Assembly: GCF_003334765.1 (NCBI RefSeq)
Contig: NZ_QOWT01000007.1
Strand: one strand, 5' to 3'
Length of the DNA stretch: 64,000 nt
From: Escherichia coli
GTDB taxonomy: Bacteria; Pseudomonadota; Gammaproteobacteria; Enterobacterales; Enterobacteriaceae
In this document: positions 1-64,000 of the stretch, one piece after another
Position numbering within the stretch: position 1 is the first letter of the stretch
Layout: every line of letters begins with the position of its first letter
Notes under the pieces: model-generated
Told to the model about the DNA's origin: nothing
Seen by the model: the letters and a program-made list of their open reading frames with translations, nothing else
Databases searched by the model: none
Made by a program: the position numbers and the translations under genes

Positions 1-200
1 ACGGTTCGGTGATCTTTACTCTAAAAGCAACACGTACTGGTAACACGATTACTGTGATTGGTGCGGGCGAGGCGAGGAACTGGACACTGTGCTTGCGCAA
101 TGTTGTGAAAGTAAATGGTCTGCAAGGCGGTTCGCAGGCTGAAAGTGAGCAGGGGCTGGTGGTGAAGCCTCAAGGGAATGCGCTGACAATTACGTTGTAA
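1..200 (+). CDS. 3' end of a gene truncated by the window edge (stop at 198-200); product unknown
   Basis: Open frame from the window start to TAA at 198-200, convergent with yicH. Only 66 codons visible; identity not recognised. Confidence 0.35.
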   Translation, partial: GSVIFTLKATRTGNTITVIGAGEARNWTLCLRNVVKVNGLQGGSQAESEQGLVVKPQGNALTITL

Positions 201-252
201 TCTATTGATGGAATGCCGGGTACGTCTGAGTCGTACCCGACGAGATTGATGT

Positions 253-1962
253 TTACTGCACCGGCTCCGTCGATGTAACTTCACCGCTGGAAACGACGCC
301 CGCATTCATGGTTTGAGTCACTTGCTGCTTTGCGGCGTTCACGGCATGCAATTGCCCGCTAACCGTAGGTTTCAGCGGGGCATTGGCCTGAATATCTCCA
401 CTGGCGGTAAGCTGAATATTGCCGTCGCCAGTCAACGGTAATTCAGGCCATCCCCATTGTTGCAAAATATTCACCGGCACACCGCGTCCATTCAGGCTGA
501 TATGGGTCTGACGTTGTGGCGTTTGTGAAACACTGGCGGTGGCTTCCAGAATGCCTTTTTCAGTAAATGCACTCAGTTCGCTGATATTCACCGTGCTGCT
601 GTTGGCGGTCAGCGCCAGCGACGGGCGACGAACATCAACACGATTGAATGTCGCGGCGGCGGCATTCAGATTCGCCGAGCCACTCCAGACGCCCCATTTA
701 TGATCGGTAACCAGCGTCAGGTTGGCACCGTAACCATCGAGCGTGGTGAGCTGCCACGGGAAGTCAGGGTCGATATCAATGATCAGATTGCGGCTGGCGC
801 TAAATCTCTTCAGTTGCAGGCTGTTTAACCAACCGGGTGTCGTTTCCATCCACAACTGTTGCCAGTTTTTCGGCAAGGTATATTCCAGCCCGGCAATTGC
901 CGCATCATCAAGGATCAACGTTTTCCCGTCACGCAGCCAGTTCCCTGACGTTCTGACCATACCCCCTTCCCAGCGGCTGGTGAACTGGCGCAGCGCTACG
1001 CCCTGCGGGGAAAATTCCGCGTTTATAATCGGGTCAAATAAATGCAGCGAACCATAAATGAACTCGCTAGCGTTCATCGACAGTTTGCCTTCTTGTGTCT
1101 GCCAGTCATCTTTACTGAAGGTCATGTTGCGCAAGCTGAGATCGAGGTCGGTCACCGCCCAGTCCGGACCTTGCAAACGAGCATCGATCACTTCCAGGCG
1201 ACCAATCTGCAACGACGGGACAGAGCGTAATGGCGCAAAGAAGTCGGTTAGCGATTTTTCGCTTTGTAGACGGATATCCGCCATGCGCAGGTTTTCCACT
1301 TGCCAGCTGCCGTCGGCGTTACGCTGCGCGTTTCCGGTTAATGTCCCGCGCGCGATGTCGGCACCCAGGTTAGTCAGCGTAACGCGATCGTTATCAATAC
1401 TGCCTTCAATCAGTACATTGGTGGCAGGAACATCATTGAGCGAAAGCGATCCGGCACTAAACTGAATCTGCGCCTTCGTACCCAGCACTTTACCGGCTTC
1501 TGGTGACCACGGAACCACGCCGCCATTTACCCGCTGCGCGCTCAGTTTCCATTCGCTATTCGGGCTATTAAACGCCATATCACGCAGTTGCAGACGATCG
1601 GCTTTGAACGGTAGCGGCGCGGTCTGGTCGGTGAGATTCAGCGTCCCGTTTTCCAGCAGGATGGTATCGACATGGCGTGGTTCGGTCAGTTGCCGACTAC
1701 TTAGCGCAATGTCGACACTTTTGGCCACCAGGGTCGCGGGCTGGCCATCACGACCAAACGTGACATTCTCCAGCACGATATGAGATGGCGCGGAAAAACG
1801 GTGATCCATCGCCCCGAAGGCCAGATGATAGTCGCTATTCTCGGAAACCCATGCGCTGATATGTTCTGCTCCCCAGCGGGTTTGCAGAAGAAAATAGAGG
1901 CCAGCGATCACCACTAACAGAGCGATGAGAATGTAGAGAAGCAGCTTCCCAATAAATTTCAT
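253..1962 (-). CDS. yicH: AsmA-family outer-membrane assembly protein
   Basis: 577-aa ORF; internal Met (MKFIGKLLLYIL...) gives about 569 aa with an N-terminal TM/signal segment; synteny next to xanP. Confidence 0.8.
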   Translation of the reverse strand: MKFIGKLLLYILIALLVVIAGLYFLLQTRWGAEHISAWVSENSDYHLAFGAMDHRFSAPSHIVLENVTFGRDGQPATLVAKSVDIALSSRQLTEPRHVDTILLENGTLNLTDQTAPLPFKADRLQLRDMAFNSPNSEWKLSAQRVNGGVVPWSPEAGKVLGTKAQIQFSAGSLSLNDVPATNVLIEGSIDNDRVTLTNLGADIARGTLTGNAQRNADGSWQVENLRMADIRLQSEKSLTDFFAPLRSVPSLQIGRLEVIDARLQGPDWAVTDLDLSLRNMTFSKDDWQTQEGKLSMNASEFIYGSLHLFDPIINAEFSPQGVALRQFTSRWEGGMVRTSGNWLRDGKTLILDDAAIAGLEYTLPKNWQQLWMETTPGWLNSLQLKRFSASRNLIIDIDPDFPWQLTTLDGYGANLTLVTDHKWGVWSGSANLNAAAATFNRVDVRRPSLALTANSSTVNISELSAFTEKGILEATASVSQTPQRQTHISLNGRGVPVNILQQWGWPELPLTGDGNIQLTASGDIQANAPLKPTVSGQLHAVNAAKQQVTQTMNAGVVSSGEVTSTEPVQ

Positions 1963-2082
1963 GGTCTTCCATCCCGTGAAATGCACATAAGGGAGTTATG
2001 CACGATTTACGCGCAATCCTCAAGGCGGGAATGGTGAAAGAGGTGAGACTGCGGCGGTAATTATCTTACCGCCGCCAGTGAA

Positions 2083-3474
2083 TTACTGTTTTTCTGGTGG
2101 GAAAATCAGATTCAGCACGATGGCAGTAATACCGCCCGCGGCGATCCCGGAGGAGAGCAGGTTTTTCAGCCATTCAGGGGCAAACTGCAAAATCAGCGGC
2201 TGCTGAGACACGCCCAGACCAACCGCCAGCGACAGCGCGATAATCAGAATCGCCCGACGGTTCAGCGGCTCACGAGAAACGATACGCACACCGGAGGCGG
2301 CGATGGTGCCAAACATTACAAGCGTTGCGCCGCCCAGAACCGGTTCTGGAATGTGTTGTACAAAACCGCTCACTGCCGGGAACAGACCCAGCACGATCAA
2401 CATCAGCGCGACGACAAAACCGACATAGCGGCTGGCAACACCAGTCAACTGGATCACTCCGTTGTTTTGCCCGAAGCAGGAGTTCGGGAAGGTGTTAAAC
2501 ACCGCCGAAACAAACGAGTTCAGGCCGTTTGCCAGCACGCCACCTTTCAGGCGTTTCATGTACAGCGGACCGGACACTGGCTGTTCGGAAACGTCAGAGG
2601 TCGCCGTGATATCGCCAATGGTTTCCAGCGAAGTGATCATAAAGACCAGCATCAGCGGCAGCAGCAGACTCCATTCAATGCCAAGACCGTAATAGAGCGG
2701 CGTTGGCACCATAATCAGTTCTTGCGTCATCGGTTCGTTGCTTTCTGGCAACATGCCCATAAACCACGCCAGCGCATATCCGGCCGCCATCGCAATCACC
2801 AGTGAGGCCACGCGTAAGTAAGGGTTACGTTGACGGTTAAGCAGGATAATTAAGGCTAAGACCACGCCTGCCAGCAGCAGATTTTTCGGTGCGCCGAAGG
2901 TGTTATCGCTCATGGCTGCGTAACCGCCGCCAATGGACGTTAACCCAACCTGAATTAGCGACAGGCCGATAATCATCACCACAACGCCAGAAACCAGCGG
3001 CGTAATAATGCGGCGCGCCAGATGCAGAACGCGGGAGATCACCATCTCGGTGCAACTTGCCAGCATCAACGTGCCGAACAAAGCCGCCATCATGGTAGGA
3101 ACATCAGCACCACCGGTTTTCAGCGCGGTACCGCCCATAATCAGCGGGGCAACAAAGTTGAAGCTGGTGCCCTGAATAGACAACAGCCCGGAGCCAACCG
3201 GACCCCAGGCCTTAATTTGAATAATCGATGCCACACCGGAGGCAAACAGCGACATACTAATAATGTGTTGCGTGTCTTGTGCCGGTAAACCCAGCGCCTG
3301 GCAGATTAATAGCGCTGGCGTGATCACCGCAACGAACATCGCCAGCAGATGCTGACAGGCGGCAAACAGGGTTTGAGGAAGCGGCGGACGATCTTCAAGA
3401 CGGTAAATCAGTTCGCTGTTTTGAGTCTGCGCAACCGGTTGCGCATTTTCTGACTCGAGGGTGGAAACAGACAT
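2083..3474 (-). CDS. xanP: xanthine permease (NCS2 family)
   Basis: Translation [34 protein letters not shown]..., polytopic membrane protein, 463 aa from the internal Met. Confidence 0.9.
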
Positions 3475-3753
3475 CGAAAACAATCCCGTGGTAGCAAAGC
3501 GGGCATTTTAGCTGACCGAAAGAGAAAAGCAAACGTTTGCCACATCCTCATCTAAATATTTAAATGAGATAAATGCACTTTTTTATATAACTTTTGGTAT
3601 TTTTCTGCTTAAAATCCATGCCATTTGTTCATTAACAGCTGAGAATTTGACCCAGGAAAGCATAACTCGATACCCGTCATAGTTCATGAAGTTGCCACTG
3701 CGCGATGAAGTATGACGAGTATGAAAGAGTGATGCGGATACAAAGGAGTAACT

Positions 3754-4959
3754 ATGTTTCATCTCGATACTTTAGCAACGCTTGTTGCCGCAACGCTGAC
3801 GTTGCTGCTCGGGCGTAAGTTGGTCCATTCCGTCTCCTTTTTGAAGAAATACACCATACCGGAACCTGTTGCGGGTGGTTTGTTGGTGGCGCTGGCGCTA
3901 CTAGTACTGAAAAAAAGCATGGGCTGGGAAGTCAACTTTGATATGTCCCTGCGCGATCCGTTAATGCTGGCTTTCTTCGCCACCATTGGCCTGAACGCCA
4001 ACATTGCCAGTTTGCGTGCCGGTGGGCGTGTGGTTGGCATCTTCTTGATTGTGGTTGTTGGTCTGTTGGTGATGCAAAATGCCATTGGCATTGGTATGGC
4101 TAGCCTGTTAGGGCTTGATCCGCTGATGGGGCTGTTGGCCGGTTCTATTACGCTTTCCGGCGGTCACGGTACGGGCGCTGCGTGGAGTAAATTGTTCATT
4201 GAACGTTATGGCTTCACCAATGCGACGGAAGTGGCGATGGCCTGTGCAACGTTCGGTCTGGTGCTGGGCGGCTTGATTGGCGGTCCGGTGGCGCGCTATC
4301 TGGTGAAACACTCCACCACGCCGAACGGTATTCCGGATGACCAGGAAGTCCCGACGGCGTTTGAAAAGCCGGATGTGGGCCGCATGATCACCTCGTTGGT
4401 GCTGATTGAAACTATCGCGCTGATTGCTATCTGCCTGACGGTGGGGAAAATTGTTGCGCAACTTTTGGCTGGCACTGCTTTTGAACTGCCGACCTTCGTC
4501 TGTGTACTGTTTGTTGGCGTGATTCTGAGCAACGGTCTGTCAATAATGGGCTTTTACCGCGTCTTTGAGCGTGCGGTATCCGTGCTGGGTAACGTAAGCT
4601 TGTCGTTGTTCCTGGCGATGGCGTTGATGGGGCTGAAACTGTGGGAGCTGGCTTCGCTGGCGCTGCCGATGCTGGCGATTCTGGTGGTACAGACCATCTT
4701 CATGGCGTTGTATGCCATCTTCGTTACCTGGCGCATGATGGGCAAAAACTACGATGCGGCAGTGCTGGCTGCGGGTCACTGTGGTTTTGGCCTCGGTGCA
4801 ACGCCAACGGCAATCGCCAACATGCAGGCGATCACTGAACGCTTTGGCCCGTCGCACATGGCGTTTTTGGTGGTGCCGATGGTCGGTGCGTTCTTTATCG
4901 ATATCGTCAATGCGCTGGTAATTAAGTTGTATTTGATGTTGCCGATTTTTGCCGGTTAA
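3754..4959 (+). CDS. gltS: sodium/glutamate symporter
   Basis: 401-aa hydrophobic ORF MFHLDTLATLVAATLTLLLGRKLVHS..., recognised as GltS. Confidence 0.9.
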   Translation: MFHLDTLATLVAATLTLLLGRKLVHSVSFLKKYTIPEPVAGGLLVALALLVLKKSMGWEVNFDMSLRDPLMLAFFATIGLNANIASLRAGGRVVGIFLIVVVGLLVMQNAIGIGMASLLGLDPLMGLLAGSITLSGGHGTGAAWSKLFIERYGFTNATEVAMACATFGLVLGGLIGGPVARYLVKHSTTPNGIPDDQEVPTAFEKPDVGRMITSLVLIETIALIAICLTVGKIVAQLLAGTAFELPTFVCVLFVGVILSNGLSIMGFYRVFERAVSVLGNVSLSLFLAMALMGLKLWELASLALPMLAILVVQTIFMALYAIFVTWRMMGKNYDAAVLAAGHCGFGLGATPTAIANMQAITERFGPSHMAFLVVPMVGAFFIDIVNALVIKLYLMLPIFAG

Positions 4960-5124
4960 CCGATGAAGCGGCGGTAGAAGTGCCGCCGCAACAAAGACAA
5001 ATGCCTGATACGCTTCGCTTATCAAGCCTGCGTATTGATTCATAATTTATTGAATTTGTAGGGTGAATCGCATCCGGCAGGAAGGTAGGGTAACCTGAAA
5101 TGGCGGTCTTCTCACTGCCGCCTT

Positions 5125-7206
5125 TTACGCATTCGAGTAACGTTCTGTCTCCGGCATCCAGCGTTCTATCAAGGCTTTTGCCTGTTGTGGGTAACGTTCG
5201 TGAATATGTCGCGCCAGGCGCTGAACTTCCGGGATCATCGCCTGATCGCGCAGTAAATCCGCCACTTTAAATTCAGCATTACCCGTCTGACGCGTGCCTA
5301 ACAATTCGCCAGGGCCGCGAATCTCCAGATCTTTTTGCGCAATCACAAAACCGTCGTTACTGTCGCGCAGCACTTGCAGGCGAATTTGCGCCGTTTTAGA
5401 AAGCGGCGTTTTGTAGAGCAGCACGCAGTGAGAAGCCACCGCGCCACGACCTACGCGCCCGCGCAGCTGGTGTAACTGCGCCAGACCCAGACGCTCAGGG
5501 TTTTCGATAATCATCAGGCTGGCGTTAGGCACATCAACACCGACTTCAATAACGGTAGTGGCAACCAGCAGATGTAGCTCACCTTGTTTAAACGACGCCA
5601 TCACCGCCTGTTTCTCGGCTGGTTTCATCCGCCCGTGTACCAGGCCAACATTCAATTCTGGTAGCGCCAGTTTCAACTCTTCCCAGGTAGCTTCCGCCGC
5701 CTGCGCTTCCAGTAACTCTGACTCTTCAATCAACGTACAAACCCAGTACGCCTGACGACCTTCAGTTATGCAGGCGTGGCGCACGCGGTCAATGATGTCG
5801 GTACGGCGGGTATCAGGAATAGCGACCGTAGTCACTGGCGTGCGGCCTGGCGGCAGCTCATCTATCACCGAGGTATCGAGATCGGCATACGCCGTCATTG
5901 CCAGCGTGCGGGGGATCGGCGTGGCGGTCATGATCAACTGATGCGGATGGAAGCCCTGCTGCTGGCCTTTCTCCCACAATGCCAGACGCTGATGCACGCC
6001 AAAACGATGCTGTTCGTCGATAATCACCAGCGCCAGGCCGTTAAACTGCACCTGTTCCTGGAAGATGGCGTGTGTACCGACAATCATCTGCACCTGACCG
6101 CTGGCGATGGCTTCCTGCTGAGACAGTCGCGCTTTGCCTTTCTGCTTACCGGCGAGCCAGCCCACTTTGATACCGAGCGGTGCAAACCAGTTGCGGAAGT
6201 TATTGGCGTGCTGCTCGGCGAGTAATTCGGTTGGTGCCATCAGTGCCACCTGTTTGCCGTGGGCAATCGCACGCAGCGCGGCGAGGGCGGCGACCAGCGT
6301 TTTACCGGAACCTACATCGCCCTGTACCAGGCGCATCATCGGCACATCCAGCGCCATATCATGCTCGATCTCCGCCACTACGCGTGCCTGTGCGCCCGTT
6401 GGCTTGAACGGTAAGGCGGCGAGGAGTTTATTTTTCAGCGTGTCATTGGCGCTCAGCGGCTGGGCATGAAAACGCTGTGCTCCGGCACGTAAGGCTAACA
6501 TGCTGAGGTTGTGCGCCAGCAGTTCTTCCAGAATCAGACGACGTTGCGCCGGATGCTGCCCGGTTTCCAGATCGCTAAGCTGTAGCGTCGGTGGCGGGCG
6601 GTGCAAAGTGCGCAACGCTTCCGGTAGCGTCATCATTCCTTGTGACAGTTCCGGCGGCAGGAGTTCTTCAATGGCGCAGGTGTCGAGCAGATCCAGCGCC
6701 TGGTCGGTTAATTTACGCAGCGTGGCCTGCTTTACGCCTTCCGTTGTTGGATAAACCGGCGTGAGCGTTTCCTGTAATTCTGGCGTGCTGAGATCGCCCT
6801 GCACGCGGTATTCCGGGTGGATCATCTCCGCACCATATTTACCGCGCTTTGCTTCGCCATAAGCCAGTACACGGCGGCCCGTCGCCAGGCTATTTTTCAT
6901 TGCCGCGCTGAAATTGAAAAAGCGCATGGTGAGGATGCCGGAACCGTCGCTGATCTGGCAGGTCATCATCCGCCGACCGCCGAAGGAGATATTGCAGTTC
7001 AGCACTTCGCCTTCCACCGTGGCATAAACGCCCGGCAGTAGTTCTCCGATGGGGTAGAGATGGGTGCGATCTTCGTAGCGCAGGGGAAGGTGTAAGAGTA
7101 AATCCTGCACGGTATGCAGGTTGATTTTCGCCAGTTTGTTACTAAGCGCTGCGCCAACGCCCGTTAGGGAACTGAGCGGGACAGTATCTAACAGGCGGCC
7201 TTTCAT
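5125..7206 (-). CDS. recG: ATP-dependent DNA helicase RecG
   Basis: 693 aa from MKGRLLDTVPLSSL...; Walker A GDVGSGKT, DEQH box; last gene of the spoT operon. Confidence 0.95.
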   Translation of the reverse strand: MKGRLLDTVPLSSLTGVGAALSNKLAKINLHTVQDLLLHLPLRYEDRTHLYPIGELLPGVYATVEGEVLNCNISFGGRRMMTCQISDGSGILTMRFFNFSAAMKNSLATGRRVLAYGEAKRGKYGAEMIHPEYRVQGDLSTPELQETLTPVYPTTEGVKQATLRKLTDQALDLLDTCAIEELLPPELSQGMMTLPEALRTLHRPPPTLQLSDLETGQHPAQRRLILEELLAHNLSMLALRAGAQRFHAQPLSANDTLKNKLLAALPFKPTGAQARVVAEIEHDMALDVPMMRLVQGDVGSGKTLVAALAALRAIAHGKQVALMAPTELLAEQHANNFRNWFAPLGIKVGWLAGKQKGKARLSQQEAIASGQVQMIVGTHAIFQEQVQFNGLALVIIDEQHRFGVHQRLALWEKGQQQGFHPHQLIMTATPIPRTLAMTAYADLDTSVIDELPPGRTPVTTVAIPDTRRTDIIDRVRHACITEGRQAYWVCTLIEESELLEAQAAEATWEELKLALPELNVGLVHGRMKPAEKQAVMASFKQGELHLLVATTVIEVGVDVPNASLMIIENPERLGLAQLHQLRGRVGRGAVASHCVLLYKTPLSKTAQIRLQVLRDSNDGFVIAQKDLEIRGPGELLGTRQTGNAEFKVADLLRDQAMIPEVQRLARHIHERYPQQAKALIERWMPETERYSNA

Positions 7207-7211
7207 GGCGC

Positions 7212-7901
7212 TTACCCTGCGGCCTGCATGGTGGACCACCAGTCAGCATCAGCTTCGATCTCGCCTTGCTGATTGACGTGGGGGTAAGGCAGGCCTTTGC
7301 GTTTTGCGACTTTCGCCAGCACCGGATAGCCGCCTTCAAACAACAGGCGTTGTTGCTCTGCTTCCGGCAACATGCTGTTTTCACGCAGGTACATGCCTGC
7401 ATTTTGCCGCTGACGCTGGGCTTCGTAAAGAATGAGGGCTGAGGCAACGGAAACATTCAGCGACTGCACCATGCCGATCATCGGAATGATGATGTCCTGA
7501 TCCGCCAGGGCCAATGCTTCCTGCGTGATGCCCGTTTTCTCCTGTCCCATCAAAATGCAGGTCGGGCGAGTGTAATCAATTTCGCGGAAATCGACAGCAT
7601 TATCAGAAAGATGGGTTGCCAGAATCTGCATGCCCTGGCCTTTCAGATGAGCGACGGCATCGCCAATGGTGCGGTGTGTTTTCACCTGTACCCAGCTGTT
7701 ACTACCCGCCGCTGCCGAAGCCATGGTGCGCATCCGGCTACCAGGCCAGACGGCGTGAACTTCATGTACGCCAACGGCATCTGCGGTACGAATAATCGCA
7801 GAAACGTTATGAGGTTTGTGGACCTGCTCCATGCAGACGGTCAGGTCAGGCTGCCGCCTGGCGAGCATTTCGCAGATGCGTGCATAACGTGTTGGGTTCA
7901 T
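7212..7901 (-). CDS. trmH: tRNA (Gm18) 2'-O-methyltransferase
   Basis: 229-aa SpoU-family ORF MNPTRYARICEMLARRQPDL... between spoT and recG. Confidence 0.9.
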   Translation of the reverse strand: MNPTRYARICEMLARRQPDLTVCMEQVHKPHNVSAIIRTADAVGVHEVHAVWPGSRMRTMASAAAGSNSWVQVKTHRTIGDAVAHLKGQGMQILATHLSDNAVDFREIDYTRPTCILMGQEKTGITQEALALADQDIIIPMIGMVQSLNVSVASALILYEAQRQRQNAGMYLRENSMLPEAEQQRLLFEGGYPVLAKVAKRKGLPYPHVNQQGEIEADADWWSTMQAAG

Positions 7902-7907
7902 AAAACA

Positions 7908-10016
7908 TTAATTTCGGTTTCGGGTGACTTTAATCACGTCTGGCATCACGCGGATTTTGCGCATGATATTCGCCAGATGCACACGGTCACGAGCGGTCAG
8001 ACGAATAAAGGCGCTGTAGACGCGACCATCTTTCTCTTCCGTATTCAAACTTTGAATATTCGAGGTCGTGGTGTTAATTGCCGCCGTCAGGTTTGCCAGC
8101 GCACCCTGATGATTGAACATCTCCACCTTGATTTCGGTGATGAATTCCTGCGCCGTCTCTTTATCCCATTCCACAGCCATAAACTTCTCTGGCTCTTTCT
8201 GGTAGCCACGGATGTTACGGCAGGATTCATGGTGGATCACCAGACCTTTACCGGGGCTGACGTGGGCGATAATCGGGTCGCCAGGAATAGGGCGGCAGCA
8301 TTTCGCAAAGGTGATCAGCACGCCATCGGCACCTTTAATTGGCAGATGTCCGTGACTTTGGGTTGCCGGTGGAATGGAGGCGTCCCCATGTTGTAGATTT
8401 TTCGCGACCACCACGCTCATTGCGTTACCAAGGCCGATTTCAGCCAGCAGATCGTCAAGCGTTGCCAGCTTCATGCGATCCAGCTCGCGCTGAATATTTT
8501 CCTGCGGGATTTCATTCAGCTTACGGCTACCACCCAAAGCATGGTTGAGCAGACGACGGCCCAGGCTTACAGAATCATCACGCTTGAGGTTTTTCAGCAA
8601 CTGACGAATTTTGGCGCGCGCTTTTGAGCTAACGACAAAGTTCAGCCACGCGGCATTCGGGCGAGCGCCCGGTGCGGTAATGATTTCAACGGTTTGACCG
8701 CTGGTAAGCGGCTGCGACAGCGGGTAAGGCTGGCGGTCAACGCGTGCGCCCACGCAGGCATGACCGATATCGGTATGCACTGCATAAGCGAAGTCGACGG
8801 GCGTTGCACCGGCAGGCAGCTCGACAATGCGCCCTTCCGGTGTGAAAACGTAAATCTCATCCGGGAAGAGATCGGATTTAACGCTCTCGATAAATTCAAA
8901 CGAACTACCGGCGCTCTGTTGCAGCTCCAGCAGGCTTTGCATCCAGCGCTGGGCGCGGATTTGTGCGGTAGTACTGGTTTCGCCGTGCTCTTTATAAGCC
9001 CAGTGCGCGGCAACACCCATCTCCGCCATCTGATCCATATCTTCGGTACGGATCTGGACCTCAACCGGCACGCCGTGCGGGCCAATCATCGAGGTGTGCA
9101 AAGACTGATAGCCGTTCGCTTTTGGAATGGCGATATAGTCTTTCACGCGGCCCGGACGCGGCTTGTACAGGCTGTGCATCTGGCCCAGCACGCGATAACA
9201 GGTGTCAGAATCATTGACGATCACGCGGAAAGCGTAGATGTCCATGATTGAGTGAAAACGCTGCTCTTTGAGCACCATTTTGCAGTAAATCGAATAAAGA
9301 TGCTTTTCGCGACCACTGACGCGGCACGGTATTCCCGCTTCCTGCAAACGCCCTTCGATTTCAGAAAGAATCTTCTGGATCATCTCTTTACGGTTGCCGC
9401 GCGCGGCTTTCACCACTTCTTTGATTACGCGATAACGGTTGGGATACAGCGCCTCAAAACCCAGCTCTTCGAGTTCGGTTTTAATGTGGTGGATACCTAA
9501 ACGGTGCGCCAGCGGGCTGTAAATTTCGAGAGTTTCACGGGCGATGCGGCGACGTTTGTCCGGGCGAAGTGAGCCCAGCGTGCGCATGTTGTGGGTACGG
9601 TCGGCAAGTTTGATGAGGATGACGCGGATATCCTGCACCATCGCCATAATCATCTTGCGAAAGTTTTCGGCCTGCGCCTCTTTCTTATCGCGGAACTTGA
9701 GTTTATCAAGTTTCGACACCCCCTCTACCAGCTCGGCGACGCTTTTACCAAAAAGCTGTTCCATATCCTGGTAGGTGGCGGGAGTATCTTCAATCACGTC
9801 ATGCAGCAGCGCCGCCATCAGCGTTTCATAGTCGAGTTTCATCTCGGCCAGAATGCAGGCAACCGCTACCGGGTGCGTGATATAGGGTTCACCGCTTGAA
9901 CGTGTTTGCCCCTCGTGAGCATCACGTGCAACGAGATACGCCTGCCGCAGACGCTTGATTTGGTCTTCCGGCAGGTAGGTTTGAATCAGTTGATTCAGGC
10001 TTTCAAACAGATACAA
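7908..10016 (-). CDS. spoT: bifunctional (p)ppGpp synthetase/hydrolase SpoT
   Basis: 702 aa, HD-domain N-terminus (HDVIEDT), RelA/SpoT synthetase region, TGS/ACT C-terminus. Confidence 0.95.
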   Translation of the reverse strand: MYLFESLNQLIQTYLPEDQIKRLRQAYLVARDAHEGQTRSSGEPYITHPVAVACILAEMKLDYETLMAALLHDVIEDTPATYQDMEQLFGKSVAELVEGVSKLDKLKFRDKKEAQAENFRKMIMAMVQDIRVILIKLADRTHNMRTLGSLRPDKRRRIARETLEIYSPLAHRLGIHHIKTELEELGFEALYPNRYRVIKEVVKAARGNRKEMIQKILSEIEGRLQEAGIPCRVSGREKHLYSIYCKMVLKEQRFHSIMDIYAFRVIVNDSDTCYRVLGQMHSLYKPRPGRVKDYIAIPKANGYQSLHTSMIGPHGVPVEVQIRTEDMDQMAEMGVAAHWAYKEHGETSTTAQIRAQRWMQSLLELQQSAGSSFEFIESVKSDLFPDEIYVFTPEGRIVELPAGATPVDFAYAVHTDIGHACVGARVDRQPYPLSQPLTSGQTVEIITAPGARPNAAWLNFVVSSKARAKIRQLLKNLKRDDSVSLGRRLLNHALGGSRKLNEIPQENIQRELDRMKLATLDDLLAEIGLGNAMSVVVAKNLQHGDASIPPATQSHGHLPIKGADGVLITFAKCCRPIPGDPIIAHVSPGKGLVIHHESCRNIRGYQKEPEKFMAVEWDKETAQEFITEIKVEMFNHQGALANLTAAINTTTSNIQSLNTEEKDGRVYSAFIRLTARDRVHLANIMRKIRVMPDVIKVTRNRN

Positions 10017-10034
10017 GGGCGACCCGCTTTGTGA

Positions 10035-10310
10035 TTAACGACGACCTTCAGCAATAGCGGTAACGGCTTGTAATTCAGCGGCTTCCTGCTCTTGCTGTTC
10101 CTGGCGTTCGCGAACGTCGAGGATCTGGTTGTTGATCAGACCTTCTTCGATTTCGCGCAGCGCGATTACAGTGGTTTTATCGTTTTCTTCCGGTACCAGC
10201 GGATCCTTTCCGCCTACCTGCATCTGACGAGCGCGACGCGCGGCGACCAGTACCAGGTCAAAACGGTTACCAATTTTCTCTACAGCGTCCTGAACAGTTA
10301 CGCGTGCCAT
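10035..10310 (-). CDS. rpoZ: RNA polymerase omega subunit
   Basis: 91-aa [34 protein letters not shown]... Confidence 0.95.
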
Positions 10311-10364
10311 ACTTAAAAAGCTCCACAGGTGAAGAAATGACTGGGCATGATACTGAAATCAGGT

Positions 10365-13542
<3,178 letters not shown>

Positions 13543-13833
13543 GGTTCTCTCCCTAAAAATCTGTCTGGCAGGGTAGCGATTTGTGCGTATTGTCACGATT
13601 GAGATTTTTTAAGGTGAGAGGAAATTGATAACTTGTAGTTATGTGAAATCGCTATTTTCTGTAGCGTAGATGCATTCTTCTGACTTCTTGTCTGAGAAAA
13701 TGCATAAGAAAAAATAGGTTAAAATTGAGGGGTGGAAAAGAAAGGTGCAATGTTTAGCCATTGTGTTCACCGCACCTGGACTTTGGCTTACGCATCGGGT
13801 ATCTCAATCAACAAAAAGAGTTTTTAGTTTCTG

Positions 13834-14670
13834 CTATTTCTTCTCTGTAATTTTTACACTGTTTTCCAACTGCTTGATGCTGACCTGCGGGGTCGGCAAC
13901 TCCTCAGGCATGGTTCCGCCAAGTTCCTGAATGGTTTGCATCACCTTGCTACCCACGTCAAAGTGTGTGGTATTAGCTTGCTGTTTTGAATTCACGCCAT
14001 CCCGCTTGAGTTTTTCTTCTGTTTGGGTAGCTCGAAAGAGATTAGCCGCCAGTTCTGTTGAACCCATATGATCCAGGATCTTCTGATTCTTTTTCAGCCC
14101 CTTCCGCTGATGAATAGCTTTCTGATCTAATCCACCATACAGCCCCTGGTAACCATGATTCTGAAATATGGCGAAATCAGTAGCTGTCGCTACCCCAGCT
14201 TGCTGTGCTGCCTCAACCAATTGTTTGTTATGTTCTTTCAACTCATTTCTCAGAAACAGACGCTTTTCGTCTTCACGAAGTTGCTTAAATGCTTCATCGT
14301 CAGCAAGCTCCTGCCGTCGGGTCTGGATAGCAAAATAAGTCTGCCCTGCCGCAATGACCGGTTTCGCAGGGTCGCCGTTTTGTACTACCAGGTAACAGGC
14401 ATAGCGGGAGAGTACGATGTCTTTTAATGCTCTTTTGGCATTTGAGCCAATTTTGACCATATCGAGGATCTCCTCGAAATGGTCATCAATTGTGTGACCA
14501 CTGTTCTCACAGGCTTCTTTGGCGCGCGTTAATACAGGTATAAAGTGACGATACTCTGAATAACCCAGTAGTTTCCCAAGTTGTCTTGCTGACCATTGTT
14601 CTGCTCCGTTTGCATTAATCAGTTTTATCTCTTCAAAAGGTTGATGATGTTCGTTCATTGCCCACTCCAT
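13834..14670 (-). CDS. dinD: DNA-damage-inducible protein D
   Basis: 278-aa ORF (MEWAMNEHHQPFEEIKLINANGAEQWSARQLGKLLGYSEY...); perfect LexA box just upstream. Confidence 0.8.
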   Translation of the reverse strand: MEWAMNEHHQPFEEIKLINANGAEQWSARQLGKLLGYSEYRHFIPVLTRAKEACENSGHTIDDHFEEILDMVKIGSNAKRALKDIVLSRYACYLVVQNGDPAKPVIAAGQTYFAIQTRRQELADDEAFKQLREDEKRLFLRNELKEHNKQLVEAAQQAGVATATDFAIFQNHGYQGLYGGLDQKAIHQRKGLKKNQKILDHMGSTELAANLFRATQTEEKLKRDGVNSKQQANTTHFDVGSKVMQTIQELGGTMPEELPTPQVSIKQLENSVKITEKK

Positions 14671-14703
14671 GTGATATCAATTGCAAAGAAAGTAAATCTG
14701 TAA

Positions 14704-14719
14704 CTGTATTTATATACAG
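14704..14719 (-). promoter_or_regulatory. LexA (SOS) box CTGTATTTATATACAG upstream of dinD
   Basis: 16-bp CTG-N10-CAG palindrome matching the LexA consensus, about 35-50 bp upstream of the dinD start. Confidence 0.8.
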
Positions 14720-14879
14720 TTGTGAGTATCTCACGTTCTCAGTGTGCTGGGCAAAAAAACATCGCAAAATCTGGAGCAGGCACGAAAAACAGAATTGAAA
14801 GTTGCGGGGAAGAAAAATGCCGCTCTGTTTGAGTGGGCGGCATTTGTGAAGGCTGAAAAGTAAGAATTGGCGTTACGAG

Positions 14880-15743
14880 TTATTCAATATTCTGAATCTG
14901 CTCGCGCATCTGCTCAATCAACACTTTCAGCTCAATCGCGGAGTTTGTCACTTCGGCATTGATAGACTTCGACGCAAGAGTGTTCGACTCGCGGTTGAAC
15001 TCCTGCATCATAAAGTCCAGACGACGACCAACGGCTTCTTTTTTCTTCAGAATGTTGTAGGTCTCTTTGACATGCGCTTCGAGGCGGTCCAGTTCTTCGG
15101 CAACGTCAATTCGTTGTGCCAGCAGAACCAACTCCTGCTCCAGACGGTTGTTTTCCAACTGAACCTGAGCATCTTCCAGCTTCGCGACCAAGCGTTCACG
15201 CTGCCATTGCAGGATTTCCGGCATATGGGAGCGGACTTTGACCACTTCGGCGGTGACGCCTTCCAGACGCTGCTCGATCAATGCTTTCAGTGCCTGACCT
15301 TCGGTTTCGCGCGCGACAATAAAGTCGTCCAGCGTACCATCCAGCGCCGCGAGAATTTCAGCGGCAATGGCGTCAAGATCCTGCTCCTGGGCTGCCATCA
15401 CGCCCGGCCAGCGTAGAATATCAACCGGGTTGATTTCCCCTTCGTCACTCTGCATTTTTACCCAGTTCGCGGCAGTTACCAGCTGTTTAGCCAGTTTTTC
15501 GTTGAGGATCAGCTCACCTTGCGCGCTAACATCTGGCTCATAGCGCAGGGTACATTCCACTTTACCGCGCGTCAGGCGAGAACGAATACGCTCGCGAACG
15601 ACAGGTTCAAGGCTACGGAACTGCTCCGGCAGACGAAAGTAAGTTTCCAGATAACGCTGGTTTACCGAGCGCATTTCCCAGGTTGCGCTCCCCCATTCAC
15701 CCTTGATTTCACGCCGGGCGTAGGCGGTCATACTGCGGATCAT
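14880..15743 (-). CDS. yicC: YicC-family stress-induced protein
   Basis: 287-aa ORF MIRSMTAYARREIKGEWGSATWEMRSVNQRYLET...; divergent from rph. Confidence 0.9.
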   Translation of the reverse strand: MIRSMTAYARREIKGEWGSATWEMRSVNQRYLETYFRLPEQFRSLEPVVRERIRSRLTRGKVECTLRYEPDVSAQGELILNEKLAKQLVTAANWVKMQSDEGEINPVDILRWPGVMAAQEQDLDAIAAEILAALDGTLDDFIVARETEGQALKALIEQRLEGVTAEVVKVRSHMPEILQWQRERLVAKLEDAQVQLENNRLEQELVLLAQRIDVAEELDRLEAHVKETYNILKKKEAVGRRLDFMMQEFNRESNTLASKSINAEVTNSAIELKVLIEQMREQIQNIE

Positions 15744-15869
15744 AGACGTTCCTGTTTATAAAAGGAGAGGTGGAAGGATTATAGCCATCGATGCCTTGTC
15801 AGGATAGGAATAACCGCCGGAAGTCCGTATAATGCGCAGCCACATTTGTTTCAAGCCGGAGATTTCAAT

Positions 15870-16586
15870 ATGCGTCCAGCAGGCCGTAGCAATAATCAGG
15901 TGCGTCCCGTTACCCTGACTCGTAACTATACAAAACATGCAGAAGGCTCGGTGCTGGTCGAATTTGGCGATACCAAAGTGTTGTGTACCGCCTCTATTGA
16001 AGAAGGCGTGCCGCGCTTCCTGAAAGGTCAGGGCCAGGGCTGGATCACCGCAGAGTACGGCATGCTGCCACGTTCTACCCACACCCGTAACGCTCGTGAA
16101 GCGGCGAAAGGTAAGCAGGGTGGACGCACAATGGAAATCCAGCGTCTGATCGCCCGTGCGCTTCGCGCGGCAGTAGATTTGAAAGCGCTGGGTGAGTTCA
16201 CCATTACGCTGGACTGCGACGTGCTTCAGGCTGATGGTGGCACGCGTACCGCTTCGATTACGGGTGCCTGTGTGGCGCTGGCAGATGCGCTACAGAAGCT
16301 GGTGGAAAACGGCAAGCTGAAAACCAACCCGATGAAAGGGATGGTAGCCGCGGTTTCTGTCGGGATTGTGAACGGCGAAGCGGTTTGCGATCTGGAATAC
16401 GTTGAAGACTCTGCCGCAGAGACCGACATGAACGTAGTGATGACCGAAGACGGGCGCATCATTGAAGTGCAGGGGACGGCAGAAGGCGAGCCGTTCACCC
16501 ATGAAGAGCTACTCACCTTGTTGGCGCTGGCCCGAGGGGGAATCGAATCCATTGTAGCGACGCAGAAGGCGGCGCTGGCAAACTGA
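15870..16586 (+). CDS. rph: ribonuclease PH, full length
   Basis: 238 aa from [20 protein letters not shown]... ending ...[16 protein letters not shown]; the wild-type C-terminus is present, not the K-12 rph-1 frameshift form. Confidence 0.9.
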
Positions 16587-16593
16587 TTTTTAA

Positions 16594-16618
16594 GGCGACT
16601 GATGAGTCGCTTTTTTTT
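16594..16618 (+). terminator. rph–pyrE intergenic hairpin + T-run (pyrE attenuator)
   Basis: GCGACT/AGTCGC stem with GATGA loop followed by an 8-T run, placed between the rph stop and the pyrE start. Confidence 0.7.
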
Positions 16619-16650
16619 GTCTGTAGAAAAGTAAGATGAGGAGCGAAGGC

Positions 16651-17292
16651 ATGAAACCATATCAGCGCCAGTTTATTGAATTTGCGCTTAGCAAGCAGGT
16701 GTTAAAGTTTGGCGAGTTTACGCTGAAATCCGGGCGTAAAAGCCCCTATTTCTTCAACGCCGGGCTGTTTAATACCGGGCGCGACCTGGCACTGTTAGGC
16801 CGTTTTTACGCTGAAGCATTGGTGGACTCCGGCATTGAGTTCGATCTGCTGTTTGGCCCTGCTTACAAAGGGATCCCGATTGCCACCACAACCGCCGTGG
16901 CGTTGGCGGAGCATCATGACCTGGACCTGCCGTACTGCTTTAACCGCAAAGAGGCAAAAGACCACGGTGAAGGCGGCAATCTGGTTGGTAGCGCGTTACA
17001 AGGACGCGTAATGCTGGTAGATGATGTGATCACCGCCGGAACGGCGATTCGTGAGTCGATGGAAATTATTCAGGCCAATGGCGCGACGCTTGCTGGCGTG
17101 TTGATTTCGCTCGATCGTCAGGAACGGGGGCGCGGCGAGATTTCGGCGATTCAGGAAGTTGAGCGTGATTACAACTGCAAAGTGATCTCTATCATCACCC
17201 TGAAAGATCTGATTGCTTACCTGGAAGAGAAGCCGGAAATGGCGGAACATCTGGCGGCGGTTAAGGCCTATCGCGAAGAGTTTGGCGTTTAA
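16651..17292 (+). CDS. pyrE: orotate phosphoribosyltransferase
   Basis: 213 aa from [36 protein letters not shown]...; PRPP-binding motif [13 protein letters not shown]. Confidence 0.95.
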
Positions 17293-17300
17293 AGAAACTC

Positions 17301-17322
17301 GCCGGATGAAAATTCATCCGGC
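17301..17322. terminator. bidirectional hairpin between convergent pyrE and slmA
   Basis: Inverted repeat GCCGGATGAA-AA-TTCATCCGGC. Confidence 0.6.
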
Positions 17323-17328
17323 GTCATA

Positions 17329-17925
17329 TTACTGCAACTGCGCGGCAATTAGCGGCCAGCGGGCGTCAAAATCATCCGTCGGGCGGTATTTAAATTCGCT
17401 GCGGACAAAACGTGACAGCATACCTTCACAGAAGGCCAGGATCTGGCTTGCCAGCAGGGTTTCATCGGTGGTGTAACCTTCACCCTCACGCATTCTCTTT
17501 TCACGCAATACCTGGCGCAGCTGCGCTTCAATACGCTCGAACAGCTGGTTGATGCGCCCTTGCAGGCGATCCTGTTCAAACATTAGCGCATGACCAGTGA
17601 GGATGCGGGTCAGGCCAGGATTACGCTCACCAAAACCGAGAAGCAGCAACACAATCAGACGCAGGCGCGCTGTGGTGTCTTTCTCATCTTTCAGAATCAG
17701 ATTGATGCGAGTAATCAGGCTATCTTCGATAAACTCAATCAGGCTATCGAACATGCGGGTCTTACTGGGGAAGTGGCGATACAGTGCCGCTTCGGAAACG
17801 CCGACAGAGGCGGCCAGTTTTGCCGTCGTGATACGTTGGCTTCCATCGCTGGATTCCAGCATCAGCGCCAGAGACTGAAGTATTTCCTCGCGACGGTTCC
17901 TTTTCGCAGTTTGTTTTTCTGCCAT
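17329..17925 (-). CDS. slmA: nucleoid occlusion factor SlmA (TetR family)
   Basis: 198 aa from internal Met [24 protein letters not shown]... Confidence 0.9.
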
Positions 17926-18031
17926 GTTACAAAATACCCCTGAAAATAAGCACTTGCCAGGCGGCACCCACGCTATGACCGCAAACGAAATGTTTGCGGC
18001 TATGTTATGACGTTATTCGGATGCGTATGTG

Positions 18032-18490
18032 TTACTGACGACCAGAGTGACCAAAGCCGCCTTCACCGCGGTCGGTGGCGTCGAAATCTTCCACCAGATT
18101 AAATTCAGCCTGTACTACCGGAACAAAAATCATCTGGGCGATGCGTTCGCCAGGTTGAATGGTGAAGCTGTCCTGACCACGGTTCCACACGGAAATCATC
18201 AACTGGCCCTGATAGTCGGAATCGATCAATCCTACCAGGTTACCAAGCACGATACCGTGCTTATGTCCCAATCCGGAGCGCGGCAGCATCATTGCCGCCA
18301 GTGAAGGATCGGCAATATGAATCGCCAGCCCGGTCGGAACCAGCGTAGTGTCACCCGGAGCCAGTTCTACGGCGTCGTCGAGACAGGCACGCAGGTCAAG
18401 TCCGGCAGAGCCAGAGGTGGCATAAGTCGGGAGCGGAAATTCCTTCCCAACGCGCGGGTCCAGAATCTTAACGTCGATTTTTTTCATCAT
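18032..18490 (-). CDS. dut: dUTP pyrophosphatase
   Basis: 151/152 aa M(M)[33 protein letters not shown]... Confidence 0.95.
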
Positions 18491-19688
18491 AACGGGTCAC
18501 GATCTCGTCGAGTAATAATTGGCCAAGGAGCTCTTTGCGCTCAAGCGGTAAGACTTTATCTCCGTCCTGCCAGAAAAGGTGTAATGCGTTGTTGTCGCTG
18601 TTAAATCCTTGAGTTGGCTGGGAAACATCGTTCGCGCAGATCAGATCAAGGTTTTTACGGATACGTTTTTGCCGGGCGTATTCTTCCACATTATTTGTTT
18701 CGGCGGCAAATCCAACGACGTAGGGTCGATGGTCTTTTAGTGCGGCAACGCCTGCGACGATATCGGGGTTTTTAACCATTTTTATTGTTAATTCATCACC
18801 CTGCGTGGCCTGCTTTTTGATTTTTTCTGGGGCCACGGTAGCTGCGCGATAATCCGCCACGGCGGCGCAGCCGATAAAAATATTTTGCTGCTGTACAGAA
18901 GCATTCACGGCGGCTTCCATTTCCAGCGCGGTCATCACATCAACACGTTTAACAAACGGTGGCGTCGGTAGTGAAACCGGACCTGATACCAGCGTGACGT
19001 TCGCGCCACGACGGGCAGCGGCGGCGGCGATAGCAAAACCCATCTTGCCGGAGCTGTGATTAGAGATATAACGCACCGGATCGAGCGGTTCACGCGTCGG
19101 ACCGGCGGTAATCATAATGTTCAGATGTTTCAGGTCGTTGACGGGCGAAAAATGCGCCACCGCCATATCCACAATGGTTAACGGATCGAGCATTCGCCCA
19201 GGACCGATATCACCACAAGCCTGACTGCCACTGTCTGGCCCCCAGATGAGCAAACCACGGGAAGCAAGCACCTCTAAATTATGCTGCGTGGCAGCGGCAC
19301 GGTACATCTGCTGGTTCATGGCGGGGAGCACGGCTACAGGCGCAGGTGTAGCCAGACAAATCGTCGATACCAGGTCATTCGCCATTCCGGCAGCAACACG
19401 GGCAATCAAATCTGCCGTGGCAGGGGCGAGAATCACTAAATCAGCCCATTTACCCAGCTCAATATGGCCCATAGCGGCTTCGGCTGCCGGGTCCAGCAAA
19501 CTGTCGGAAACGGGATAACCAGAAACCGCCTGCAAGCTAAGTGGGGTGATAAAGGCTTTTGCCGCTTCGGTCATGGCTACGCGGACGTCGGCCCCGCGAT
19601 CGCGCAAACGACGCACCAGTTCAGGGGTTTTATAGGCAGCAATACCGCCGCTAACGCCGAGAACGATTTTTTTACCGGCCAGGCTCAT
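18468..19688 (-). CDS. coaBC: bifunctional phosphopantothenoylcysteine decarboxylase/synthetase
   Basis: 406 aa from internal Met [20 protein letters not shown]; 3' end overlaps the dut start. Confidence 0.9.
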
Positions 19689-19853
19689 GATGATTTTTCC
19701 TGTTGGGTGACACCAGAAGTTGGCGATTTTATCACAATACTTTTGTTGTCGTGCCTTCACCTGAGAATCACTTTGCGAGGCGCTTTCCAGGATTGAAAAC
19801 TGGCCGTCGATTTAACGGAACGGCTATGACAGGATGCGAGCACCACAAAGGAG

Positions 19854-20528
19854 GTGAAGGTGAAAAACAATTCACAGCTGTTGATGCCGCGCGAAAAAAT
19901 GCTGAAGTTTGGTATTAGCGCCTTAACGGATGTCGAGCTGCTGGCGCTATTTCTGCGTACCGGAACGCGCGGTAAAGATGTATTAACCCTGGCAAAAGAG
20001 ATGCTGGAGAATTTCGGCTCTCTTTATGGCTTGTTAACCTCTGAATATGAACAATTTAGTGGCGTTCATGGAATTGGCGTGGCGAAATTTGCCCAGTTAA
20101 AGGGGATTGCTGAACTGGCGCGGCGTTACTACAACGTGCGGATGCGTGAAGAAAGCCCTTTACTCAGCCCGGAGATGACGCGGGAATTTTTACAAAGCCA
20201 GCTCACGGGTGAGGAGCGGGAGATCTTTATGGTGATCTTTCTCGACTCACAACACCGGGTTATAACGCATAGCCGTCTTTTTTCCGGCACGCTAAACCAT
20301 GTTGAAGTCCATCCTCGGGAAATTATCCGCGAAGCGATAAAAATAAACGCCTCGGCGCTGATCCTTGCACATAATCACCCTTCGGGTTGTGCTGAACCCA
20401 GTAAAGCGGATAAACTCATTACTGAACGGATAATAAAGAGTTGTCAGTTCATGGATTTACGCGTGCTCGACCATATCGTGATTGGGCGTGGAGAGTATGT
20501 TTCTTTTGCCGAACGCGGTTGGATTTAA
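19854..20528 (+). CDS. yicR: UPF0758 JAB/MPN-domain protein (RadC-like)
   Basis: 222-224 aa; GTG start at 19854 or 19860 ([35 protein letters not shown]...); HNHPSG JAMM-like motif. Confidence 0.85.
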
Positions 20529-20723
20529 CCCGCTATGCGCGATCCTTCGGGATCTTTGTCTGTTCGGGACTTGAGCACATCGCTGAGTCAGCGTATACTA
20601 CGCCACCTTTGAGAATCTCGGGTTTGGCATTTGGGCCTGGCAATCGAGAGTTCACATAGAACTGCGATGACCGGGCTGTAAAGCCTGACGAGGCGCCAAT
20701 ACCCCATACGAAGCTCGAGCTAA

Positions 20724-20981
<258 letters not shown>

Positions 20982-20998
20982 GTACTTAGAGGAAATAA

Positions 20999-21169
<171 letters not shown>

Positions 21170-21188
21170 TTCTCGCTTTGATGTAACA

Positions 21189-21216
21189 AAAAACCTCGCT
21201 CCGGCGGGGTTTTTTG
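21189..21216 (+). terminator. rho-independent terminator after rpmG
   Basis: CCTCGC-tccg-GCGGGG hairpin followed by TTTTTTGTT. Confidence 0.65.
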
Positions 21217-21266
21217 TTATCTGCTTGCCCCCATATTGACTGCATCTGTTCATTCCTGGAGATGCT

Positions 21267-22076
21267 ATGCCTGAATTACCCGAAGTTGAAACCAGCCGCC
21301 GCGGCATAGAACCGCATCTCGTTGGTGCAACCATTCTTCATGCAGTGGTGCGCAACGGACGCTTGCGCTGGCCGGTTTCAGAAGAGATCTACCGTTTAAG
21401 CGACCAACCAGTGCTTAGCGTGCAGCGGCGGGCTAAATATCTGCTGCTGGAGCTGCCTGAGGGCTGGATTATCATTCATTTAGGGATGTCTGGCAGCCTG
21501 CGCATCCTTCCAGAAGAACTTCCCCCTGAAAAGCATGACCATGTGGATTTGGTGATGAACAACGGCAAAGTGCTGCGCTACACCGATCCGCGCCGCTTTG
21601 GTGCCTGGCTGTGGACCAAAGAGCTGGAAGGGCATAATGTGCTGGCCCATCTTGGACCGGAGCCGCTTAGCGACGATTTCAATGGTGAGTATCTGCATCA
21701 GAAGTGCGCGAAGAAAAAAACGGCGATCAAACCGTGGCTGATGGATAACAAGCTGGTGGTAGGCGTAGGGAATATCTATGCCAGCGAATCTCTGTTTGCG
21801 GCGGGGATCCATCCGGATCGGCTGGCGTCATCACTGTCGCTGGCGGAGTGCGAATTGCTGGCTCGGGTGATTAAAGCGGTGTTGCTGCGTTCGATTGAGC
21901 AGGGCGGTACAACGCTAAAAGATTTTCTGCAAAGCGACGGTAAACCGGGCTATTTCGCGCAGGAATTGCAGGTTTACGGGCGAAAAGGTGAGCCGTGTCG
22001 GGTGTGCGGTACGCCGATTGTGGCGACTAAACATGCGCAGCGGGCAACGTTTTATTGTCGGCAGTGCCAGAAGTAA
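21267..22076 (+). CDS. mutM: formamidopyrimidine-DNA glycosylase
   Basis: 269 aa [20 protein letters not shown]... with C-terminal zinc finger [26 protein letters not shown]. Confidence 0.95.
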
Positions 22077-22114
22077 TTCATGCGCGCCGGATGGCATACC
22101 ATCCGGCATAAACG

Positions 22115-23879
<1,765 letters not shown>

Positions 23880-24226
23880 AATAAATAGCTGACTTATGGA
23901 TGTGCTGGGGATTCTATGTATTTAGCACCGGGTTTGCCATTACTTTTCCTTTTTTTGACTTAATTAGCCTCTGTTTGAGCTGATCTGCCGCTAGATCTTC
24001 ATTTTTTTTGTATTTTTATGCGATTCATTGAATTTCAGCCAGGATTGCAGCTTTACATCGACAATATCTGGATTCTCGAGTATGCAAAATTTTATCTCTA
24101 TGATTTTTATAATTAAAACATATTTTGTGTATAAAAATCATTCGGGTCGGATTGCTGCGAAAGAAATGATACACTAGCGCGTCAAAGTAAGTGCGTTATC
24201 AGTATTCGGGTAGCTGTTGAGCCTGG

Positions 24227-24238
24227 GGCGGTAGCGTG
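24227..24238 (+). promoter_or_regulatory. ops element GGCGGTAGCGTG (within a JUMPstart-type leader) upstream of waaQ
   Basis: Exact 12-nt ops sequence about 50 bp upstream of the waaQ start, followed by a T-run; RfaH-dependent antitermination site for the waaQ operon. Confidence 0.8.
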
Positions 24239-24285
24239 CTTTTTTCTGCTTAACTTAACCAGACAATCACACAAAAGAGTCGCTA

Positions 24286-25356
24286 GTGGAAAAGCCATTT
24301 CGAAAAATCCTGGTCATAAAGATGCGATATCACGGAGATATGTTATTAACTACTCCTGTAATCAGTACACTCAAGCAGAATTATCCCGACGCAAAAATCG
24401 ATATGCTGCTTTACCAGGATACAATTCCGATTTTATCTGAAAACCCAGAAATTAATGCACTCTATGGTATAAGCAATAAAGGTACGGGAACATTCGATAA
24501 AATTAAAAATGCACTTTCACTGATAAAAACTCTGCGTGCGAATAATTACGACCTGGTCATTAATCTTACGGATCAGTGGATGGTGGCCCTGCTGGTACGT
24601 TGTTTACCTGCTCGTATGAAAATATCGCAGCTTTATGGTCATCGGCAGCATGGCATTTGGAAAAAAAGCTTTACACACTTAGCGCCTATACACGGTACAC
24701 ATATTGTTGAGCGTAATTTGTCGGTCCTTGAGCCATTAGGTATTACCGATTTTTATACTGAAACAACCATGAGTTACGCCGAGGATTGCTGGAAGAAAAT
24801 GCGCCAGGAATTAGATGCACTGGGCGTGAAAGATCATTATGTCGTCATCCAGCCGACAGCCAGACAGATATTTAAGTGCTGGGACAACGATAAATTTTCT
24901 ATGGTTATCGATGCGTTGCAACATCGTGGTTATCAGGTTGTGCTGACTTGTGGCCCTTCGGCAGATGATCTCGCTTGCGTAGATGAAATTGCACGAGGCT
25001 GCCAAACAAAACCTATTACCGGCCTTGCCGGTAAAACACGTTTTCCTGAACTGGGCGCATTAATTGATCATGCAGTGCTCTTTATTGGTGTGGATTCTGC
25101 GCCGGGGCATATTGCAGCGGCTGTGAAGACGCCAGTTATTAGCCTGTTTGGGGCCACTGATCATGTATTCTGGCGTCCATGGACCGAGAATATTATTCAG
25201 TTCTGGGCGGGGAATTATCAAAAAATGCCTACCCGGCACGAACTTGACCGCAACAAAAAATATCTTTCTGTTATTCCAGCGGAAGATGTCATTGCCGCTA
25301 CGGAAAAGCTGTTGCCAGAAGATGCACCTTCAGCTGACAGGAATGCGCAATTATGA
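24286..25356 (+). CDS. waaQ: LPS heptosyltransferase III (GT9)
   Basis: 356 aa from the GTG at 24286 (ATG at 24322 gives 344 aa, MRYHGDMLLTTPVISTLKQNYP...); first gene of the long waa operon. Confidence 0.85.
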   Translation: MEKPFRKILVIKMRYHGDMLLTTPVISTLKQNYPDAKIDMLLYQDTIPILSENPEINALYGISNKGTGTFDKIKNALSLIKTLRANNYDLVINLTDQWMVALLVRCLPARMKISQLYGHRQHGIWKKSFTHLAPIHGTHIVERNLSVLEPLGITDFYTETTMSYAEDCWKKMRQELDALGVKDHYVVIQPTARQIFKCWDNDKFSMVIDALQHRGYQVVLTCGPSADDLACVDEIARGCQTKPITGLAGKTRFPELGALIDHAVLFIGVDSAPGHIAAAVKTPVISLFGATDHVFWRPWTENIIQFWAGNYQKMPTRHELDRNKKYLSVIPAEDVIAATEKLLPEDAPSADRNAQL

Positions 25357-26477
25357 TCGTGGCATTTTGCTTATATAAATATTTTCCATTTGGTGGGCTA
25401 CAGCGTGACTTTATGCGTATTGCCTCAACAGTTGCCGCACGGGGCCACCATGTTCGGGTATATACACAGTCGTGGGAAGGCGATTGCCCGGAAGCATTTG
25501 AGCTTATTCGCGTACCGGTTAAATCCCATACTAACCATGGACGTAATGCAGAATATTATGCCTGGGTTCAAAACCATCTGAAGGCACATCCCGCTGATCG
25601 CGTTGTTGGCTTTAATAAGATGCCTGGGCTGGATGTTTATTTTGCCGCCGATGTCTGTTATGCCGAGAAAGTGGCGCAAGAAAAGGGATTTTTCTATCGT
25701 TTAACATCGCGCTATCGCCATTATGCTGCATTCGAGCGAGCGACTTTCGAACATGGTAAATCGACGAAACTTATGATGTTGACCGATAAGCAAATCGCCG
25801 ATTTTCAGAAGCATTACCAAACTGAACCAGAACGTTTTCAAATTCTTCCCCCTGGTATCTATCCTGACAGAAAATACAACGCGCAAATCCCAAACAGTCG
25901 TGAAATTTATCGCCAGAAAAATGGCATCACTGAACAACAAAACTTATTGCTGCAGGTTGGTTCAGATTTTGGTCGTAAAGGTGTGGATCGCTCAATTGAA
26001 GCTTTGGCATCGTTACCAGAATCGTTACGCCATAATACGTTGTTGTTTGTTGTTGGCCAGGATAAACCGCGTAAATTTGAAGTGCTGGCAGAAAAACTCG
26101 GTGTGCGTAGTAAAGTGCATTTCTTTTCCGGGCGGAATGATGTGTCTGAATTAATGGCAGCCGCTGATTTATTAATGCATCCCGCTTATCAGGAGGCTGC
26201 AGGTATTGTTCTCCTTGAGGCAATTGCCGCGGGATTACCTGTGTTGACGACTGCGGTATGCGGATACGCACACTATATCACAGATGCTAATTGTGGAACG
26301 GTCATCGCTGAACCTTTCTCCCAGGAACAATTAAATGACGTTTTACGTAAAGCGTTAACTCAATCTCCATTGCGCATGGCCTGGGCGGAGAATGCTCGGT
26401 ATTACGCCGATACTCAGGATTTATACAGCCTGCCGGAGAAAGCGGCAGATATCATTACAGGTGGTTTAGATGGTTGA
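25353..26477 (+). CDS. waaG: LPS core glucosyltransferase I (GT4)
   Basis: 374-aa [42 protein letters not shown]... Confidence 0.9.
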
Positions 26478-27267
26478 ATTAGAAGAGCCACTTGCCACAC
26501 TCTGGCGTGGTAAAGATGCCTTTGCAGAAGTTAAAAAACTGAATGGCGAGGTCTTCCGTGAACTGGAGACGCGTCGCACATTACGCTTTGAACTGGCCGG
26601 CAAAAGTTATTTCCTCAAATGGCACAAAGGGACGACCCTAAAGGAGATTATAAAAAATCTGCTCTCATTGCGGATGCCCGTTTTAGGTGCAGACAGAGAG
26701 TGGCACGCTATTCATCGACTGCATGATGTCGGTGTTGATACGATGCACGGAATAGGATTTGGTGAAAAAGGGTTAAATCCATTAACTCGCACATCATTTA
26801 TTATTACCGAAGATCTCACTCCCACAATTAGCCTTGAAGATTATTGTGCAGATTGGGCGGTCAACCCGCCTGATGTACATATTAAGCGTATGCTGATCGC
26901 GCGTGTGGCAACCATGGTGCGCAAAATGCATGCAGCAGGGATTAATCACCGTGATTGTTATATCTGCCACTTTTTACTCCATTTGCCATTTACTGGCCGG
27001 GAAGATGAATTAAAAATTTCGGTTATCGATCTGCACCGGGCACAGATACGTGCAAAAGTACCACGTCGTTGGCGGGATAAAGATTTGATTGGTTTATATT
27101 TCTCATCAATGAATATTGGTCTGACGCAGAGAGATATCTGGCGATTTATGAAGGTTTATTTTGGGATGCCTTTACGCGATATTTATAGACTTGAGATTGA
27201 TTTACTTAAAAAGGCAAGGATTAAAGCAGGAAAAATAGAAGCAAGAACAATAAGAAAAAACTTGTAA
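26470..27267 (+). CDS. waaP: LPS core heptose I kinase
   Basis: 265-aa [43 protein letters not shown]... with kinase-like HRDCYICHF motif. Confidence 0.9.
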
Positions 27268-27299
27268 ATAGTATTTTATTACAAAAAGGGATTCTAAAA

Positions 27300-28280
27300 T
27301 TGTTGAAATATAGAAACTTCGTTGCTAAGAAGAAAAATTTATACCAAAACGAAGTGTCGTATGTTAAAAATTTACATATTGCACTATGCTTTGACCGTGA
27401 ATTCATAATGCCAGCGGGTGTTGCATTATATTCAATTATATCCAACAATAGACATATTAACCTTCATTTTCACCTTCTTATATCAGGCATAGAAGAAAAG
27501 GAGTGTTCAGCTTTTTACGAACTAGAAGGTCCTAATACATCAATATCTGTATATTATATAACTGATAAATTTGACATTAATCCGGATACATTAGTTCTTG
27601 GTATTCCTTTATCAACATGTTTACGTTTTTTAATCCCAGAAGTTATTGATGATAAAATAAATAAGATACTTTATCTTGACTGTGATGTCATATGTAATGG
27701 TCCTTTAGATGAACTGGTTGATTATAATTTAAATGCTGATATTGCATGTGTAATTCCAGATTCGCCAGAAATGCAAGAACGTGTAAAAAAATTAGACTAT
27801 GGCATTGAGTTTATTAATTATTTTAATGCCGGGGTTATGTTTATTAATACCAGCGAATGGAAAAAAAATAATATAACACAAAAAGCGTTAGAAATGATCA
27901 ACAGTGGAAAAGTATATAGGTATGCAGATCAGGATGTGCTCAATATTTTACTTAATGGACGAGTGCATTACCTTGATAAGAAGTACAATAATAAGACAAC
28001 ATTGTCAGTACGATGTGATGAAGAACAAAAAAACTTGCCCAACACAATTATAATGCATTATGTTACCCAGAATAAACCATGGTACAAAATATTTAGAGCA
28101 CAAAATTTTGATCATTATTTTTCAAATTCTCCTTGGAAGAACCATAAAAGAAATCTAGCTCCATCATCAAGTGAGATTAGGTTAAAGTCTAAAGTTTTTT
28201 GGCTAGAAGGAAAATATTGTAAAGCCATTTCTTATTATTATAAGTATTTACTTGTTAAATTATTTGGCTTAAAGATTTAG
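27300..28280 (+). CDS. LPS core GT8-like glycosyltransferase at the position occupied by waaS in K-12/R2 clusters
   Basis: 326-aa ORF in very AT-rich DNA; GT8 hallmarks YLDCDVIC, YFNAGVMFINTSEW and DQDVLNILL, clearly paralogous to the two downstream GT8 ORFs. Start codon uncertain (the tool start is a TTG). Confidence 0.6.
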   Translation: MLKYRNFVAKKKNLYQNEVSYVKNLHIALCFDREFIMPAGVALYSIISNNRHINLHFHLLISGIEEKECSAFYELEGPNTSISVYYITDKFDINPDTLVLGIPLSTCLRFLIPEVIDDKINKILYLDCDVICNGPLDELVDYNLNADIACVIPDSPEMQERVKKLDYGIEFINYFNAGVMFINTSEWKKNNITQKALEMINSGKVYRYADQDVLNILLNGRVHYLDKKYNNKTTLSVRCDEEQKNLPNTIIMHYVTQNKPWYKIFRAQNFDHYFSNSPWKNHKRNLAPSSSEIRLKSKVFWLEGKYCKAISYYYKYLLVKLFGLKI

Positions 28281-28293
28281 CTGGAATGAAATT

Positions 28294-29373
28294 ATGAAAA
28301 TAGCCTTTATTGGCGAAGCTGTTTCTGGATTTGGCGGCATGGAAACAGTCATTCGTGATGTTATTACTACCTTCAGGCAACAACATATCCAAAGTGAAAT
28401 TTTTTTCTTTTGTCGTAATGACAAAATGGATAAGGGATGGCTGGAAGGTATTAAGTACTCGTGTTCATTTTCCAATATTCGCTTAGGTTTTTTGCGTCGC
28501 GCGAAACATATTCATGCTTTAAGCAAATGGCTTCATGATTATCAGCCAGATGTTGTTATTTGTATTGACGTGATCTCGTGTTTGTATGCGGCCAAAGCTC
28601 GTAAAAAATCGGGGATTGATGTACCTGTATTTTCATGGCCGCATTTTTCTTTAGATCATAAAAAACATGCCGAATATATCACCTGTGCCGACTATCATTT
28701 AGCCATCAGCTCTGGTATTAAACAGCAAATGATTAGCCGGGGTGTACCAGAATCGACAATAAACGTTATTTTTAATCCCGTTGAGGCGAAAAATTCAGTC
28801 ATTCCTGCACCCGGGGAAGGCGAAACGGCAACATTCATTTATGTTGGGCGCATGAAATTTGAAGGCCAAAAGCGCGTAAAAGATCTGCTTGATGGCTTAT
28901 CACAAGTGCAAGGTGACTGGAAACTTCATGTATTGGGAGATGGCTCCGATTTCGAAAAATGCCAGGCTTATGGTAGAGGATTAAATATTGATGATCGAAT
29001 TGTCTGGTATGGTTGGCAACAACATCCCTGGAAATTAGTTCAGCAAGATATTAAAAAAGTGAGTGCATTATTACTCACGTCATCTTTTGAAGGTTTCCCA
29101 ATGACTCTACTTGAAGCCTTGTCGTGGGGGATCCCTTGTATCAGTGCAGATTGTGTCTCCGGGCCTGTTGATATCATTCAGCCTGATGTTAATGGTCATT
29201 TATATCAACCGGGGGATATGACCGGTTTTGTTGCTCTTCTCAATAAATACATAGCCGGTGAAATTCACATCGCACATGAAAAAATTCCGGCGTCGATCGA
29301 TAAATTTTATCAACCGAAATATTACGACAGATTGCAAAAGATAATTATTTCTGTTATTTCCCGGAGGAAATAA
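28294..29373 (+). CDS. waaB: LPS core alpha-1,6-galactosyltransferase (GT4)
   Basis: 359-aa ORF MKIAFIGEAVSGFGGMETVIRDVITTFRQQ...; GT4 motif FEGFPMTLLEALSWGIPCI. Confidence 0.8.
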   Translation: MKIAFIGEAVSGFGGMETVIRDVITTFRQQHIQSEIFFFCRNDKMDKGWLEGIKYSCSFSNIRLGFLRRAKHIHALSKWLHDYQPDVVICIDVISCLYAAKARKKSGIDVPVFSWPHFSLDHKKHAEYITCADYHLAISSGIKQQMISRGVPESTINVIFNPVEAKNSVIPAPGEGETATFIYVGRMKFEGQKRVKDLLDGLSQVQGDWKLHVLGDGSDFEKCQAYGRGLNIDDRIVWYGWQQHPWKLVQQDIKKVSALLLTSSFEGFPMTLLEALSWGIPCISADCVSGPVDIIQPDVNGHLYQPGDMTGFVALLNKYIAGEIHIAHEKIPASIDKFYQPKYYDRLQKIIISVISRRK

Positions 29374-30392
29374 TGCAGCAGGTTTTTTTCCAGGAGACTG
29401 AGTTTCTCAATTCGGTTATTGATTATAATCATAAAATAGAAGCAGAAAATCTTTGTCTGGATATTGCTTATGGGACTGACAAAAATTTTCTTTTTGGATG
29501 CGGAATATCGATTGCTTCAATATTAAAATATAATGAAGGAAATCAATTATGCTTTCATATTTTTACTGATTATTTCGGTGATGACGATCGCAAATATTTT
29601 GATGCCCTGGCCAGGCAATATAAAACAAGAATTAAGATATATTTAATTAATGGTGATCGACTCCGTTCATTACCCTGCACCAAGAACTGGACTCATGCTA
29701 TTTATTTTCGTTTTGTTATCGCCGATTACTTTTTTAATAAAGCACCCAAAGTTCTTTATCTGGATGCAGATATTATTTGTCAGGGAACTATAGAACCACT
29801 TATCAATTACACGTTTTCTGAACATACAGTCGCAATGGTTGTTACAGAAGGACAAAAAGACTGGTGGGCAAAACGTGCTCATTCGTTAGGTGTTGCTGGG
29901 ATTGCTAATGGTTACTTTAACTCCGGTTTTTTACTGATTAATACTAATCAATGGACGAATGAGCGGGTTTCTGCACGGGCCATTGCAATGTTAAGTGATC
30001 CAGAGATAGTCAAAAAAATAACACATCCTGATCAGGATGTATTAAATATGTTATTGGCAGACAAACTTGTTTATGCTGATATTAAATATAACACTCAGTT
30101 TAGTTTAAATTATCAACTAAAAGAAAGTTTTAAAAACCCAGTAACTAACGATACAGTTTTTATTCATTATATTGGTCCAACTAAACCCTGGCATGACTGG
30201 GCCTGGGATTATCCAATATCACAAGCTTTTATGGCGGCAAAAAATGCTTCACCATGGAAGGATACTGCGTTATTGAAACCGGTTAATAGTAATCAATTAA
30301 GATACAGTGCTAAACATATGTTGAAAAAAAAGCAATATATCAAAGGATTTGGCAACTATCTTTTGTATTTTATAAAAAAGCTAAAGCATTAA
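29373..30392 (+). CDS. waaO: LPS core alpha-1,3-glucosyltransferase (GT8)
   Basis: 339-aa ORF MQQVFFQETEFLNSVIDYNHKIEAENLCLDIAYGTDKNF...; motifs YLDADIIC and DQDVLN; ATGA overlap with the waaB stop. Confidence 0.8.
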   Translation: MQQVFFQETEFLNSVIDYNHKIEAENLCLDIAYGTDKNFLFGCGISIASILKYNEGNQLCFHIFTDYFGDDDRKYFDALARQYKTRIKIYLINGDRLRSLPCTKNWTHAIYFRFVIADYFFNKAPKVLYLDADIICQGTIEPLINYTFSEHTVAMVVTEGQKDWWAKRAHSLGVAGIANGYFNSGFLLINTNQWTNERVSARAIAMLSDPEIVKKITHPDQDVLNMLLADKLVYADIKYNTQFSLNYQLKESFKNPVTNDTVFIHYIGPTKPWHDWAWDYPISQAFMAAKNASPWKDTALLKPVNSNQLRYSAKHMLKKKQYIKGFGNYLLYFIKKLKH

Positions 30393-30555
30393 TACTGATA
30401 ATCTATACTCTAAATAATTCGAGTTGCAGGACAAAAAGCCAGTGGCGTTTTGAGGAACGCTTGCGTTGGCCCTGAAATGCCGAGTAACTCGCCGATGCAG
30501 CACATGCAACTTGAAGTATAACGAGTATATAAAGTAATGATATAAGGATAGCCTT

Positions 30556-31572
30556 GTGAACTCATTTCCTGCCATAGAGATAGATAAAGTTAAAGCCTGG
30601 GATTTTAGGCTTATTGATGAAAATACTGCTGAAAGTTTAAATGTTGCCTATGGTGTCGATTCCAATTATCTTGATGGTGTAGGTGTTTCCATTACTTCAA
30701 TTGTCATTAATAATCGACATGTTAATCTTGATTTTTATATTATTGCTGATGTTTATAACGACGATTTCTTTCAAAAAGTTGAGAAACTTGCTGAGCAATA
30801 CCAATTAAGAATCACACTTTATAGAATAAATACTGATAATCTTCAGTGCCTGCCTTGTACACAAGTCTGGTCAAGAGCAATGTACTTCCGTTTATTTGCT
30901 TTTCAATTATTGGGAGTAACACTTAATCGTTTGCTTTATCTTGATGCCGATGTAGTTTGTAAGGGAAATATTAGTCAACTATTGCATTTAGAGTTTAATG
31001 GAGCGGTGGCTGCAGTAGTCAGGGATGTAGACCCAATGCAGGAAAAGGCGGTAGTCAGATTATCTGATCCTGAACTTCGGGGGCAGTATTTTAATTCTGG
31101 TGTCGTTTACTTAGACCTAAAAAAATGGACAGAAGCAAAACTAACCGAAAAAGCACTGTCTATTCTTATGAGTAAAGATAGTATTTATAAGTATCCTGAC
31201 CAGGACGTTATGAATGTCCTACTAAAAGGGATGACAATATTCCTGCCACGTGAGTTCAATACTATATATACAATAAAAAGTGAGTTAAAAGATAAAACGC
31301 ATCAAAAATATAAAGAGTTGATAAAAGAGGATACTCTTCTTATTCATTATACTGGGGCCACCAAGCCGTGGCACAAATGGGCAATTTATCCATCGGTAAA
31401 ATACTATAAAATAGCTTTAGAAAGATCCCCCTGGAAAGATGACTCACCACGAGATGCAAAATCAATTATTGAATTCAAAAAAAGATATAAACATCTGTTA
31501 GTGCAACATCATTATATCTCAGGACTCATTGCAGGAGTGTGTTATCTTTGCCGAAAATATTACCGTAAATAA
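30556..31572 (+). CDS. waaR: LPS core alpha-1,2-glucosyltransferase (GT8; WaaR/WaaJ-type)
   Basis: 338-aa ORF (GTG start) ...NSFPAIEIDKVKAWDFRLIDENTAESLNVAYGVDSNYLDGVG...; motifs YLDADVVC and DQDVMN. Confidence 0.75.
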   Translation: MNSFPAIEIDKVKAWDFRLIDENTAESLNVAYGVDSNYLDGVGVSITSIVINNRHVNLDFYIIADVYNDDFFQKVEKLAEQYQLRITLYRINTDNLQCLPCTQVWSRAMYFRLFAFQLLGVTLNRLLYLDADVVCKGNISQLLHLEFNGAVAAVVRDVDPMQEKAVVRLSDPELRGQYFNSGVVYLDLKKWTEAKLTEKALSILMSKDSIYKYPDQDVMNVLLKGMTIFLPREFNTIYTIKSELKDKTHQKYKELIKEDTLLIHYTGATKPWHKWAIYPSVKYYKIALERSPWKDDSPRDAKSIIEFKKRYKHLLVQHHYISGLIAGVCYLCRKYYRK

Positions 31573-31589
31573 CATTTAACTGGTTTAAC

Positions 31590-32288
31590 ATGATTCAGAA
31601 GAATAAAATCAAAGATTTAGTTGTTTTTACCGATGAAAATAACTCAAAGTATCTCAATGTATTAAATGACTTTCTTTCTTATGATATTAATATCATCAAA
31701 GTTTTTCGTTCTATAGATGATACAAAAGTCATGCTTATTGATACCGATTACGGTAAATTGATACTTAAAGTTTTTTCGCCTAAAGTAAAACGCAACGAAC
31801 GTTTCTTTAAATCTCTTTTAAAGGGAGATTATTATGAACGCCTTTTTGAGCATACTCAAAAAGTGCGTAACGAGGGGCTACATTCTCTCAATGATTTTTA
31901 TTTGTTGGCAGAACGGAAAACATTACGTTTTGTCCATACTTATATCATGCTTATCGAATATATCGATGGCGTAGAGTTGTGTGATATCCCCGATATTGAT
32001 GAAACTTTAAAAAATAAAATTCAACAATCAATTCGTTCATTACACGAACACGGTATGGTATCTGGTGATCCTCACCGCGGTAATTTTATTATTGAAAATG
32101 GTGAAGTACGCATTATTGATCTTTCAGGAAAACGGGCATCTGCACAACGTAAAGCGAAAGATCGTATTGATTTAGAGCGACATTATGGTATTAAGAATGA
32201 GGTTAAAGATCTCGGTTATTATCTTTTAGTTTATCGTAAAAAAATACGTAATCTTATGCGGCGTTTGAAAGGGAAGCCAGCACGATAA
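31590..32288 (+). CDS. waaY: LPS core heptose II kinase
   Basis: 232-aa ORF MIQKNKIKDLVVFTDENNSKYLNVLNDFLSYDINIIKVFRS... Confidence 0.85.
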   Translation: MIQKNKIKDLVVFTDENNSKYLNVLNDFLSYDINIIKVFRSIDDTKVMLIDTDYGKLILKVFSPKVKRNERFFKSLLKGDYYERLFEHTQKVRNEGLHSLNDFYLLAERKTLRFVHTYIMLIEYIDGVELCDIPDIDETLKNKIQQSIRSLHEHGMVSGDPHRGNFIIENGEVRIIDLSGKRASAQRKAKDRIDLERHYGIKNEVKDLGYYLLVYRKKIRNLMRRLKGKPAR

Positions 32289-32359
32289 AGTAAAAGTCTT
32301 ACATTTAAACGTCTTCGTCAGGACATTTCTATGCGGAGTTCTTATTTCACAGGTTTATC

Positions 32360-33169
32360 ATGAAGAATATTAGATACATTGACAAAAAAGATGTTGAAAA
32401 CCTGATAGAAAGTAAAACGTCTGATGATGTTATTATTTTTCTTTCCGGCCCCACATCGCAAAAAACACCATTGTCAGTGCTGCAGACAAGGGATGTTATT
32501 GCTGTCAATGGTTCTGCACAATATCTATTAAGTCATAATATTATTCCCTATATTTATGTACTTACCGATGTTCGCTTTTTACATCAACGGCGTGATGATT
32601 TTTATAAATTTAGCCAGAGAAGTCGTTATACCATCGTAAATGTTGACGTTTATGAACATGCTTCTGAAGAAGATAAGCGGTACATCCTTCAAAACTGCCT
32701 GGTACTACGTTCATTTTACCGCAGAGAAAAAGGTGGATTGATCAAGAAGATCAAGTTTAATATTTTGAGCCGAATTCATAAAGAGCTCCTGATCTCTGTA
32801 CCTTTTTCTAAAAAAGGTCGTCTGGTTGGCTTTTGCAAGGATATTAACCTCGGTTATTGTTCATGCCATACCGTTGCTTTTGCTGCAATCCAAATAGCCT
32901 ATTCGCTGAAGTATGCTCGTATTATCTGTTCAGGCCTTGATTTAACGGGTAGCTGTTCGCGTTTCTATGATGAAGATAAGAATCCTATGCCCTCAGAGTT
33001 GATTCGGGATTTATTCAAAATTTTACCATTTTTCCGTTTTATGCGTGAAAATATAGAAGATATCAATATTTATAATTTATCCGACGATACTGCAATTCAA
33101 TATGATATTATTCCCTATATGAAAATATCCGAAATTGAAGAGCCGTGTGTTTATGAAAAAATAAGCTAA
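32360..33169 (+). CDS. waaZ: LPS core biosynthesis protein WaaZ (Kdo III-associated)
   Basis: 269-aa ORF MKNIRYIDKKDVENLIESKTSDDVIIFLSGPTS...; position between waaY and the last transferase gene. Confidence 0.75.
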   Translation: MKNIRYIDKKDVENLIESKTSDDVIIFLSGPTSQKTPLSVLQTRDVIAVNGSAQYLLSHNIIPYIYVLTDVRFLHQRRDDFYKFSQRSRYTIVNVDVYEHASEEDKRYILQNCLVLRSFYRREKGGLIKKIKFNILSRIHKELLISVPFSKKGRLVGFCKDINLGYCSCHTVAFAAIQIAYSLKYARIICSGLDLTGSCSRFYDEDKNPMPSELIRDLFKILPFFRFMRENIEDINIYNLSDDTAIQYDIIPYMKISEIEEPCVYEKIS

Positions 33170-33221
33170 TATTTTATATGTGTTTATTACGTGTTATAAA
33201 TTATATTGGAGTTGGCTAATA

Positions 33222-34364
33222 ATGATTAAAAAAATAATATTTACCGTCACACCAATATTTTCTATACCGCCAAAAGGAGCTGCAGCGGTTGAAACATGGA
33301 TTTATCAGGTCGCAAAAAGACTTTCGATTCCAGTAACTATCGCCTGTATTCGAAACGAAGGTTACCCAACCTACACAAAAGTAAATGATCACTGTGATAT
33401 TCACTACATTGGTTTTAGTCGAGTCTATAAACGACTTTTCCAAAAGTGGACTCGACTTGATCCTGTGCCATATTCTCAGCGTATTTTAAATACCCAACCT
33501 AAAAACACTGATCCGAAAGACTCTGTTATTGTTATCCACAATAGCATGAAGCTGTATAAACAGATTCGTAGCAGAAGCCCTCACGCGCAGCTAGTTATGC
33601 ATCTTCATAATGCTTTCGAGCCAGGTGAGTTAGACAAAAATGCAAAGATAATTGTTCCTAGCCAGTTTCTTTTCGATTTCTATTCGGAAAAAATGCCTGA
33701 TGCAAATATTGCTATTGTGCCTAATGGTTTTTGTTCTGAATCGTATGAACAAAATAATACTGAAGATTTGAGGCAGAAACTGAACATTGATGCAAATGAT
33801 ACCGTGTTATTATTTGCAGGAAGGATATCACCAGATAAAGGTTGCCTGATGCTTATGGAGGCTTTTAATCAGCTGAATAAGATACAAGATAACCTCAAAC
33901 TGGTGATTGTCGGAGATCCTTTTGCCAGTAAAAAAGGCGAAAAAGCTGAATATCAGAAAAAAGTTCTGGATGCAGCGAAAGCTATTGGAGCGCAATGCAT
34001 TATGGCGGGTGGACAGCCTCCAGAGCAGATGCATAACTATTACCGTTTAGCAGATTTAGTTGTTGTTCCTTCTCAGGTAGAAGAAGCTTTTTGTATGGTA
34101 GCTGTTGAAGCGATGGCGGCAGGTAAACCAGTGCTTGCCAGTCAAAAAGGTGGAATTAGTGAGTTTGTTCTGGAAGGAATTACAGGCTATCACCTTGCAG
34201 AGCCTATGACATCTGAAAGTATTCTCGCGGATATTAAGCGCGTTTTGGCGGATGCTGACAGAGCTCAAATTGCTAAAAATGCCCGAAATTTTGTTTTCTC
34301 AAAATATAGCTGGGAACATGTTACTCAGCGTTTTGAAGCACAAATACAAGACTGGTTTGGTTAA
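33222..34364 (+). CDS. waaK: GT4 glycosyltransferase, WaaK-like (alpha-1,2-GlcNAc transferase of R2/Salmonella-type cores)
   Basis: About 380 aa from ATG 33222 (MIKKIIFTV..., GGAG about 10 nt upstream); GT4 EX7E region EEAFCMVAVEAMAAGKPVLASQKGGISEFV. This is not the GT9 WaaU found in K-12. Confidence 0.7.
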   Translation: MIKKIIFTVTPIFSIPPKGAAAVETWIYQVAKRLSIPVTIACIRNEGYPTYTKVNDHCDIHYIGFSRVYKRLFQKWTRLDPVPYSQRILNTQPKNTDPKDSVIVIHNSMKLYKQIRSRSPHAQLVMHLHNAFEPGELDKNAKIIVPSQFLFDFYSEKMPDANIAIVPNGFCSESYEQNNTEDLRQKLNIDANDTVLLFAGRISPDKGCLMLMEAFNQLNKIQDNLKLVIVGDPFASKKGEKAEYQKKVLDAAKAIGAQCIMAGGQPPEQMHNYYRLADLVVVPSQVEEAFCMVAVEAMAAGKPVLASQKGGISEFVLEGITGYHLAEPMTSESILADIKRVLADADRAQIAKNARNFVFSKYSWEHVTQRFEAQIQDWFG

Positions 34365-34383
34365 AAATTATTGGATTTGAAGA

Positions 34384-34420
34384 GCCTGCCTGAACTTAAT
34401 GTCAGGCAGGCTTTTTTTTA
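34384..34420. terminator. bidirectional hairpin terminator between convergent waaK and waaL
   Basis: GCCTGCCTGA-acttaat-GTCAGGCAGGC followed by a T-run (A-run on the other strand). Confidence 0.7.
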
Positions 34421-35635
34421 TTTATTCCGCATTGCTAACAGTAAACCAACAATCAAGCCAATTGGTTTGAGATCAACTTCCTCGAAGTTACCTCGAATAA
34501 TATAAAAGCTTACAAGCGTTAAAAATAGTAGTAATTGACCATTATAAGGAGTGACGACAACTGTTTTAAACGTTGCATTAGCTGTCTCTTTGATAATAGA
34601 GCCATACAGATAAAGTAAAGCGAGTAGTCCAGCCAAACCCGCTGCAAACCAAATTGACAAAACAACGTTGTGTGGCCCAATGGATTGCCTGAACTTCCAT
34701 GACGGAAAATCTACAACACGCTTATTATATATTGCATGGTAAATATCATCGCCGTAGCCATATCCCTTAAGAGGATTTTCCATAATTAATGTCCACGCCG
34801 TACCTTGAGTACCATTGGTATAGCGATAAGAACTGTCGGTCTGTTGAAGTTTATAAATAAGCCTGTCTTTACCAGCATGATCACCTTTATAGGTAAATAC
34901 ACCCACTGCGGCAACAGAAATAACGATGGAAGTCAGCATCAATAATTTCCACTGACGATTTAAGATTAACCATAGCAGAGTCACTATGAATACTGCCAGC
35001 CATGCACCACGAGACAGCGTTCCTAATAGCAGAAATAAGAAAACTGCACTAAAAATTACGAATGCTATTTTATAAGAGGTTTTCTTGATAAGCCAAAGGT
35101 TTAATAATGCTGGAAACAGAAACACCATTGAATCGGAAATACTACGGTGTTCATAGGTGGAAAATGGCATTATTCCTTTATTATAATCCTGAATATAAAG
35201 AATAAGTTCAACAAGACAACGTAAGCCAAGTCCGGTAACTAATGAGTATAGTACAATTTTACCAATGCTTTCATTATCTTCATCTTTTAATAATGCAGGT
35301 ATAAGTAAACTATAGGCCAAAAATCCTTTAAGTACCGTATTACTGAATTCTTTAAAACTGATTTTCAGATCAGGTGATATAAAAGTAGCATATAAAAGAA
35401 TGAGTGATAGTGCCAGGACACTATAAAAAAGATTATTTTTATAGAGTACTTTAAATGTTCCCGGAGCACGAGAAACTTGATAGATTACCGTAATAATCAT
35501 TAGTATAGATATGATGTGTTTATAACGGGTTATACCATCAAGGAAAAAGGTTGCAATAAAGAGGAATACCAACGCTTTATTCCAGTACGGTTTCCACTTT
35601 TCTTTATTACGTAGCGCCAGCGAGGCTGTTAACAT
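34418..35635 (-). CDS. waaL: O-antigen ligase
   Basis: 405-aa polytopic membrane ORF MLTASLALRNKEKWKPYWNKALVFLFIATFFLDGITRYKHI...; position downstream of waaC; AT-rich. Confidence 0.85.
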   Translation of the reverse strand: MLTASLALRNKEKWKPYWNKALVFLFIATFFLDGITRYKHIISILMIITVIYQVSRAPGTFKVLYKNNLFYSVLALSLILLYATFISPDLKISFKEFSNTVLKGFLAYSLLIPALLKDEDNESIGKIVLYSLVTGLGLRCLVELILYIQDYNKGIMPFSTYEHRSISDSMVFLFPALLNLWLIKKTSYKIAFVIFSAVFLFLLLGTLSRGAWLAVFIVTLLWLILNRQWKLLMLTSIVISVAAVGVFTYKGDHAGKDRLIYKLQQTDSSYRYTNGTQGTAWTLIMENPLKGYGYGDDIYHAIYNKRVVDFPSWKFRQSIGPHNVVLSIWFAAGLAGLLALLYLYGSIIKETANATFKTVVVTPYNGQLLLFLTLVSFYIIRGNFEEVDLKPIGLIVGLLLAMRNK

Positions 35636-35673
35636 TGCTTCTCCACCATCTTAAATAATATATAACGTATTAA

Positions 35674-36630
35674 TCAGGAATTGATTTTATTAAATACCGT
35701 TTCTGCAGTCAGATGAGCAAGATCTTTATCTGGTGCCCTACAAACCACCTGATTCTTCCCATATCCGCCAATTAATCCCGGATCGGTTGGTCCATAAACC
35801 GTGATATTCGGTCGATCCAGTGCTGCAGTTAAATGACTTAACCCAGTGTCTACCGATACCACGAATTTCGCTCCGGCCAGCACACGGGCAACACCTTCCA
35901 GACTCATCTTCGGCAATACTTCAACATAAGCAAATCCTTCCGCCAGTCGTTTCGCCCGTTTTTCCTCATGCGGCGCACCCCACGGAAGTTTAATGCGAAT
36001 CCCTGAATCTGCCAGTAAACCAATCAATTCTCGCCAGTGTTCTTCCGGCCAGTGTTTATCATCACGGGTCGTCGCATGAAGAAATACGGCATATTCGCCA
36101 GCATCTGTAGGCAGGTTCGTCAGAAAATGCTGTGCGATAGCATAATCGCCCTGGGTTTGCGGTTTGCTATAGCCCAGACTTTTGGCAAAAAGTTCGCGGA
36201 TGCGTTCTACGGCGTGCTGCTGTTTTGCAATATGATGTTTACGATTGTAAAACAGGCTGGCTAAAGGTTCGCGAGCGGTTTGCCAGTCCATTCCATGCTT
36301 TACGCCATGCGCCAGACGCGTCACCAGCGCCGCGCTTTTTACCAGCCCCTGAGCATCGATAACTGCGTCATAGTTCTCTGCTTGTAGCGCTTCACGAAAC
36401 GCTTTGCGTTCAGCTTTTATGGGGGCCGAGAACCAGGCTTTACGCCAGCGACGTATTGCCACAGGAATAACTCGCTCAACGGCGGCGTGCCAGGAAGGAA
36501 TCTGTGCGAACCCTTCTTCCACCACCCAGTCAAACTTAATCCCTGGGATTGCCTGCTGGGCATCAGTGAGTGCGGGCAACGTATGGAGAACATCGCCCAT
36601 CGACGATGTTTTAACGATCAAAACCCGCAT
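35674..36630 (-). CDS. waaC: LPS heptosyltransferase I (GT9)
   Basis: 318-aa ORF MRVLIVKTSSMGDVLHTLPALTDAQQAIPGIKFDWVVEEGF... Confidence 0.95.
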   Translation of the reverse strand: MRVLIVKTSSMGDVLHTLPALTDAQQAIPGIKFDWVVEEGFAQIPSWHAAVERVIPVAIRRWRKAWFSAPIKAERKAFREALQAENYDAVIDAQGLVKSAALVTRLAHGVKHGMDWQTAREPLASLFYNRKHHIAKQQHAVERIRELFAKSLGYSKPQTQGDYAIAQHFLTNLPTDAGEYAVFLHATTRDDKHWPEEHWRELIGLLADSGIRIKLPWGAPHEEKRAKRLAEGFAYVEVLPKMSLEGVARVLAGAKFVVSVDTGLSHLTAALDRPNITVYGPTDPGLIGGYGKNQVVCRAPDKDLAHLTAETVFNKINS

Positions 36631-36633
36631 CCG

Positions 36634-37680
36634 TCAGGCTTCCTCTTGTAACAATAGAGAGTTGAGTTCTTCCAGCACGCGCTGGGGAGTAATGTCGATC
36701 AAGCTCTGGTGATAACCTTCTGCGGCGTCGCCTTTGCGTACTTTGTGATAGCCGGTAATCAGGCGGATCACGCGCGCTTTATGGGATAGCGGCGGTGTGA
36801 AGTCCGGGCTACTCGGACCATACAGGGCAACCAGCGGACGATTGAGCGCCGCCGCAACGTGCATCAGGCCAGAATCGTTAGTGACAATGGCTTTACAGGC
36901 TGCAATCAGGATAACCGCTTGATCAAGCTGTGTTTCCCCCGCCAGGTTCCGGCACCATGCCTGCTGCTCGGTATTTAAAGCGGCAAGAATCTCATTGCCC
37001 GCTTCATGATCTTTCGCCGAGCCAAACAGAACCACTTGATAACCTTCATCAATCAGTTGCTTTGCCAGTTCCGCATAGTGGTAGTGTGGCCAGCGTTTTG
37101 CCGGACCAAACTCCGCACCCGGGCAAAAACCAATCATTGGACGTTCTGATGAAAGCGAAAATTGATTACAGGTATATGATTTTTCACCTTCGCTCACCTG
37201 CAACTGCGGCCATAACAATGGCTGCGGCAGATCTTGTGCGGTACGCATAATACCTTTGTCATAGGCCAGCGCCACATAGCGTTCCACCATCAGCGGCCAG
37301 GCTTCTTTATCCAGCACACGCACATCGTTGAGTAAACCGTAGCGCATTTCGCCGCGCCAGCCGGTGCGATGAGGAATACCCGCGAAGAAAGGCACTAATG
37401 CGGATTTGAAGGAGTTGGGTAAAACGTAGGCGCGGTCGTAACGTTTTTCGCGCAGGCTATGACCCAGCTTGCGGCGTTCGCCAATTTCCAGCGCCCCGTG
37501 ACCAAGCGGCATAGGAATGGCTTCGTTAACTTCCGGCATCCGCGATAATAATGGACGGCACCATGCCGGTGCCATCACGTCGATTATCGCCTGGGGATAG
37601 CGCGCCTGGAGCGTGCGATAGAGACTTTGCGACATCATCATGTCGCCAACCCATGACGGGCCGATCACCAATATTTTCAT
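36634..37680 (-). CDS. waaF: LPS heptosyltransferase II (GT9)
   Basis: 348-aa ORF MKILVIGPSWVGDMMMSQSLYRTLQARYPQAIIDVMAPAW... Confidence 0.95.
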   Translation of the reverse strand: MKILVIGPSWVGDMMMSQSLYRTLQARYPQAIIDVMAPAWCRPLLSRMPEVNEAIPMPLGHGALEIGERRKLGHSLREKRYDRAYVLPNSFKSALVPFFAGIPHRTGWRGEMRYGLLNDVRVLDKEAWPLMVERYVALAYDKGIMRTAQDLPQPLLWPQLQVSEGEKSYTCNQFSLSSERPMIGFCPGAEFGPAKRWPHYHYAELAKQLIDEGYQVVLFGSAKDHEAGNEILAALNTEQQAWCRNLAGETQLDQAVILIAACKAIVTNDSGLMHVAAALNRPLVALYGPSSPDFTPPLSHKARVIRLITGYHKVRKGDAAEGYHQSLIDITPQRVLEELNSLLLQEEA

Positions 37681-37759
37681 TCACTTCATCCTTCAAGCTG
37701 TCTCTGCGGCGGCTGCCTGCGTTCACTCCGGTCACTTACTTTTGTAAGCTCCCGGAGAT

Positions 37760-38740
37760 TCACTTAGCTGCTGCCTTGATACCGCTCGAATGATTTTGTG
37801 AATTTACGTTGATGTCGCGATTCAGCCAGGCCATGTATTCCGTTACGCCTTCGGCAACGGTTTTGAACGGTTTGTCATAACCCGCCGCGCGCAGATTCGT
37901 CAGATCTGCCTGCGTGAATGCCTGATAGCGGCCTTTCAGTTTATCCGGGAACGGAATGTATTCGATCTGGCCTTTCTTGTGATAAGCAAGCGTTGCATCG
38001 GCTACCGCCTGGAAGGATTCCGCACGACCAGTACCGAGGTTGAAGATGCCGGAAACGCCATTTTCCAGGAACCACAGGTTTACATCTGCCACGTCGCCAA
38101 CATAGACGAAGTCGCGTTTAAAGTTCTCGCTACCTTCGAACAGCTTCGGTGATTCACCGTTATTAAGCTGGGTGTTGAGATGGAAAGCGACGCTCGCCAT
38201 GCTGCCTTTATGGCCTTCACGCGGTCCATAAACGTTGAAATAACGGAAGCCAACAATCTGTGAGTTTGCTTCCGGCAGAATTTGACGAACATATTCATCA
38301 AACAGGAATTTCGAGTAACCGTAGACGTTCAACGGTTTTTCGTACTCGCGGGATTCAATAAAGTCGGAAGTGCGACCGCCGTAAGTGGCTGCGGATGAAG
38401 CGTACAGGAACGGGATTTCACGCTCCAGGCAGTAGTGCAGCAGCTCCTTGGAGTATTGATAGTTGTTATCCATCATATACTTGCCGTCCCACTCGGTGGT
38501 GGAAGAGCACGCGCCTTCGTGGAAAATCGCTTCGACATCGCCGAACTCTTCGCCAGCCATAATCTGGATCAGGAAGTCTTCCTTATCCATATAGTCTGCG
38601 ATATTCAGGTCCACCAGGTTCACAAACTTGGTGCCGTCTTTCAGGTTGTCCACCACCAGAATATCGGTGATGCCTTTGTCATTCAGGGCTTTAACGATGT
38701 TGCTGCCGATAAAGCCCGCGCCGCCGGTAACGATGATCAT
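37760..38740 (-). CDS. hldD: ADP-L-glycero-D-manno-heptose 6-epimerase
   Basis: [26 protein letters not shown]... (Rossmann GxGxxG), 326 aa as read; the C-terminal tail after ...MAWLNRD appears longer than the canonical 310-aa protein. Confidence 0.9.
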
Positions 38741-38953
38741 AACTGTAACCTTCGAATTGTGGAGTCAGAGACAATCTCAGACACGAATACTTCTATCATA
38801 TCACTACACGGCGCTGGCTACAGCCATTCACCGAAAGTGGTATGCCTGAGCGTGATTTATGCTTATTTTTTGACAAGTACAAATGCTTCATCTCGTATCA
38901 ACCTATGGCTTTCGGTAATATGTGCTGAAATTTGCCCAGTCTGGAGAATCGCG

Positions 38954-40150
38954 ATGCGTGGAGATTTTTATCAGCAGTTAGCCAACGATCTGGAAACCGC
39001 TCGTGCGGAAGGATTGTTTAAAGAAGAGCGCATTATCACATCCGCTCAACAAGCGGATATCACTGTGGCGGATGGTAGCCACGTCATTAACTTTTGTGCC
39101 AATAACTACCTGGGGCTGGCGAACCACCCGGAACTGATTGCGGCAGCAAAAGCGGGAATGGATTCTCATGGTTTCGGCATGGCTTCGGTGCGTTTTATTT
39201 GTGGCACTCAGGACAGCCACAAAGAGCTTGAGCAGAAGCTGGCTGCATTCCTGGGGATGGAAGATGCGATTCTCTACTCTTCCTGCTTTGATGCTAACGG
39301 TGGCCTGTTTGAAACACTGCTGGGTGCGGAAGACGCCATTATCTCCGACGCACTGAACCACGCGTCTATTATTGATGGTGTGCGTCTGTGTAAAGCTAAA
39401 CGCTATCGCTATGCCAACAACGATATGCAGGAGCTTGAAGCTCGTCTGAAAGAAGCGCGTGAAGCCGGTGCGCGTCATGTGCTGATTGCCACCGATGGTG
39501 TGTTCTCGATGGACGGCGTGATTGCCAATCTGAAGGGCGTTTGCAATCTGGCAGATAAATACGATGCCCTGGTGATGGTAGACGACTCCCACGCGGTCGG
39601 TTTTGTCGGTGAAAACGGTCGTGGTTCCCATGAATACTGCGATGTGATGGGCCGGGTCGATATTATCACCGGTACGCTTGGTAAAGCGCTGGGCGGGGCT
39701 TCTGGTGGTTATACCGCGGCGCGCAAAGAAGTGGTTGAGTGGCTACGCCAGCGTTCTCGTCCGTACCTGTTCTCCAACTCGCTGGCACCAGCGATTGTCG
39801 CCGCTTCCATCAAAGTGCTGGAGATGGTTGAAGCGGGCAGCGAGCTACGTGACCGTTTGTGGGCGAACGCGCGTCAGTTCCGTGAGCAAATGTCGGCGGC
39901 GGGCTTTACCCTGGCGGGAGCCGATCACGCCATTATTCCGGTCATGCTTGGCGATGCGGTAGTGGCGCAGAAATTTGCTCGTGAGCTGCAAAAAGAGGGG
40001 ATTTACGTCACCGGTTTCTTCTATCCGGTCGTTCCGAAAGGTCAGGCGCGTATTCGTACCCAGATGTCTGCGGCGCATACCTCTGAGCAAATTACGCGCG
40101 CAGTAGAAGCATTCACGCGTATTGGTAAACAACTGGGCGTTATCGCCTGA
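38954..40150 (+). CDS. kbl: 2-amino-3-ketobutyrate CoA ligase (glycine C-acetyltransferase)
   Basis: 398 aa from ATG 38954 ([32 protein letters not shown]...); the tool ORF starting at 38435 is an upstream read-through. Confidence 0.95.
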
Positions 40151-40159
40151 GGATGTGAA

Positions 40160-41185
40160 ATGAAAGCGTTATACAAACTGAAAGCGGAAGAAGGCATCTG
40201 GATGACCGACGTTCCTGAGCCGGAACTGGGTCATAACGATCTGCTGATTAAAATCCGTAAAACAGCCATCTGCGGGACTGACGTTCACATCTATAACTGG
40301 GATGAGTGGTCGCAAAAAACCATCCCGGTGCCGATGGTCGTGGGCCATGAATATGTCGGTGAAGTGGTAGGTATTGGTCAGGAAGTGAAAGGCTTCAAGA
40401 TTGGCGATCGCGTTTCTGGCGAAGGCCATATCACTTGCGGTCACTGTCGCAACTGTCGTGGCGGTCGTACCCATCTGTGCCGCAACACGATCGGCGTCGG
40501 CGTTAACCGCCCGGGCTGCTTCGCCGAATATCTGGTGATTCCGGCGTTCAACGCCTTCAAAATTCCCGACAATATCTCCGACGATCTGGCTTCCATTTTT
40601 GATCCCTTCGGTAATGCCGTGCATACCGCGCTGTCGTTCGATCTGGTTGGCGAGGATGTGCTGGTCTCTGGTGCAGGTCCGATAGGTATTATGGCTGCGG
40701 CGGTGGCGAAACACGTTGGTGCACGCAATGTGGTGATCACGGATGTTAATGAATATCGTCTCGAACTGGCGCGCAAAATGGGTATCACCCGTGCGGTCAA
40801 CGTCGCTAAAGAAAACCTTAATGATGTGATGGCAGAACTGGGTATGACCGAAGGCTTTGATGTCGGTCTGGAAATGTCCGGTGCGCCGCCAGCGTTTCGT
40901 ACCATGCTCGACACCATGAACCACGGCGGTCGTATTGCGATGTTGGGTATTCCACCTTCTGACATGTCGATAGACTGGACAAAAGTGATCTTTAAGGGCT
41001 TGTTCATTAAAGGCATTTACGGTCGTGAGATGTTTGAAACCTGGTACAAGATGGCGGCGCTGATTCAGTCTGGCCTCGATCTCTCGCCGATCATTACCCA
41101 TCGTTTCTCTATCGATGATTTCCAGAAGGGCTTTGACGCTATGCGTTCGGGCCAGTCCGGGAAAGTTATTCTGAGCTGGGATTAA
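40160..41185 (+). CDS. tdh: L-threonine 3-dehydrogenase
   Basis: 341-aa [46 protein letters not shown]... (zinc-ADH family). Confidence 0.95.
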
Positions 41186-41195
41186 CACGAACAAG

Positions 41196-41216
41196 GGCTG
41201 GTATTCCAGCCCTTTT
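41196..41216 (+). terminator. rho-independent terminator after tdh
   Basis: GGGCTGG-tat-CCAGCCC hairpin followed by TTTT. Confidence 0.65.
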
Positions 41217-41423
41217 ATCTGAGGATAATCTGTTAAATATGTAAAATCCTGTCAGTGTAATAAAGAGTTCGTAATTGTGCTGATCTCTTATATAGCTGCT
41301 CTCATTATCTCTCTACCCTGAAGTGACTCTCTCACCTGTAAAAATAATATCTCACAGGCTTAATAGTTTCTTAATACAAAGCCTGTAAAACGTCAGGATA
41401 ACTTCAGAGGTCGTCGGTAATTT

Positions 41424-42458
41424 ATGATGAACAGCACCAATAAACTTAGTGTTATTATTCCGTTATATAATGCGGGCGATGATTTCCGCACTTGTATGGA
41501 ATCTTTAATTACGCAAACCTGGACTGCTCTGGAAATCATTATTATTAACGATGGTTCAACGGATAATTCTGTTGAAATAGCAAAGCATTACGCAGAAAAC
41601 TATCCGCACGTTCGTTTGTTGCATCAGGCGAATGCTGGCGCATCGGTGGCGCGTAATCGTGGGATTGAAGTGGCAACGGGCAAATATGTCGCTTTTGTCG
41701 ATGCTGACGATGAAGTCTATCCCACCATGTACGAAACGCTGATGACCATGGCGTTAGAGGACGACCTCGACGTGGCGCAGTGCAACGCTGACTGGTGTTT
41801 TCGTGAAACGGGAGAAACCTGGCAATCCATCCCCACCGATCGCCTTCGCTCAACCGGCGTCTTAACCGGCCCGGACTGGCTGCGGATGGGGCTTTCTTCG
41901 CGCCGTTGGACTCACGTTGTCTGGATGGGGGTTTATCGCCGTGATGTTATTGTTAAAAATAACATTAAATTTATTGCCGGATTACATCATCAGGATATTG
42001 TCTGGACAACAGAATTCATGTTTAACGCGCTGCGTGCGCGATATACCGAGCAATCATTATATAAATATTATCTGCATAATACGTCAGTGAGTCGGTTGCA
42101 TAGACAAGGGAATAAAAACCTTAATTATCAACGTCACTATATTAAGATTACCCGCCTGCTGGAGAAATTAAATCGAAATTATGCCGACAAAATTATGATT
42201 TATCCGGAATTTCATCAGCAAATAACTTACGAGGCATTGCGTGTTTGCCATGCGGTGCGCAAAGAGCCGGATATTCTTACCCGCCAACGGATGATTGCCG
42301 AGATATTTACTTCCGGTATGTATAAGCGCCTGATTACCAATGTGCGCAGCGTGAAGGTCGGTTACCAGGCGTTACTGTGGTCTTTCCGCTTATGGCAATG
42401 GCGCGACAAAACGCGGTCGCACCATCGCATTACGCGTAGCGCCTTTAATTTGCGCTAG
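41424..42458 (+). CDS. waaH: GT2-family glycosyltransferase (LPS glucuronic acid transferase WaaH/YibD)
   Basis: 344-aa ORF MMNSTNKLSVIIPLYNAGDDFRTCMESLITQTWTALEIIIINDGSTDNS... (GT2 DxD motif VDADD). Confidence 0.85.
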   Translation: MMNSTNKLSVIIPLYNAGDDFRTCMESLITQTWTALEIIIINDGSTDNSVEIAKHYAENYPHVRLLHQANAGASVARNRGIEVATGKYVAFVDADDEVYPTMYETLMTMALEDDLDVAQCNADWCFRETGETWQSIPTDRLRSTGVLTGPDWLRMGLSSRRWTHVVWMGVYRRDVIVKNNIKFIAGLHHQDIVWTTEFMFNALRARYTEQSLYKYYLHNTSVSRLHRQGNKNLNYQRHYIKITRLLEKLNRNYADKIMIYPEFHQQITYEALRVCHAVRKEPDILTRQRMIAEIFTSGMYKRLITNVRSVKVGYQALLWSFRLWQWRDKTRSHHRITRSAFNLR

Positions 42459-43404
42459 CGTTAAACTTCGCCGCTTCGGGCTGTTTGCCCCAGCCTTGCC
42501 ACTGATGCTGGAAGTAAACGATCAGCGTGCTCTGGCTGATACTTTCGCTTAATACTTCAAAGAAGCGATTAGCATAAACAGGTTCTATCGGTTTCTTCGG
42601 TTTGCACAGCTTCACGCCACGGAACGGATTACGCGGTGCATCAGGCACAGCGTTTTTCGGCGGTGTAGAAGTATCAACCTGCGGTTCATTCAGCAAGCTG
42701 CTGGCTTTCACCAGCGTAATGTCTGGCGGCAGGTTATAAACCATCTGTTGTAGCACGCGTACCGTTGAAGGGTGAGGATGCCCAATGGCAATGGTTGAAC
42801 CGTTGCGACGCGCCAGATCAATTGCGCGATTAAATTGCACACGGATGTCCGCTTCGTTCTGCGAATCGTCGAGGAACACCTTCCGTTTGATCACCTTCAC
42901 GCCAGTACCTTGCGCGGCGCGCATCGCCTGGGTATTACCGATGGTTACGCTGTCGAGGAAGTAAAGATTGTAACGCTCCAGTGCCTGCATCACTTTCTGC
43001 ATACCAAACAGGTTAGAGGTCATCTTGCTACCCATGTGGTTGTTGATCCCCACGGCATAGGGCACGTTATTGACCGCACTACGAATAATGCGCTCAATTT
43101 CGTCGCTGCTCATCTCCGGGCGCAGCGTATTTTTCTCCAGCGGCTGTTTACTCAGTGGTGCCATCGGGAGATGAATCAACACTTCGTGCCCGCTGTTATG
43201 CGCTTTGGTCGCCATCTCTCTGGCGTGCGGTGAATCGGGTAATACAGCGACGGAGATAGCGGAGGGCATCGCCAGCACCTGGTTTTCGTTGTGCGGGCGA
43301 TACCCAAAATCATCAATGACGATGGCAAGTTTGCCAGCAAGTACGGGGGAGGAGAGCACCAACAGAGCGGCAAATGCAAGAACGTTACGACGAAATGGAA
43401 ACAA
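42445..43404 (-). CDS. yibQ: divergent polysaccharide deacetylase-family protein
   Basis: 319-aa ORF with signal peptide MFPFRRNVLAFAALLVLSSPVLAGKLAIVIDDFGYR... Confidence 0.85.
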   Translation of the reverse strand: MFPFRRNVLAFAALLVLSSPVLAGKLAIVIDDFGYRPHNENQVLAMPSAISVAVLPDSPHAREMATKAHNSGHEVLIHLPMAPLSKQPLEKNTLRPEMSSDEIERIIRSAVNNVPYAVGINNHMGSKMTSNLFGMQKVMQALERYNLYFLDSVTIGNTQAMRAAQGTGVKVIKRKVFLDDSQNEADIRVQFNRAIDLARRNGSTIAIGHPHPSTVRVLQQMVYNLPPDITLVKASSLLNEPQVDTSTPPKNAVPDAPRNPFRGVKLCKPKKPIEPVYANRFFEVLSESISQSTLIVYFQHQWQGWGKQPEAAKFNASAN

Positions 43405-43407
43405 AAC

Positions 43408-44667
43408 TTATCTTCCCAACCACGGCTGTGGATTGACCGCCTGACCCTGGCGGCGAATTTCGAAATAGAGTGAAGGCCGACCCTGACCGCCACTGCTGCC
43501 CACCAGTGCAATTGGCTGGCCCGCGCGAACCTGCGAACCAACGCTCACCAGTGCGCTCTGATTATAGCCGTAAAGACTCATGTCGCCTTTACCGTGCTCA
43601 ACCACCACCACCAGACCGTAACCTTGCAGCCAGTCAGCCAGAATCACCCGACCGTCGGCAATCGCTTTAACTTCAGTACCTTCAGAGGCACCGATAACCA
43701 TTCCTTTCCAGCGTAGTTCGCCCTGTAGCTGTTCACCATAGCGATGCAGCGTCGGCCCGCGAACCGGCCAGAATGCCTGACCACGCGGCGCACCCAGACC
43801 ACCGGTACGGGACATCAGCGATTTTTCGCTTTCAGTCGGTTTGTAGGTGGTGCCTTTACGCGTCGCTTCTTTCTGGCGGTCGCGAACCGCCTGGGCCTCA
43901 CGCGCTTCTCGTTCAGCACGCGCTTTCGCCGCGGCTTCCGCACGGGCAATGCTGTTACGCAGACGGGATTCGTTGGCACGCAGTTCACTTAGCTGCTGCT
44001 GACCTTGCTGGATGGAAGATTCCAGCCCCGCCAGCGTCTTTTTACGCTCGTTCAGAGCCTGAGTCAGTTTCGCCTGTTGGGCGCGCTGTTCATATAACAG
44101 CGTTTGTTGCTCGCTTTGTTTCTCTTCCAGTTCAGCACGCTGCATGGCGACTTCTTCACGCGTTTGCTTCAACTGGGCAATGGTTTCTTGTCGCGCCTGG
44201 TTGAGATAGCCGAAATAAGCCTGTAAACGCTGTCCACGCTGGCTTTCTTCACCGCTGAGAATTAGCTGAATACCGGTATGCTCGCCCTGACGGAATGCGG
44301 CATCCAGTTGTGCGGCGAGGCTGCGCTCCTGGGCGGCTTTTTGCTGCTCCAGTTTGGCAATCGACGCGTTCATCTCATCAATCTGTTTATTGAGTTGATT
44401 GAGCGTGTTTTGCGTTTCGCGCAGCTTACGGGTGGCTTCAGAGATCGCTTCTTCCTGCTTTTTCAATTGTGCGAGCAGGCTTGCGCGTTGTTGTTGCTTT
44501 TGGCGTACCGCGCGCTCTTTCGCGGCGATATCGGCCTGAATAGATTTGAGTTGGTCACGCTCATCCGCGTGGGCGGAAAAGGCGCACAACAATACGCCAG
44601 CGCTAAGAACGCTGGCGTAGATGATGGGCCTGATTGCAAACCTGCGCGGTTTCACGGCCCGTGTCAT
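43408..44667 (-). CDS. envC: murein hydrolase activator EnvC (coiled-coil + LytM domain)
   Basis: 419 aa from internal Met MTRAVKPRRFAIRPIIYASVLSAGVLLCAFSAHADERDQLKSIQ...; Q/A/E-rich coiled coil and C-terminal LytM. Confidence 0.9.
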   Translation of the reverse strand: MTRAVKPRRFAIRPIIYASVLSAGVLLCAFSAHADERDQLKSIQADIAAKERAVRQKQQQRASLLAQLKKQEEAISEATRKLRETQNTLNQLNKQIDEMNASIAKLEQQKAAQERSLAAQLDAAFRQGEHTGIQLILSGEESQRGQRLQAYFGYLNQARQETIAQLKQTREEVAMQRAELEEKQSEQQTLLYEQRAQQAKLTQALNERKKTLAGLESSIQQGQQQLSELRANESRLRNSIARAEAAAKARAEREAREAQAVRDRQKEATRKGTTYKPTESEKSLMSRTGGLGAPRGQAFWPVRGPTLHRYGEQLQGELRWKGMVIGASEGTEVKAIADGRVILADWLQGYGLVVVVEHGKGDMSLYGYNQSALVSVGSQVRAGQPIALVGSSGGQGRPSLYFEIRRQGQAVNPQPWLGR

Positions 44668-44700
44668 GGTATTAATCGCCTTTCCCCTCATGGGGAGGGA

Positions 44701-46245
44701 TTATTCCACGATGAACAGCGGCTTACCAGTCATCTCTTGCGGGATTTCCATACCCATCAGCGACAACATGGTCGGCGCGATGTCAGAAAGTTTGCCGCCT
44801 GCAACCGCTTTCACGTTCTTATCACCAACGTAAATCAGCGGAACTGGCAGGTTGGTGTGTGCCGTGTGTGCCTGACCCGTTGCCGGATCGCGCATCTGTT
44901 CAGCGTTACCGTGGTCAGCGGTGATCAGCAGTTGTCCACCCACGGACTCAACCGCTTTCGCGACTTCTTCCACGCAGTGATCCAGTGCTTCAACCGCTTT
45001 AACCGCCGCTTCCATCACCCCGGTGTGACCTACCATGTCGCCGTTCGGATAGTTACAGATAATGGTGTCGTATTTGCCGCTCTTGATGGCCGCAACCAGT
45101 TTTTCGGTCAGCTCTGCGGAGCTCATTTCCGGTTGCAGATCGTAGGTAGCCACTTTCGGTGAGTTGATCAGAATGCGATCTTCGCCTTTGAACGACTCTT
45201 CTACGCCACCGTTGAAGAAGAAAGTAACGTGGGCATATTTTTCGGTTTCGGAAATACGCAACTGAGTTTTGTCGTTTTTCGCCATCCACTCGCCGAAGGT
45301 GTTAACCAGGGAAGCGGGTGGGTAAGCAACCGCAGTTTTGATGTCAGCGGCGTATTCGGTCAGCATCACGAAATCGACGTTAACCACTTTCTTACGCGCG
45401 AAGCCGTCGAAATCTGCGTTTACGAATGCACGAGTGATTTCGCGCGCGCGGTCAGCACGGAAGTTCATGAAAATCAGCGCATCGCCGTCTTCCATTGCCG
45501 CATCTGGCTGACCTTCTGCACGAATAACGGTCGCTTTCACGAACTCGTCGTTTTCGTCGCGAGCATAAGCTGCCTGCAAACCAGCAACGGCAGTATCGGC
45601 CTGGAACTCACCCTGCGCCAGAGTCAGCAGGTCATAGGCTTTTTCAACGCGATCCCAACGGTTATCGCGGTCCATCGCGTAGTAACGACCAATGATGGAC
45701 GCTACGCGGCCTTTACCCAGCGCAGCAAATTTCTCTTCAAATTTTTTCAGCGAGGATTCAGCACTGCGCGGCGGGGTGTCGCGACCGTCAAGGAATGCGT
45801 GCAGGTAGATTTTTTCTGCGCCGCGTTCAGCTGCCAGTTCTACCATCGCCATGATGTGATCTTCGTGGCTGTGTACGCCGCCTGCGGAGAGCAGACCCAT
45901 AATGTGTACTGCTTTACCTGCGTTTTTCGCTTTATCTACCGCGCCAGTCAGCACTGGATTAGCAAAGAAAGCGCGATCTTTGATTTCAACGTCCAGACGA
46001 GTCAGGTCCTGATACACGATGCGGCCGGCACCCAGGTTAACGTGGCCTACTTCGGAGTTACCCATCTGACGGTCAGGCAGACCGACTTCCAGACCGGAAG
46101 CGTCGATCAGGGTATGCGGACGATTGGCCCACAGTGCATCCATTACCGGGGTTTTAGCACTAAAAATGGCGTTATCCTGCTGTTCTTCACGATAGCCATA
46201 GCCATCCAGAATCACCAGTACCATAGGTTTTTTAGAAACCGACAT
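44701..46245 (-). CDS. gpmM: 2,3-bisphosphoglycerate-independent phosphoglycerate mutase
   Basis: 514 aa from internal Met [28 protein letters not shown]... Confidence 0.9.
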
Positions 46246-46489
46246 TGCGACAACCTCATACTCAAGAGTCAAAATTTGCGTAATTTTACTACAGCTGAAT
46301 CGATAAAATAGCCTCTGAAGATCAAAATATACGACCGCTCGCGGCAAGCCGATGCCAGATTTGCGCTTTTTTTTCGTCGTGCCCCGCAAAATTGCATTCC
46401 AGTTAACGCGCTGGCTGTATTTGCCGCACCGCGCAGGTATACTCCTTTCCTGGTTTTTTTAATCACTACGTCGGGAGTTGTTACCCCCC

Positions 46490-46921
46490 ATGCAAGAAAT
46501 TATGCAATTTGTTGGCCGTCATCCCATACTGAGTATCGCCTGGATCGCGTTACTGGTGGCGGTTCTTGTGACTACGTTTAAGAGCCTGACCTCGAAAGTG
46601 AAGGTGATTACTCGTGGTGAAGCTACGCGTCTGATCAACAAAGAAGACGCTGTGGTTGTGGATTTACGTCAGCGTGATGACTTCCGTAAAGGCCATATCG
46701 CAGGTTCTATCAATCTGTTGCCGAGCGAAATCAAAGCCAACAATGTTGGTGAGCTTGAGAAGCACAAAGACAAACCGGTTATCGTGGTAGACGGTTCTGG
46801 CATGCAGTGCCAGGAGCCTGCAAACGCGCTGACGAAAGCTGGTTTTGCGCAAGTATTCGTGCTGAAAGAGGGCGTTGCTGGCTGGGCTGGCGAAAACTTG
46901 CCTCTGGTGCGCGGCAAATAA
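46490..46921 (+). CDS. yibN: rhodanese-domain inner-membrane protein
   Basis: 143 aa from [30 protein letters not shown]...; rhodanese fold. Confidence 0.85.
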
Positions 46922-47062
46922 TTTACCTGTCGTCTTTCATGATGCAGGCCGTTAGCTGCAATTAGGCCCCCAGCGACTTATTGTTATAAGCTTCTGGGGA
47001 CACTCCATTTTGCAGCCGCCCTGCAACATGAAATTTCAGGGTAAAAAAACAGGAGCTAAATT

Positions 47063-47314
47063 ATGGCCAATGTTGAAATCTATACCAAAGAAACCTGCCC
47101 GTATTGCCATCGTGCAAAAGCACTGCTGAGCAGCAAGGGCGTGAGTTTTCAGGAGTTGCCGATCGATGGCAATGCCGCCAAGCGTGAAGAGATGATCAAA
47201 CGCAGCGGTCGCACCACGGTTCCCCAGATTTTTATTGACGCACAGCACATTGGCGGCTGTGATGACTTGTATGCATTGGATGCACGTGGTGGACTGGATC
47301 CCCTGCTGAAATAA
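47063..47314 (+). CDS. grxC: glutaredoxin 3
   Basis: 83-aa [29 protein letters not shown]... with CPYC active site. Confidence 0.95.
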
Positions 47315-47376
47315 CGTGTGAACGTTGGCATTACATTGCGCAGTATTTAAGGACAACACTTAAGGGTTTTCTACAC

Positions 47377-47844
47377 ATGTCAGAACAAAACAACACTGAA
47401 ATGACTTTCCAGATCCAACGTATTTATACCAAGGATATCTCTTTCGAAGCGCCGAACGCGCCGCACGTTTTCCAGAAAGATTGGCAACCAGAAGTTAAAC
47501 TTGATCTGGATACGGCATCTTCCCAACTGGCAGATGACGTATACGAAGTGGTACTGCGTGTTACCGTAACGGCCTCCCTGGGCGAAGAAACCGCGTTCCT
47601 GTGTGAAGTTCAGCAGGGCGGTATTTTCTCCATCGCGGGTATCGAAGGCACCCAGATGGCACATTGCCTGGGCGCATACTGCCCGAACATTCTGTTCCCG
47701 TATGCTCGTGAGTGCATCACCAGCATGGTATCCCGCGGTACATTCCCGCAACTGAACCTTGCGCCGGTTAACTTCGATGCGCTGTTCATGAACTATTTGC
47801 AGCAGCAGGCTGGCGAAGGTACTGAAGAACATCAGGATGCCTGA
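47377..47844 (+). CDS. secB: protein-export chaperone SecB
   Basis: 155-aa [36 protein letters not shown]... Confidence 0.95.
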
Positions 47845-48863
47845 TGAACCAACGTAATGCTTCAATGACTGTGATCGGTGCCGGCTCGTACGGCACCGCT
47901 CTTGCCATTACCCTGGCAAGAAATGGCCACGAGGTTGTCCTCTGGGGCCATGACCCTGAACATATCGCAACGCTTGAACGCGACCGCTGTAACGCCGCGT
48001 TTCTCCCCGATGTGCCTTTTCCCGATACGCTCCATCTTGAAAGCGATCTCGCCACTGCGCTGGCAGCCAGCCGTAATATTCTCGTCGTCGTACCCAGCCA
48101 TGTCTTTGGTGAAGTGCTGCGCCAGATTAAACCGCTGATGCGTCCTGATGCGCGTCTGGTGTGGGCGACCAAAGGGCTGGAAGCGGAAACCGGGCGTCTG
48201 TTACAGGACGTGGCCCGCGAGGCGTTAGGCGATCAAATTCCGCTGGCGGTTATCTCTGGCCCAACGTTTGCGAAAGAACTGGCGGCAGGTTTACCGACAG
48301 CTATTTCGCTGGCCTCGACCGATCAGACCTTTGCTGATGATCTTCAGCAGCTGCTGCACTGCGGCAAAAGTTTCCGCGTTTACAGTAACCCGGATTTCAT
48401 TGGCGTGCAGCTTGGCGGCGCGGTGAAAAACGTCATTGCCATTGGTGCGGGGATGTCCGACGGTATCGGTTTTGGTGCGAATGCGCGTACGGCGCTGATC
48501 ACCCGTGGGCTGGCTGAAATGTCGCGTCTTGGCGCGGCGCTGGGTGCCGATCCTGCCACCTTTATGGGCATGGCGGGGCTGGGGGATCTGGTGCTTACCT
48601 GTACCGACAACCAGTCGCGTAACCGCCGTTTTGGCATGATGCTCGGTCAGGGCATGGATGTACAAAGCGCGCAGGAGAAGATTGGTCAGGTGGTGGAAGG
48701 CTACCGCAATACGAAAGAAGTCCGCGAACTGGCGCATCGCTTCGGCGTTGAAATGCCAATAACCGAGGAAATTTATCAAGTATTATATTGCGGAAAAAAC
48801 GCGCGCGAGGCAGCATTGACGTTATTAGGTCGTGCACGCAAGGACGAGCGCAGCAGCCACTAA
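47844..48863 (+). CDS. gpsA: NAD(P)H-dependent glycerol-3-phosphate dehydrogenase
   Basis: 339-aa [40 protein letters not shown]... Confidence 0.95.
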
Positions 48864-48942
48864 CCTCAGGGAACCTTTGTTACCGCTATGACCCGGCCCG
48901 CGCAGAACGGGCCGGTCATTATCTCATCGTGTGGAGTAAGCA

Positions 48943-49764
48943 ATGTCGTGTGAAGAACTGGAAATTGTCTGGAACAATATTAAAGCCGAAGCCAGAACGC
49001 TGGCGGACTGTGAGCCAATGCTGGCCAGTTTTTACCACGCGACGCTACTCAAACACGAAAACCTTGGCAGTGCACTGAGCTACATGCTGGCGAACAAGCT
49101 GTCATCGCCAATTATGCCTGCTATTGCTATCCGTGAAGTGGTGGAAGAAGCCTACGCCGCTGACCCGGAAATGATCGCCTCTGCGGCCTGTGATATTCAG
49201 GCGGTGCGTACCCGCGACCCGGCAGTCGATAAATACTCAACCCCGTTGTTATACCTGAAGGGTTTTCATGCCTTGCAGGCCTATCGCATCGGTCACTGGT
49301 TGTGGAATCAGGGGCGTCGCGCACTGGCAATCTTTCTGCAAAACCAGGTTTCTGTGACGTTCCAGGTCGATATTCACCCGGCAGCAAAAATTGGTCGCGG
49401 TATCATGCTTGACCACGCGACAGGCATCGTCGTTGGTGAAACGGCGGTGATTGAAAACGACGTATCGATTCTGCAATCTGTGACGCTTGGCGGTACGGGT
49501 AAATCTGGTGGTGACCGTCACCCGAAAATTCGTGAAGGTGTGATGATTGGCGCGGGCGCGAAAATCCTCGGCAATATTGAAGTTGGGCGCGGCGCGAAGA
49601 TTGGCGCAGGTTCCGTGGTGCTGCAACCGGTGCCGCCGCATACCACCGCCGCTGGCGTTCCGGCTCGTATTGTCGGTAAACCAGACAGCGATAAGCCATC
49701 AATGGATATGGACCAGCATTTCAACGGTATTAACCATACATTTGAGTATGGGGATGGGATCTAA
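48943..49764 (+). CDS. cysE: serine O-acetyltransferase
   Basis: 273-aa ORF MSCEELEIVWNNIKAEARTLADCEPMLASFYHATLLKHENL...; hexapeptide repeats. Confidence 0.95.
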   Translation: MSCEELEIVWNNIKAEARTLADCEPMLASFYHATLLKHENLGSALSYMLANKLSSPIMPAIAIREVVEEAYAADPEMIASAACDIQAVRTRDPAVDKYSTPLLYLKGFHALQAYRIGHWLWNQGRRALAIFLQNQVSVTFQVDIHPAAKIGRGIMLDHATGIVVGETAVIENDVSILQSVTLGGTGKSGGDRHPKIREGVMIGAGAKILGNIEVGRGAKIGAGSVVLQPVPPHTTAAGVPARIVGKPDSDKPSMDMDQHFNGINHTFEYGDGI

Positions 49765-49779
49765 TGTCCTGTGATCGTG

Positions 49780-49813
49780 CCGGATGCGATGTAATCATCT
49801 ATCCGGCCTACAG
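49780..49813. repeat. REP (palindromic unit) between cysE and trmL
   Basis: GCCGGATGCG...CCGGCCTAC-type imperfect palindrome. Confidence 0.6.
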
Positions 49814-49816
49814 TAA

Positions 49817-50290
49817 CTAATCTCTCAATACCGCTCCCGGATACCCCAACTGCCGCCAGGCTTCATACACCACTACCGACACCGCATTGGACAGATTCAT
49901 GCTGCGGCTGTCCGGCACCATCGGAATGCGAATTTTTTGTTCAGCGGGCAGGGCATCAAGAATGCTCGCTGGCAGGCCGCGTGTTTCCGGGCCGAACATC
50001 AGATAATCGCCATCCTGATAGCTTACGGCGCTGTGAGCAGGTGTACCTTTCGTGGTGAGGGCGAACAGGCGCTGGGGATTTTCTGCTTCGAGGAACGCGC
50101 GATAGTCATGATGACGCGTAACGGCGGTAAACTCGTGATAGTCCAGCCCCGCGCGGCGCAGGCGCTTATCGTCCCAGGCAAATCCCATCGGTTCGATGAT
50201 ATGCAGACGAAAGCCGGTATTAGCGCAAAGACGGATGATGTTGCCAGTATTTGGCGGAATTTCTGGTTCGTAAAGTACGATGTTTAGCAT
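49817..50290 (-). CDS. trmL: tRNA (cytidine/uridine-2'-O)-methyltransferase TrmL
   Basis: 157-aa SpoU-family [44 protein letters not shown]... Confidence 0.9.
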
Positions 50291-50487
50291 ACTGCCCCCT
50301 TAGTGCGGGGGCAGGATAGCAGAAAATTGGTGAGCAGTGCGGCCTTTTCCCCTCACCCCGGCCCTCTCCCCGGAGGGGCGAGGGAGAAAAAAAGAGTGCG
50401 GTGTCGTTTCAGAGTGAGGGAGTACATACAGCGCCGAACGGTCCCCTCTCCCTGAGGGAGAGGGTTAGGGTGAGGGGGCGCAAACGA
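50291..50487. repeat. cluster of GC-rich palindromic repeats (box C-like CCCTCACCC/CTCTCC...GGAGAGG arms) between trmL and lldD
   Basis: Two imperfect palindromes (cccctcaccccggccctctccccggaggggcgagggag and cccctctccctgagggagagggttagggtgaggggg); the same arm motif recurs at 57107-57165 and 57275-57308. Confidence 0.7.
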
Positions 50488-51678
50488 CTATGCCGCATTC
50501 CCTTTCGCCATGGGAGCCAGTGCCGCAGGCAACTCTTTACCCAGCCCCTGCACCAGCGAATCTTGCGTAATTTCGCTGATCGATTTCGCGCCAGTCAGCG
50601 TCATCGCCACTTTCATCTCTTTTTCGATCAGATTTAGCAGGTTAGCTACACCCGCCTGGCCCGCTGTTGCCAGCGCATACAAGAAAGCACGACCCAGCAG
50701 TACGGTATCGGCACCGAGCGCAATCATACGCACGACATCAAGCCCGTTACGAATTCCGCTATCCGCCAGAATGGCTATATCACCTTTCACCGCATCTGCA
50801 ATAGCAGGCAGTGCACGGGCGGAAGAGAGTACACCGTCCAGCTGGCGGCCACCGTGGTTAGAAACCACAATTCCATCAGCACCAAAACGTACTGCATCGC
50901 GCGCATCTTCCGGATCGAGGATCCCTTTGATCACCATCGGGCCATCCCAGAAATCGCGGATCCATTCAAGGTCTTTCCATGAGATGGACGGATCGAAGTT
51001 ATTCCCCAGCCAGCCGATGTAATCTTCCAGTCCGGTCGGTTTGCCGAGATAAGCTGAGATATTACCTAAATCATGTGGACGACCGTTCAGGCCCACATCC
51101 CACGCCCATTGCGGATGTGTCACCGCTTGCAAGTAGCGGCGCATTGCCGCGTTCGGGCCGCTCATACCTGAATGCGCATCACGGTAGCGTGCGCCCGGTG
51201 TCGGCATATCCACGGTGAAAACCAGCGTCGAACAACCCGCTGCTTTTGCTCGCTCCAGCGCGTTACGCATAAAGCCGCGATCGCGCAGTACATAAAGCTG
51301 GAACCACATTGGGCGCTTGATGGCTGGCGCGACTTCTTCAATCGGGCAAACGGAAACCGTCGAGAGAGTAAACGGAATACCATGCGCGTCCGCCGCTTTG
51401 GCTGCCTGAACTTCGCCACGACGCGCATACATGCCACACAAACCCACCGGAGCCAGTGCCACCGGCATCGACAATTTCTCATTAAACAGCGTCGTTTCCA
51501 GGCTTAAGTCGGACATGTTTTTCAGAATACGCTGGCGCAGCGCCACTTCTGACAAATCTTCCACGTTGCGGCGCAGCGTGTATTCAGAATATGCACCACC
51601 ATCCATATAGTGGAACAGGAACGGCGGCAGAATGCGTTGCGCTGCGGCGCGATAATCGCTGGCTGCGGAAATAATCAT
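50488..51678 (-). CDS. lldD: FMN-dependent L-lactate dehydrogenase
   Basis: 396-aa [45 protein letters not shown]... Confidence 0.95.
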
Positions 51679-52451
51679 GCGTTTTTCTCCCTCGAATGCT
51701 CATTATGCTCACCGGGCAGGCGGGTAATCCGTGCGTGGCGAGCCTGATCTTCATCGAATCGTTTCATGGTGGTGTGAACAAAACTAAGGTGCGCCATCAT
51801 TGCTTTACGCGCCCCGTCAGCATCACCGGCAAAAATGGCGTCAATGACAGCCTGATGTTGTTCGGTCAGTTGTGAAAAAACCGGTGGCACCAGATACATC
51901 CGCTGACGGCTATGCTTCACTGAGGATTGCAGGACATCGAAGAAACCGCGCATGGTTTGCAGCAGCACGATGTTATGTGAGGCTTCGGCAATCGCCAGAT
52001 GAAAACGAACGTCCGCTTGTGAGGCGATATCCGGGTCTTCACTTAGCGTTGCTTCAAAGCAAAGCTGAATCTTTTCTTTGTCGCCAGGTGTGGCGCGCAT
52101 TGCCGCATGCCATGCGGTGCTGGCTTCAATGGCGTAGCGGGCTTCCAGAATATCGAAACTGTAATCCGGATCATCGGCCATCAGTGTTTTTAGCGGCTGG
52201 ACGATGTTTTGCTCCGACCATGTGTCATGACGCCAGCGAATAAACGTCCCGCCGCCGCGTCGACTGAGCAGCACGCCTTCACTCACCAGTTTTGCCAGCG
52301 CCTCGCGCAGTGAATTACGTGATACGCCGAGTTGCATCGCCAGTTGGCGCTCAGCGGGCAACTTCATGCCCGCTTCCAGGTTTTTTTCATCAATCAGCGC
52401 CCGCACACGATCGGCAACCTCGTCTGACAGGCGTCTGGGTAAAACAATCAT
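51675..52451 (-). CDS. lldR: GntR/FadR-family regulator of the lld operon
   Basis: 258 aa from internal Met [52 protein letters not shown]; start overlaps the lldP stop (TAATG). Confidence 0.9.
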
Positions 52452-54106
52452 TAAGGAATCATCCACGTTAAGACATAAGCCTGAAGCGTGGTGATCACGC
52501 CCACTATACAGGTGAAGATCAGGCTGTGTTTGACAGTAAAGCGGAACAAATCAGACTCTTTGCCCACCAGGCCTACCGCCGCACAGGCGATAGCGATAGA
52601 TTGCGGGGAGATCATCTTACCGGTGACGCCACCGGTGGTATTGGCGGCAACCAGCAACAGATCAGAGACGCCAATTTGTTGTGCTGCGGTGGCTTGCAGC
52701 GCGGCGAACAGGGCGTTAGATGAGGTATCCGACCCGGTCAGGAATACCCCCAGCCAGCCGAGGAACGGCGAGAAGAAGGTGAATGCATGACCGGTGTGCG
52801 CCAGTGCCAGCGCCAGTGTTGATGACAGTCCGGAATAGTTCGAAATAAAGGCGAATGCCAGCACCATACCGATGGAGTAGATGGGCAGAGCCAGTTCTTT
52901 CAGCGTGCTGCCGAAGGTGCTGATAGCGTCAGACGGTTTCATCTTCAGCCAGACAATCGAGAGCAGTGCAGCAAACAGAATGGCGGTGCCGGTGGCAGAG
53001 AACCAGTCAAACTTAAACACGGCGGCATAGGCTGTAGCCTCGCTGACCACTGGCGGCATACGGGCAACCAGTTTATCGAGGTACGGCACCGGAATATTGA
53101 TCACCCACTCATACAGCGCGCCACCCGATGCGAACAGGGCTTTAAACGGCGGGATACTCCACAGTGTTACGGTAGCTGTCAGGAACAGGAACGGTGTCCA
53201 GGCACGTAACACCTGACCCGCAGTGTAACCGGTGTGGGCCAGCGTCATATCAACCTGTGACGCCCCCAAATCACCAAAACGGAATACACGCACTGGCTGC
53301 CAGCGTTTGAGGAACAGCGTCAGGCAGAGCAGTGATACCAGCGAAGAGATAATGTCCGGCAGCTCCGGCCCAATGAAGTTAGAGCTAAGGTACTGAGCGA
53401 TGGCAAACGAGCCGCCCGCAACCACGACCGCAGGCCACGTCTCTTTGATACCGCGCCAGCCGTCCATAATCGCCATGATCCAGAACAGCACGATAATGGT
53501 CATAAACGGTAGCTGCCGCCCCACCATCTGACCAATCTCAAAGCTGTCGATACCTGTTACCTGTCCGGCAACCAGGATTGGAATGCCCATCGCACCAAAT
53601 GCCACTGGCGCGGTGTTAACAATCAGGCACAGCCCGGCGGCGTACAGCGGTTTAAAACCCAGGCCGACCAGCAATGCGGCGGTAATTGCTACCGGTGCGC
53701 CAAAGCCTGCGGCTCCTTCAAGGAACGCGCCGAAACAGAAACCGACGATCAGCATTTGCAGACGCTGGTCAGGGGTTATCGAAAGAATAGACGAGCGAAT
53801 GATGTCAAACTGCCCGGTTTTCACCGAGATCTTATAGACGAACACCGCTGCAATAATGATCCACGCGATGGGCCACAACCCGTAGAAGAAACCATAAACC
53901 ACCGAGGCCAGCGCGTTAGCGACCGGCATTTTATAGAACAGCAAAGCCACGGCAAGGGCGATTGCCACCGTCCACGAGGCGGCGACGTATCCTTTCAGTT
54001 TGAGCTTAATCAGCGCAAAGAAGAAAAACAGGATGGGAAGCGATGCTATCAGACTGGAAAGCCAGATATTCCCGGCGGGATCGTAGTTTTGTTGCCAGAG
54101 ATTCAT
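52451..54106 (-). CDS. lldP: L-lactate permease
   Basis: 551 aa from internal Met [40 protein letters not shown]...; polytopic. Confidence 0.9.
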
Positions 54107-54394
54107 TGCAGGTCTCCTGGAGTCCACGCACATCGTGTAATGAGTCTGTTGCTCATCTCCTTGTCACACGTTGTGTAAAAGTGGCACTGCCAATTGTGTT
54201 GTGTAGGGATAATGACAATGAATGGTTAACTAAATGTTATGTATTGGCAACATTGATGTGAGTTTTAATTGGGAAATTGTGAACCAGAGGTCAGATAAGC
54301 GAAGAATTGGTAGGGCCAATTCTTGTGGGGGGAGATGTCTGGTAAAGAAAAGGGCAATCCTCATCAGAGAATTGCCCTTAGGTTGTTGATCCAG

Positions 54395-54447
54395 AGCGCC
54401 TTATCTTGCCGGATGCGGCGTGAACACCTTACTCGGCCTATAGGAAT
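54395..54447. repeat. REP element downstream of yibL
   Basis: gcgccttatcttGCCGGATGCGGCGTGAACACCTTACTCGGCCTAtagg, REP palindromic-unit signature. Confidence 0.6.
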
Positions 54448-54477
54448 GTGCAGAATCACCCTGTAGATACTGTGTTC

Positions 54478-54840
54478 TTAAAACGCGGTCTTTGAAAACC
54501 CAGTCATCTCCTGCAGGCCCATTTCGCGGCCCAGTGCGGTCATTGGGTGCACAACGACCAGTCCGCAAACACTTTTCTTCAGCTTGCCCATATCAGCCTG
54601 CTCTTTTTTGGTAATTGCGCGCTGGAATGGCATCTTCATCAGCTTCTGTGCTTCTTTACTCAGTTTTTGGCTATGAACTTCACGCAGGCGAGCAATTTCT
54701 GCTTCCAGCGTGGCTTTCTCTTTTTCCAGCTCGGCATATTTGTCTGCGGCTTCAACCAGCGAAAGATCGGCCTGCTGGTGGCGGATGGCGTCCAGGCGAT
54801 CGCTGAGACGTTTGATTTCGTTTTTTTCGACTTCTTTCAT
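54478..54840 (-). CDS. yibL: uncharacterised ribosome-associated protein YibL
   Basis: 120-aa [58 protein letters not shown]... Confidence 0.8.
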
Positions 54841-55124
54841 GTGATGGCTTCTGATAAAGATAAATTTATAGCCCCTAGTATGCGCGACCAGGTGCTTTGT
54901 TCACAACTAATGACATTGTAATAGTTCTGTAACGTAATCATTAACATGCTCAAAAACTACGCAATTCGTTGATTAATTAAGAAATCTATAGAAAAAAGAT
55001 AATAAACAGCAGCGGATGATTATTGAGGATTCAGCACGTTTTCCTTAATGTCATCTTTACCGGGAACCTAAACTAAAATTGGCGGCCGCGCATTCCCGGC
55101 GCGGGGTAATACGGAGATATCATC

Positions 55125-55334
55125 ATGGGCAAATTAGGTGAAAACGTTCCGCTTCTTATCGATAAAGCCGTAGATTTCATGGCATCAAGCCAGGCGTTCC
55201 GGGAGTATCTGAAAAAACTTCCTCCCCGTAACGCGATTCCGTCCGGAATACCCGATGAAAGCGTGCCGTTATATCTACAACGTCTGGAGTATTATCGTCG
55301 GCTTTATCGGCCGAAGCAGGTAGAGGGGCAGTAA
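55125..55334 (+). CDS. yibT: small uncharacterised protein YibT
   Basis: 69-aa [44 protein letters not shown]...; synteny between yibL and mtlR. Confidence 0.65.
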
Positions 55335-55345
55335 GCAGACGTTGC

Positions 55346-55933
55346 TTACTTTTGAAAGGCTTTTTTTAAGCTGATTTTGGAAATCAGCTCAGTCAGTGAA
55401 AGGACCATTGTTGATCGCACAGCCTGTTGATAGCGCTGAATTTGCATTGCATACAAACTGGAGTCTGCTGGTTCAAACTGTGGCGGCGGTGGTAACGCCG
55501 CCACGCAGTGCAGTTCACCAAAGGGTCCAAGGATTTCGTCGTCGGTAAAGGCGTACTCGTTGCCGTCGTGATTTAGCTCTTCACGCAATGCCATCAGCAG
55601 TTCCGCATCTTCGTATTCCTGGCGGTTAATGACGCCCAACCCGTAAATGAGTTTTAAACGCACAGAAAGATCGCCCAGCGGACCATCGCCGTCGAGTAAC
55701 GGTTCTACAGCATACTTCACCGCGTAATCGTCTTTGCGGAATACCTGAAGCACCAGAAGATTTACCGCCTCGGTCAGGAGCTCGACGGCGGTGATCAGAA
55801 AGCTTCGCACGGTTTTGCCAGCATTCAGACGCTCAAGCACACGGTTTTCAAAGGCCTGGGTTTGTTCCATTGTTGCCTGCATATCTGACAATCTGTTATT
55901 CGGGCGCAGGGTGTCCTGCGCCTGGTCCACCAT
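55346..55933 (-). CDS. mtlR: mannitol operon repressor
   Basis: 195-aa [45 protein letters not shown]... Confidence 0.9.
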   Translation of the reverse strand: MVDQAQDTLRPNNRLSDMQATMEQTQAFENRVLERLNAGKTVRSFLITAVELLTEAVNLLVLQVFRKDDYAVKYAVEPLLDGDGPLGDLSVRLKLIYGLGVINRQEYEDAELLMALREELNHDGNEYAFTDDEILGPFGELHCVAALPPPPQFEPADSSLYAMQIQRYQQAVRSTMVLSLTELISKISLKKAFQK

Positions 55934-57081
55934 TATTGCATTGCTTTATAAGCGGTTACCGCCTCGGATACAACCTCGCTGTTGGCATCAAGACCGGAAA
56001 TCTGTGCCAGCGCCGCCTGCGGACCTTTGTCAGCGATCAGTGCTGCCAGTTCCTGAGCCTGCGGATCATCTTCACTGCGGAAGTGCATTGCAGCGGCAAT
56101 ACCTTCAATCAGGTTTTTATGTGGCAGACCATATTCCAGCGTACCGAGCAGTGGCTTGATCAGACGGTCGCCAGCACTCAGTTTACGCAGTGGCTGACGG
56201 CCTACGCGCTCTACATCATCTTTCAGATACGGGTTCTCAAAACGGCCGAGAATTTTCTGGATGTACGCCGCATGCTTGTCAGCGTCAAAGCCGTAGCGCT
56301 TGATCAATACTGCACCACTTTCTTCCATCGCACCTTTTACCACCGCGCGGATTTTCTCGTCGAGAATCGCGTCACGAATGGTCTGATGACCGGCCAGTTT
56401 TCCGAGGTACGCGGTTATAGCATGACCCGTGTTCAGGGTGAAGAGTTTACGTTCGACAAATGCCATCAGGTTGTCGGTTAACTCCATGCCTGGGATGTTC
56501 GACAGTGCGCCTTTGAACTGCGTTTTATCGACAATCCATTCGCTGAAGGTTTCTACCGTCACTTCCAGCGGATCGTTAGTTGCCGAAGCCGAAGGCGGTA
56601 CGATGCGGTCAACGGCGGAATCGACAAAGCCAACGTGTTCTTCTACCCACGCTTTGGCGTCTTCCGGCAGGGCGTTCATCACATGGCCTTTCAGCTGCGT
56701 GGTACCGCGTACCATGTTTTCACAGGCGATGATGTTCAGCGGGGATTCATTACCTTGTTCTTTACGTTTCACCAGCCCTTTGGCGATTGCCGGAGCAATA
56801 CGTTCCAGCACAACCGGGCCAACGGCGGTAGTGACTAAATCAACCTGAGCAATCAGATCAACGACATCATCACCAATGCTGCTGACAGCATTGACGCCGG
56901 AAACGGTATCTACCTGCTCGGTTTCACCAACCACATGTACCTGATAGCTATGACGGGCATTCAGGGCATCAAGTACCACCTGATTGACATCGGCAAACGT
57001 CAGTTGGATACCCGCGTCTGCCAGCAGTTTACCGATAAAGCCACGACCGATATTACCTGCGCCAAAATGTAATGCTTTCAT
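55933..57081 (-). CDS. mtlD: mannitol-1-phosphate 5-dehydrogenase
   Basis: 382 aa from ATG 57081 ([24 protein letters not shown]...); the longer tool ORF reads through the REP region upstream. Confidence 0.95.
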
Positions 57082-57106
57082 AGTATTAACCTTCATCAAT
57101 GTTTTT

Positions 57107-57308
57107 ACCCGAGAGGGCTGGGGTGAGGCTTTTCCCTCACCCAAACCCTCTCCGTGAGGAGAGGGGCAGCGCCGGATGCGGCGTAAGCGCCTTATCCGGC
57201 CTACAAGAACGTGCAAATTCAACAAATTGTGATGCATCCTGTAGGCCTGATAAGCGTAGCGCATCAGGCAATTAACCCCACCTTCTCCATGTGGAGAGGG
57301 TGGGATTG
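57107..57308. repeat. BIME-type cluster: two inverted REP units (57171-57204, 57237-57270) flanked by box C-like palindromes, between mtlA and mtlD
   Basis: GCCGGATGCGGCGTAAGCGCCTTATCCGGCCTACA and inverted TGTAGGCCTGATAAGCGTAGCGCATCAGGCA; flanks gggtgaggcttttccctcacccaaaccctctccgtgaggagagggg and ccccaccttctccatgtggagagggtggg. Confidence 0.8.
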
Positions 57309-57310
57309 GA

Positions 57311-59224
57311 TTACTTACGACCTGCCAGCAGTTCCAGCACTTCATCCACGCTGGTGGTGTGTGCCAGACGCTCGATGACGGACTCATCATCCAGTGCATT
57401 GGTCAGGCTGGTGATAACCTGAATGTGCTCGTTGTTACGGGCAGCAATACCAATCACCAGACGGGCAATGTCATCTTCTTCTTCACCGAAGCGCACGCCT
57501 TCCGGGTACTGGCAGAACACGACGCCCGTTTTCAGTACGCGATCTTTCGCTTCAACCGTACCGTGTGGCACCGCGATAGACTCACCCAGATAAGTCGGGG
57601 TCAGTTTTTCACGATCCAGCATCGCCTGAACGTATTCCGGCTCAACGTAACCGCCTTTCACCAGCTGCTCGCCAGCAAAACGAATCGCTTCTTCTTTGGT
57701 TGCCGCTTTGCGACCGAGGAAGATGTTCTCCGCGCCTAGCTTGAACAGGTTAGCACTGGAATCGTCAAAGCTGTCTTTCAGGCTGTCTTTTACTTTCTCT
57801 TCGTTTGCCGTGTGGCGTTGGGCAGCAACCAGACGTTCGGTCAGGCTGGTGTACAGGCCGCTGTCGAGGAAGTTGGTCAGCGAAATATGCTGTGCCTGCG
57901 GAACCTGGCGCATAGCGCGTTCGGTCAGGTCACGGTGAGTGATGACGAGGTCCACATCTGGCGGCAGGTTGTTGATCGCGCTGTTAGTAACAGAAATCTG
58001 CGACAGACCTGCATCCTGAATTTTCTTACGCAGAACGCCTGCGCCCATCGCACTGGAACCCATACCGGCGTCACAGGCAACGATGATTTTACGTACGTGG
58101 CTCAGGTCGTTAGTCACATCGCCAGCAGACAGCGGAGATGCGCCTTTAGACTCAGCTTTCATGTCCTGCATACGACGAGTTGCTGCTTCAATATCATCTT
58201 CTTCTTTCACTTTGCTGGTTTTCAGCAAAATAGCAGAGACAACGAAGGAGACAGCCATCGCCGCACACACACCCGCGATGTTAGCGAAGTAAGCACCTTT
58301 TGGTGTCATCGCCAGTACAGCAAGGATAGAACCCGGAGATGCCGGAGAAACCAGACCACCGCCCAGGATAGTCAGCGTGAACACGCCAGTCATACCGCCG
58401 AGGATGACTGCGAGGATCAGACGCGGATTCATCAGCACATACGGGAAGTAGATTTCGTGGATACCCCCCAGGAAGTGGATGATTGCCGCACCGCCCGCAG
58501 ACTGTTTAGCGCTACCACGACCAAAGAACATGTACGCCAGCAGCACGCCCATACCTGGACCTGGGTTAGCTTCAATCAGGAAGAAGATTGATTTACCCAG
58601 TTCATGGGACTGCTGAATACCCAGCGGCGAGAAGATACCGTGGTTAATGGCGTTGTTGAGGAACAGGATTTTCGCCGGTTCAACAAAGATAGACGCCAGC
58701 GGCAGCATGTCATGGACAACCATGAAGTTAACGCCCGCAGCCAGCATTTTGGACAGGGCTTCAACAATCGGGCCAATGCCGAGGAATGCCAGAATAGCGA
58801 GGATCATCCCGATGATGCCTGCGGAGAAGTTATTCACCAGCATCTCAAAACCGGATTTGATCTTACCGTCTACCCAGCGGTCGAAGTGCTTAATGCACCA
58901 GCCGCCCAGCGGACCTGCAATCATAGAACCGAGGAACATCGGCATGTCTGCGCCGACGATAACGCCCATGGTGGTGATGGCACCGACTACGCCGCCACGT
59001 TCGCCGCCTACCAGCTTACCACCGGTATAACCGATCAGCAGCGGCAGGAGATAAGTGATCATCGGCCCGACCAGCTTCGCCAGCGTCTCGTTCGGTAACC
59101 ACCCTGTTGGAATAAATAACGCGGTGATGATACCCCACGCGATAAACGCGCCGATATTTGGCATCACCATGTTGCTGAGGAAACGACCAAAGCTTTGCAC
59201 TTTGATCTTAATATCGGATGACAT
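57311..59224 (-). CDS. mtlA: PTS mannitol-specific EIICBA component
   Basis: 637-aa [42 protein letters not shown]... Confidence 0.95.
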
Positions 59225-59367
59225 AAAAACACCCCTTCTTATGTTTGCTGTCGCGCAGGCTGGAAGCCCGAGGTTTTTTGTTAATGTGGCGGCAGAGGTA
59301 GCCGGACCTTGTAGATACTGCGAAATCTGGCACTGAATCGGTTAACTGTCCAGTCGACGGCCTTTTG

Positions 59368-59544
59368 TGTGATATCAATCACATAAATATAGGGGGTAGA
59401 GAGGTAATTGACGTGACGTTCATCACAAAACGCTTGTGTAAAAAAGCAACAAGGCGGCGATTTTCGCTAAAAATGGCATTTAAATGTGAGTAGTGTCACA
59501 TTTTTGTTTTGATGGTTTGTTGAATCTTTGTGATCTGAATCACA
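59368..59544 (-). promoter_or_regulatory. mtlA promoter region with several CRP-like sites (TGTGA-N6-TCACA)
   Basis: Sites at 59368-59383 (tgtgatatcaatcaca), 59485-59500 (tgtgagtagtgtcaca), 59529-59544 (tgtgatctgaatcaca), plus a weaker gtgacgttcatcaca at about 59411-59426, all upstream of mtlA. Confidence 0.7.
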
Positions 59545-59760
59545 AGATATTTTCTTACGGCGTTCACCTGATGTGATCTACAGCATGTTATGCCTTCGTC
59601 ATACAATCGTTATGTAACTAAGCAACTCATCACCTCTAAAAATTATTCTTTGGTGTTATGGCGAGAATCGCGAACCCGGATTATTGTCAAAATATCAGCC
59701 TGACTCCCTTCTGGCTGCCAGCCCAAAAACAACACTGATAAACGTGAATCCGAGGCAGAT

Positions 59761-60123
59761 ATGTTTCTAAACTATTTCGCGTTGGGAGTGCTGATCTTCG
59801 TCTTTCTGGTGATTTTTTATGGAATCATCGCGATACATGACATCCCTTATCTGATTGCCAAAAAGCGCAACCATCCCCATGCCGACGCTATTCATACGGC
59901 GGGCTGGGTGAGCCTGTTTACTCTGCATGTTATCTGGCCGTTTCTGTGGATCTGGGCGACGCTCTATCAACCGGAGCGTGGCTGGGGTATGCAGTCACAT
60001 GTTGCGTCGCAGGAGAAAGCGACTGACCCGGAAATCGCCGCACTTTCTGACCGAATTTCCCGGCTGGAGCATCAACTCGCCGCCGAGAAAAAGACTGACT
60101 ATTCCACGTTCCCGGAGATCTAA
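59761..60123 (+). CDS. yibI: small inner-membrane protein YibI
   Basis: 120-aa [60 protein letters not shown]... Confidence 0.8.
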
Positions 60124-60125
60124 TT

Positions 60126-61262
60126 ATGGATCTATTGATTGTTTTAACTTACGTGGCGCTGGCGTGGGCGGTCTTTAAAATCTTCCGCATTCCGGTAAAT
60201 CAGTGGACGCTGGCGACGGCGGCGCTGGGAGGCGTGTTTCTGGTGAGTGGTTTGATTTTGTTGATGAACTACAACCACCCTTACACTTTTACCGCGCAAA
60301 AGGCAGTGATAGCGATCCCTATCACGCCACAGGTGACGGGAATTGTTACTGAAGTCACTGACAAGAATAATCAGCTTATTCAAAAGGGCGAGGTGCTTTT
60401 TAAGCTCGACCCGGTTCGTTACCAGGCGCGAGTTGACAGACTTCAGGCTGACCTGATGACGGCGACGCATAATATAAAGACGCTGCGTGCGCAGCTCACT
60501 GAAGCGCAGGCCAACACCACCCAGGTTTCAGCGGAGCGCGACCGTCTGTTTAAAAATTATCAACGTTACTTGAAAGGCAGCCAGGCGGCGGTGAATCCGT
60601 TCTCGGAACGTGACATCGACGATGCGCGGCAAAATTTCCTCGCGCAGGATGCGCTGGTGAAAGGCTCGGTGGCGGAGCAGGCGCAGATCCAGAGCCAGCT
60701 CGACAGTATGGTTAACGGCGAGCAATCGCAGATTGTGAGCTTAAGAGCGCAACTTACTGAAGCAAAATATAACCTTGAGCAGACTGTCATTCGCGCGCCG
60801 AGCAATGGCTACGTTACTCAGGTACTGATCCGCCCAGGTACATACGCAGCTGCCTTGCCGCTGCGTCCGGTGATGGTCTTCATCCCCGAGCAAAAACGGC
60901 AAATTGTCGCCCAATTTCGGCAAAACTCGCTGTTACGTCTGAAACCCGGCGATGATGCGGAAGTGGTGTTTAACGCGCTACCTGGGCAGGTGTTTCACGG
61001 CAAACTGACTAGTATTTTACCTGTCGTGCCAGGCGGTTCTTATCAGGCGCAGGGGGTATTGCAATCATTAACGGTCGTGCCCGGCACGGACGGTGTGCTG
61101 GGAACCATTGAACTGGACCCTAACGATGATATCGATGCCTTACCCGACGGCATCTACGCCCAGGTGGCGGTTTACTCCGACCATTTCAGCCATGTTTCGG
61201 TGATGCGGAAAGTGCTGCTAAGAATGACCAGCTGGATGCATTATCTTTATTTGGATCATTGA
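60126..61262 (+). CDS. yibH: HlyD-family membrane-fusion (periplasmic adaptor) protein
   Basis: 378-aa ORF with N-terminal TM helix, coiled-coil segments and beta-barrel-like C-terminus; start 3 bp after the yibI stop. Confidence 0.8.
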
Positions 61263-61824
61263 GGGGGAGGGGGGAGATTATGGAACTTTGCTCCTTGTAA
61301 GGACTAATTATTTTTGCATATTACTTCATTAGCTGCGATGATTTTTCTTTAATATTCATTATGTTAATAAGTTCTGGATGAGTGTGCTCTCATTGGATTT
61401 TTTATCCGTCTTGTTCTGCCGCAGGATGAGACTATACATCGTCGAGATCGCAATGATGATATGAGTTGTTCCTCCTGCGACGGCTCTAATCAAAAAAGAG
61501 CAGGAGTGCTTTTCCATCTATTGCGATGATGGCTTTATTATCTGAAGGATGACAGTCACATTTAAAAAATATTTAATCTATAGATCACAATGTAGGGTCA
61601 TGGAATATATGTATACAACTATTTTCTTCTTCACTTTTAATTATCGTATTCATTATAAAACTAAGTTAAAAAAACTCCTGGAGAGTGAGTTATTAATATA
61701 TTTTTAAATAAAATTAAGTTATCATTCATCGATGCACTTTATAGAATCATCAATGGCCATAATAGTACTATTAACTCTCAATTTTATATTTTTATCATCA
61801 CTACAAATATTAACTGAATTTATA

Positions 61825-62160
61825 TCAATGATTTTTTTTATTCTTATCTTTTATTTTATTTACTGTTTCAATGCAATCAGCGGCAAGTTGGAGTGGATTT
61901 AGATTTTTCAGATATGGTCTTATGATCTTTCCCTTACTTAATAAATAGCATGTATAGGATTCGGAAAGTCCAGCATCTATTTTGTACCTCCTTATATTAG
62001 ATAAGGATGTGAGAAATTCCTTGTTATCATTCGCAGCCATATATGCCAGTCCGAGTTCAGCCTCTGCGGCCTTACAGGCAAAATAGCTTAGTGAACACGC
62101 TTTTCGTCCCTCTTTAGTACTGGCTGATATTAGTGCCCATAATATTGCTTTGTCTGCCAA
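61825..62160 (-). CDS. hypothetical 111-aa protein downstream of a decayed Rhs C-terminal fragment (candidate orphan immunity protein; possibly yibV)
   Basis: 111-aa ORF MADKAILWALISASTKEGRKACSLSYFACKAAEAELGLAYMAANDNKEF... in AT-rich DNA; position relative to the Rhs remnant. Confidence 0.4.
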   Translation of the reverse strand: MADKAILWALISASTKEGRKACSLSYFACKAAEAELGLAYMAANDNKEFLTSLSNIRRYKIDAGLSESYTCYLLSKGKIIRPYLKNLNPLQLAADCIETVNKIKDKNKKNH

Positions 62161-62248
62161 ATCTAACTCTCTCTGAAATTGTCTTGCAGTAACTGCACTC
62201 GCAGAAATAGAGAAAAAAATACAATTGTTAATAACCTTGCCATATTTT

Positions 62249-62866
62249 TTAGTCCGTAACTGTTAATGTGCTATCTGGCTCTGAAAATATTAACTCATTT
62301 AATTTTTGCATGTCATTAGATAAACCAGTTATACAACCCTCGGAACAGAATCGAGGTCCTAAAGACGGACCAAAAGCGTTTAAACAACTATGTATTGAAA
62401 ATCCATTGCGATTATAAGTTCCTGTATTAACTGACGGTACTAATCGTATGCCGTCAGGTTTTCTATTGCTTGCTCCCGGGTCATTAACATTCCAACTCCA
62501 TAGGCCTTGAGGTATTGGCTATCTATTTATAAATGTGTACAACGGGGATTATTTTTACATTGCATATTATTACCAGAAGCGACTGGAATACTAAGCACAT
62601 CATAAAAATTATCATCACATGGTATATCTGAAACACACGAAAGCATACCTAAAGTTATGCTGTATAAACAGGTGGCTAATCCCAAGGGGATCGATTCCAG
62701 AAATCGGGTTCAACGGATACTGATAAAAATTCCACCTACCTTCCAGCCCAATCGGAGCCTGAGTGTTATACCGCCCCTGCTGCGGTTAATGTTACCGATA
62801 ATAGTTATAGTACAGCCCTGATTCATCATCATACTACTGCTGCGGCAGTCTGATGAACTATTGCTT
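62249..62866 (-). pseudogene. decayed orphan Rhs C-terminal fragment (core-end remnant + disrupted CT domain)
   Basis: 62706-62860 is a diverged copy of the Rhs core-end DNA at 63857-64000. Minus-strand translation gives [53 protein letters not shown]... with in-frame stops and a downstream frameshift; no ORF of 60 aa or more. Confidence 0.65.
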
Positions 62867-63328
62867 TTACGGATTCTCCTTATTCTTCCTTCTATCCATT
62901 CGCTTTAGCTTTTTGAGCTCTTGAAGTTTGCTCTTTGCATCAATATTACCGTTATTTACAGCGAATTCCATCCAATAAATAGCTCTATTCAAATTATAAT
63001 ATTCTGATAATGTTGGATTTGTATCTGATAAAAAGACCCCATAATTAAACTGCGCTGTAACATTCCCCTGAGATGCTGATCTTTCCAAGAATCGCAATTG
63101 TTTGTAAATGTTATTTTTAGTAAAGCAGTAATATTGATATAGTCGAAATGATGCCTCTGAATCACCATGTTGTGATTTATACTTCAGTTTCATCAACTTT
63201 TCTTCACTTAAATCATAGGTCATTGCTGTAGACCCCATCATACTTTCGTTTTGTTTTATTTTCACATCAGCACCATGCAATTGACAAATAAAAGAGAAAT
63301 AAAAAAATAGTAACAAGCATGCTTTCAT
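62867..63328 (-). CDS. yibG: Sel1-like repeat protein with N-terminal signal/TM segment; candidate immunity protein for the upstream Rhs C-terminal domain
   Basis: 153-aa ORF MKACLLLFFYFSFICQLHGADVKIKQNE...SASQGNVTAQFNYGVFLSD (Sel1-like motif); start 12 bp after the Rhs-CT stop. Confidence 0.6.
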   Translation of the reverse strand: MKACLLLFFYFSFICQLHGADVKIKQNESMMGSTAMTYDLSEEKLMKLKYKSQHGDSEASFRLYQYYCFTKNNIYKQLRFLERSASQGNVTAQFNYGVFLSDTNPTLSEYYNLNRAIYWMEFAVNNGNIDAKSKLQELKKLKRMDRRKNKENP

Positions 63329-63339
63329 ACATCTACAAC

Positions 63340-64000
63340 CTATCTTATATCACTGGGTTTTTCTGGCGTACCTTGCATATTAGAAATGGGGTGCCCAGAT
63401 GGCCCATATGTTATCCAATTACCAAGGTCTTTTGTTGTTATAGCCATTAGATCCTTATTTGAATTAAGGTTCGTTGGTGCTGTTAGCACTGTATCCATTT
63501 TTAACTTACCATTAGTTCCTCGCCCCCACCACGTCCATAGCGTGTCAGGTCCTATTACATTTGTATGTAACTCTTTAGCTAATTGGCTAGCAAATGAATT
63601 TTGTCCTTTACCTGTATTACAAGAAAATAACCAAACTGTCATCCCATCTTTATAATTCCCATCAAATTTAATTAGATATGCTAGATCTTTAGCTGTCATG
63701 ATACTGCGCGTTGCGGATTCAATAGATGTGGGGGTACCATGCCCCCCGATTGTGAAAACGCCTGGGATATTAATCTCATCAGCTACAGAATGGATAAGAT
63801 CACTTTCGGGGTATAAATTTATATCAACCAAACCTTGCGGATCTACATTTATGACCGGATTCAACGGATACTGATAAAAATTCCATCCCCCCTTCAGCCC
63901 AATCGGATCCTGAGTGATATACCGCCCCTGCAGCGGGTCATAATAGCGGTGGCGGTTGTAATACAGGCCGGACTCCTCATCATACTGCTGCCCCGGCAGG
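63340..64000 (-). CDS. Rhs-family protein, 3' portion (core-end motifs + variable C-terminal domain of unknown function); 5' end lies beyond the window
   Basis: Minus-strand frame is open to the window edge and reads ...[57 protein letters not shown] (PxxxxDPxGL demarcation at 63829-63858), then a 162-aa C-terminal domain ending at 63340. The ORF-track start at 63864 is a TTG artefact. Confidence 0.75.

Follow-up and report, generated by a model that had tools for sequence, protein, structure and literature searches.

The classical LexA operator of Escherichia coli dinD, with leads on the mobile, restriction-linked family of its product

The DNA analyzed here is a 64,000-nucleotide stretch of Escherichia coli sequence (hereafter, the window). 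The strain is not K-12, and positions 13600-14900 are 100% identical to strain CFSAN061772, whose annotation gives the gene order spoT-rpoZ-gmk-ligB-yicG-dinD-yicC-rph-pyrE-slmA-dut-coaBC. The gene of interest, dinD (alternatively named pcsA or orfY), is flanked by yicG and yicC, with no restriction-modification (R-M) or defence neighbor in the window. In its product, a Bro-N domain at the N-terminus precedes a helical C-terminal part that is highly conserved. Nearby, rph (15870-16586) encodes an intact RNase PH of 238 aa; K-12 strains MG1655 and W3110 carry the frameshifted rph-1. The features in and around dinD are as follows.

13717-14879, minus strand: presence/absence cassette holding dinD with promoter and LexA box, plus the terminator of yicC, delimited by strain comparison
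13834-14658, minus strand: dinD coding sequence, 274 aa, from the RefSeq annotation of a 100%-identical genome
13867-13882, minus strand: 16-nt stretch CAGCATCAAGCAGTTG in the dinD 3' end, an exact match, complementary to tisAB RNA according to PMC2577331
14665-14668, minus strand: Shine-Dalgarno sequence GGAG, 6 nt before the ATG at 14658, read directly from the sequence
14702-14721, no strand of its own: LexA operator (SOS box), a 20-mer that reads AACTGTATATAAATACAGTT in the dinD sense (minus strand)
14704-14719, no strand of its own: core inverted repeat CTGT-N8-ACAG, CTGTATTTATATACAG, the single match in the window
14725-14754, minus strand: candidate sigma-70 promoter, with a -35 element TTGCCC (14754-14749), an 18-nt spacer and a TG-n-GATACT extended -10 element (14733-14725)
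14815-14845, minus strand: predicted stem-loop (-12.4 kcal/mol, z -3.1) with a trailing U-run, 3' of the yicC stop codon

The GGAG at 14668-14665 supports the RefSeq start of dinD at 14658 over an in-frame ATG further upstream, at 14670. With the start codon on the minus strand at 14658, the operator 20-mer ends 43 nt upstream of it. The first-pass annotation had located the box directly upstream of dinD, a placement that holds, but the gene start implied by its coordinate 14671 (the ATG at 14670) has to be moved to the RefSeq ATG. At the other end of the gene, complementarity between the dinD 3' end and tisAB RNA has been reported, and tisAB-dependent cleavage of the dinD transcript was not observed in that study (PMC2577331).

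The claim that CTGTATTTATATACAG at 14704-14719 is a perfect SOS box proved exact, both in letters and in coordinates. Moreover, the reverse complement of 14702-14721 is the published dinD box AACTGTATATAAATACAGTT, and its flanks (ACA...ACA) are also identical to those in Table 4 of PMC3009722. The core pattern CTGT-N8-ACAG occurs once in the window, at 14704-14719, yet as a bare pattern it is not rare, being expected 0.5 times per 64 kb by chance and found at least once in 41 of 100 shuffles. The looser CTG-N10-CAG is present in 26 copies, where dinucleotide shuffles predict 12.6 and none of 100 reaches 26, an excess that probably reflects codon usage and not LexA sites, since CTG and CAG are favored codons; no copy other than the dinD site exceeds 11.2 bits. 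The significance of the operator thus resides in the whole 20-mer, which is exceptional. Scoring against a LexA weight matrix, proposed in the first-pass annotation, was carried out using a symmetrised matrix derived from the 17 published E. coli LexA boxes other than that of dinD (PMC3009722 Table 4). The 20-mer at 14702-14721 scores 24.9 bits of a maximum possible 30.3, which ranks it fourth among the 18 known E. coli boxes and within the range of the 17 others (13.4-28.0 bits). By comparison, the second-best site in the window reaches only 11.2 bits, and the best site per random 64-kb sequence averages 12.2 bits, with a maximum of 18.5 (100 Markov-1 sequences).

While the position and score of the site were observed here, LexA dependence and the size of the induction come from the literature. 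RT-qPCR on lexA(Def) and lexA(Ind-) mutants has confirmed that dinD expression depends on LexA (PMC3009722), and RNA-seq revealed a 9.8-fold increase with AZT and a 12-fold dependence on LexA cleavage, judged with lexA3 (PMC11228462, Table 1). The same study assigns the dinD box a heterology index of 2.2, among the best boxes of the regulon. Similarly, dinD shows a log2 fold change of ~4.5 after ciprofloxacin (PMC11002266), and dinD-lacZ is a standard SOS reporter (PMC10327210). The site equals the published one and the published LexA-dependent expression agrees, so the idea that this operator is placed to control dinD is well founded. We regard it as virtually certain that 14702-14721 is the LexA operator of E. 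coli dinD, explained by LexA repression and RecA-mediated relief. Because LexA-dependent induction of dinD has already been published, the operator counts as known, a classical SOS box of long standing to which the present analysis adds nothing new.

In undamaged cells, a LexA dimer would sit on the near-consensus inverted repeat, which overlies the dinD promoter and likely transcription start or lies immediately 3' of them, and would block transcription. Upon DNA damage or replication arrest, RecA filaments assembled on single-stranded DNA would stimulate LexA self-cleavage, the site would be vacated, and dinD mRNA would rise ~10- to 20-fold. The relief of LexA occupancy by RecA-stimulated self-cleavage is firm; it is the promoter geometry, namely the exact hexamers and the mode by which LexA blocks transcription, that stays putative. 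A consensus scan of 13500-15000 returned no sigma-70 promoter, and a relaxed hexamer scan gave a weak candidate with 8 of 12 hexamer matches plus the TG, which would set the transcription start near 14718, inside the LexA box. The geometry is therefore weakly defined, since the consensus scan is empty and the candidate matches 8 of 12 positions, but a start within the operator would be typical of LexA repression. The same consensus scan of 13500-15000 returned no terminator, having missed the hairpin 3' of yicC because of its 13-nt loop. This hairpin and its U-run are likely an intrinsic terminator, which would isolate dinD as a transcription unit of its own.

Of 5426 complete E. coli genomes, 4732 contain the dinD region, and ~13% lack the gene and the box together. 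For instance, in strain 23CRST028 (L086, 4118-4194), 77 nt of unrelated DNA between yicG and yicC replace the 1163 bp corresponding to 13717-14879; the sequence 3' of yicC in this dinD-less strain is different. As gene and operator are present or absent together among strains, they can be regarded as one cassette. Conservation within the species was observed directly: five divergent E. coli strains all retain the box and promoter, one of them with a T-to-C change in the spacer that leaves the CTGT-N8-ACAG arms intact, and 3434 genomes match the 46-mer spanning the box at 99% identity or more. A second dinD allele (83% protein identity; P0022; loci L087-L089) is found at this locus too, preceded by a promoter and box that are identical. 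The two alleles differ mainly in residues 12-84, within Bro-N (window 14407-14625), which are 47% identical as opposed to 96% for the remainder, and the N-terminal domain of the second allele is 84% identical to that of an island-borne Salmonella copy (P0091). This pattern looks like a recombinational swap of the N-terminal module.

Beyond E. coli, the picture changes. We applied the same matrix, with a threshold of 15 bits, to the 300 nt preceding each of 80 homologs, keeping in mind that the E. coli-type motif applies to the 40 gamma- and betaproteobacterial loci among them. Boxes of at least 15 bits were found at two loci, both in Citrobacter (21.3 and 23.1 bits). The other 38 of the 40 gamma- and betaproteobacterial loci have no LexA box upstream of the homolog, including eight Enterobacterales loci (Pectobacterium, Photorhabdus, Morganella, Yersinia, Rahnella, and Providencia) where the homolog lies beside yicC and the box-free DNA preceding it bears no relation to the E. 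coli promoter. Because these yicC-adjacent homologs lack the box, the cross-genus comparison lends no support from conservation, and the first-pass description of dinD as a conserved damage-inducible gene is misleading in view of a box at just two of 40 loci. The Citrobacter homolog is located elsewhere in the chromosome, between ibpB and a gene for a 561-aa transporter-like protein, and its box, CACTGTAAAAA(C/T)ATCCAGTA (L016, 5145-5164; L019, 5944-5963), lies 28 nt before the ATG. Pluralibacter (L024) has a copy at the same locus as Citrobacter, with a degenerate site. Inheritance of the Citrobacter box together with the E. coli promoter was considered and rejected, as the flanks cannot be aligned and the spacing to the ATG is 28 rather than 43 nt. 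Judged by upstream sequence, LexA control is confined to Escherichia and, separately, Citrobacter, and the simplest reading would be two independent recruitments of a mobile dinD into the SOS regulon. Two such recruitments would argue for a real functional link between DinD and DNA damage.

Several upstream regions of homologs have features of their own. In Pectobacterium, Yersinia, and Salmonella, a different shared element takes the place of the LexA box: a palindrome GGGATAGGCCTATC / TTATTGT...ACAATAA followed by CAGAATGTGGGATATTGAAGC (~5895-5945 in L003 and L017, ~5880-5930 in L090, and also in L002 and L041). This palindrome may be an operator for another regulator. In Pectobacterium, Photorhabdus, and Morganella, a short conserved GCGCATGATTAGCGTGTAC-like stretch lies 3' of the yicC terminator. 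In Morganella, Providencia, and Photobacterium, strong LexA-box matches of 16-23 bits also occur near other genes, 5.2-5.7 kb upstream of the dinD homolog (near 770 in L011 and L013, near 345 in L036, and near 650-670 in L032); they have no counterpart in the E. coli window.

Two other explanations of the palindrome need to be weighed. That it is a chance AT-rich inverted repeat devoid of regulatory role draws on the pattern counts, with 0.5 copies of the core expected per 64 kb and 26 copies of the looser pattern in the window, but it has negligible probability: at 24.9 bits, the 20-mer stands far over every other site in the window and in random sequence, it is identical to an experimentally studied dinD box, E. 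coli lineages retain it, including those in which the neighboring coding sequence has diverged to 47% identity, and the published LexA-dependent expression contradicts it. The box could also serve mainly another transcript, either the plus-strand open reading frame (ORF) at 14658-14798 or an RNA antisense to yicC, with dinD an incidental target. A palindrome has no strand of its own and a 46-aa plus-strand ORF is indeed present; this ORF, however, is one among many mechanical ORFs, no plus-strand gene is annotated between the box and rph, an Rfam scan found no family in 12000-17000, published arrays and RNA-seq ascribe the induced transcript to dinD, and box and dinD are gained or lost as a single cassette. 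We consider control of another transcript highly improbable and retain the operator as that of dinD.

What the operator regulates is a member of a large family. DinD matches the NCBIfam equivalog NF008573 with 483.5 bits (cut-off 242), its residues 1-274 corresponding to profile positions 6-279, and Pfam Bro-N (PF02498) over residues 10-105 (E 4.6e-7), as well as a PHROG of unknown function. In PADLOC, it is a full-length match to the candidate defence family PDC-S13 (PDLC04919; E 8e-120) and also matches a 717-position HsdS model whose N-terminus is the DinD-like part. The window does not provide a defence or R-M context for the PDC-S13 match, as dinD sits between yicG and yicC there. Homologs with 60-82% identity are found in Gamma-, Beta-, and Deltaproteobacteria, Campylobacterota, Chlamydiae, Bacillota, Spirochaetes, Verrucomicrobia, and Planctomycetes. 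A family profile gathers 10,937 clusters at 50% identity; the best 150 matches listed comprise strong DinD relatives only, a range in which relatives at the level of Deinococcus radiodurans DdrC (discussed below) are not visible. In a 38-sequence alignment, pairwise identity of the C-terminal part (residues 85-255) is at least 69%, while that of the N-terminal domain goes down to 33%.

The genomic company of these homologs points to type I R-M systems. Either hsdM or hsdS lies within 3 kb of the homolog at 28 of 80 loci, and both do at 24; hsdR lies within 6 kb at 20 of the 80 (hsd gene identities were confirmed with TIGR00497 and TIGR00348). The usual gene order at R-M loci is hsdM-dinD-hsdS-hsdR, and homologs between hsdM and hsdS are found in many phyla. 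A dinD-hsdS fusion and a dinD-containing coding sequence between hsd genes have been mentioned in passing (PMC4996451, PMC9881135). Our literature search found no paper on PDC-S13, and neither a paper tying DinD to an anti-phage function nor a published defence phenotype. Some loci have two DinD-family ORFs, flanking hsdM in L026 and between hsdM and hsdS in L055; L073 has two adjacent copies with no hsd genes nearby; and fused or extended forms of 398-435 aa exist (P0011, P0014, P0063, P0108).

Other homologs adjoin P4-like integrative islands; taken together, type I R-M operons and mobile islands account for most of the family. P4-like elements with genes for integrase, AlpA, primase/D5 or DUF927, Bro-N, and Ash are inserted at the yicC 3' end, upstream of dinD homologs, in one E. 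coli, one Salmonella, and two Photorhabdus genomes (L087, 1-5617; L090, 378-5881; L008 and L009, upstream of 6001). In L087, the yicC 3' end appears duplicated, in the manner of an attachment site. The possibility that dinD is cargo of the L087 island was rejected for E. coli, as the island lies upstream of the duplicated yicC 3' end, and the unchanged dinD promoter also contradicts it.

Predicted structure offers a further clue. Single-sequence AlphaFold was unusable (pLDDT 37), and the alignment-based model (AF2 with the family alignment; pLDDT 83.8, pTM 0.66) alone was used. It comprises a strand-helix-wing domain at the N-terminus (to residue ~93), helices that form a linker, and a helical bundle at 129-245. 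In a comparison with a sample of AlphaFold models, the N-terminal domain clusters together with regulators of the Bro-N, Rha, KilA-N, and Ant types. The sole significant fold match in the PDB is DdrC from Deinococcus radiodurans (PDB 7QVB, 7UDI, 8U0G): Foldseek aligned the DinD model to several DdrC chains with E 9e-5 and probability 1.0 over ~240 columns. The model and DdrC share an N-terminal winged-helix domain, a linker, and a C-terminal helical bundle. Global TM-scores are only 0.38-0.47 with a high rmsd, and the predicted similarity is clear by domain and topology, not as a rigid body. DdrC is an asymmetric domain-swapped homodimer (PMC9303277, PMC11347143), and modest TM-scores are thus to be expected if the domain arrangement differs.

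Sequence comparisons point in the same direction as the fold, weakly and without being significant alone. DdrC is the top PDB sequence hit of a broad family profile (A2; E 0.35), and hhalign of A2 against a small DdrC alignment (A3) gave P 7.3e-4 and a probability of 26%, both weak matches spanning DinD residues 128-247. The DdrC sequences retrieved were mostly fragments, so this profile-profile comparison covers essentially the C-terminal domain. A phmmer search with DinD and an hmmsearch with a narrow profile (A1) against PDB sequences yielded chance hits only, the A1 search missing DdrC, and a Pfam search of a DdrC fragment found nothing, Bro-N included. The DdrC papers describe a protein without sequence homologs outside Deinococcus and without known structural homologs, and do not mention DinD (PMC9303277, PMC11347143); in turn, our literature search found no paper linking DdrC with DinD, or DdrC with Bro-N or KilA-N.

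How does DinD act? The first-pass annotation called it functionally uncharacterised, which is only partly true and overstated in view of an activity reported in vitro. According to Uranga et al. 2011, as cited in three sources (PMC4849656, PMC4129442, PMC8989531), purified DinD is reported to inhibit RecA strand exchange in vitro through postsynaptic, i.e., duplex-bound, RecA filaments, where it reportedly removes or inhibits RecA. Given the resemblance of its predicted fold to break-binding DdrC, the most likely target of DinD is DNA or RecA-DNA complexes, at a late stage of the SOS response.

A different view of this product, which leaves the operator as described, is that DinD represents, in E. 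coli, a mobile DNA-binding module of DdrC fold that is linked to defence, and is not primarily a dedicated RecA regulator. We hold this to be possible, though short of probable. The usual home of the module would be a type I R-M operon, where it might bind nicks or ends arising from restriction or from SOS-inducing damage. In that case, RecA might be inhibited in vitro incidentally, because the protein coats duplex DNA or competes for it, and LexA control could be a local adaptation of a solitary chromosomal copy. In favor of this view speak the PADLOC matches to PDC-S13 (full length, E 8e-120) and to the HsdS-fusion model, the hsd genes near 28 of 80 homologs (both hsdM and hsdS at 24), the published dinD-hsdS fusion and dinD between hsd genes (PMC4996451, PMC9881135), the copies adjoining P4-like islands, and the apparent swap of the N-terminal domain between E. 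coli alleles that are 96% identical in the C-terminal part. DdrC adds to these as the sole significant PDB fold match and the top A2 sequence match, with an hhalign P of 7e-4 over the same C-terminal region. On the other hand, our literature search turned up neither a PDC-S13 paper nor a defence phenotype, the E. coli copy has no R-M neighbors, the sequence link to DdrC is not significant by itself (E 0.35; HHalign probability 26%), the structural superposition has low global TM-scores (0.38-0.47) and a high rmsd, and inhibition of RecA filaments is reported (Uranga et al. 2011, as cited) as a specific biochemical activity.

The strands can be drawn together, though we consider the resulting synthesis tentative and on balance unlikely: DinD would be a widespread counterpart of DdrC, an accessory of R-M systems and islands whose solitary copies have been recruited by LexA. 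It is similarly doubtful, if conceivable, that the family consists of Bro-N plus helical-bundle proteins that bind broken or nicked DNA across many phyla. Conversion of a restriction-associated module to an SOS function in Escherichia and, separately, Citrobacter is a speculative proposal that we would not favor at present, and we are equally hesitant to see the inhibition of RecA filaments as one outcome of DNA binding. The R-M-linked mobile family, the lineage-specific and apparently convergent LexA control, the N-terminal swap, and the DdrC-like fold are to be taken as leads, not conclusions.

These leads could matter in a wider context. The name 'DNA damage-inducible protein D' is annotated on thousands of proteins, and it misleads, because most of them lack a LexA box and many lie between hsdM and hsdS. 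Between members from Proteobacteria, Bacillota, Chlamydiae, and Campylobacterota, identity is 60-80%, although the family is distributed patchily and is mobile; together, high conservation and patchy mobility suggest an important, constrained activity tied to type I restriction. The DdrC-like fold, if the model is right, yields a concrete hypothesis for DinD, the binding and bridging of nicks and ends. Were this true, DdrC, described until now as genus-specific and without structural homologs, would no longer be an invention of Deinococcus alone.

Compared with other SOS operators, the dinD box belongs to a familiar class. The umuDC, sbmC, tisB/istR-2, and recN operators share with it the CTGT-N8-ACAG arms and a TA-rich spacer, as well as a low heterology index and strong LexA-dependent induction (PMC11228462). 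In our matrix, umuD, sbmC, and istR-2 reach 27-28 bits, dinD 24.9, and recN 24.4, which together form the top group. The dinD box differs from other strong operators at the outermost positions, which are A/T (AACTGT...ACAGTT) instead of T/A (TACTGT...ACAGTA), and it is a single box, whereas recN and lexA have multiple boxes. The LexA box of K-12 dinD (pcsA) is the same operator without any difference, and the gene order yicG-dinD-yicC-rph-pyrE is common to K-12 and the window.

Among SOS proteins, DinI and RecX are the natural points of comparison, being SOS-induced, LexA-controlled small proteins reported, as is DinD, to act on RecA filaments, and reviews of RecA regulation group the three together (PMC4849656, PMC8989531). 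No relation in sequence or fold was detected between DinD and either DinI or RecX, and DinD differs from both in that its reported action is on postsynaptic filaments and its family is mobile and R-M-linked. With DdrC, DinD shares the predicted fold, at about 15% sequence identity. DdrC belongs to the Deinococcus radiation response and is not controlled by LexA, unlike dinD, and it binds nicks or DNA ends in pairs and can compact or circularise the molecule (PMC11347143). Moreover, DdrC has been described as Deinococcus-specific, whereas the DinD family numbers ~11,000 clusters at 50% identity.

Finally, DinD can be set beside PDC-S13, to which it has a full-length HMM match, and beside accessory genes embedded in type I R-M operons. 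PrrC, the anticodon nuclease of the EcoprrI locus, is such an accessory gene inside a type I R-M operon, and the dinD homologs found in R-M operons occupy an analogous position. In contrast to these embedded genes, the E. coli dinD copy is solitary, placed between housekeeping genes, and under the control of LexA.

Follow-up and report, generated by a model that had tools for sequence, protein, structure and literature searches.

Organization of the rph–pyrE locus

The DNA analysed here is a stretch of 64,000 nucleotides from Escherichia coli, referred to as the window, which carries rph, encoding RNase PH, followed by an attenuator and by pyrE, encoding orotate phosphoribosyltransferase (Table 1). 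The rph product aligns with the NCBIfam equivalog TIGR01966 from end to end, at a score of 380.8 bits (cut-off 141.5) and with residues 2–236 lying on positions 1–235 of the 236 in the profile, and the GGTRT motif of RNase PH occupies residues 123–127. The initial annotation had described a full-length rph with the wild-type C-terminus, and the open reading frame bears this out. The protein is of the length of active RNase PH and is predicted to have phosphorolytic 3′–5′ exoribonuclease activity. An identical rph sequence in strain H3 is annotated as rph (WP_001247093.1), and the PyrE of H3 is WP_000806177.1, an accession that is also found in MC4100, EPI300 and Rosetta2(DE3).

Table 1. Positions in the window of the features of the rph–pyrE locus and of the waa segments that differ from K-12.
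Feature	Position	Strand	Basis	Remark
rph, RNase PH, 238 aa + TGA	15870–16586	+	ORF, translation, TIGR01966	717 nt; ATG at 15870
GGGGG run	16536–16540	+	alignments	intact; one base is lost here in K-12 rph-1
rph stop codon TGA	16584–16586	+	sequence	7 nt 5′ of the first stem base
U-rich spacer TTTTTAA	16587–16593	+	sequence	from stop to hairpin
pyrE attenuator hairpin	16594–16611	+	folding, terminator scan	GGCGACU, loop GAUG, AGUCGC(U); 5′ arm 16594–16600, loop 16601–16604, 3′ arm 16605–16611
Single C	16610	+	alignments	CC in K-12 and other matched enterobacteria; one base of the 3′ arm deleted (derived)
T8 run of the intrinsic terminator (attenuator)	16611–16618	+	sequence, terminator scan	
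pyrE Shine-Dalgarno GAGGAG	16638–16643	+	sequence only	7 nt before ATG
pyrE, orotate phosphoribosyltransferase, 213 aa	16651–17292	+	TIGR00336, 240.6 bits	
Hairpin with 10-bp stem	17300–17323		terminator scan	operon-end terminator between convergent pyrE and slmA
waa segment differing from K-12	27178–28292			gene 27300–28280 (+)
waa segment differing from K-12	33125–35730			genes 33222–34364 (+) and 34418–35635 (−)

A consensus promoter scan found no sigma-70 match 5′ of rph, and no promoter was assigned there. A perfect TATAAT is present at 15828–15833 (+), 37 nt before the rph ATG, with no acceptable −35 hexamer at 16–18 nt. Two 10-bp direct repeats, GCAGAAGGCG, lie 83 nt apart at 16479–16488 and 16562–16571 and are conserved in the window; in MG1655 these repeats mediate the recurrent 82-bp rph–pyrE deletion of laboratory evolution.

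Between the two genes lies an intrinsic terminator made up of a hairpin and a U-run, which was also detected by the terminator scan. The hairpin folds with −13.8 kcal/mol in a 43-nt context (z = −4.9), and none of 200 shuffled sequences was as stable. The rph stop codon sits directly 5′ of this hairpin and T-run (16594–16618), as the initial annotation had it, and the 7-nt gap places the stop less than a ribosome footprint away from the 5′ arm. The spacing from TGA to stem is the same in representatives of Escherichia, Citrobacter, Pseudocitrobacter, Silvania and Enterobacter, and in rph+ K-12. The hairpin that follows the pyrE stop directly was reported by the terminator scan on the minus strand. 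When the window was searched against Rfam at gathering thresholds, no pyrE attenuator family was found, and the only match was a JUMPstart element (RF01707, 53.1 bits) at 24200–24238 (+), in the leader of the waaQ operon.

The operon itself is already known, and its sequence is public and annotated in hundreds of genomes; over 1,701 nt the rph–pyrE locus is 100% identical to many natural isolates. The sole mildly new item at this locus is a natural attenuator allele whose hairpin has a single C in its 3′ arm, at a site where K-12 has two.

The rph-1 site and its use in strain typing

The locus is the same as that which carries the rph-1 allele known from the K-12 strains MG1655, W3110 and BW25113, an allele said to have been described by Jensen in 1993. 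By alignment, the G run affected in rph-1 has four G in MG1655 and five in MC4100, EPI300 and the window; the window therefore lacks the rph-1 deletion, in agreement with what the initial annotation had expected of an alignment with MG1655. Removal of one G from the rph of the window in silico yields the MG1655 product, which has 228 aa and ends in ARGESNPL. In MG1655 the frameshift moves the annotated stop to 29 nt before the wild-type stop and to 36 nt from the hairpin, whereas in the window the frame is full and this distance is 7 nt.

A 35-nt probe specific for the four-G allele matched 169 of 5,426 complete E. coli genomes, and all 60 of the matches sampled had names of K-12 derivatives, or K-12-like coordinates and genome sizes, with MG1655, BW25113, J53 and HMS174 among them. 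With its five G the window is, by this test, no member of the rph-1 lineage of K-12, which is derived from W1485. A second probe, which combined one K-12 SNP with five G, matched 1,478 genomes, and these included the K-12 strains MC4100 and EPI300, in which the fifth G is the only difference from MG1655 over 950 nt. Five G on the K-12 haplotype were also found in C600, DH5alpha, NEB 5-alpha, DH1, HST04, RR1, DHB4 and others. In the literature, EMG2, MG1655 and W3110 are listed as rph-1 and WG1 as being without it (PMC9997739), and RR1 is given as having a normal rph, with rph-1 first appearing at W1485 in Bachmann's pedigree (PMC5379014).

As MC4100, DH10B-type strains, DH5alpha, DH1, C600 and RR1 are all rph+, what an intact rph excludes within K-12 is the rph-1 branch alone, that is MG1655, W3110, BW25113 and J53. 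The initial annotation had concluded from the intact gene that the source is not a K-12 laboratory lineage, and had recommended the gene for strain typing. The conclusion on the source holds, through nine SNPs in rph, some 1,500 differences from MG1655 over the window as a whole, the waa genes and the missing htrL, but the argument from the intact gene does not, given that rph+ K-12 strains exist; for typing, the gene separates a strain from the rph-1 branch but leaves K-12 as such possible. Since K-12 strains too may have an intact rph, typing must use the haplotype together with variable loci such as waa, and this caution is the main value of the observation for strain typing.

The rph+ K-12 strains (MC4100, DH10B/EPI300, C600 and DH5alpha) share with the window the gene order, a 238-aa RNase PH and the PyrE accession, and are identical to it in the stop-to-hairpin spacing, the loop, the T8 run and the Shine-Dalgarno sequence. 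They differ from it by nine SNPs in rph, two of which are non-synonymous (A138V and T216I), and by the attenuator 3′ arm, which has one C fewer in the window.

Source of the window

The window is collinear with MG1655 3,767,505–3,832,418 in inverted orientation. Its first 27 kb are 98.0% identical to MG1655 (533 mismatches), the part from waaB to waaZ 87–88% and the last 25 kb 98.9%. There is no alignment to MG1655 at all in two segments, and the alignable parts differ from it at 1,524 positions in total. The divergence is mosaic, with about 15 differences in 49000–64000 (lldPRD, mtlADR and yibH/I), 9–15% in the centre of waa and 0.1–2% per kb elsewhere. Around rph, 15196–16159 has zero differences from MG1655 over the 5′ part of yicC, the intergenic stretch and rph up to its nucleotide 290, and is followed by nine SNPs in 16160–16526, which looks like a recombination boundary within rph. 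The part of the window from 50001 to 64000 also holds something present in many copies, with a median of 19 per E. coli genome and a maximum of at least 40, presumably short interspersed repeats.

The closest complete genome is that of strain H3, isolated from human faeces in Mexico, which has three mismatches in 64 kb: it is exact over 1–25000 and, judged by bit score, has two mismatches in 25001–50000 and one over 50001–64000. The whole 64-kb window had no exact match among the complete genomes of the collection.

An origin in another classical laboratory strain, such as E. coli B, an ML35-like strain or an NCTC stock, was considered, as rph is intact in E. coli B and as ML35 and NCTC9087 match the window with 100% identity, be it in the 1.7-kb locus or in the first 25 kb. 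The comparison with E. coli B suggested alongside the initial annotation was made with Rosetta2(DE3), in which rph is indeed intact but lies 10 SNPs away from that of the window and is followed by a CC attenuator, and E. coli B was rejected as the source on these two differences. In the first 25 kb the bit score of ML35 is short of an exact match by the equivalent of one mismatch, and in the last 14 kb (a span of 14,001 nt) by 28 bits; that of NCTC9087 is short by the equivalent of about four mismatches in 25–50 kb. The natural isolates H3 and IAL725x are nearer than the laboratory stocks compared, namely E. coli B, ML35 and NCTC9087. A laboratory stock of this kind is thus a very improbable source.

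Still less probable, to the point of being barely worth entertaining, is an rph+ K-12 lineage of the MC4100, DH10B, DH5alpha, C600 or WG1 type, in which case the intact rph would be uninformative. Such strains are common (PMC9997739; PMC5379014), and the stretch from 49 to 64 kb is nearly identical to MG1655, but every K-12 strain examined has one and the same rph haplotype, with V and I in place of A138 and T216, together with the CC attenuator, and the window lies nine SNPs and an indel away from it. The mismatches with MG1655 in the first 27 kb and the low identity from waaB to waaZ also speak against this origin. The waa LPS-core cluster of the window is of a non-K-12 type, and its waaL region is unaligned at the DNA level. 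In the positions of waaS and waaU of K-12 the window holds unrelated genes, in the former a family-8 glycosyltransferase that does not resemble WaaS and in the latter a WaaK-type GlcNAc transferase (NF012028, 724 bits). In MG1655 about 1.3 kb between rfaD and kbl is taken up by htrL. The window lacks this gene, and the homologous blocks on either side are about 60 nt apart (window 38789–38850). The alignments of haplotype, waa and htrL led to the rejection of an rph+ K-12 origin; the window has neither the rph and flank haplotype of K-12 nor its waa core cluster.

On sequence grounds, then, the source is not K-12. The locus is very likely the wild-type bicistronic rph–pyrE operon of a natural, phylogroup-A-like E. 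coli near strain H3 that is neither K-12 nor B.

A single-C allele of the attenuator

The hairpin of the window is 1 nt shorter than that of K-12, a second indel at this locus that is absent from the initial annotation. The 3′ arm reads GAGTCG-C-TTTTTTTT in the window and GAGTCG-CC-TTTTTTTT in MG1655, MC4100, EPI300 and E. coli B, so the window departs from the consensus hairpin GGCGACUGAUGAGUCGCC by one C in the 3′ arm.

The distribution of the allele among E. coli was read from the identity bands of a 90-nt query across the site, which was found exactly in 484 of 5,425 genomes (~9% of complete genomes). Nearly all of the sampled remainder aligned over a 91-nt span at 98.9% identity, which corresponds to the CC form, with K-12 DHB4, CFT073, LF82, O157:H7 and Rosetta2(DE3) as examples. 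That the window was missequenced or misassembled, as might be suspected where the missing C adjoins the T8 homopolymer, is scarcely credible when the identical 90-nt sequence recurs in 484 independent complete genomes and the deleted base comes from a run of two C, not from a long homopolymer.

In a pattern scan across species, with one genome per bacterial species and with one or two bases allowed at the site, all 18 matched representatives had CC within the same 27-nt hairpin followed by T8, and their flanks were variable. The pattern demanded an otherwise exact hairpin, so that the 18 stand for species with this hairpin and species with other hairpins were not counted. The matched species include E. 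albertii, an Escherichia sp. and members of Citrobacter, Leclercia, Pseudocitrobacter, Silvania and Enterobacter. The recurrence of the 27-nt hairpin, the T8 run and the stop spacing in at least six genera indicates that the attenuator element is conserved, and the presence of CC in all 18 species representatives indicates that the single C is a deletion derived within E. coli. A chimeric query that joined the K-12 rph 3′ haplotype to the single C had no exact match. The sequences are consistent with a single origin of the allele.

UTP-sensitive attenuation and the predicted effect of the single C

The translation of the end of rph has been linked to pyrE attenuation (PMC2784333; PMC6941894), in a coupling model attributed to Bonekamp et al. 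(1984) and Jensen (1993) where these are cited in PMC2784333 and PMC6941894. The dynamics of this model come from K-12 work, and for the operon of the window they would run as follows. The expression of pyrE would be controlled by the intercistronic UTP-sensitive attenuator, with the ribosome ending rph 7 nt before the hairpin and, while on the last rph codons, trailing RNA polymerase. When UTP is low, the polymerase would pause in the U-rich stretch and the ribosome would be near enough to mask the 5′ arm of the hairpin, such that no terminator would form and pyrE would be transcribed. When UTP is high, the polymerase would run ahead, the hairpin and U-run would form, and transcription would end at the T-run. 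In rph-1 strains the ribosome is released 36 nt before the stem, which results in constitutive termination and in cells that are short of pyrimidines; the early stop uncouples translation from the attenuator, and pyrE is therefore lowered. The logic is the same as that of the pyrBI leader of E. coli, where UTP-dependent pausing of the polymerase lets the ribosome block an intrinsic terminator, but pyrBI has a dedicated short leader peptide, whereas in rph–pyrE the "leader" is the 3′ end of the full-size rph.

The coupling geometry of the window, as far as sequence can tell, is wild type, which upholds one part of the statement in the initial annotation that pyrE attenuation should be normal here. 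The statement needs a caveat, however, since the hairpin has lost one nucleotide, which is a derived state, and is predicted to be weaker. The single C turns the bottom G-C pair of the stem into G.U and leaves the other six pairs, all Watson-Crick, and the whole T8 run in place. The predicted stability is −13.8 kcal/mol with the single C and −15.8 kcal/mol with CC in a 43/44-nt context, and −11.6 versus −14.3 kcal/mol for the stem and U-run alone, making the single-C hairpin 2.0–2.7 kcal/mol weaker than the consensus in these predictions. From this modelling the terminator is very probably functional, and the hairpin is expected to work as an attenuator with read-through that is at most modestly higher.

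Mutations in the same element have been selected in the laboratory. One of them, which is selected when rph-1 K-12 is evolved in culture, is an intergenic C>T at AM187 position 3,808,847 (supplement to PMC6941894). It maps to MG1655 3,815,825, with the offset between the two genomes taken from the matches of the rph-1 probe in both, and is on the sense strand a G-to-A change of the second G of the 5′ arm (window 16595). The loss of one base from the T-run, at pyrE −40, has also been described, with the proposal that it disrupts the terminator (PMC5892946). Together with the 82-bp deletion, these attenuator-relief lesions affect the same element as the single C. The second G of the 5′ arm belongs to the two bottom G-C pairs, and opposite it in these pairs is the CC run that is reduced in the window; the single C is therefore located in the two stem-base pairs that one of the selected lesions also affects, and is adjacent to another lesion. 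As one of the two bottom G-C pairs is also the target of a laboratory relief mutation, the regulation of pyrE in the window may not be quantitatively "normal". A literature search on the rph–pyrE attenuator hairpin found nothing relevant among the papers listed.

Weaker termination could raise pyrE or blunt UTP control in the lineage that carries the allele, and the uniformity of the CC form in the matched species, the derived state of the single C, the predicted loss of stability and the repeated selection of small attenuator lesions in rph-1 K-12 all point in this direction. The change is nonetheless a mild one, and the laboratory G-to-A mutant is far more destabilising, with a predicted −8.6 kcal/mol. 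The laboratory lesions also arose in an rph-1 background, whereas the allele in the window is natural and stands in an rph+ background. Attenuation in rph-1 strains is abnormally strong, and lesions selected there are a poor guide to rph+ strains. The allele moreover sits on one haplotype, which is consistent with neutral hitch-hiking. A functional effect of this kind is on balance unlikely, although it keeps appreciably more weight than the other alternatives considered here.

It may tentatively be suggested, as a doubtful but conceivable reading, that the single C is a naturally fixed regulatory mutation that would raise basal pyrE read-through in one sub-lineage of E. coli, comprising about 9% of complete genomes. 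If this is true, the allele would be a natural counterpart of the attenuator-relief mutations of laboratory evolution. In either case, a common lineage with a one-base deletion in a textbook attenuator offers a cheap natural test of the part that stem-base stability plays in UTP-sensitive attenuation.

Follow-up and report, generated by a model that had tools for sequence, protein, structure and literature searches.

An ops/JUMPstart element, the probable loading site for RfaH, in the waaQ leader of an Escherichia coli strain with a non-K-12 core type

How is the 10 kb, AT-rich operon for the lipopolysaccharide (LPS) core transcribed in full in an Escherichia coli strain whose core type is not that of K-12? 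For K-12, control of the waaQ operon by RfaH has been established experimentally (PMC5449661, PMC6358824, PMC8745692). Every operon controlled by RfaH has a 12 nt ops element in its leader, and ops is a consensus pause site (PMC5995543). We analysed a 64,000 nt stretch of DNA (contig NZ_QOWT01000007.1 of assembly GCF_003334765.1; hereafter the window) that is E. coli chromosome. A preliminary description had placed an exact ops 12-mer in the waaQ leader and predicted RfaH-dependent antitermination across a 10 kb operon. Our analysis leads to the view that an ops/JUMPstart element of the E. coli waaQ operon, loading RfaH, is very probably the explanation of this locus.

The length predicted for the operon was confirmed. 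Ten open reading frames on the same strand span positions 24286 to 34364 (10,079 bp) and, together with RefSeq annotation, define a ten-gene waa operon on the + strand. The order of genes is waaQ, waaG, waaP, a gene of the GT8 family, waaB, waaO, waaJ, waaY, waaZ and a gene for a GlcNAc transferase. In the RefSeq annotation of an identical record, waaQ (rfaQ; 24286–25356, + strand) encodes LPS core heptosyltransferase III and has a GTG start, and waaA (22602–23879) is divergent, on the opposite strand. At the other end of the operon, a 53 bp gap separates the last waa gene from the convergent waaL. Within this gap is a hairpin, nearly perfect and flanked 3′ by a T-run. The hairpin is an intrinsic terminator closing the operon (TTTATTTATT; 34379–34416, no strand assigned), with a 15 bp stem, including 7 G–C pairs, followed by TTTTT. 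Judging from the palindromic stem and its position, the terminator looks usable from both strands and common to both operons.

Base composition changes along the window. The G+C content is 0.50–0.54 in the flanks, 0.40–0.46 over waaQGP and 0.31–0.37 over the region from 27 to 34 kb. Such AT-rich composition of the waa operon is typical of RfaH targets. On the strand corresponding to the waa mRNA the G+C skew is positive (G > C), unlike the classic C-rich rut signature. Because the skew is not of the C-rich rut type, the sensitivity of the operon to Rho rests on experiments with K-12 and not on the sequence of the window.

Of the ten genes in the operon, eight have K-12 orthologues, with 88–98% amino acid identity. 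The fourth gene of the K-12 operon is rfaS, whereas the window has the GT8-family transferase (27300–28280), which is ~30% identical to WaaJ and WaaO. Similarly, K-12 has waaU as the last gene, whereas the window has the GlcNAc transferase (33180–34364). The waaL gene of the window also differs from K-12 waaL. Between waaO and waaJ there are 163 nt of non-coding DNA in the window (30393–30555), compared with 39 nt in K-12; about 120 nt of this gap (30408–30527) have no K-12 counterpart. The window is a case of a non-K-12 core type, which we take to be probably R2, behind an essentially K-12 control region.

The ops 12-mer was found exactly as described. The sequence GGCGGTAGCGTG occupies positions 24227–24238 of the + strand and is the single match in the 64 kb window, even with one mismatch permitted. 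From base composition, 0.007 exact copies would be expected in 64 kb, counting both strands. The sequence satisfies the 12 nt ops consensus GGCGGTAGnnTG. Both the recruitment core, C3 G4 G5 T6 A7 G8, and the pause dinucleotide, T11 G12, are intact, as befits a site for RfaH recruitment on the non-template strand that is also a consensus pause. Previous work has separated the two functions. Bases 3–8 are dispensable for pausing, which requires T11 and G12; substitution of G4, G5, A7 or G8 abolishes RfaH recruitment and changes at C3 or T6 cause a ~3-fold reduction (PMC5995543). The non-template ops strand adopts a hairpin from which T6 flips into RfaH, and the RfaH:ops crystal structure shows the G2:C9 and C3:G8 pairs of this hairpin (PMC5995543). 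When the ops 9-mer of the window was folded as DNA, the same small hairpin was predicted, although weakly (−0.9 kcal/mol). The two pairs were also predicted by RNAalifold.

The ops sequence forms the 3′ end of a 39 nt JUMPstart element (24200–24238, + strand). The match to Rfam family RF01707 is full length (model positions 1–38 of 38), and its 53.1 bits (E 1e-10) exceed the gathering score of 35. No other Rfam family exceeded its threshold in the whole 64 kb window. A match to the S15 leader at 24019–24066 was dismissed as noise (E 0.75; 17 bits against 39.5). Within JUMPstart, the segments CGGGU (24207–24211) and GCCUG (24221–24225) are the two sides of a stem-loop (24207–24225, + strand) with a 9 nt loop. 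This 5 bp stem was recovered by RNAalifold in 51 leaders. There are compensatory changes at two of its pairs: C–G becomes U–A in 3 sequences, and A–U becomes U–A or G–C in 13. In a set of 38 leaders, 100% of cells pair. The element of the window is like the RF01707 motif in both its full-length match and its covarying 5 bp stem. The consensus GGCGGTAGnnTG is common to the ops elements of the rfb (O-antigen), kps/cps (capsule), hly (haemolysin) and F tra operons, where, as at waaQ, ops is in the leader of a long, horizontally acquired operon (PMC5995543, PMC5449661).

The ops element is on the non-template (sense) strand and lies within the transcribed leader, between a transcription start at position 24182 and a GTG codon at position 24286. 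We transferred the start from the 5′ end of MG1655 rirA (b4760; 3808238 on the − strand) by means of an ungapped alignment, in which position x of the window equals position 3832420 − x of MG1655. Reviews give rirA and the waaQ mRNA a common 5′ end (PMC8745692, PMC5736990). Because the two RNAs have one 5′ end, position 24182 (+ strand) is also the start of the waaQ mRNA, and the 5′ UTR of waaQ is 104 nt long. The range of 24180–24285, first proposed for the leader, is almost exactly this 5′ UTR. Relative to the transcription start, ops extends from +46 to +57 and the pause position, U11, is nucleotide 24237.

The sequence TGaTACACT (TGATACACT; 24167–24175, + strand) ends 7 nt upstream of position 24182 and is predicted to be the extended −10 element of the waaQ/rirA promoter. 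Among 38 aligned Enterobacteriaceae waaQ leaders, TACAnT never varies and the TG before it rarely does. For this promoter we found no convincing −35 element, and consequently a simple consensus promoter scan of the leader did not pick it up. A consensus scan for terminators found none in the waaQ leader. Just 3′ of ops, the sequence has a run of six T residues (24240–24245, + strand), which is present in many, not all, of the 38 leaders. Any role for the T-run is putative. Our survey of the T-run, and of the segment preceding JUMPstart, was confined to waaQ leaders.

The start codon of waaQ is annotated in two ways. The RefSeq record of MG1655 keeps an internal ATG (window position 24322; 344 aa) and PGAP uses the upstream GTG (24286; 356 aa). 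In the window, the GTG is 47 nt past ops and is preceded, at a spacing of 6 nt, by the sequence AAGAG (24275–24279, + strand), a putative and weak Shine–Dalgarno sequence. Comparison between species shows the purine-rich codons in front of the GTG to be conserved. A GTG was found 39–50 nt after ops in all 53 leaders that we examined, and the peptide V-E/D-K-P-F-R-K-I-L-V-I-K-M-R-x-H-G-D-M, read from the GTG, is conserved in leaders of the Enterobacteriaceae type. The internal ATG, used as the waaQ start by older K-12 annotation, is absent from Pectobacterium and Serratia. Hence, conservation across species supports the upstream GTG as the likely start of waaQ.

The control region is highly conserved within E. 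coli. The 521 nt surrounding ops are 100% identical to several complete E. coli genomes. Across 5426 complete E. coli genomes, this 521 nt region is only 60–80% identical in 4461, whereas 5422 have the 61 nt JUMPstart/ops block with an identity of 90% or more, usually in a single copy. We also aligned six E. coli representatives that differ in their version of the intergenic region, making no reference to ops. The distal half of the intergenic region was scrambled, the segment from about position 24133 through ops and the T-run was nearly invariant, and ops itself was invariant. All 5426 of these genomes have an rfaH gene. The gene is not within the 64 kb window, and we infer from the species that the source genome contains it.

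Conservation extends beyond the species. We scanned ~100,000 species-level genomes for the exact 12-mer located 77–107 nt upstream of CAYGGNGAYATG, which corresponds to the H-G-D-M motif of WaaQ. The scan returned 52 loci, where by our estimate ~4 matches would be expected by chance. They include Escherichia, Salmonella, Citrobacter, Kluyvera, Cedecea, Pectobacterium, Serratia and Leminorella. In these 52 other Enterobacterales genomes, the ops 12-mer is 39–50 nt before the waaQ GTG.

Two observations concern insertions in other strains. In strain MLI104K2 (NZ_CP116925.1, 75089–76393), the waaA–waaQ intergenic region contains a 574 bp insertion, upstream of the waaQ promoter and equivalent to window positions 24039–24048. 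The insertion has long poly-C/G runs, annotated by RefSeq as a ‘hypothetical protein’ (poly-proline), and a flanking repeat, CCAGGATTGC. Its start we recognise as what is presumably an IS1 end. It looks like an IS1 insertion combined with an artefact of long-read assembly and was set aside as irrelevant to the window. Strain 167 has a waaQ leader identical to that of the window and a transposase of the ISKox3 family between dinD and yicC; the window (14670–14880) is without this transposase.

We compared the leader with that of K-12 MG1655 base by base. Between positions 24160 and 24330 there are two differences, at 24179 and 24208. Only the latter falls between 24182 and 24330, that is, in the 5′ UTR and first 15 codons of waaQ. 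At 24208, a G–U pair of the JUMPstart stem takes the place of an A–U pair. The window shares with K-12 its −10 element, transcription start, ops, T-run, GTG start and divergent waaA. The equivalent of RirA, the RfaH-interacting RNA, spans positions 24182–24254 (+ strand; 73 nt; MG1655 rirA b4760, 3808166–3808238 on the − strand) and is identical at 72 of 73 bases, position 24208 being the sole difference. The function of RirA has been described (PMC5736990, PMC6358824). A discrete, 73 nt, RfaH-binding RirA is accordingly predicted in this strain by likeness to K-12. We observed directly what the sequence of the element is, where it lies, that it is conserved and that it is nearly identical to K-12.

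In vivo data for K-12 place abundant RNA 3′ ends inside ops. Using Term-seq, Adams et al. (2021) mapped 3′ ends to MG1655 positions 3808184 and 3808183 (− strand), with 62,669 and 116,952 reads, respectively (PMC7815308, supplement 3). The ends had a Rho score of 1.04 (‘No’) and an intrinsic terminator score of 6.28, for which the cut-off was 3 (PMC7815308). Mapped through the alignment, these ends are positions 24236 and 24237 of the window (+ strand), equivalent to ops G10 and U11. U11 is also where RNA polymerase pauses in vitro (PMC5995543). With such data, paused or nascent RNA at U11 and released RNA are not separable. The dominant K-12 ends correspond to RNAs of 55–56 nt, and the annotated 73 nt RirA ends 17 nt further downstream. 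Term-seq lists no 3′ end at position 24254, the annotated end of RirA.

Taken together, the intact 12-mer on the sense strand, the transcribed leader, the AT-rich operon and the near-K-12 leader support the prediction that transcription of the operon involves RfaH-dependent antitermination. The dependence on RfaH would then be a property of this strain as it is of K-12. It is from the K-12 literature that pausing, binding of RfaH and the consequences for distal genes are known; they should apply here by virtue of the shared sequence. RfaH remains bound as far as an intrinsic terminator, reducing pausing and excluding NusG (PMC5449661). Bound RfaH also blocks Rho-dependent polarity and aids ribosome loading (PMC5449661). 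‘Antitermination’ at this operon mostly means protection from polarity due to Rho and NusG, together with help for translation; reading through intrinsic terminators is not its main sense.

The sequence of events would be as follows. Transcription would begin at position 24182, from the extended −10 promoter, and RNA polymerase would pause on reaching ops U11 (24237). In the open bubble, the non-template sequence GGCGGTAG is expected to adopt the small hairpin in which G2:C9 and C3:G8 are paired and T6 is flipped out. RfaH would bind this hairpin and be released from autoinhibition. It would then be kept on the polymerase for 10 kb, up to the terminator at 34379–34416. While bound, RfaH would suppress pausing and keep NusG off, so that Rho could not cause polarity in the AT-rich genes. 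The refolded C-terminal domain of RfaH would recruit ribosomes, which may matter because waaQ has a GTG start and a weak Shine–Dalgarno sequence. Finally, RirA, as the first 73 nt of the waaQ leader, would bear both ops and JUMPstart, and an excess of RirA could bind RfaH and dampen its action.

We also considered other sequences resembling ops. We found 7 copies of the 8-mer core, GGCGGTAG, in the window, where 1.2–1.8 would be expected. Codon-preserving shuffles leave a modest excess: their mean is 3.8 copies, and 66 of 2000 shuffles reach 7 (p ~0.03). On the + strand, one of the extra copies is in a terminator stem (4970), two are antisense to genes (13330 and 56824) and one is in the waaJ coding sequence, on the sense strand (31047); the last is missing from K-12 waaJ. 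On the − strand, one copy is in the coding sequence of hldD (38002), on the sense strand of this LPS gene, and one is inside a coding open reading frame (52573), which we take to be lldP. None of the six extra copies has T11 G12, the JUMPstart half or a leader position. Without T11 G12, and located in a stem, antisense or coding DNA, all six were rejected as functional sites.

Might the 12-mer at waaQ itself be a chance or vestigial sequence, with no regulatory role in this strain? In favour are the six further copies of the 8-mer core, at places where function is very unlikely. Set against this are the 0.007 full 12-mers expected in the window and the complete JUMPstart surrounding the one that is found. 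Furthermore, the 12-mer is invariant across E. coli despite diverged flanks, is kept at a fixed distance from the waaQ start in 52 other Enterobacterales, and sits in a leader nearly identical to the experimentally characterised leader of K-12. Such an origin is scarcely credible and has already been effectively refuted by conservation. A second reading is that ops serves only as a consensus pause, independent of RfaH, that could, for instance, synchronise transcription with translation of waaQ, with other factors handling polarity. Indeed, ops fits the general consensus pause and halts polymerase without RfaH (PMC5995543), and 3′ ends at U11 are abundant in wild-type cells. However, bases 3–8 are needed for RfaH recruitment and not for pausing, and these bases are invariant in the six E. 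coli representatives. In addition, K-12 genetics link waa expression to RfaH. We regard a pause without RfaH as a very improbable account of the element, and retain RfaH loading.

A further possibility accepts RfaH loading and adds to it. The leader RNA has a candidate long, imperfect hairpin (24190–24241, + strand), in which nucleotides 24190–24204 pair with the ops RNA (24228–24241) and the JUMPstart stem is the tip. The 5′ arm, AAGTGCGTTATC, is upstream of JUMPstart and complementary to the ops RNA, and Enterobacteriaceae waaQ leaders conserve it. The 3′ arm takes in the first two U residues as well as the ops RNA. For an RNA of RirA length this hairpin is the minimum-energy fold, at −22.4 kcal/mol compared with −17.6 kcal/mol for shuffled sequences (z = −1.8). 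In the 38 leaders, 90% of cells pair, the changes are mostly one-sided and one position is usually unpaired; support from covariation is suggestive only. The longer helix is not part of the RF01707 model. A competing 5′-proximal hairpin (24177–24182 with 24192–24198) was rejected; only 70% of its cells pair, no better than in shuffles.

If the long hairpin forms, the leader might work mainly as an RNA device, an intrinsic attenuator in which pairing of the ops RNA with nucleotides 24190–24204, followed by U6, releases short RNAs similar to RirA; on balance we doubt this. It is equally doubtful that there is a feedback loop, with capture of RfaH at ops determining whether polymerase reads through or an RfaH-titrating RNA is released. 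Polymerases that failed to capture RfaH would, on this unlikely scheme, terminate and free either RirA or the 55–56 nt ops RNA to titrate RfaH, so that the attenuator had built-in feedback. Several observations are in favour. The hairpin is the minimum-energy fold (z = −1.8) and the U-run (24240–24245) comes directly after the stem. Changes in the 5′ arm, from U–G to C–G and from G–U to A–U, keep pairing, and 3 pairs are changed on both sides. The leader 3′ end exceeds the intrinsic terminator cut-off of Adams et al. (PMC7815308), and RirA exists and has a common start with waaQ. Against these, the Term-seq ends at 24236 and 24237 are inside the proposed 3′ arm and not past the U-run, and our terminator scan gave nothing in the leader. 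The long helix was not recovered by RNAalifold; one central pair, 24198/24234, fails to form in 25 of the 38 sequences, and a different pair fails in 7 of the 38. Leaders without the U-run still have the 5′ arm. Moreover, both controls are tilted towards the hairpin, since the search pattern held the ops arm constant and the structure came from the window itself. The one part of this locus that could add to knowledge is how the ops pause, the U-run and the RirA 3′ end relate to one another.

The ops/JUMPstart element of waaQ is real and conserved, and it is a long-known, textbook RfaH loading signal. Its roles are established for E. coli K-12 and relatives; the present analysis only confirms that a strain with a non-K-12 core retains the standard control region. 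The presence of the element accounts for full-length transcription of a 10 kb, AT-rich LPS core operon. On the completeness of the LPS core depend outer membrane integrity, tolerance of detergents and antibiotics, phage receptors and virulence.

What the first reader, a model, noticed from the sequence alone, without database searches (positions are those of the whole stretch)
27300..34364. Outer-core gene content looks R2/Salmonella-like, not K-12-like
The operon reads waaQ-G-P, a GT8 ORF, waaB, two more GT8 ORFs (waaO, waaR), waaY, waaZ, and ends with a GT4 enzyme (EX7E motif EEAFCMVAVEAMAAGKPV). From memory, K-12 ends with the GT9 heptosyltransferase WaaU while R2 and Salmonella end with the GT4 GlcNAc transferase WaaK. 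The whole block, with waaL, is far more AT-rich than its flanks, consistent with a horizontally exchanged cassette that sets the LPS core type and the O-antigen ligation site.
Basis: partly seen in the sequence, partly recalled or inferred. Interest (0 to 1): 0.45.

Follow-up and report, generated by a model that had tools for sequence, protein, structure and literature searches.

The report
Ordinary E. coli R2 LPS core locus

Summary
Window 24286-35635 is an E. coli waa (rfa) locus reading waaQ-G-P, wabA (a GT8 gene), waaB, waaO, waaR, waaY, waaZ and waaK, with waaL convergent.

- **Terminal enzyme:** it is a GT4 GlcNAc-transferase (WaaK). It passes the NCBIfam model above cut-off and carries the EX7E motif. 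It has no detectable similarity to K-12 WaaU.
- **WaaL:** it is unrelated to the K-12, R1 and R4 ligases. It is 66% identical to Salmonella WaaL and 52% to R3 WaaL.
- **Typing:** published R2 primers match exactly and give the expected 610-bp product. The K-12 waaU primer is absent.
- **Frequency:** the 8.3-kb block is at least 99% identical in 481 of 5,426 complete E. coli genomes.
- **Composition:** GC is 0.354 against flanks of 0.51-0.53. The K-12, Salmonella and Citrobacter blocks are equally low, so AT-richness alone does not show recent transfer.

This is the R2 core type described by Heinrichs et al. in 1998.

Three things go beyond the finding:

- The gene between waaP and waaB is wabA, which replaces K-12 waaS. 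It is still named only "GT8 family protein", and it has same-position orthologues in Salmonella and Citrobacter.
- The two variable modules assort independently across genera.
- The R2 cassette sits in a private haplotype of at least 20 kb.

The parts
24200..24238 (+). JUMPstart leader with the ops element (GGCGGTAGCGTG at 24227-24238), 48 nt upstream of waaQ. This is the RfaH recruitment site for the long operon.
   Evidence: Rfam RF01707 scores 53.1 bits against a gathering score of 35. There is an exact ops match. The ops/RfaH role is described in PMC6358824.
24286..25356 (+). waaQ, heptosyltransferase III (GT9)
   Evidence: ORF; RefSeq rfaQ in an identical genome; 98% aa identity to K-12.
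25353..26477 (+). waaG, glucosyltransferase I, which adds the first outer-core glucose
   Evidence: 96% aa identity to K-12.
26470..27267 (+). waaP, HepI kinase. Its last ~90 nt already lie inside the first variable module, because homology to K-12 stops at 27177.
   Evidence: 91% aa identity; breakpoint.
27300..28280 (+). wabA, a GT8 glycosyltransferase of unknown acceptor that occupies the slot held by waaS in K-12. It has a TTG start, 326 aa and GC of 0.297.
   Evidence: Pfam PF01501 (1.6e-49) plus PF08437. DxD at residue 127 and HY..KPW at residue 253. Only 184 bits to NF011718, cut-off 461. No hit to K-12 WaaS; 29-34% identity to the other LPS GT8 enzymes. dN/dS 0.11-0.15. Named wabA in PMC13293308.
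28294..29373 (+). waaB, alpha-1,6-galactosyltransferase
   Evidence: NF007396 at 593 bits, cut-off 385; 92% aa identity to K-12.
29373..30392 (+). waaO, a GT8 enzyme that adds the second outer-core glucose
   Evidence: NF011718 at 572 bits, cut-off 461; 88% aa identity to K-12 WaaO.
30408..30527 (.). 120-bp dispersed intergenic repeat inserted between waaO and waaR. It is absent from the K-12, E69, E. albertii and E. whittamii loci.
   Evidence: Alignment gap. It occurs at a median of 3 places per E. coli genome; full-length copies at >=95% identity are in about 496 genomes. It folds as a long hairpin, z = -3.7.
30556..31572 (+). waaR (rfaJ in RefSeq), a GT8 alpha-1,2-glucosyltransferase that adds the third glucose
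   Evidence: Pfam PF01501 + PF08437; 90% aa identity to K-12 WaaR.
31590..32288 (+). waaY, HepII kinase
   Evidence: NF007684 at 394 bits, cut-off 248; 92% aa identity to K-12.
32360..33169 (+). waaZ, Kdo III transferase (269 aa). Its last 45 nt belong to the second variable module, because homology to K-12 stops at 33124.
   Evidence: NF007333 at 547 bits, cut-off 473; breakpoint. The R2-R primer site is at 32706-32726.
33222..34364 (+). waaK, a GT4 alpha-1,2-N-acetylglucosaminyltransferase, with the EX7E motif at nt 34080-34133. This is the R2-defining terminal enzyme.
   Evidence: NF012028 at 724 bits, cut-off 618. PF00534 at 2e-40. 74% identity to Salmonella WaaK and 57% to R3 WaaD, with no hit to WaaU, WaaV or WaaX. 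The R2-F primer site is at 33295-33315.
34379..34416 (+). Terminator-like hairpin (15-pair stem followed by a T run) between the convergent waaK and waaL genes
34418..35635 (-). waaL, O-antigen ligase of the Salmonella/R2 type
   Evidence: NF012031 at 651 bits, cut-off 277. 66% identity to Salmonella WaaL and 52% to R3 WaaL, with no significant hit to the K-12, R1 or R4 ligases.
35674..37680 (-). waaC (35674-36630) and waaF (36634-37680), heptosyltransferases I and II. The last ~19 codons of waaC lie inside the second variable module, because homology to K-12 resumes at 35731.
   Evidence: This segment is >=99% identical only in 482 genomes.

Best explanation
This is a canonical R2 core-type waa locus of E. 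coli.

**Expression.** One long operon runs from waaQ to waaK. It is preceded by a JUMPstart/ops leader, so it should be read through with the help of RfaH.

**Assembly steps (inferred from orthology).**
1. WaaG adds GlcI.
2. WaaP and WaaY phosphorylate HepI and HepII.
3. WaaQ adds HepIII.
4. WaaO adds GlcII.
5. WaaB adds the Gal branch.
6. WaaR adds GlcIII.
7. WaaK caps GlcIII with an alpha-1,2-linked GlcNAc.

The GlcNAc branch is what the matching Salmonella-type ligase WaaL needs in order to attach O antigen. WaaZ can add a third Kdo. WabA, a GT8 enzyme in the place of K-12 WaaS, most likely adds an alpha-linked hexose as a non-stoichiometric decoration. Its acceptor is not known.

**Relation to K-12.** The locus differs in two replaced modules:
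- 27178-28292, where wabA stands in place of waaS.
- 33125-35730, where waaK plus an R2-type waaL stand in place of waaU plus the K-12 waaL.

Each module reaches a few dozen bases into the 3' ends of the neighbouring conserved genes.

**Shown versus inferred.** Gene content, family membership, type assignment and population frequency are shown here. The enzymatic steps are inferred from orthology to characterised enzymes. The WabA role is a guess.
For: **Identity with known genomes.** The block is 100% identical over 8,336 bp to E. coli strain H3, whose RefSeq annotation gives the same gene list. 501 of 5,426 complete genomes hold at least 80% of the block, and 481 of them are at >=99%. That is 9.2%, against the published R2 frequency of 8.15%.

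**Typing.** The LPSTyper R2 primers match with no mismatch at 32706-32726 and 33295-33315. The product is 610 bp, the published size. The K-12 waaU primer is absent.

**Curated models.**
- WaaK: 724 bits (cut-off 618).
- WaaL: 651 bits (cut-off 277).
- WaaB, WaaO, WaaY and WaaZ are all above their cut-offs.

**Comparison with the other core types.**
- WaaK: 74% to Salmonella WaaK, 57% to R3 WaaD, nothing to WaaU, WaaV or WaaX.
- WaaL: 66% to Salmonella, 52% to R3, nothing to K-12, R1 or R4.
- WaaB, O, R, Y and Z: 88-92% identical to K-12, but only 55-70% to Salmonella.

**Other support.**
- PMC13293308 describes the R2 map with wabA, waaK and an R2 waaL. It cites Heinrichs 1998 for WaaK function and for the hybrid K-12/Salmonella nature of R2.
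- The published R2 core composition Glc3-GlcNAc-Gal-Hep3-Kdo, with terminal alpha-GlcNAc-(1->2)-alpha-Glc, fits the enzyme set (PMC7504096).
- A JUMPstart/ops leader and a terminator after waaK frame the operon.
Against: - No R2 reference strain sequence (F632, F576 or ECOR11) was compared directly. The R2 label rests on primers designed from R2 strains, on gene content and on the literature description.
- No chemistry was done. A point mutation that inactivates one enzyme would not be seen, although all ORFs are intact and shared genes have dN/dS of 0.02-0.16.
- The WabA role has no direct support.
Confidence: 0.95

Rival explanations
1. It is one of the recently described K-12/R2 hybrid loci, with a K-12 backbone and only waaK, or waaK plus waaL, swapped in, rather than a canonical R2 locus.
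For: Such hybrids exist (PMC13293308). E. whittamii locus L011 shows exactly this pattern: waaS at 92% identity to K-12, together with an R2-type waaK and waaL.
Against: The window carries wabA, not waaS, in the waaP-waaB slot. It has no BLASTP hit to K-12 WaaS. Its waaL is the R2/Salmonella type. All three R2-specific genes are present together. The whole block is >=99% identical in 481 genomes, which is far too common for the rare hybrids.
Confidence: 0.02
2. It is an R3-type locus. R3 also ends with a GT4 GlcNAc transferase (WaaD) and a Salmonella-related WaaL.
For: RefSeq gives R3 WaaD the same product name as WaaK. R3 WaaD and WaaL are recognisably related to the window proteins, at 57% and 52% identity.
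Against: The R3 gene order is waaQ-G-P-I-Y-J-D, with no wabA, waaB or waaZ. The R3 primer pair finds no pair of sites: the only hit is a single 3-mismatch R3-F match at 33285-33304, and R3-R has no site. Identity to Salmonella (74% and 66%) is higher than to R3.
Confidence: 0.01
3. The AT-rich block is a recent horizontal import from a low-GC donor, and AT-richness marks the boundaries of the mobile unit.
For: GC drops from about 0.52 to 0.354 across the block. Core types are distributed patchily among phylogroups.
Against: - The equivalent blocks of K-12, S. enterica subsp. salamae and Citrobacter are equally AT-rich, at 0.333, 0.368 and 0.407.
- Synonymous divergence from the Salmonella orthologues is saturated. 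Against the K-12 alleles of the shared genes it is 0.42-0.96, so these allele lineages are old.
- The R2-private haplotype extends into GC-normal genes. mutM-coaD-waaA, waaC-waaF and kbl-tdh are each >=99% identical in exactly 482 genomes.
- No integrase, IS element or tRNA flanks the block.
- By arithmetic on the percentages in PMC13293308, about 345 of about 367 R2 strains fall in phylogroup A. This fits one old acquisition plus descent better than frequent transfer.
Confidence: 0.1

Closest known systems
E. coli R2 core-type waa locus (prototype F632; Heinrichs et al. 1998, J Biol Chem 273:8849; map with wabA in PMC13293308)
   Same: Gene order is waaQ-G-P-wabA-B-O-R-Y-Z-K with a convergent waaL. 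WaaK is a GT4 GlcNAc transferase. WaaL is Salmonella-like. The R2 typing amplicon is 610 bp.
   Different: Nothing found that departs from the type. The 120-bp repeat between waaO and waaR is present in about 496 genomes, roughly the R2 set of 501. It is absent from the divergent R2-like locus of strain E69. Whether F632 has it was not checked.
E. coli K-12 waa locus (waaQGPSBORYZU / waaL)
   Same: The architecture and flanks are the same. WaaQ, G, P, B, O, R, Y and Z are 88-98% identical. The operon is ops/JUMPstart-led.
   Different: - waaS is replaced by the unrelated GT8 gene wabA.
- The GT9 heptosyltransferase WaaU is replaced by the GT4 enzyme WaaK.
- The WaaL proteins are unrelated at BLASTP level.
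- Shared genes differ at dS 0.42-0.96.
Salmonella enterica waa locus, in the form carrying a GT8 gene between waaP and waaB (subsp. salamae L018; also subsp. enterica serovars)
   Same: All eleven genes are collinear, including the wabA orthologue, WaaK and WaaL.
   Different: Identity is only 55-74% at the protein level, with saturated dS. From established knowledge, Salmonella WaaI adds galactose where E. coli WaaO adds glucose, so the backbone sugars differ.
E. coli R3 waa locus (O157:H7)
   Same: The terminal GT4 GlcNAc transferase is 57% identical and the ligase is of the same WaaL lineage at 52%.
   Different: It has no wabA, waaB or waaZ, and the order of the GT8 and kinase genes differs.

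Membership tests
E. coli R2 core-type waa locus | The operon ends in waaK, a GT4 UDP-GlcNAc:(glucosyl)LPS alpha-1,2-GlcNAc transferase, not in waaU | tested here: met
   NF012028 at 724 bits against a cut-off of 618. PF00534. EX7E at residues 288-296. No hit to K-12 WaaU. 74% identity to Salmonella WaaK.
E. coli R2 core-type waa locus | WaaL is of the Salmonella-like lineage and unrelated to the K-12, R1 and R4 ligases | tested here: met
   NF012031 at 651 bits against a cut-off of 277. 66% identity to Salmonella and 52% to R3. E > 1 against K-12, R1 and R4.
E. coli R2 core-type waa locus | wabA, not waaS, lies between waaP and waaB | tested here: met
   A GT8 ORF lies at 27300-28280. It has no hit to K-12 WaaS. 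The name wabA for the R2 gene comes from PMC13293308.
E. coli R2 core-type waa locus | The central waaB-O-R-Y-Z block is K-12-like | tested here: met
   88-92% aa identity to K-12, against 55-70% to Salmonella.
E. coli R2 core-type waa locus | R2-specific typing amplicon (LPSTyper R2-F / R2-R, 610 bp) | tested here: met
   Both primers match with 0 mismatches at 32706-32726 and 33295-33315. The product is 610 bp. Primers come from PMC13293308 Table 2.
E. coli R2 core-type waa locus | Core oligosaccharide chemistry: Glc3-Gal-GlcNAc outer core with alpha-GlcNAc-(1->2) on GlcIII | not testable with these tools
   This needs mass spectrometry or NMR of the LPS. The published R2 composition is in PMC7504096.
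E. coli K-12 core-type waa locus | Terminal GT9 heptosyltransferase WaaU, WaaS after waaP, and a K-12-type WaaL | tested here: not met
   There is no BLASTP hit to WaaU, WaaS or K-12 WaaL. The K12-F (waaU) primer is absent.
E. coli R3 core-type waa locus | Gene order waaQ-G-P-I-Y-J-D, and the R3 primer pair | tested here: not met
   The order differs and waaB, waaZ and wabA are present. The R3 primer pair finds no pair of sites: the only hit is a single 3-mismatch R3-F match at 33285-33304, and R3-R has no site. Identity to WaaD is only 57%.
CAZy GT8 retaining glycosyltransferases (for WabA) | GT8 domain with a DxD metal/nucleotide-sugar motif and the LPS-type C-terminal domain | tested here: met
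   PF01501 at 1.6e-49 and PF08437 at 6.5e-6. LYLDCDVIC at residue 127 and HYVTQNKPW at residue 253.
WaaO/WaaI equivalog (NF011718), as a possible identity for WabA | Score above the curated cut-off of 461 bits | tested here: not met
   The score is 184 bits. WabA is 29-34% identical to every characterised LPS GT8 enzyme tested. It is therefore a separate clade, not a second copy of WaaO or WaaR.
RfaH-dependent (ops/JUMPstart) operons | A JUMPstart element with ops in the 5' leader | tested here: met
   RF01707 at 53.1 bits against a gathering score of 35, at 24200-24238. An exact GGCGGTAGCGTG match. RfaH dependence itself was not tested.

The most novel reading that the evidence does not exclude
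The waaP-waaB gap may be a second, independently exchangeable slot that holds one of several unrelated inner-core decorating enzymes:
- WaaS in K-12.
- WabA in R2, some Salmonella and some Citrobacter.
- A third 313-aa protein in S. enterica subsp. diarizonae.

On this reading WabA is the still-unassigned transferase that puts an alpha-linked galactose on the Kdo region of R2-type cores.

The Gal-on-KdoII feature of R2 is recalled from memory. It is echoed only by a table note in PMC13293308, filed under waaS, that mentions alpha-1,7-galactose on KdoII. It was not verified here.

If true, 'core type' in E. coli and Salmonella would be a two-locus combination rather than a single cassette.
Probability: 0.35. 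Interest if true: 0.3.

Novelty: already known. Interest (0 to 1): 0.12.

Why it matters
The core type fixes three things: which sugar O antigen is ligated to, which core-specific phages and antibodies recognise the cell, and which WaaL is needed for glyco-engineering.

Knowing that this genome is R2 is useful annotation, but it adds nothing to the biology. R2 has been genetically and chemically defined since 1998 and is typed routinely.

Two modest open points remain:
- wabA still has no assigned reaction, although it is conserved under purifying selection in E. coli, Salmonella and Citrobacter.
- The R2 allele persists as a deeply diverged block of at least 20 kb. This bears on how LPS core polymorphism is maintained.

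Tried and rejected
**Papers that could not be read.** I tried to read the primary R2 papers: Heinrichs 1998 (JBC), Amor 2000 (PMC97256), Raetz & Whitfield 2002 (PMC2569852) and Frirdich 2003 (PMC148070). None is held. The R2 definition therefore rests on PMC13293308, PMC7504096 and reference lists.

**WabA literature.** Searches for 'wabA' found only the 2025 typing paper, so no published WabA function could be confirmed.

**waaO-waaR insert.** I tested it for the ERIC core using the ERIC1R and ERIC2 primer sequences. There was no match, so it is reported only as an unnamed dispersed repeat. The hldD-waaF insert did match.

**Rfam.** Rfam found nothing in 23800-39000 apart from JUMPstart.

**Lost computation.** A sliding identity profile of the whole 64-kb window against K-12 was prepared, but the scripting machine was lost. 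The extent of the haplotype was instead bracketed with six identity-band searches.

**Rejected readings.**
- K-12/R2 hybrid: wabA and the R2 waaL are both present.
- R3: the gene order is wrong.
- Non-E. coli origin: the flanks are 99-100% identical to E. coli.
- wabA as a duplicate of waaO or waaR: identity is only 29-31%.

**Not attempted.** Structure prediction was not run because a GT8 fold would not reveal the acceptor.

Full report
**What is there**

Six-frame ORF listing and the RefSeq annotation of an E. coli genome that is 100% identical over 27300-35635 (strain H3) give the same map:

- Plus strand: waaQ (24286-25356), waaG (25353-26477), waaP (26470-27267), a GT8 ORF (27300-28280), waaB (28294-29373), waaO (29373-30392), waaR/rfaJ (30556-31572), waaY (31590-32288), waaZ (32360-33169), waaK (33222-34364).
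- Minus strand: waaL (34418-35635), waaC, waaF and hldD.

The operon is preceded by a JUMPstart element containing ops (24200-24238; Rfam 53.1 bits against 35; exact GGCGGTAGCGTG). It is followed by a strong hairpin plus T run (34379-34416). The flanks (mutM, coaD, waaA on one side; kbl, tdh, waaH on the other) are the normal E. coli neighbours.

**Checking the observation**

- Pfam assigns PF01501 plus the LPS-specific C-terminal domain PF08437 to the 27300 ORF and to WaaR. It assigns PF00534 to WaaK.
- WaaO was not run against Pfam. It passes NCBIfam NF011718 at 572 bits (cut-off 461) and has the GT8 DxD and H..KPW motifs.
- GC of 27300-35635 is 0.354, against 0.527 and 0.508 for the flanks. 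It is the lowest-GC 8.3-kb stretch in the window.

The description is accurate. The only corrections are that the stated span omits waaQGP and waaL, and that the GT8 ORF has a name, wabA.

**Which core type**

I compared the window proteins with one representative locus of each E. coli core type fetched here, plus Salmonella and Citrobacter loci:

| Type | Locus |
|---|---|
| K-12 | L002 |
| R3 (O157:H7) | L022 |
| R1 (strain 536) | L023 |
| R4 (strain L26) | L024 |
| Salmonella, Citrobacter | L014, L018, L020 |

Results (unless noted):

- **WaaK:** 74% identical to Salmonella WaaK and 57% to R3 WaaD. It has no hit to K-12 WaaU, R1 WaaV or R4 WaaX.
- **WaaL:** 66% identical to Salmonella WaaL and 52% to R3 WaaL. 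It has no significant hit to the K-12, R1 or R4 ligases.
- **Curated NCBIfam models:** passed by WaaK (724 against 618 bits) and WaaL (651 against 277 bits).
- **Central genes:** WaaB, O, R, Y and Z are 88-92% identical to K-12, but only 55-70% to Salmonella.

This is the "hybrid of K-12 and Salmonella" pattern that defines R2. The source is Heinrichs et al. 1998, cited in PMC7980664 and PMC13293308.

It gives exact matches for the R2 pair and a 610-bp product, the published size. The waaU primer of the K-12 pair is absent.

**How common it is**

| Pattern | Genomes (of 5,426) |
|---|---|
| At least 80% of the 8.3-kb block | 501 (481 at >=99%) |
| Only waaB-waaZ, at about 87% (K-12 type) | about 1,026 |
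| R1 terminal genes | 1,833 |
| Only waaW (R4-like) | about 694 |

These fractions (9.2%, 18.9%, 33.8%, 12.8%) agree with the published 8.15%, 18.4%, 35.4% and 12.3%. The locus is an ordinary member of a known minority type.

**Anatomy of the difference from K-12**

Nucleotide homology to K-12 stops at 27177 and resumes at 28293. It stops again at 33124 and resumes at 35731. There are therefore two replaced modules:

- wabA in place of waaS.
- waaK plus waaL in place of waaU plus waaL.

Each junction lies inside the 3' end of a conserved neighbour (waaP, waaZ, waaC). This explains the slightly different C-termini of those proteins.

**The GT8 ORF (wabA)**

- It has no similarity to K-12 WaaS. 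It is only 29-34% identical to every characterised LPS GT8 enzyme tested.
- It scores 184 bits against the WaaO/WaaI model, whose cut-off is 461. It is a separate clade, not a duplicate.
- It keeps the DxD and H..KPW motifs. Its dN/dS is 0.11-0.15 against the 79%-identical alleles in strain E69 and E. albertii. It looks functional.
- Database relatives are all named only "glycosyltransferase family 8 protein".
- Orthologues at 63-64% identity sit in the same waaP-waaB slot in S. enterica subsp. salamae (L018) and Citrobacter sp. (L020). A Salmonella cluster of 4,127 sequences, whose representative is 63% identical, lies directly upstream of a waaB-type gene and includes several subsp. enterica serovars.
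- The R2 outer core needs no further transferase (composition in PMC7504096). K-12 WaaS is a rhamnosyltransferase acting on the Kdo region (PMC6358824). By position and analogy, WabA is most likely a non-stoichiometric inner-core decorator. This is inference only.

**Modularity across genera**

- The S. enterica subsp. salamae locus is collinear with the window for all eleven genes.
- Citrobacter L020 combines wabA with a WaaU (60% identical to K-12) and a K-12-type WaaL (59%).
- E. whittamii L011 combines waaS with an R2-type waaK and waaL.
- S. enterica subsp. diarizonae L014 has a third, unrelated 313-aa ORF in the slot.

The two modules therefore assort independently, and both forms of each are older than the genera.

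**Is it a horizontally exchanged cassette?**

Partly.

- **Low GC is not diagnostic.** The K-12, S. enterica subsp. salamae and Citrobacter blocks have GC of 0.333, 0.368 and 0.407.
- **The allele lineages are old.** The shared genes differ from their K-12 alleles at dS 0.42-0.96, and waaC/waaF at about 0.2. From general knowledge, that is far above ordinary within-species divergence. Here it is similar to the values against E. albertii.
- **The R2-private haplotype is wider than the AT-rich block.** The table shows how many genomes are >=99% identical for each segment.

| Window segment | Genes | Genomes at >=99% |
|---|---|---|
| 9000-11000 | gmk, rpoZ, spoT | 4,459 |
| 16000-18000 | rph, pyrE, slmA | 597 |
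| 21300-23800 | mutM, coaD, waaA | 482 |
| 35740-37680 | waaC, waaF | 482 |
| 39100-41100 | kbl, tdh | 482 |
| 44000-46000 | envC, gpmM | 2,801 |
| 50000-52000 | lldR, lldD, trmL | 1,546 |

- **Size of the unit.** The unit linked to R2 is about 20-28 kb and includes GC-normal housekeeping genes.
- **No mobility genes.** None are present in the locus.
- **Phylogroup.** By arithmetic on the published percentages, about 345 of about 367 R2 strains lie in phylogroup A.

The picture is an old, diverged chromosomal segment moved or kept by homologous recombination. It is not a recently acquired island.

**Verdict**

The finding is correct and well reasoned, and it describes something already known. 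Interest is low. The residual open points are the unassigned function of wabA and the history of the R2 haplotype.

Noticed in passing
window 30408-30527: A 120-bp imperfect-palindrome repeat is inserted between waaO and waaR, inside the operon. The K-12, E69, E. albertii and E. whittamii loci lack it. Related copies occur at a median of 3 places per E. coli genome and are unannotated. Full-length copies at >=95% identity are in about 496 genomes, roughly the R2 set. It folds as a long hairpin (z = -3.7). Any effect on waaR expression is unknown.
   Followed up: partly
window 37684-37813: A roughly 130-bp ERIC/IRU-type element lies between hldD and waaF; the ERIC1R and ERIC2 primer sequences match side by side with 3 mismatches each. 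It overlaps the end of hldD and replaces the last residue with a 17-residue tail (326 aa instead of 310). The hldD-waaF gap is 79 bp instead of 9 bp. K-12 and E. albertii lack it.
   Followed up: partly
window 38789-38850: yibB (htrL), present between hldD and kbl in K-12 and O157:H7, is missing here and in strain 536. Only about 60 bp of unmatched sequence remains.
   Followed up: no
window ~16000-44000: The R2 cassette is embedded in a private haplotype. mutM-coaD-waaA, waaC-waaF and kbl-tdh are each >=99% identical in exactly 482 of 5,426 genomes, and more diverged in all the others. Segments at 9-11 kb, 44-46 kb and 50-52 kb are shared at >=99% by 1,546-4,459 genomes.
   Followed up: partly
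window 24286-33169 compared with L002: Synonymous divergence between the R2 and K-12 alleles of the shared waa genes is 0.42-0.96. That is as large as the divergence against E. albertii, so the two allele lineages look older than the species.
   Followed up: partly
L014 4067-5008 (S. enterica subsp. diarizonae): The waaP-waaB slot holds a 313-aa ORF related neither to WabA nor to WaaS. This is a third kind of occupant of the slot.
   Followed up: no
L020 (Citrobacter sp. T1.2D-1) 9001-17294: A wabA orthologue (63%) is combined with a WaaU-type GT9 enzyme (60% to K-12) and a K-12-type WaaL (59%). This natural 'R2/K-12 hybrid' arrangement occurs in another genus.
   Followed up: partly
L003 and L004: Short contigs binned into a 'Bacillota bacterium' MAG and a 'Flavihumibacter' MAG encode waaK and waaL 100% identical, and waaZ 100% and 95% identical, at protein level to this E. 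coli locus. This is almost certainly E. coli contamination of those bins.
   Followed up: no
window 61000-63900: A second low-GC patch (0.33-0.39) lies after yibI/yibH. It carries small minus-strand ORFs, including a 153-aa ORF at the position and of the length of K-12 yibG (not compared directly). In K-12 this is the rhsA-downstream region of Rhs tip fragments and immunity genes.
   Followed up: partly

Follow-up and report, generated by a model that had tools for sequence, protein, structure and literature searches.

Background

[quoted passage not shown] The structure with Gal on KdoII is said to come from Vinogradov et al. (1999), and the original paper on the R2 locus is said to be that of Heinrichs et al. 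(1998). In Salmonella enterica Arizonae IIIA, the slot between waaP and waaB is reportedly occupied by waaH, which, according to Kaniuk et al. (2002), encodes an outer-core alpha-1,2-glucosyltransferase.

The K-12 gene found between waaP and waaB is waaS, and its product is described as the rhamnosyltransferase of the Kdo region (PMC6358824). For the R2 gene in this position a typing paper of 2025 uses the name wabA, keeping waaS for K-12; wabA is listed there as R2-specific, and in Table S13 the gene in the slot is given as 'possibly involved in attachment of a1,7-galactose to KdoII' (PMC13293308). The gene is already known, being named, annotated in RefSeq (WP_000922462.1) and used in core-typing schemes. 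A literature search, with the older primary papers beyond its reach, found no experiment on WabA itself; within the same reach no text gives the Gal-KdoII structure outright, the sole mention being the Table S13 entry (PMC13293308).

Names in public databases are inconsistent: within the protein clusters P0001-P0202, members of the family are called 'General stress protein A', 'WaaS', '1,3-galactosyltransferase' or 'alpha-1,3-glucosyltransferase'. Differing start calls lead to annotated lengths of 290, 319 and 326 aa, and the 90% cluster also holds some RfaP fragments.

Results

The wabA gene within an R2-type waa locus

The sequence analyzed (the window) is a stretch of 64,000 nucleotides from E. 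coli. The features discussed in this section, all on the plus strand, are the following.

24200-24238, plus strand: JUMPstart/ops element, 5' of waaQ (Rfam RF01707, 53.1 bits against a gathering score of 35)
26470-27267, plus strand: waaP (heptose I kinase), the upstream neighbour, from the RefSeq annotation of the identical locus
27178-28292, plus strand: replaceable cassette, without DNA homology to K-12, which has waaS there (from the blastn blocks against MG1655)
27300-28280, plus strand: wabA coding sequence, 326 codons plus stop, TTG start, predicted retaining glycosyltransferase of family GT8
28294-29373, plus strand: waaB (alpha-1,6-galactosyltransferase), the downstream neighbour (NCBIfam NF007396, 592.9 bits against a cut-off of 385; RefSeq)

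The region belongs to an E. coli waa locus of R2 core type, and is 100% identical, at the DNA level, to many complete E. coli chromosomes. In the RefSeq annotation of the identical locus, genes are ordered as rfaQ-rfaG-rfaP-[GT8, WP_000922462.1]-waaB-waaO-rfaJ-rfaY-waaZ-[GlcNAc transferase], with rfaL and rfaC coming next, on the opposite strand. WaaB, WaaO, WaaZ and the WaaK-type GlcNAc transferase all score above their curated NCBIfam cut-offs, and this set of genes identifies the core type as R2. The overall architecture, waaQGP-X-BORYZK with a waaL of the R2/Salmonella type, is that of R2 loci, the ORF at 27300-28280 being the glycosyltransferase gene in the waaP-waaB slot.

The JUMPstart element located 5' of waaQ marks the RfaH-dependent waaQ operon, of which wabA is gene number 4. 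The ops octamer, GGCGGTAG, lies within this element, at 24227-24234. The same octamer occurs 7 times in the window, compared to 1.2 expected by chance (at 4970, 13330, 24227, 31047, 38002, 52573 and 56824), and just the copy at 24227 is contained in a recognised JUMPstart. Genes are tightly packed around wabA, with 32 nt separating it from waaP and 13 nt between its stop codon and waaB. A scan of 26400-29400 for terminator-like sites found none flanking wabA, the sole one being inside waaB, at 29059; within 27300-28280 itself, no other ORF of at least 80 aa and no Rfam family were found.

Between waaO and waaR, a 120-bp insertion is present at 30408-30527, which is absent in K-12 and in the R2 strain MB53. 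The insertion is a dispersed repeat; 5401 of 5426 E. coli genomes contain it, with a median of 3 sites each, and its ends resemble the ERIC/IRU intergenic repeat.

When the window was compared to K-12 MG1655 by blastn, the blocks of similarity ended at 27177 and restarted at 28293, one base before the ATG of waaB. The breakpoint of R2/K-12 recombination falls inside waaP: nucleotide identity is about 90% up to 27177 and about 60% in 27178-27267, so that the last 30 or so WaaP codons diverge and travel with the wabA or the waaS cassette. A second divergent block, at 33125-35730, covers waaK/waaU and waaL, and in natural hybrids the two blocks assort independently (PMC13293308). The G+C content of wabA (29.7%, with a GC3 of 23.5%) is the lowest of the locus, which fits a horizontally exchanged cassette.

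Family membership and predicted active site

A reading made from the sequence alone had proposed that the ORF is a GT8 paralogue of WaaO and WaaR, and all the tests performed agree with it. The product matches the Pfam family Glyco_transf_8 (PF01501) with an E-value of 1.6e-49, over residues 26-263 and model positions 1-251 of 253, and the GT8 C-terminal family Glyco_transf_8C (PF08437) with an E-value of 6.5e-06. Identity to WaaO and WaaR of the window, as well as to their K-12 homologues, is 28-30%, and the key residues of LgtC are kept. The motif pairs from which the paralogy had been deduced align column for column with WaaO and WaaR: YLDCDVIC with YLDADIIC, YFNAGVMFINTSEW with YFNSGFLLINTNQW, and ADQDVLNILL with PDQDVLNMLL. 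By alignment to LgtC, three elements of the putative active site were located.

27678-27686, plus strand: DXD motif D127-C128-D129, predicted Mn2+/UDP site, aligned with LgtC D103/D105
27927-27935, plus strand: D210-Q211-D212 motif of the catalytic centre, aligned with LgtC D188-Q189-D190
28056-28076, plus strand: H253 to K259 of the HYxxxxKPW motif, aligned with LgtC H244 and K250

From the same alignment, H253 is the predicted third metal ligand and K259 the predicted phosphate-binding lysine. The DXD and D-Q-D motifs, H253 and K259 are invariant in both the paralogue and the orthologue alignments.

The AF2 model of WabA has a pLDDT of 83.1 and a pTM of 0.83. When searched against the PDB by Foldseek, its top matches were the GT8 domain of WbbM, LgtC, GlyE and 3TZT, with E-values between 1e-16 and 1e-12. 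Alignments and model together confirm the ORF at 27300-28280 as an intact gene for a predicted GT8 enzyme, and retaining transfer from a UDP-sugar should be expected of its product, given the family.

Within GT8, WabA was evaluated as a possible member of the WaaO/WaaI equivalog (NF011718, LPS 3-alpha-galactosyltransferase), which is its sole NCBIfam match. Membership is ruled out, as WabA reaches 183.6 bits, far below the cut-off of 461, compared to 572.3 bits for the true WaaO of the window. A prediction of the donor sugar from the WabA sequence was also considered and dropped: to our knowledge, GT8 motifs are uninformative on the choice between Glc and Gal.

Relation to K-12 WaaS

The sequence-only reading had placed the ORF in the waaS position and judged it by the role usually attributed to WaaS. 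A framing as WaaS does not stand: between K-12 WaaS (MG1655, b3629, 311 aa) and the ORF no similarity is seen (BLASTP E=1.8), and the family of WaaS is a different one, NCBIfam NF053598 (WaaS/CpsH), which it matches with 179 bits. The possibility had been raised that the reference WaaS is itself the GT8 protein; it is not, and K-12 WaaS has no GT8 match in Pfam. Conversely, WabA was rejected as a WaaS/CpsH member, having no match to NF053598, and its location between waaP and waaB is insufficient for such an assignment. The same reading was sound in pointing out that retaining, UDP-hexose-based GT8 chemistry is unfit for the transfer of rhamnose to Kdo, and the mismatch is explained by the presence of a non-homologous gene in the slot. 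By sequence comparison, wabA and waaS are non-homologous occupants of a single waaP-waaB slot. The rhamnosyltransferase function of K-12 must not be carried over to R2-type strains, and the distinction corrects a naming trap, with WaaS, 'General stress protein A' and '1,3-galactosyltransferase' still in use for wabA in papers as well as databases.

A further occupant came to light through a WaaB-anchored search, in a Salmonella-like contig (L046:7987-8928), where the waaP-waaB slot contains a gene for a 313-aa protein of the Glyco_transf_52 family (PF07922). This protein shows no similarity to K-12 WaaS, and its Pfam domain is GT52, not GT8. Across lineages, the slot is occupied by at least three different glycosyltransferase types (WaaS/CpsH, GT8 and GT52).

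The start codon

The ORF starts with a TTG at 27300, also used as start in RefSeq, in keeping with the non-ATG start pointed out from the sequence alone. The uncertainty noticed there about the start is real, since database orthologues vary in length between 326, 319 and 290 residues. The first in-frame ATG was said to follow a conserved block, and it does: the ATG at 27408 comes after LHIALCFD (residues 25-32).

27286-27291, plus strand: Shine-Dalgarno-like AAGGGA, 8 nt upstream of the TTG, read from the sequence
27408-27410, plus strand: first in-frame ATG (codon 37), rejected as start, with conserved structured residues 8-32 upstream of it

In-frame candidates preceding the ATG at 27408 in the window are TTG 27300, TTG 27303 and GTG 27354. 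In E. albertii and Citrobacter sp. NCU1 the choice is simpler, as a single TTG, located 36 codons before Met37, is the sole possible start; at this same position a TTG is found in 'E. coli E69' and a GTG in S. salamae. A putative ribosome binding sequence (AAGGGA, AAGGA or AGGG) occurs about 8 nt upstream of the start, with AAGGA or AGGG as the equivalents in E. albertii and Citrobacter.

The peptide encoded by the 36 codons upstream of the ATG is conserved among 10 orthologues, with L25, C30, F31 and D32 invariant, and these codons show less non-synonymous than synonymous change. In the AF2 model, this part contains strands at residues 8-16 and 24-32, the latter being the first strand of the nucleotide-binding fold; block-mean pLDDT is 65 for residues 1-10 and reaches 91-92 for residues 11-30. 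The ATG at 27408 was rejected as start, since initiation there would delete the first two predicted beta-strands. Comparative evidence, read together with the model, favours TTG 27300 as the probable start of wabA.

Distribution, orthologues and selection

The gene is found in 503 of 5426 complete E. coli genomes (9.3%), where it is single-copy and chromosomal, in 485 cases with at least 99% identity; this frequency fits the reported R2 share of 8.15%. An intact variant, 94% identical, is present in the R2 locus of strain MB53. Orthologues occupying the same slot were found in E. albertii (78% identity), 'E. coli E69' (79%), Citrobacter sp. NCU1 (63%) and S. enterica subsp. salamae (64%), and also in Pseudocitrobacter; taken together, the Salmonella slot genes, from subsp. 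salamae and some serovars of subsp. enterica, are 63-66% identical to WabA. Orthologues in E. marmotae, E. ruysiae, C. farmeri and C. sedlakii are indicated by cluster names only. The terminal outer-core gene accompanying wabA is waaK in E. coli, E. albertii and Salmonella, and waaU in Citrobacter and Pseudocitrobacter.

Selection was evaluated on five orthologues, given as four genera (E. coli R2, 'E. coli E69', E. albertii, Citrobacter sp. NCU1 and S. salamae). All consist of 326 codons, with no stops or indels, and pairwise dN/dS ranges between 0.08 and 0.20. Judging from these codon comparisons, wabA is a real gene under strong purifying selection.

Some other loci containing related genes have a different organization. 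In Pseudocitrobacter (L049:10001-13128), a wabA-like gene is followed by two GT8 genes, waaB is missing and the terminal gene is a waaU-like GT9. The WabA-like family is expanded in Gilliamella: in G. apicola (L019:4078-10967) a single cluster contains five GT8 paralogues together with a gene for a phosphoethanolamine transferase and a GT2 gene. Homologues from Hafnia, another enterobacterium and Gilliamella were considered as a source of functional indications and found uninformative, as they are either stand-alone genes in islands or members of GT8 arrays. A 483-bp contig (L036), labelled Terrisporobacter mayombei, encodes the first 64 residues of WabA with 98% identity, and is most likely an E. 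coli contamination of a Firmicute assembly.

Discussion

Proposed function of WabA

WabA is very probably a 326-residue, Mn2+-dependent retaining GT8 enzyme of GT-A fold, translated from TTG 27300 and acting on lipid A-core. Through the basic helices of its GT8 C-terminal domain, the enzyme is probably attached to the inner membrane on the cytoplasmic side. Its donor would be a UDP-alpha-D-hexose, from which the sugar would pass, with retention, to nascent lipid A-core. As to donor and acceptor, we propose, as a serious possibility that falls slightly short of an even chance, that WabA is the UDP-Gal-dependent enzyme from which the side-chain Kdo (KdoII) of the R2 inner core receives its non-stoichiometric alpha-1,7-Gal. 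WabA would then correspond in function, though not by homology, to K-12 WaaS, the enzyme that attaches L-rhamnose to the Kdo region. NCBIfam names EptB a "7''-transferase"; the EptB site too is O-7 of KdoII, so that galactosylation and EptB modification would be mutually exclusive, and a galactose at this position would preclude phosphoethanolamine there. The explanation as a whole, KdoII reaction included, stands in our judgement evenly balanced between right and wrong.

Several observations point to the KdoII galactose. An alpha linkage made from UDP-alpha-Gal is the type of product expected of a retaining GT8 enzyme. The other glycosyltransferases of the locus all have assigned linkages, which leaves WabA over, and the finding of wabA together with either waaK or waaU indicates that it is not tied to the outer-core terminus. 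Also in favour are the Table S13 entry (PMC13293308) and the action of K-12 WaaS, the other occupant of the slot, on the Kdo region (PMC6358824). The core oligosaccharide obtained from R2 LOS speaks for the proposal as well: it consists of Glc3-Gal-GlcNAc-Hep3-Kdo and shows no additional hexose on heptose or outer core, while such a preparation keeps one Kdo, and anything on the side-chain Kdo is therefore lost from it (PMC7504096). Counting against the proposal, all the characterised LPS GT8 enzymes we know of (WaaO/I, WaaR/J/T, WaaW and LgtC) use hexose acceptors, and none uses Kdo; in addition, the best NCBIfam match of WabA is the outer-core 3-alpha-galactosyltransferase model, although its score is far below the cut-off.

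The absence of any additional hexose from R2 core compositions also counts against the main competing explanation, by which WabA would be an outer-core alpha-hexosyltransferase, for instance an alpha-1,2-glucosyltransferase like Arizonae WaaH, adding an alternative or extra terminal hexose to Glc II or Glc III and thus giving a minor outer-core glycoform. The nearest characterised relatives of WabA are indeed the outer-core enzymes WaaO and WaaR, NF011718 is the sole NCBIfam family that it matches, the Salmonella genes in the slot are 63-66% identical to it, and the Gilliamella homologues lie in five-GT8 arrays typical of outer-core or LOS extension. An outer-core role would become more likely if waaH were an orthologue of the Salmonella wabA-like genes. 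In the Arizonae locus, waaK is reportedly deleted and replaced by waaH, whereas the Salmonella loci recovered with the gene all have an intact waaK of 381 aa, and a GTDB scan found no wabA-type gene in any Salmonella species representative. A waaK-deleted locus was sought through the GTDB scan, cluster names, the contexts of four Salmonella/Citrobacter clusters and a WaaB-anchored search; neither such a locus nor an Arizonae sequence was recovered in them. Since the R2 outer-core linkages all have enzymes already, and wabA combines freely with waaK or waaU, we regard this explanation as rather unlikely.

A further alternative, which we regard as improbable, is that R2 strains carry wabA as a cryptic or conditionally silent gene, an AT-rich passenger gained by horizontal transfer and making no contribution to LPS in normal growth. 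Such a status would agree with the lowest G+C and GC3 of the locus, with the weak TTG start and with the absence of a product sugar from routine R2 core compositions; it is opposed by the low dN/dS values, by a length fixed at 326 codons across genera, by the intact state of the gene in all sampled rows of the 503 genomes and by the conservation of all catalytic residues. Moreover, the genes are so tightly packed that transcription must cross wabA in order to reach waaB, waaO and waaR. Still more improbable is an acceptor outside the LPS core, such as another envelope glycan or a protein, with the gene simply hitch-hiking in the waa operon. Homologues with 44-47% identity are found in Hafnia and another enterobacterium as stand-alone genes, outside waa clusters; one of them adjoins a gene with DUF3413 and sulfatase domains, flanked by genes of the L25, NA37 and DUF1414 families, an arrangement that we take to be that of the yejKLM region of E. 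coli. Against this, the Escherichia, Citrobacter, Salmonella and Pseudocitrobacter genomes examined all have wabA at one and the same place within the core operon, and its GT8C domain is common to the GT8 enzymes of LPS core.

If the KdoII galactosylation holds, WabA alters the most conserved, membrane-proximal part of LPS in its carriers, which are E. albertii genomes and roughly 9% of those of E. coli. Cross-reactive anti-core antibodies and antimicrobial peptides target this part of LPS, which is also the site of EptB modification. More tentatively, and with some doubt, WabA may be the first GT8 enzyme having Kdo as acceptor, and the waaP-waaB interval a swappable slot of inner-core decoration for at least three unrelated enzyme types, independent of the outer-core terminus and maybe competing with EptB for O-7 of KdoII.

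Comparison with known systems

Arizonae WaaH is reported between waaP and waaB, as is wabA; the likeness is one of slot, not of alignment. K-12 WaaS shares with WabA the slot, a similar size (311 vs 326 aa) and a similarly low G+C. Its donor is dTDP-L-Rha, and both donor and stereochemical course differ from those expected of WabA. Like WabA, it is thought to decorate the Kdo branch non-stoichiometrically (PMC6358824; PMC13293308 Table S13). WabA of the R2 prototype F632/F576 is the same gene in the same slot, within a locus containing waaZ, waaK and an R2-type waaL, a match based on locus architecture and on PMC13293308 rather than on direct alignment.

Among solved structures, the best relative of WabA by sequence is LgtC of Neisseria meningitidis (PDB 1GA8/1G9R/1SS9; E=6e-17), a retaining alpha-1,4-galactosyltransferase of LOS, which is also among the best fold matches to the WabA model (E about 1e-15, TM 0.64-0.76). 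The Mn2+ ligands and the D-Q-D centre are kept between the two proteins, whereas overall identity is about 24%, and LgtC, which acts on a terminal galactose of lactose-type LOS, has no GT8 C-terminal domain of the enterobacterial kind. Closer to WabA are WaaO (WaaI) and WaaR (WaaJ/WaaT), the outer-core GT8 enzymes encoded in the same operon, which have the same catalytic and C-terminal domains, the DXD, DQD and HYxxxxKPW motifs and a similar length. With an identity of just 28-31%, WabA differs from them in having YADQD where they show (H/Y)PDQD, and it forms a clade of its own, apart from WaaO and WaaR, together with orthologues that are 60-80% identical to it.

Follow-up and report, generated by a model that had tools for sequence, protein, structure and literature searches.

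An ERIC element at the hldD-waaF junction of Escherichia coli and other Enterobacteriaceae that carries the hldD stop codon and the waaF ribosome-binding site and start codon

ERICs are 127-bp non-autonomous, MITE-like imperfect palindromes of enterobacteria. The copy described here lies between hldD and waaF in Escherichia coli. It resembles the elements described as ERIC, IRU or RU-1 (Sharples & Lloyd 1990; Hulton et al. 1991; Wilson & Sharp 2006) in its length of 127 bp, over which it is co-linear with them, in its central inverted repeat and in its long imperfect hairpin. Like them it is one of many dispersed copies, sits inside a transcription unit and is present in some strains and absent from others. 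Whereas the family has the termini TATA.../...TATA, the junction copy has AATT.../...AATG, without a recognisable TA duplication. Unlike a typical ERIC it overlaps both neighbouring open reading frames, and the spacer of the empty site is missing instead of being split. Since this site is empty in K-12, an ERIC between hldD and waaF would not appear in K-12-based ERIC lists.

ERICs at stop codons have been described in Yersinia enterocolitica. In the model proposed for them, as summarised in reviews, ribosomes unfold the element and thereby open a site in its right-hand repeat to RNase E, which lowers the level of the upstream mRNA (De Gregorio et al. 2005; PMC2229807, PMC3184786, PMC10969869). 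The hldD-waaF copy shares with the Yersinia elements, as summarised, the position at the 3' end of an upstream gene with a co-transcribed gene downstream, and in both cases translating ribosomes are expected to disturb the folding of the hairpin. The likeness is thus one of geometry, i. e. of a stop codon inside the element. In contrast to the Yersinia elements as these accounts present them, the hldD-waaF copy also carries the Shine-Dalgarno (SD) sequence and the start codon of the downstream gene.

In Erwinia carotovora, ERICs (RU-1) are fused to the 3' ends of two open reading frames, the amidase ECA3499 and Tdh, ECA0168 (Delihas 2007, PMC2759123). As in hldD, the normal stop codon is removed and a short C-terminal tail outside the conserved domain ends at a stop codon within the repeat. 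However, the Erwinia fusions read the opposite ERIC strand (YTRHISSC... frame), whereas hldD reads the Wilson and Sharp strand (NSQNHSS... frame), and unlike the Erwinia fusions the hldD fusion is common to many genera. Neisseria REP2 and Borrelia IR-A (PMC3184786) have a role comparable to that of the right end of ERIC, which serves the starts of waaF, acpH and gppA; their sequences are unrelated, and they also come with a promoter, whereas none was found in the hldD-waaF ERIC. In our literature search, for which the primary ERIC surveys were known through reviews, no paper was found that ties an ERIC to hldD, rfaD or waaF. The element class, the 3' fusions of ERICs to open reading frames, strain-specific ERIC sites in E. 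coli other than K-12 and regulatory ERICs at stop codons have all been described already. The hldD-waaF copy adds a further member to this class, with two features of modest note: its conservation across genera and the use of an ERIC arm as the translation initiation region of waaF.

The window, i. e. the whole stretch of DNA that was analysed, comprises 64,000 nucleotides of the E. coli contig NZ_QOWT01000007.1. The hldD (rfaD/gmhD) reading frame lies on the minus strand at 37760..38740 and encodes 326 aa. It is followed, on the same strand and in the same operon (hldD-waaFC), by waaF (rfaF) at 36634..37680, at a distance of 79 nt (37681..37759). A preliminary description, made from the letters alone, had noticed an hldD frame that runs longer than expected to a stop at 37760 and had put the separation of the two genes at about 80 bp; both observations are borne out by the coordinates of the reading frames. 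Its account of the K-12 reference as a protein of 310 aa with almost abutting genes was correct as well: in K-12 MG1655, rfaD encodes 310 aa and waaF starts 9 nt past the rfaD stop. In the pairwise alignment, colinearity with K-12 is perfect up to ...AATCGCGAC and resumes at ATGAAAATA. Between these points the 15 nt GCATAAGAGCTCTGC of K-12 are swapped for 134 nt in the window, a net gain of 119 bp where about 120 bp had been estimated. K-12 thus differs in both the junction and the C-terminus of HldD. Across the junction, 501 bases were matched in the filled allele (with the extra DNA) versus 382 in the empty allele (without it). Codons 1-309 of hldD (37814..38740, minus strand) are common to K-12, with about 96% identity in the DNA, and the protein they encode is 100% identical to residues 1-309 of the crystallised K-12 enzyme (PDB 1EQ2). 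In RefSeq, rfaD of strain H3 is already annotated with 981 nt (WP_000587765.1) and is 100% identical to that of the window.

The extra DNA is almost certainly a full-length copy of ERIC/IRU/RU-1. Against the E. coli consensus that Wilson & Sharp gave for ERIC (IRU, RU-1), taken here from Table 1a of Delihas 2007 (PMC2759123), positions 37678..37804 (minus strand) align without a gap over 127 bp; 96 of 127 positions are identical (76%), and blastn gives an E of 5e-23 within the window. The orientation of this consensus corresponds to the strand that is carried by the operon mRNA. In the core at 37721..37763, which is the conserved central inverted repeat and the region of the ERIC1R/ERIC2 primers, 37 of 43 positions match, and the differences include two compensatory pairs (CTCCGG/CCGGAG versus CCCCAG/CTGGGG in the consensus). 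With the junction element as the query, homologous copies were found in all 5426 complete E. coli genomes, at 2-17 places per genome (median 10). The paralogues that were inspected sit in hsdM-hsdR, queA-acpH, puuR-puuC, ybhI-ybhJ, rhlB-gppA and wcaE-wcaF. As for an ERIC, the location is a transcribed intergenic site within one operon, here overlapping the ends of both reading frames, and mobility is apparent from presence and absence among strains and species.

An Rfam scan of the element returned no family at threshold; Rfam does not contain an ERIC family. The Vibrio RNA AS5 (V_AS5) gave a sub-threshold match at 37682..37805 (minus strand) over the full length of the model, with 29.4 bits and E=3.9e-4 against a gathering threshold of 96 bits, which indicates a distant relation to the element and not membership. 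It also suggests that V_AS5 was built on Vibrio ERIC-like repeats. The scan of 37400..38100 for promoters and terminators found none in the element; an internal promoter or terminator was therefore rejected.

The ends of the copy are AATTCAC...GTGAATG instead of TATA. A TA precedes the left end (GTA followed by AATTC) and the duplicated TA is absent at the right end, while the orthologue in Buttiauxella retains TACAC...GTGTATG. A clean insertion with TA duplication was rejected, since 15 nt of the empty site have been exchanged where a split site would be expected. The missing target duplication is compatible with an old insertion that was remodelled.

Both neighbouring genes take signals from the element. 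After Asp309 the hldD frame runs through a linker of 9 nt, ATCAACGTA (Ile-Asn-Val; 37805..37813, minus strand), which in the alignment to K-12 takes the place of three parts of the empty allele, namely the codon for Ala310, the stop codon and the spacer. The length of this linker is constant among the filled sites of other genera, and its sequence is highly variable. The ERIC then gives hldD 14 codons and a TGA stop (37760..37762, minus strand), which comes from the conserved AGTGAATC box; the ERIC consensus, read in the same frame, gives YTQNNSSCSKAASE and is ended by the same TGA. At its other end, the 3' terminal inverted repeat of the ERIC gives waaF its SD AAGGA (37689..37693, minus strand), the sole SD candidate, 8 nt upstream of the ATG, together with the AT of the start codon. 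The waaF ATG (37678..37680, minus strand) forms the final three bases of the 127-bp alignment.

Of the 5426 complete E. coli genomes, 480 (8.8%) have the filled junction, always with at least 99% identity; about 4940 (91%) are empty. To look beyond E. coli, species-representative genomes with HldD were scanned, which gave 80 loci of at least 574 relatives; Salmonella, Yersinia and Serratia were not among them. An ERIC in the same register was found at the hldD-waaF junction of 16 of these 80 other Enterobacteriaceae loci, in at least nine genera: Citrobacter portucalensis, C. sedlakii and Citrobacter sp. Cu233, Klebsiella oxytoca, two Raoultella, Leclercia, Enterobacter hormaechei subsp. hoffmannii and two other Enterobacter, Pseudocitrobacter faecalis, two Phytobacter, Enterobacteriaceae UBA3516, Superficieibacter electus and Buttiauxella noackiae. 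Among the 76 species that were scored, 16 are filled and 60 are empty, the latter with NRDA, a stop codon and a spacer of 2-14 nt. An artefact of assembly or sequencing, or a frameshift, could in principle extend hldD falsely. This can be dismissed with near certainty, as the junction recurs in 480 independently assembled complete genomes and is homologous in 16 other species.

The copy of Citrobacter sp. Cu233 (L014:3437-3705) contains two extra inserts of about 70 and about 80 nt at mirror-image internal positions, and its distance from the EYMAWLN anchor to the waaF ATG is 302 nt versus 160 nt. It resembles the enlarged ERIC variants that Wilson and Sharp are said to have described.

The sense RNA of the element folds into one long hairpin of -54.7 kcal/mol (z=-7.2), whereas the fold of the antisense strand is less stable (-47.2 kcal/mol, z=-5.1). 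The left basal arm (helices 1-2; 37784..37803, minus strand) lies within the hldD frame in the codons for NSQNHSS. It pairs with the right basal arm (37679..37698, minus strand), which holds the waaF SD and the first two bases, A and U, of the waaF start codon; helix 2 joins 37784..37794 to 37688..37698. The apical stem-loop (37726..37757, minus strand) is the conserved central inverted repeat, and five of its ten pairs have compensatory changes across genera. The consensus structure of the 16 orthologues comprises 34 pairs, with 98.1% of the cells paired, and nine of the 34 pairs are changed on both sides, in 25 cells. None of 500 shuffles reached the observed values for pairing and covariation, and slid partners were paired to 28-40%. 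On the sense strand several pairs take the form G-U, and this speaks for a reading at the RNA level. These data show that the sense-RNA hairpin is maintained by compensatory substitutions across at least nine genera.

Thus the three options that the preliminary description had offered for the extra DNA hold together: it is a small insertion, identified by the consensus alignment as an ERIC/IRU repeat, it is a strain-specific 3' variant, found in 8.8% of the complete E. coli genomes, and it is an embedded element, i. e. a structured hairpin within the operon mRNA (fold z=-7.2; cross-species pairing). What had been missed was the identity as an ERIC and the overlap with the start codon and ribosome-binding site of waaF. 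With a blastn E of 5e-23, a fold z of -7.2 and the same junction in 480 complete genomes, the extra DNA is not a chance feature.

Is the element then more than a tolerated passenger? An ERIC could have landed at the junction or recombined into it, and been tolerated since stop codon, SD and ATG were restored, with no role in the expression of hldD or waaF; the conservation would then come from whatever keeps ERICs alike, be it a constraint on the DNA or RNA hairpin, gene conversion or recent spread. That 91% of the E. coli genomes and 60 of the 76 species scored lack the element, at no obvious cost, fits this explanation, as does the free decay of the tail peptide. ERICs are also reported, by Hulton as well as by Wilson and Sharp, to be highly conserved between species in general. 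The comparison with the flanking sequence speaks against it. The ERIC of the window is 91-96% identical to seven of the 15 copies that were measured (from Citrobacter, Enterobacter, Leclercia, Superficieibacter and Pseudocitrobacter), whereas at third codon positions the same seven species are 62-69% identical in hldD and 53-60% in waaF; for these seven of 15, the flanking synonymous sites are 37-47% diverged and the element 4-9%. Averaged over all pairs of the 16 orthologues, the element is 87.5% identical and its right basal arm 95.6%, versus 58-63% for flanking third positions. The ERIC at the junction is thus far more conserved than the synonymous sites that flank it. Hairpin pairs are restored by double changes, and the register is fixed: the EYMAWLN anchor is separated from the waaF ATG by 160 nt in the window and in ten of the 16 filled species, and by 161 nt in another three. 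Furthermore, the orthologues of other genera (91-96% identical) are far closer than the best E. coli paralogue, which does not exceed 81.6%, so that the likeness is not accounted for by gene conversion from copies in the same genome. On these grounds we consider a neutral passenger rather unlikely.

The right basal arm, conserved as CAGCCAACGCAGAG.CAGCTTGAAGGATGAAGTG, calls for more caution. As an invention specific to waaF it was rejected, because the paralogue alignment shows TTGAAGGATGAAGTG to be a feature of the subfamily. Since this arm is shared with paralogous copies, which also fits a passenger, its conservation need not mean a waaF-specific function, and a family-wide conservation of uncertain cause weighs against a waaF-specific reading. 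Two paralogues use the arm in the same way. The annotated ATG of acpH, and likewise that of gppA, is placed where this ERIC arm ends, 8-10 nt downstream of an AAGGA, so that the donation of SD and ATG by this ERIC end is recurrent and not unique to waaF. In acpH (L006:1501-1629) the arm reads ..ttgaaggatgaagtgtat directly before the ATG, in gppA (L009:1501-1621) it reads ..atgaaggatgaagagt.

The most economical interpretation is that the hairpin couples the initiation of waaF to the translation of hldD. On free mRNA, opening of the region from -18 to +12 around the waaF AUG costs 14.8 kcal/mol in the window versus 6.5 kcal/mol in K-12. With a ribosome footprint over the left basal arm the cost falls to 3.1 kcal/mol. 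With the ribosome at the hldD stop it is 8.9 kcal/mol, as the basal helices can re-form, and unmasking would thus be transient. The basal helices would lock the waaF ribosome-binding site against its partner strand inside the hldD frame, and the hairpin would be opened only by ribosomes that translate the end of hldD. By this, waaF initiation would be tied to hldD translation, as it would be in K-12 by the 9-nt proximity of the two genes. Where hldD has an early stop, as in some species, termination would leave the ribosome right on top of the left basal arm, and the same logic would apply. Such ribosome-gated coupling, which is modelled from folding energies, seems to us plausible but finely balanced, with doubt slightly outweighing belief.

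The same ribosome-driven unfolding may bare the RNase E site that is reported in the right-hand repeat of the Yersinia ERICs and thereby shift the ratio of hldD to waaF mRNA. Taken as an explanation in its own right, the element would act in mRNA decay or processing: ribosomes in the left arm would keep the hairpin from folding, RNase E would gain access to a site in the right repeat and cut between hldD and waaF, and the hldD segment would be degraded, so that the level of the ADP-heptose epimerase would be uncoupled from that of the heptosyltransferases. De Gregorio et al. (2005), as presented in reviews, proposed such a mechanism for ERICs that lie across or next to stop codons in Yersinia, and it would suit the hldD stop codon inside the element and a right arm that is AU/GA-rich and the most conserved part. 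However, a cut in the right arm would separate or damage the SD and AUG of waaF, which lie in the same 20 nt. By analogy, decay or processing fits the geometry as well as coupling does, and the two may act alongside each other and are not exclusive; as the main role of the element we regard it as possible, with the balance of probability clearly against it.

The C-terminal extension of 17 residues could itself be the selected feature and confer a new property on HldD, such as in oligomerisation, localisation or turnover. The tail is hydrophilic, the frame stays open through the 14 ERIC codons in nine of 17 species, and it has been suggested that new peptides may arise from fusions of ERICs to open reading frames (PMC2759123). 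Yet in six of the 17 species the frame ends 4-7 codons after Asp309 and in two it has lost 14 nt, the sequence past the early stops is still ERIC-like, conserved and paired, and the first three residues differ in nearly every species. Moreover, the ERIC consensus itself, when read in this frame, yields just such a tail and stop. A functional peptide tail, which we hold to be very improbable, was rejected, and since the tail is cut short or altered in eight of 17 species it is best seen as a by-product of the ERIC frame.

Concerning the origin of the filled sites, the orthologues share changes that are absent from the E. coli paralogues, namely the termini AATTCAC...GTGAAT, which form a compensatory pair, and GCGGTAT for GTTGCAT. 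Together with the closeness of the orthologues, these shared site-specific changes argue for a single origin. For the same reasons, independent insertions from the ERIC pool of each genome are unlikely. Across genera, the empty sites share homology with each other (GAC GCN TAA ...), and simple deletion of filled sites cannot yield them. Filled and empty states are both found within the same genera, and the flanking genes of every filled locus are closest to those of empty congeners. The filled sites look like one event, yet both states are scattered over genera with flanks that follow taxonomy. For such a scatter, short-patch recombination between genera, a long-lived polymorphism or repeated targeted insertion would be needed. 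A more far-reaching idea is that of a cis-regulatory module, exapted long ago, in place of a passive repeat: the element would have arisen once and been held by purifying selection at the RNA level in at least nine genera as a waaF initiation region gated by hldD translation, would be kept as a polymorphism or moved by short-patch recombination, and would alter the stoichiometry of the LPS inner-core enzymes, the right repeat of the subfamily being a portable cassette of SD and ATG, of which acpH and gppA offer further examples. We offer this as speculation that is less likely to be right than wrong by a wide margin.

Within E. coli the element might seem to travel with the type of waaL. The waaL allele of the window occurs in 501 genomes, in 481 of them with at least 99% identity, and the number of filled junctions (480) nearly equals that of this main R2-like allele (481). 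The waaL locus of the window contains waaZ, rfaY, rfaJ and a GlcNAc transferase, a gene set which we take to be the R2 core type. Joint travel was rejected because the near-coincidence of counts exists inside E. coli only: in the R2-like strain ECNB21-M121, whose waaL is 98% identical, the hldD-waaF site is empty, and outside E. coli none of the filled loci has the R2-like waaL type, which is found at two empty Escherichia loci.

The window hldD and waaF are about 96% identical to K-12 and about 4% diverged also from other E. coli, as a mosaic with blocks of 90-100% identity (35674..38740). waaC is 99.3% identical to that of another R2-like strain with an empty hldD-waaF junction, which places a recombination breakpoint near the waaF/waaC boundary. 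Recent import of a large foreign segment was rejected, because the flanks are Escherichia-like up to the element and because the flanking genes of each genus group with those of empty congeners.

In the 64-kb window there are four ERIC-related pieces, compared with a genome median of about 10. Besides the junction copy, one lies between waaO and rfaJ at 30404..30530 (plus strand), is 127 bp long and combines ERIC-like termini (TATACTCTAAATAATTCGAGTTGCAG ... CATGCAACTTGAAGTATAACGAGTATA) with an unrelated centre; perhaps it is a chimeric ERIC or belongs to a sister family. Its hairpin has -42.6 kcal/mol (z=-3.7). It is found with at least 99% identity in 478 genomes, a number of the same order as the R2-like set, and elsewhere only its termini match. 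A diverged ERIC, 69% identical to the consensus over 108 nt, lies between yibN and grxC at 46924..47027 (minus strand). Between gltS and xanP (3665..3725), a pair of ERIC termini of about 55-60 bp (ATACCCGTCATAGTTCATGAAG / CGATGAAGTATGACGAGTAT) without the centre looks like an internally deleted ERIC. The sole Rfam family above threshold in the window is the JUMPstart (ops-containing) RNA upstream of waaQ at 24200..24238 (plus strand). JUMPstart is expected for the waaQ operon.

Taken as a whole, the junction is probably best explained by an ERIC copy that couples waaF to hldD and leaves the HldD tail as a by-product. The best overall reading is that of an RNA-level coupling or processing element of the kind already described for ERIC. 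The scope of the finding is modest, because both the element class and this style of regulation have been described before. It explains the two lengths of E. coli RfaD/HldD in RefSeq (310 and 326 aa), of which the longer is a real allele made by a repeat and not an error; the enzyme body of HldD is unchanged in the 326-aa form. It is also a natural case in which a MITE-like repeat gives a stop codon to one gene of an essential pathway and a ribosome-binding site and start codon to the next, with a hairpin and a register that are conserved across genera far beyond neutral expectation. If ribosome-gated masking holds true, R2-core E. coli and several Citrobacter, Enterobacter, Klebsiella and Raoultella regulate heptosyltransferase II in a way unlike K-12, and the completeness of the LPS core and the susceptibility to phages or antibiotics could be affected.
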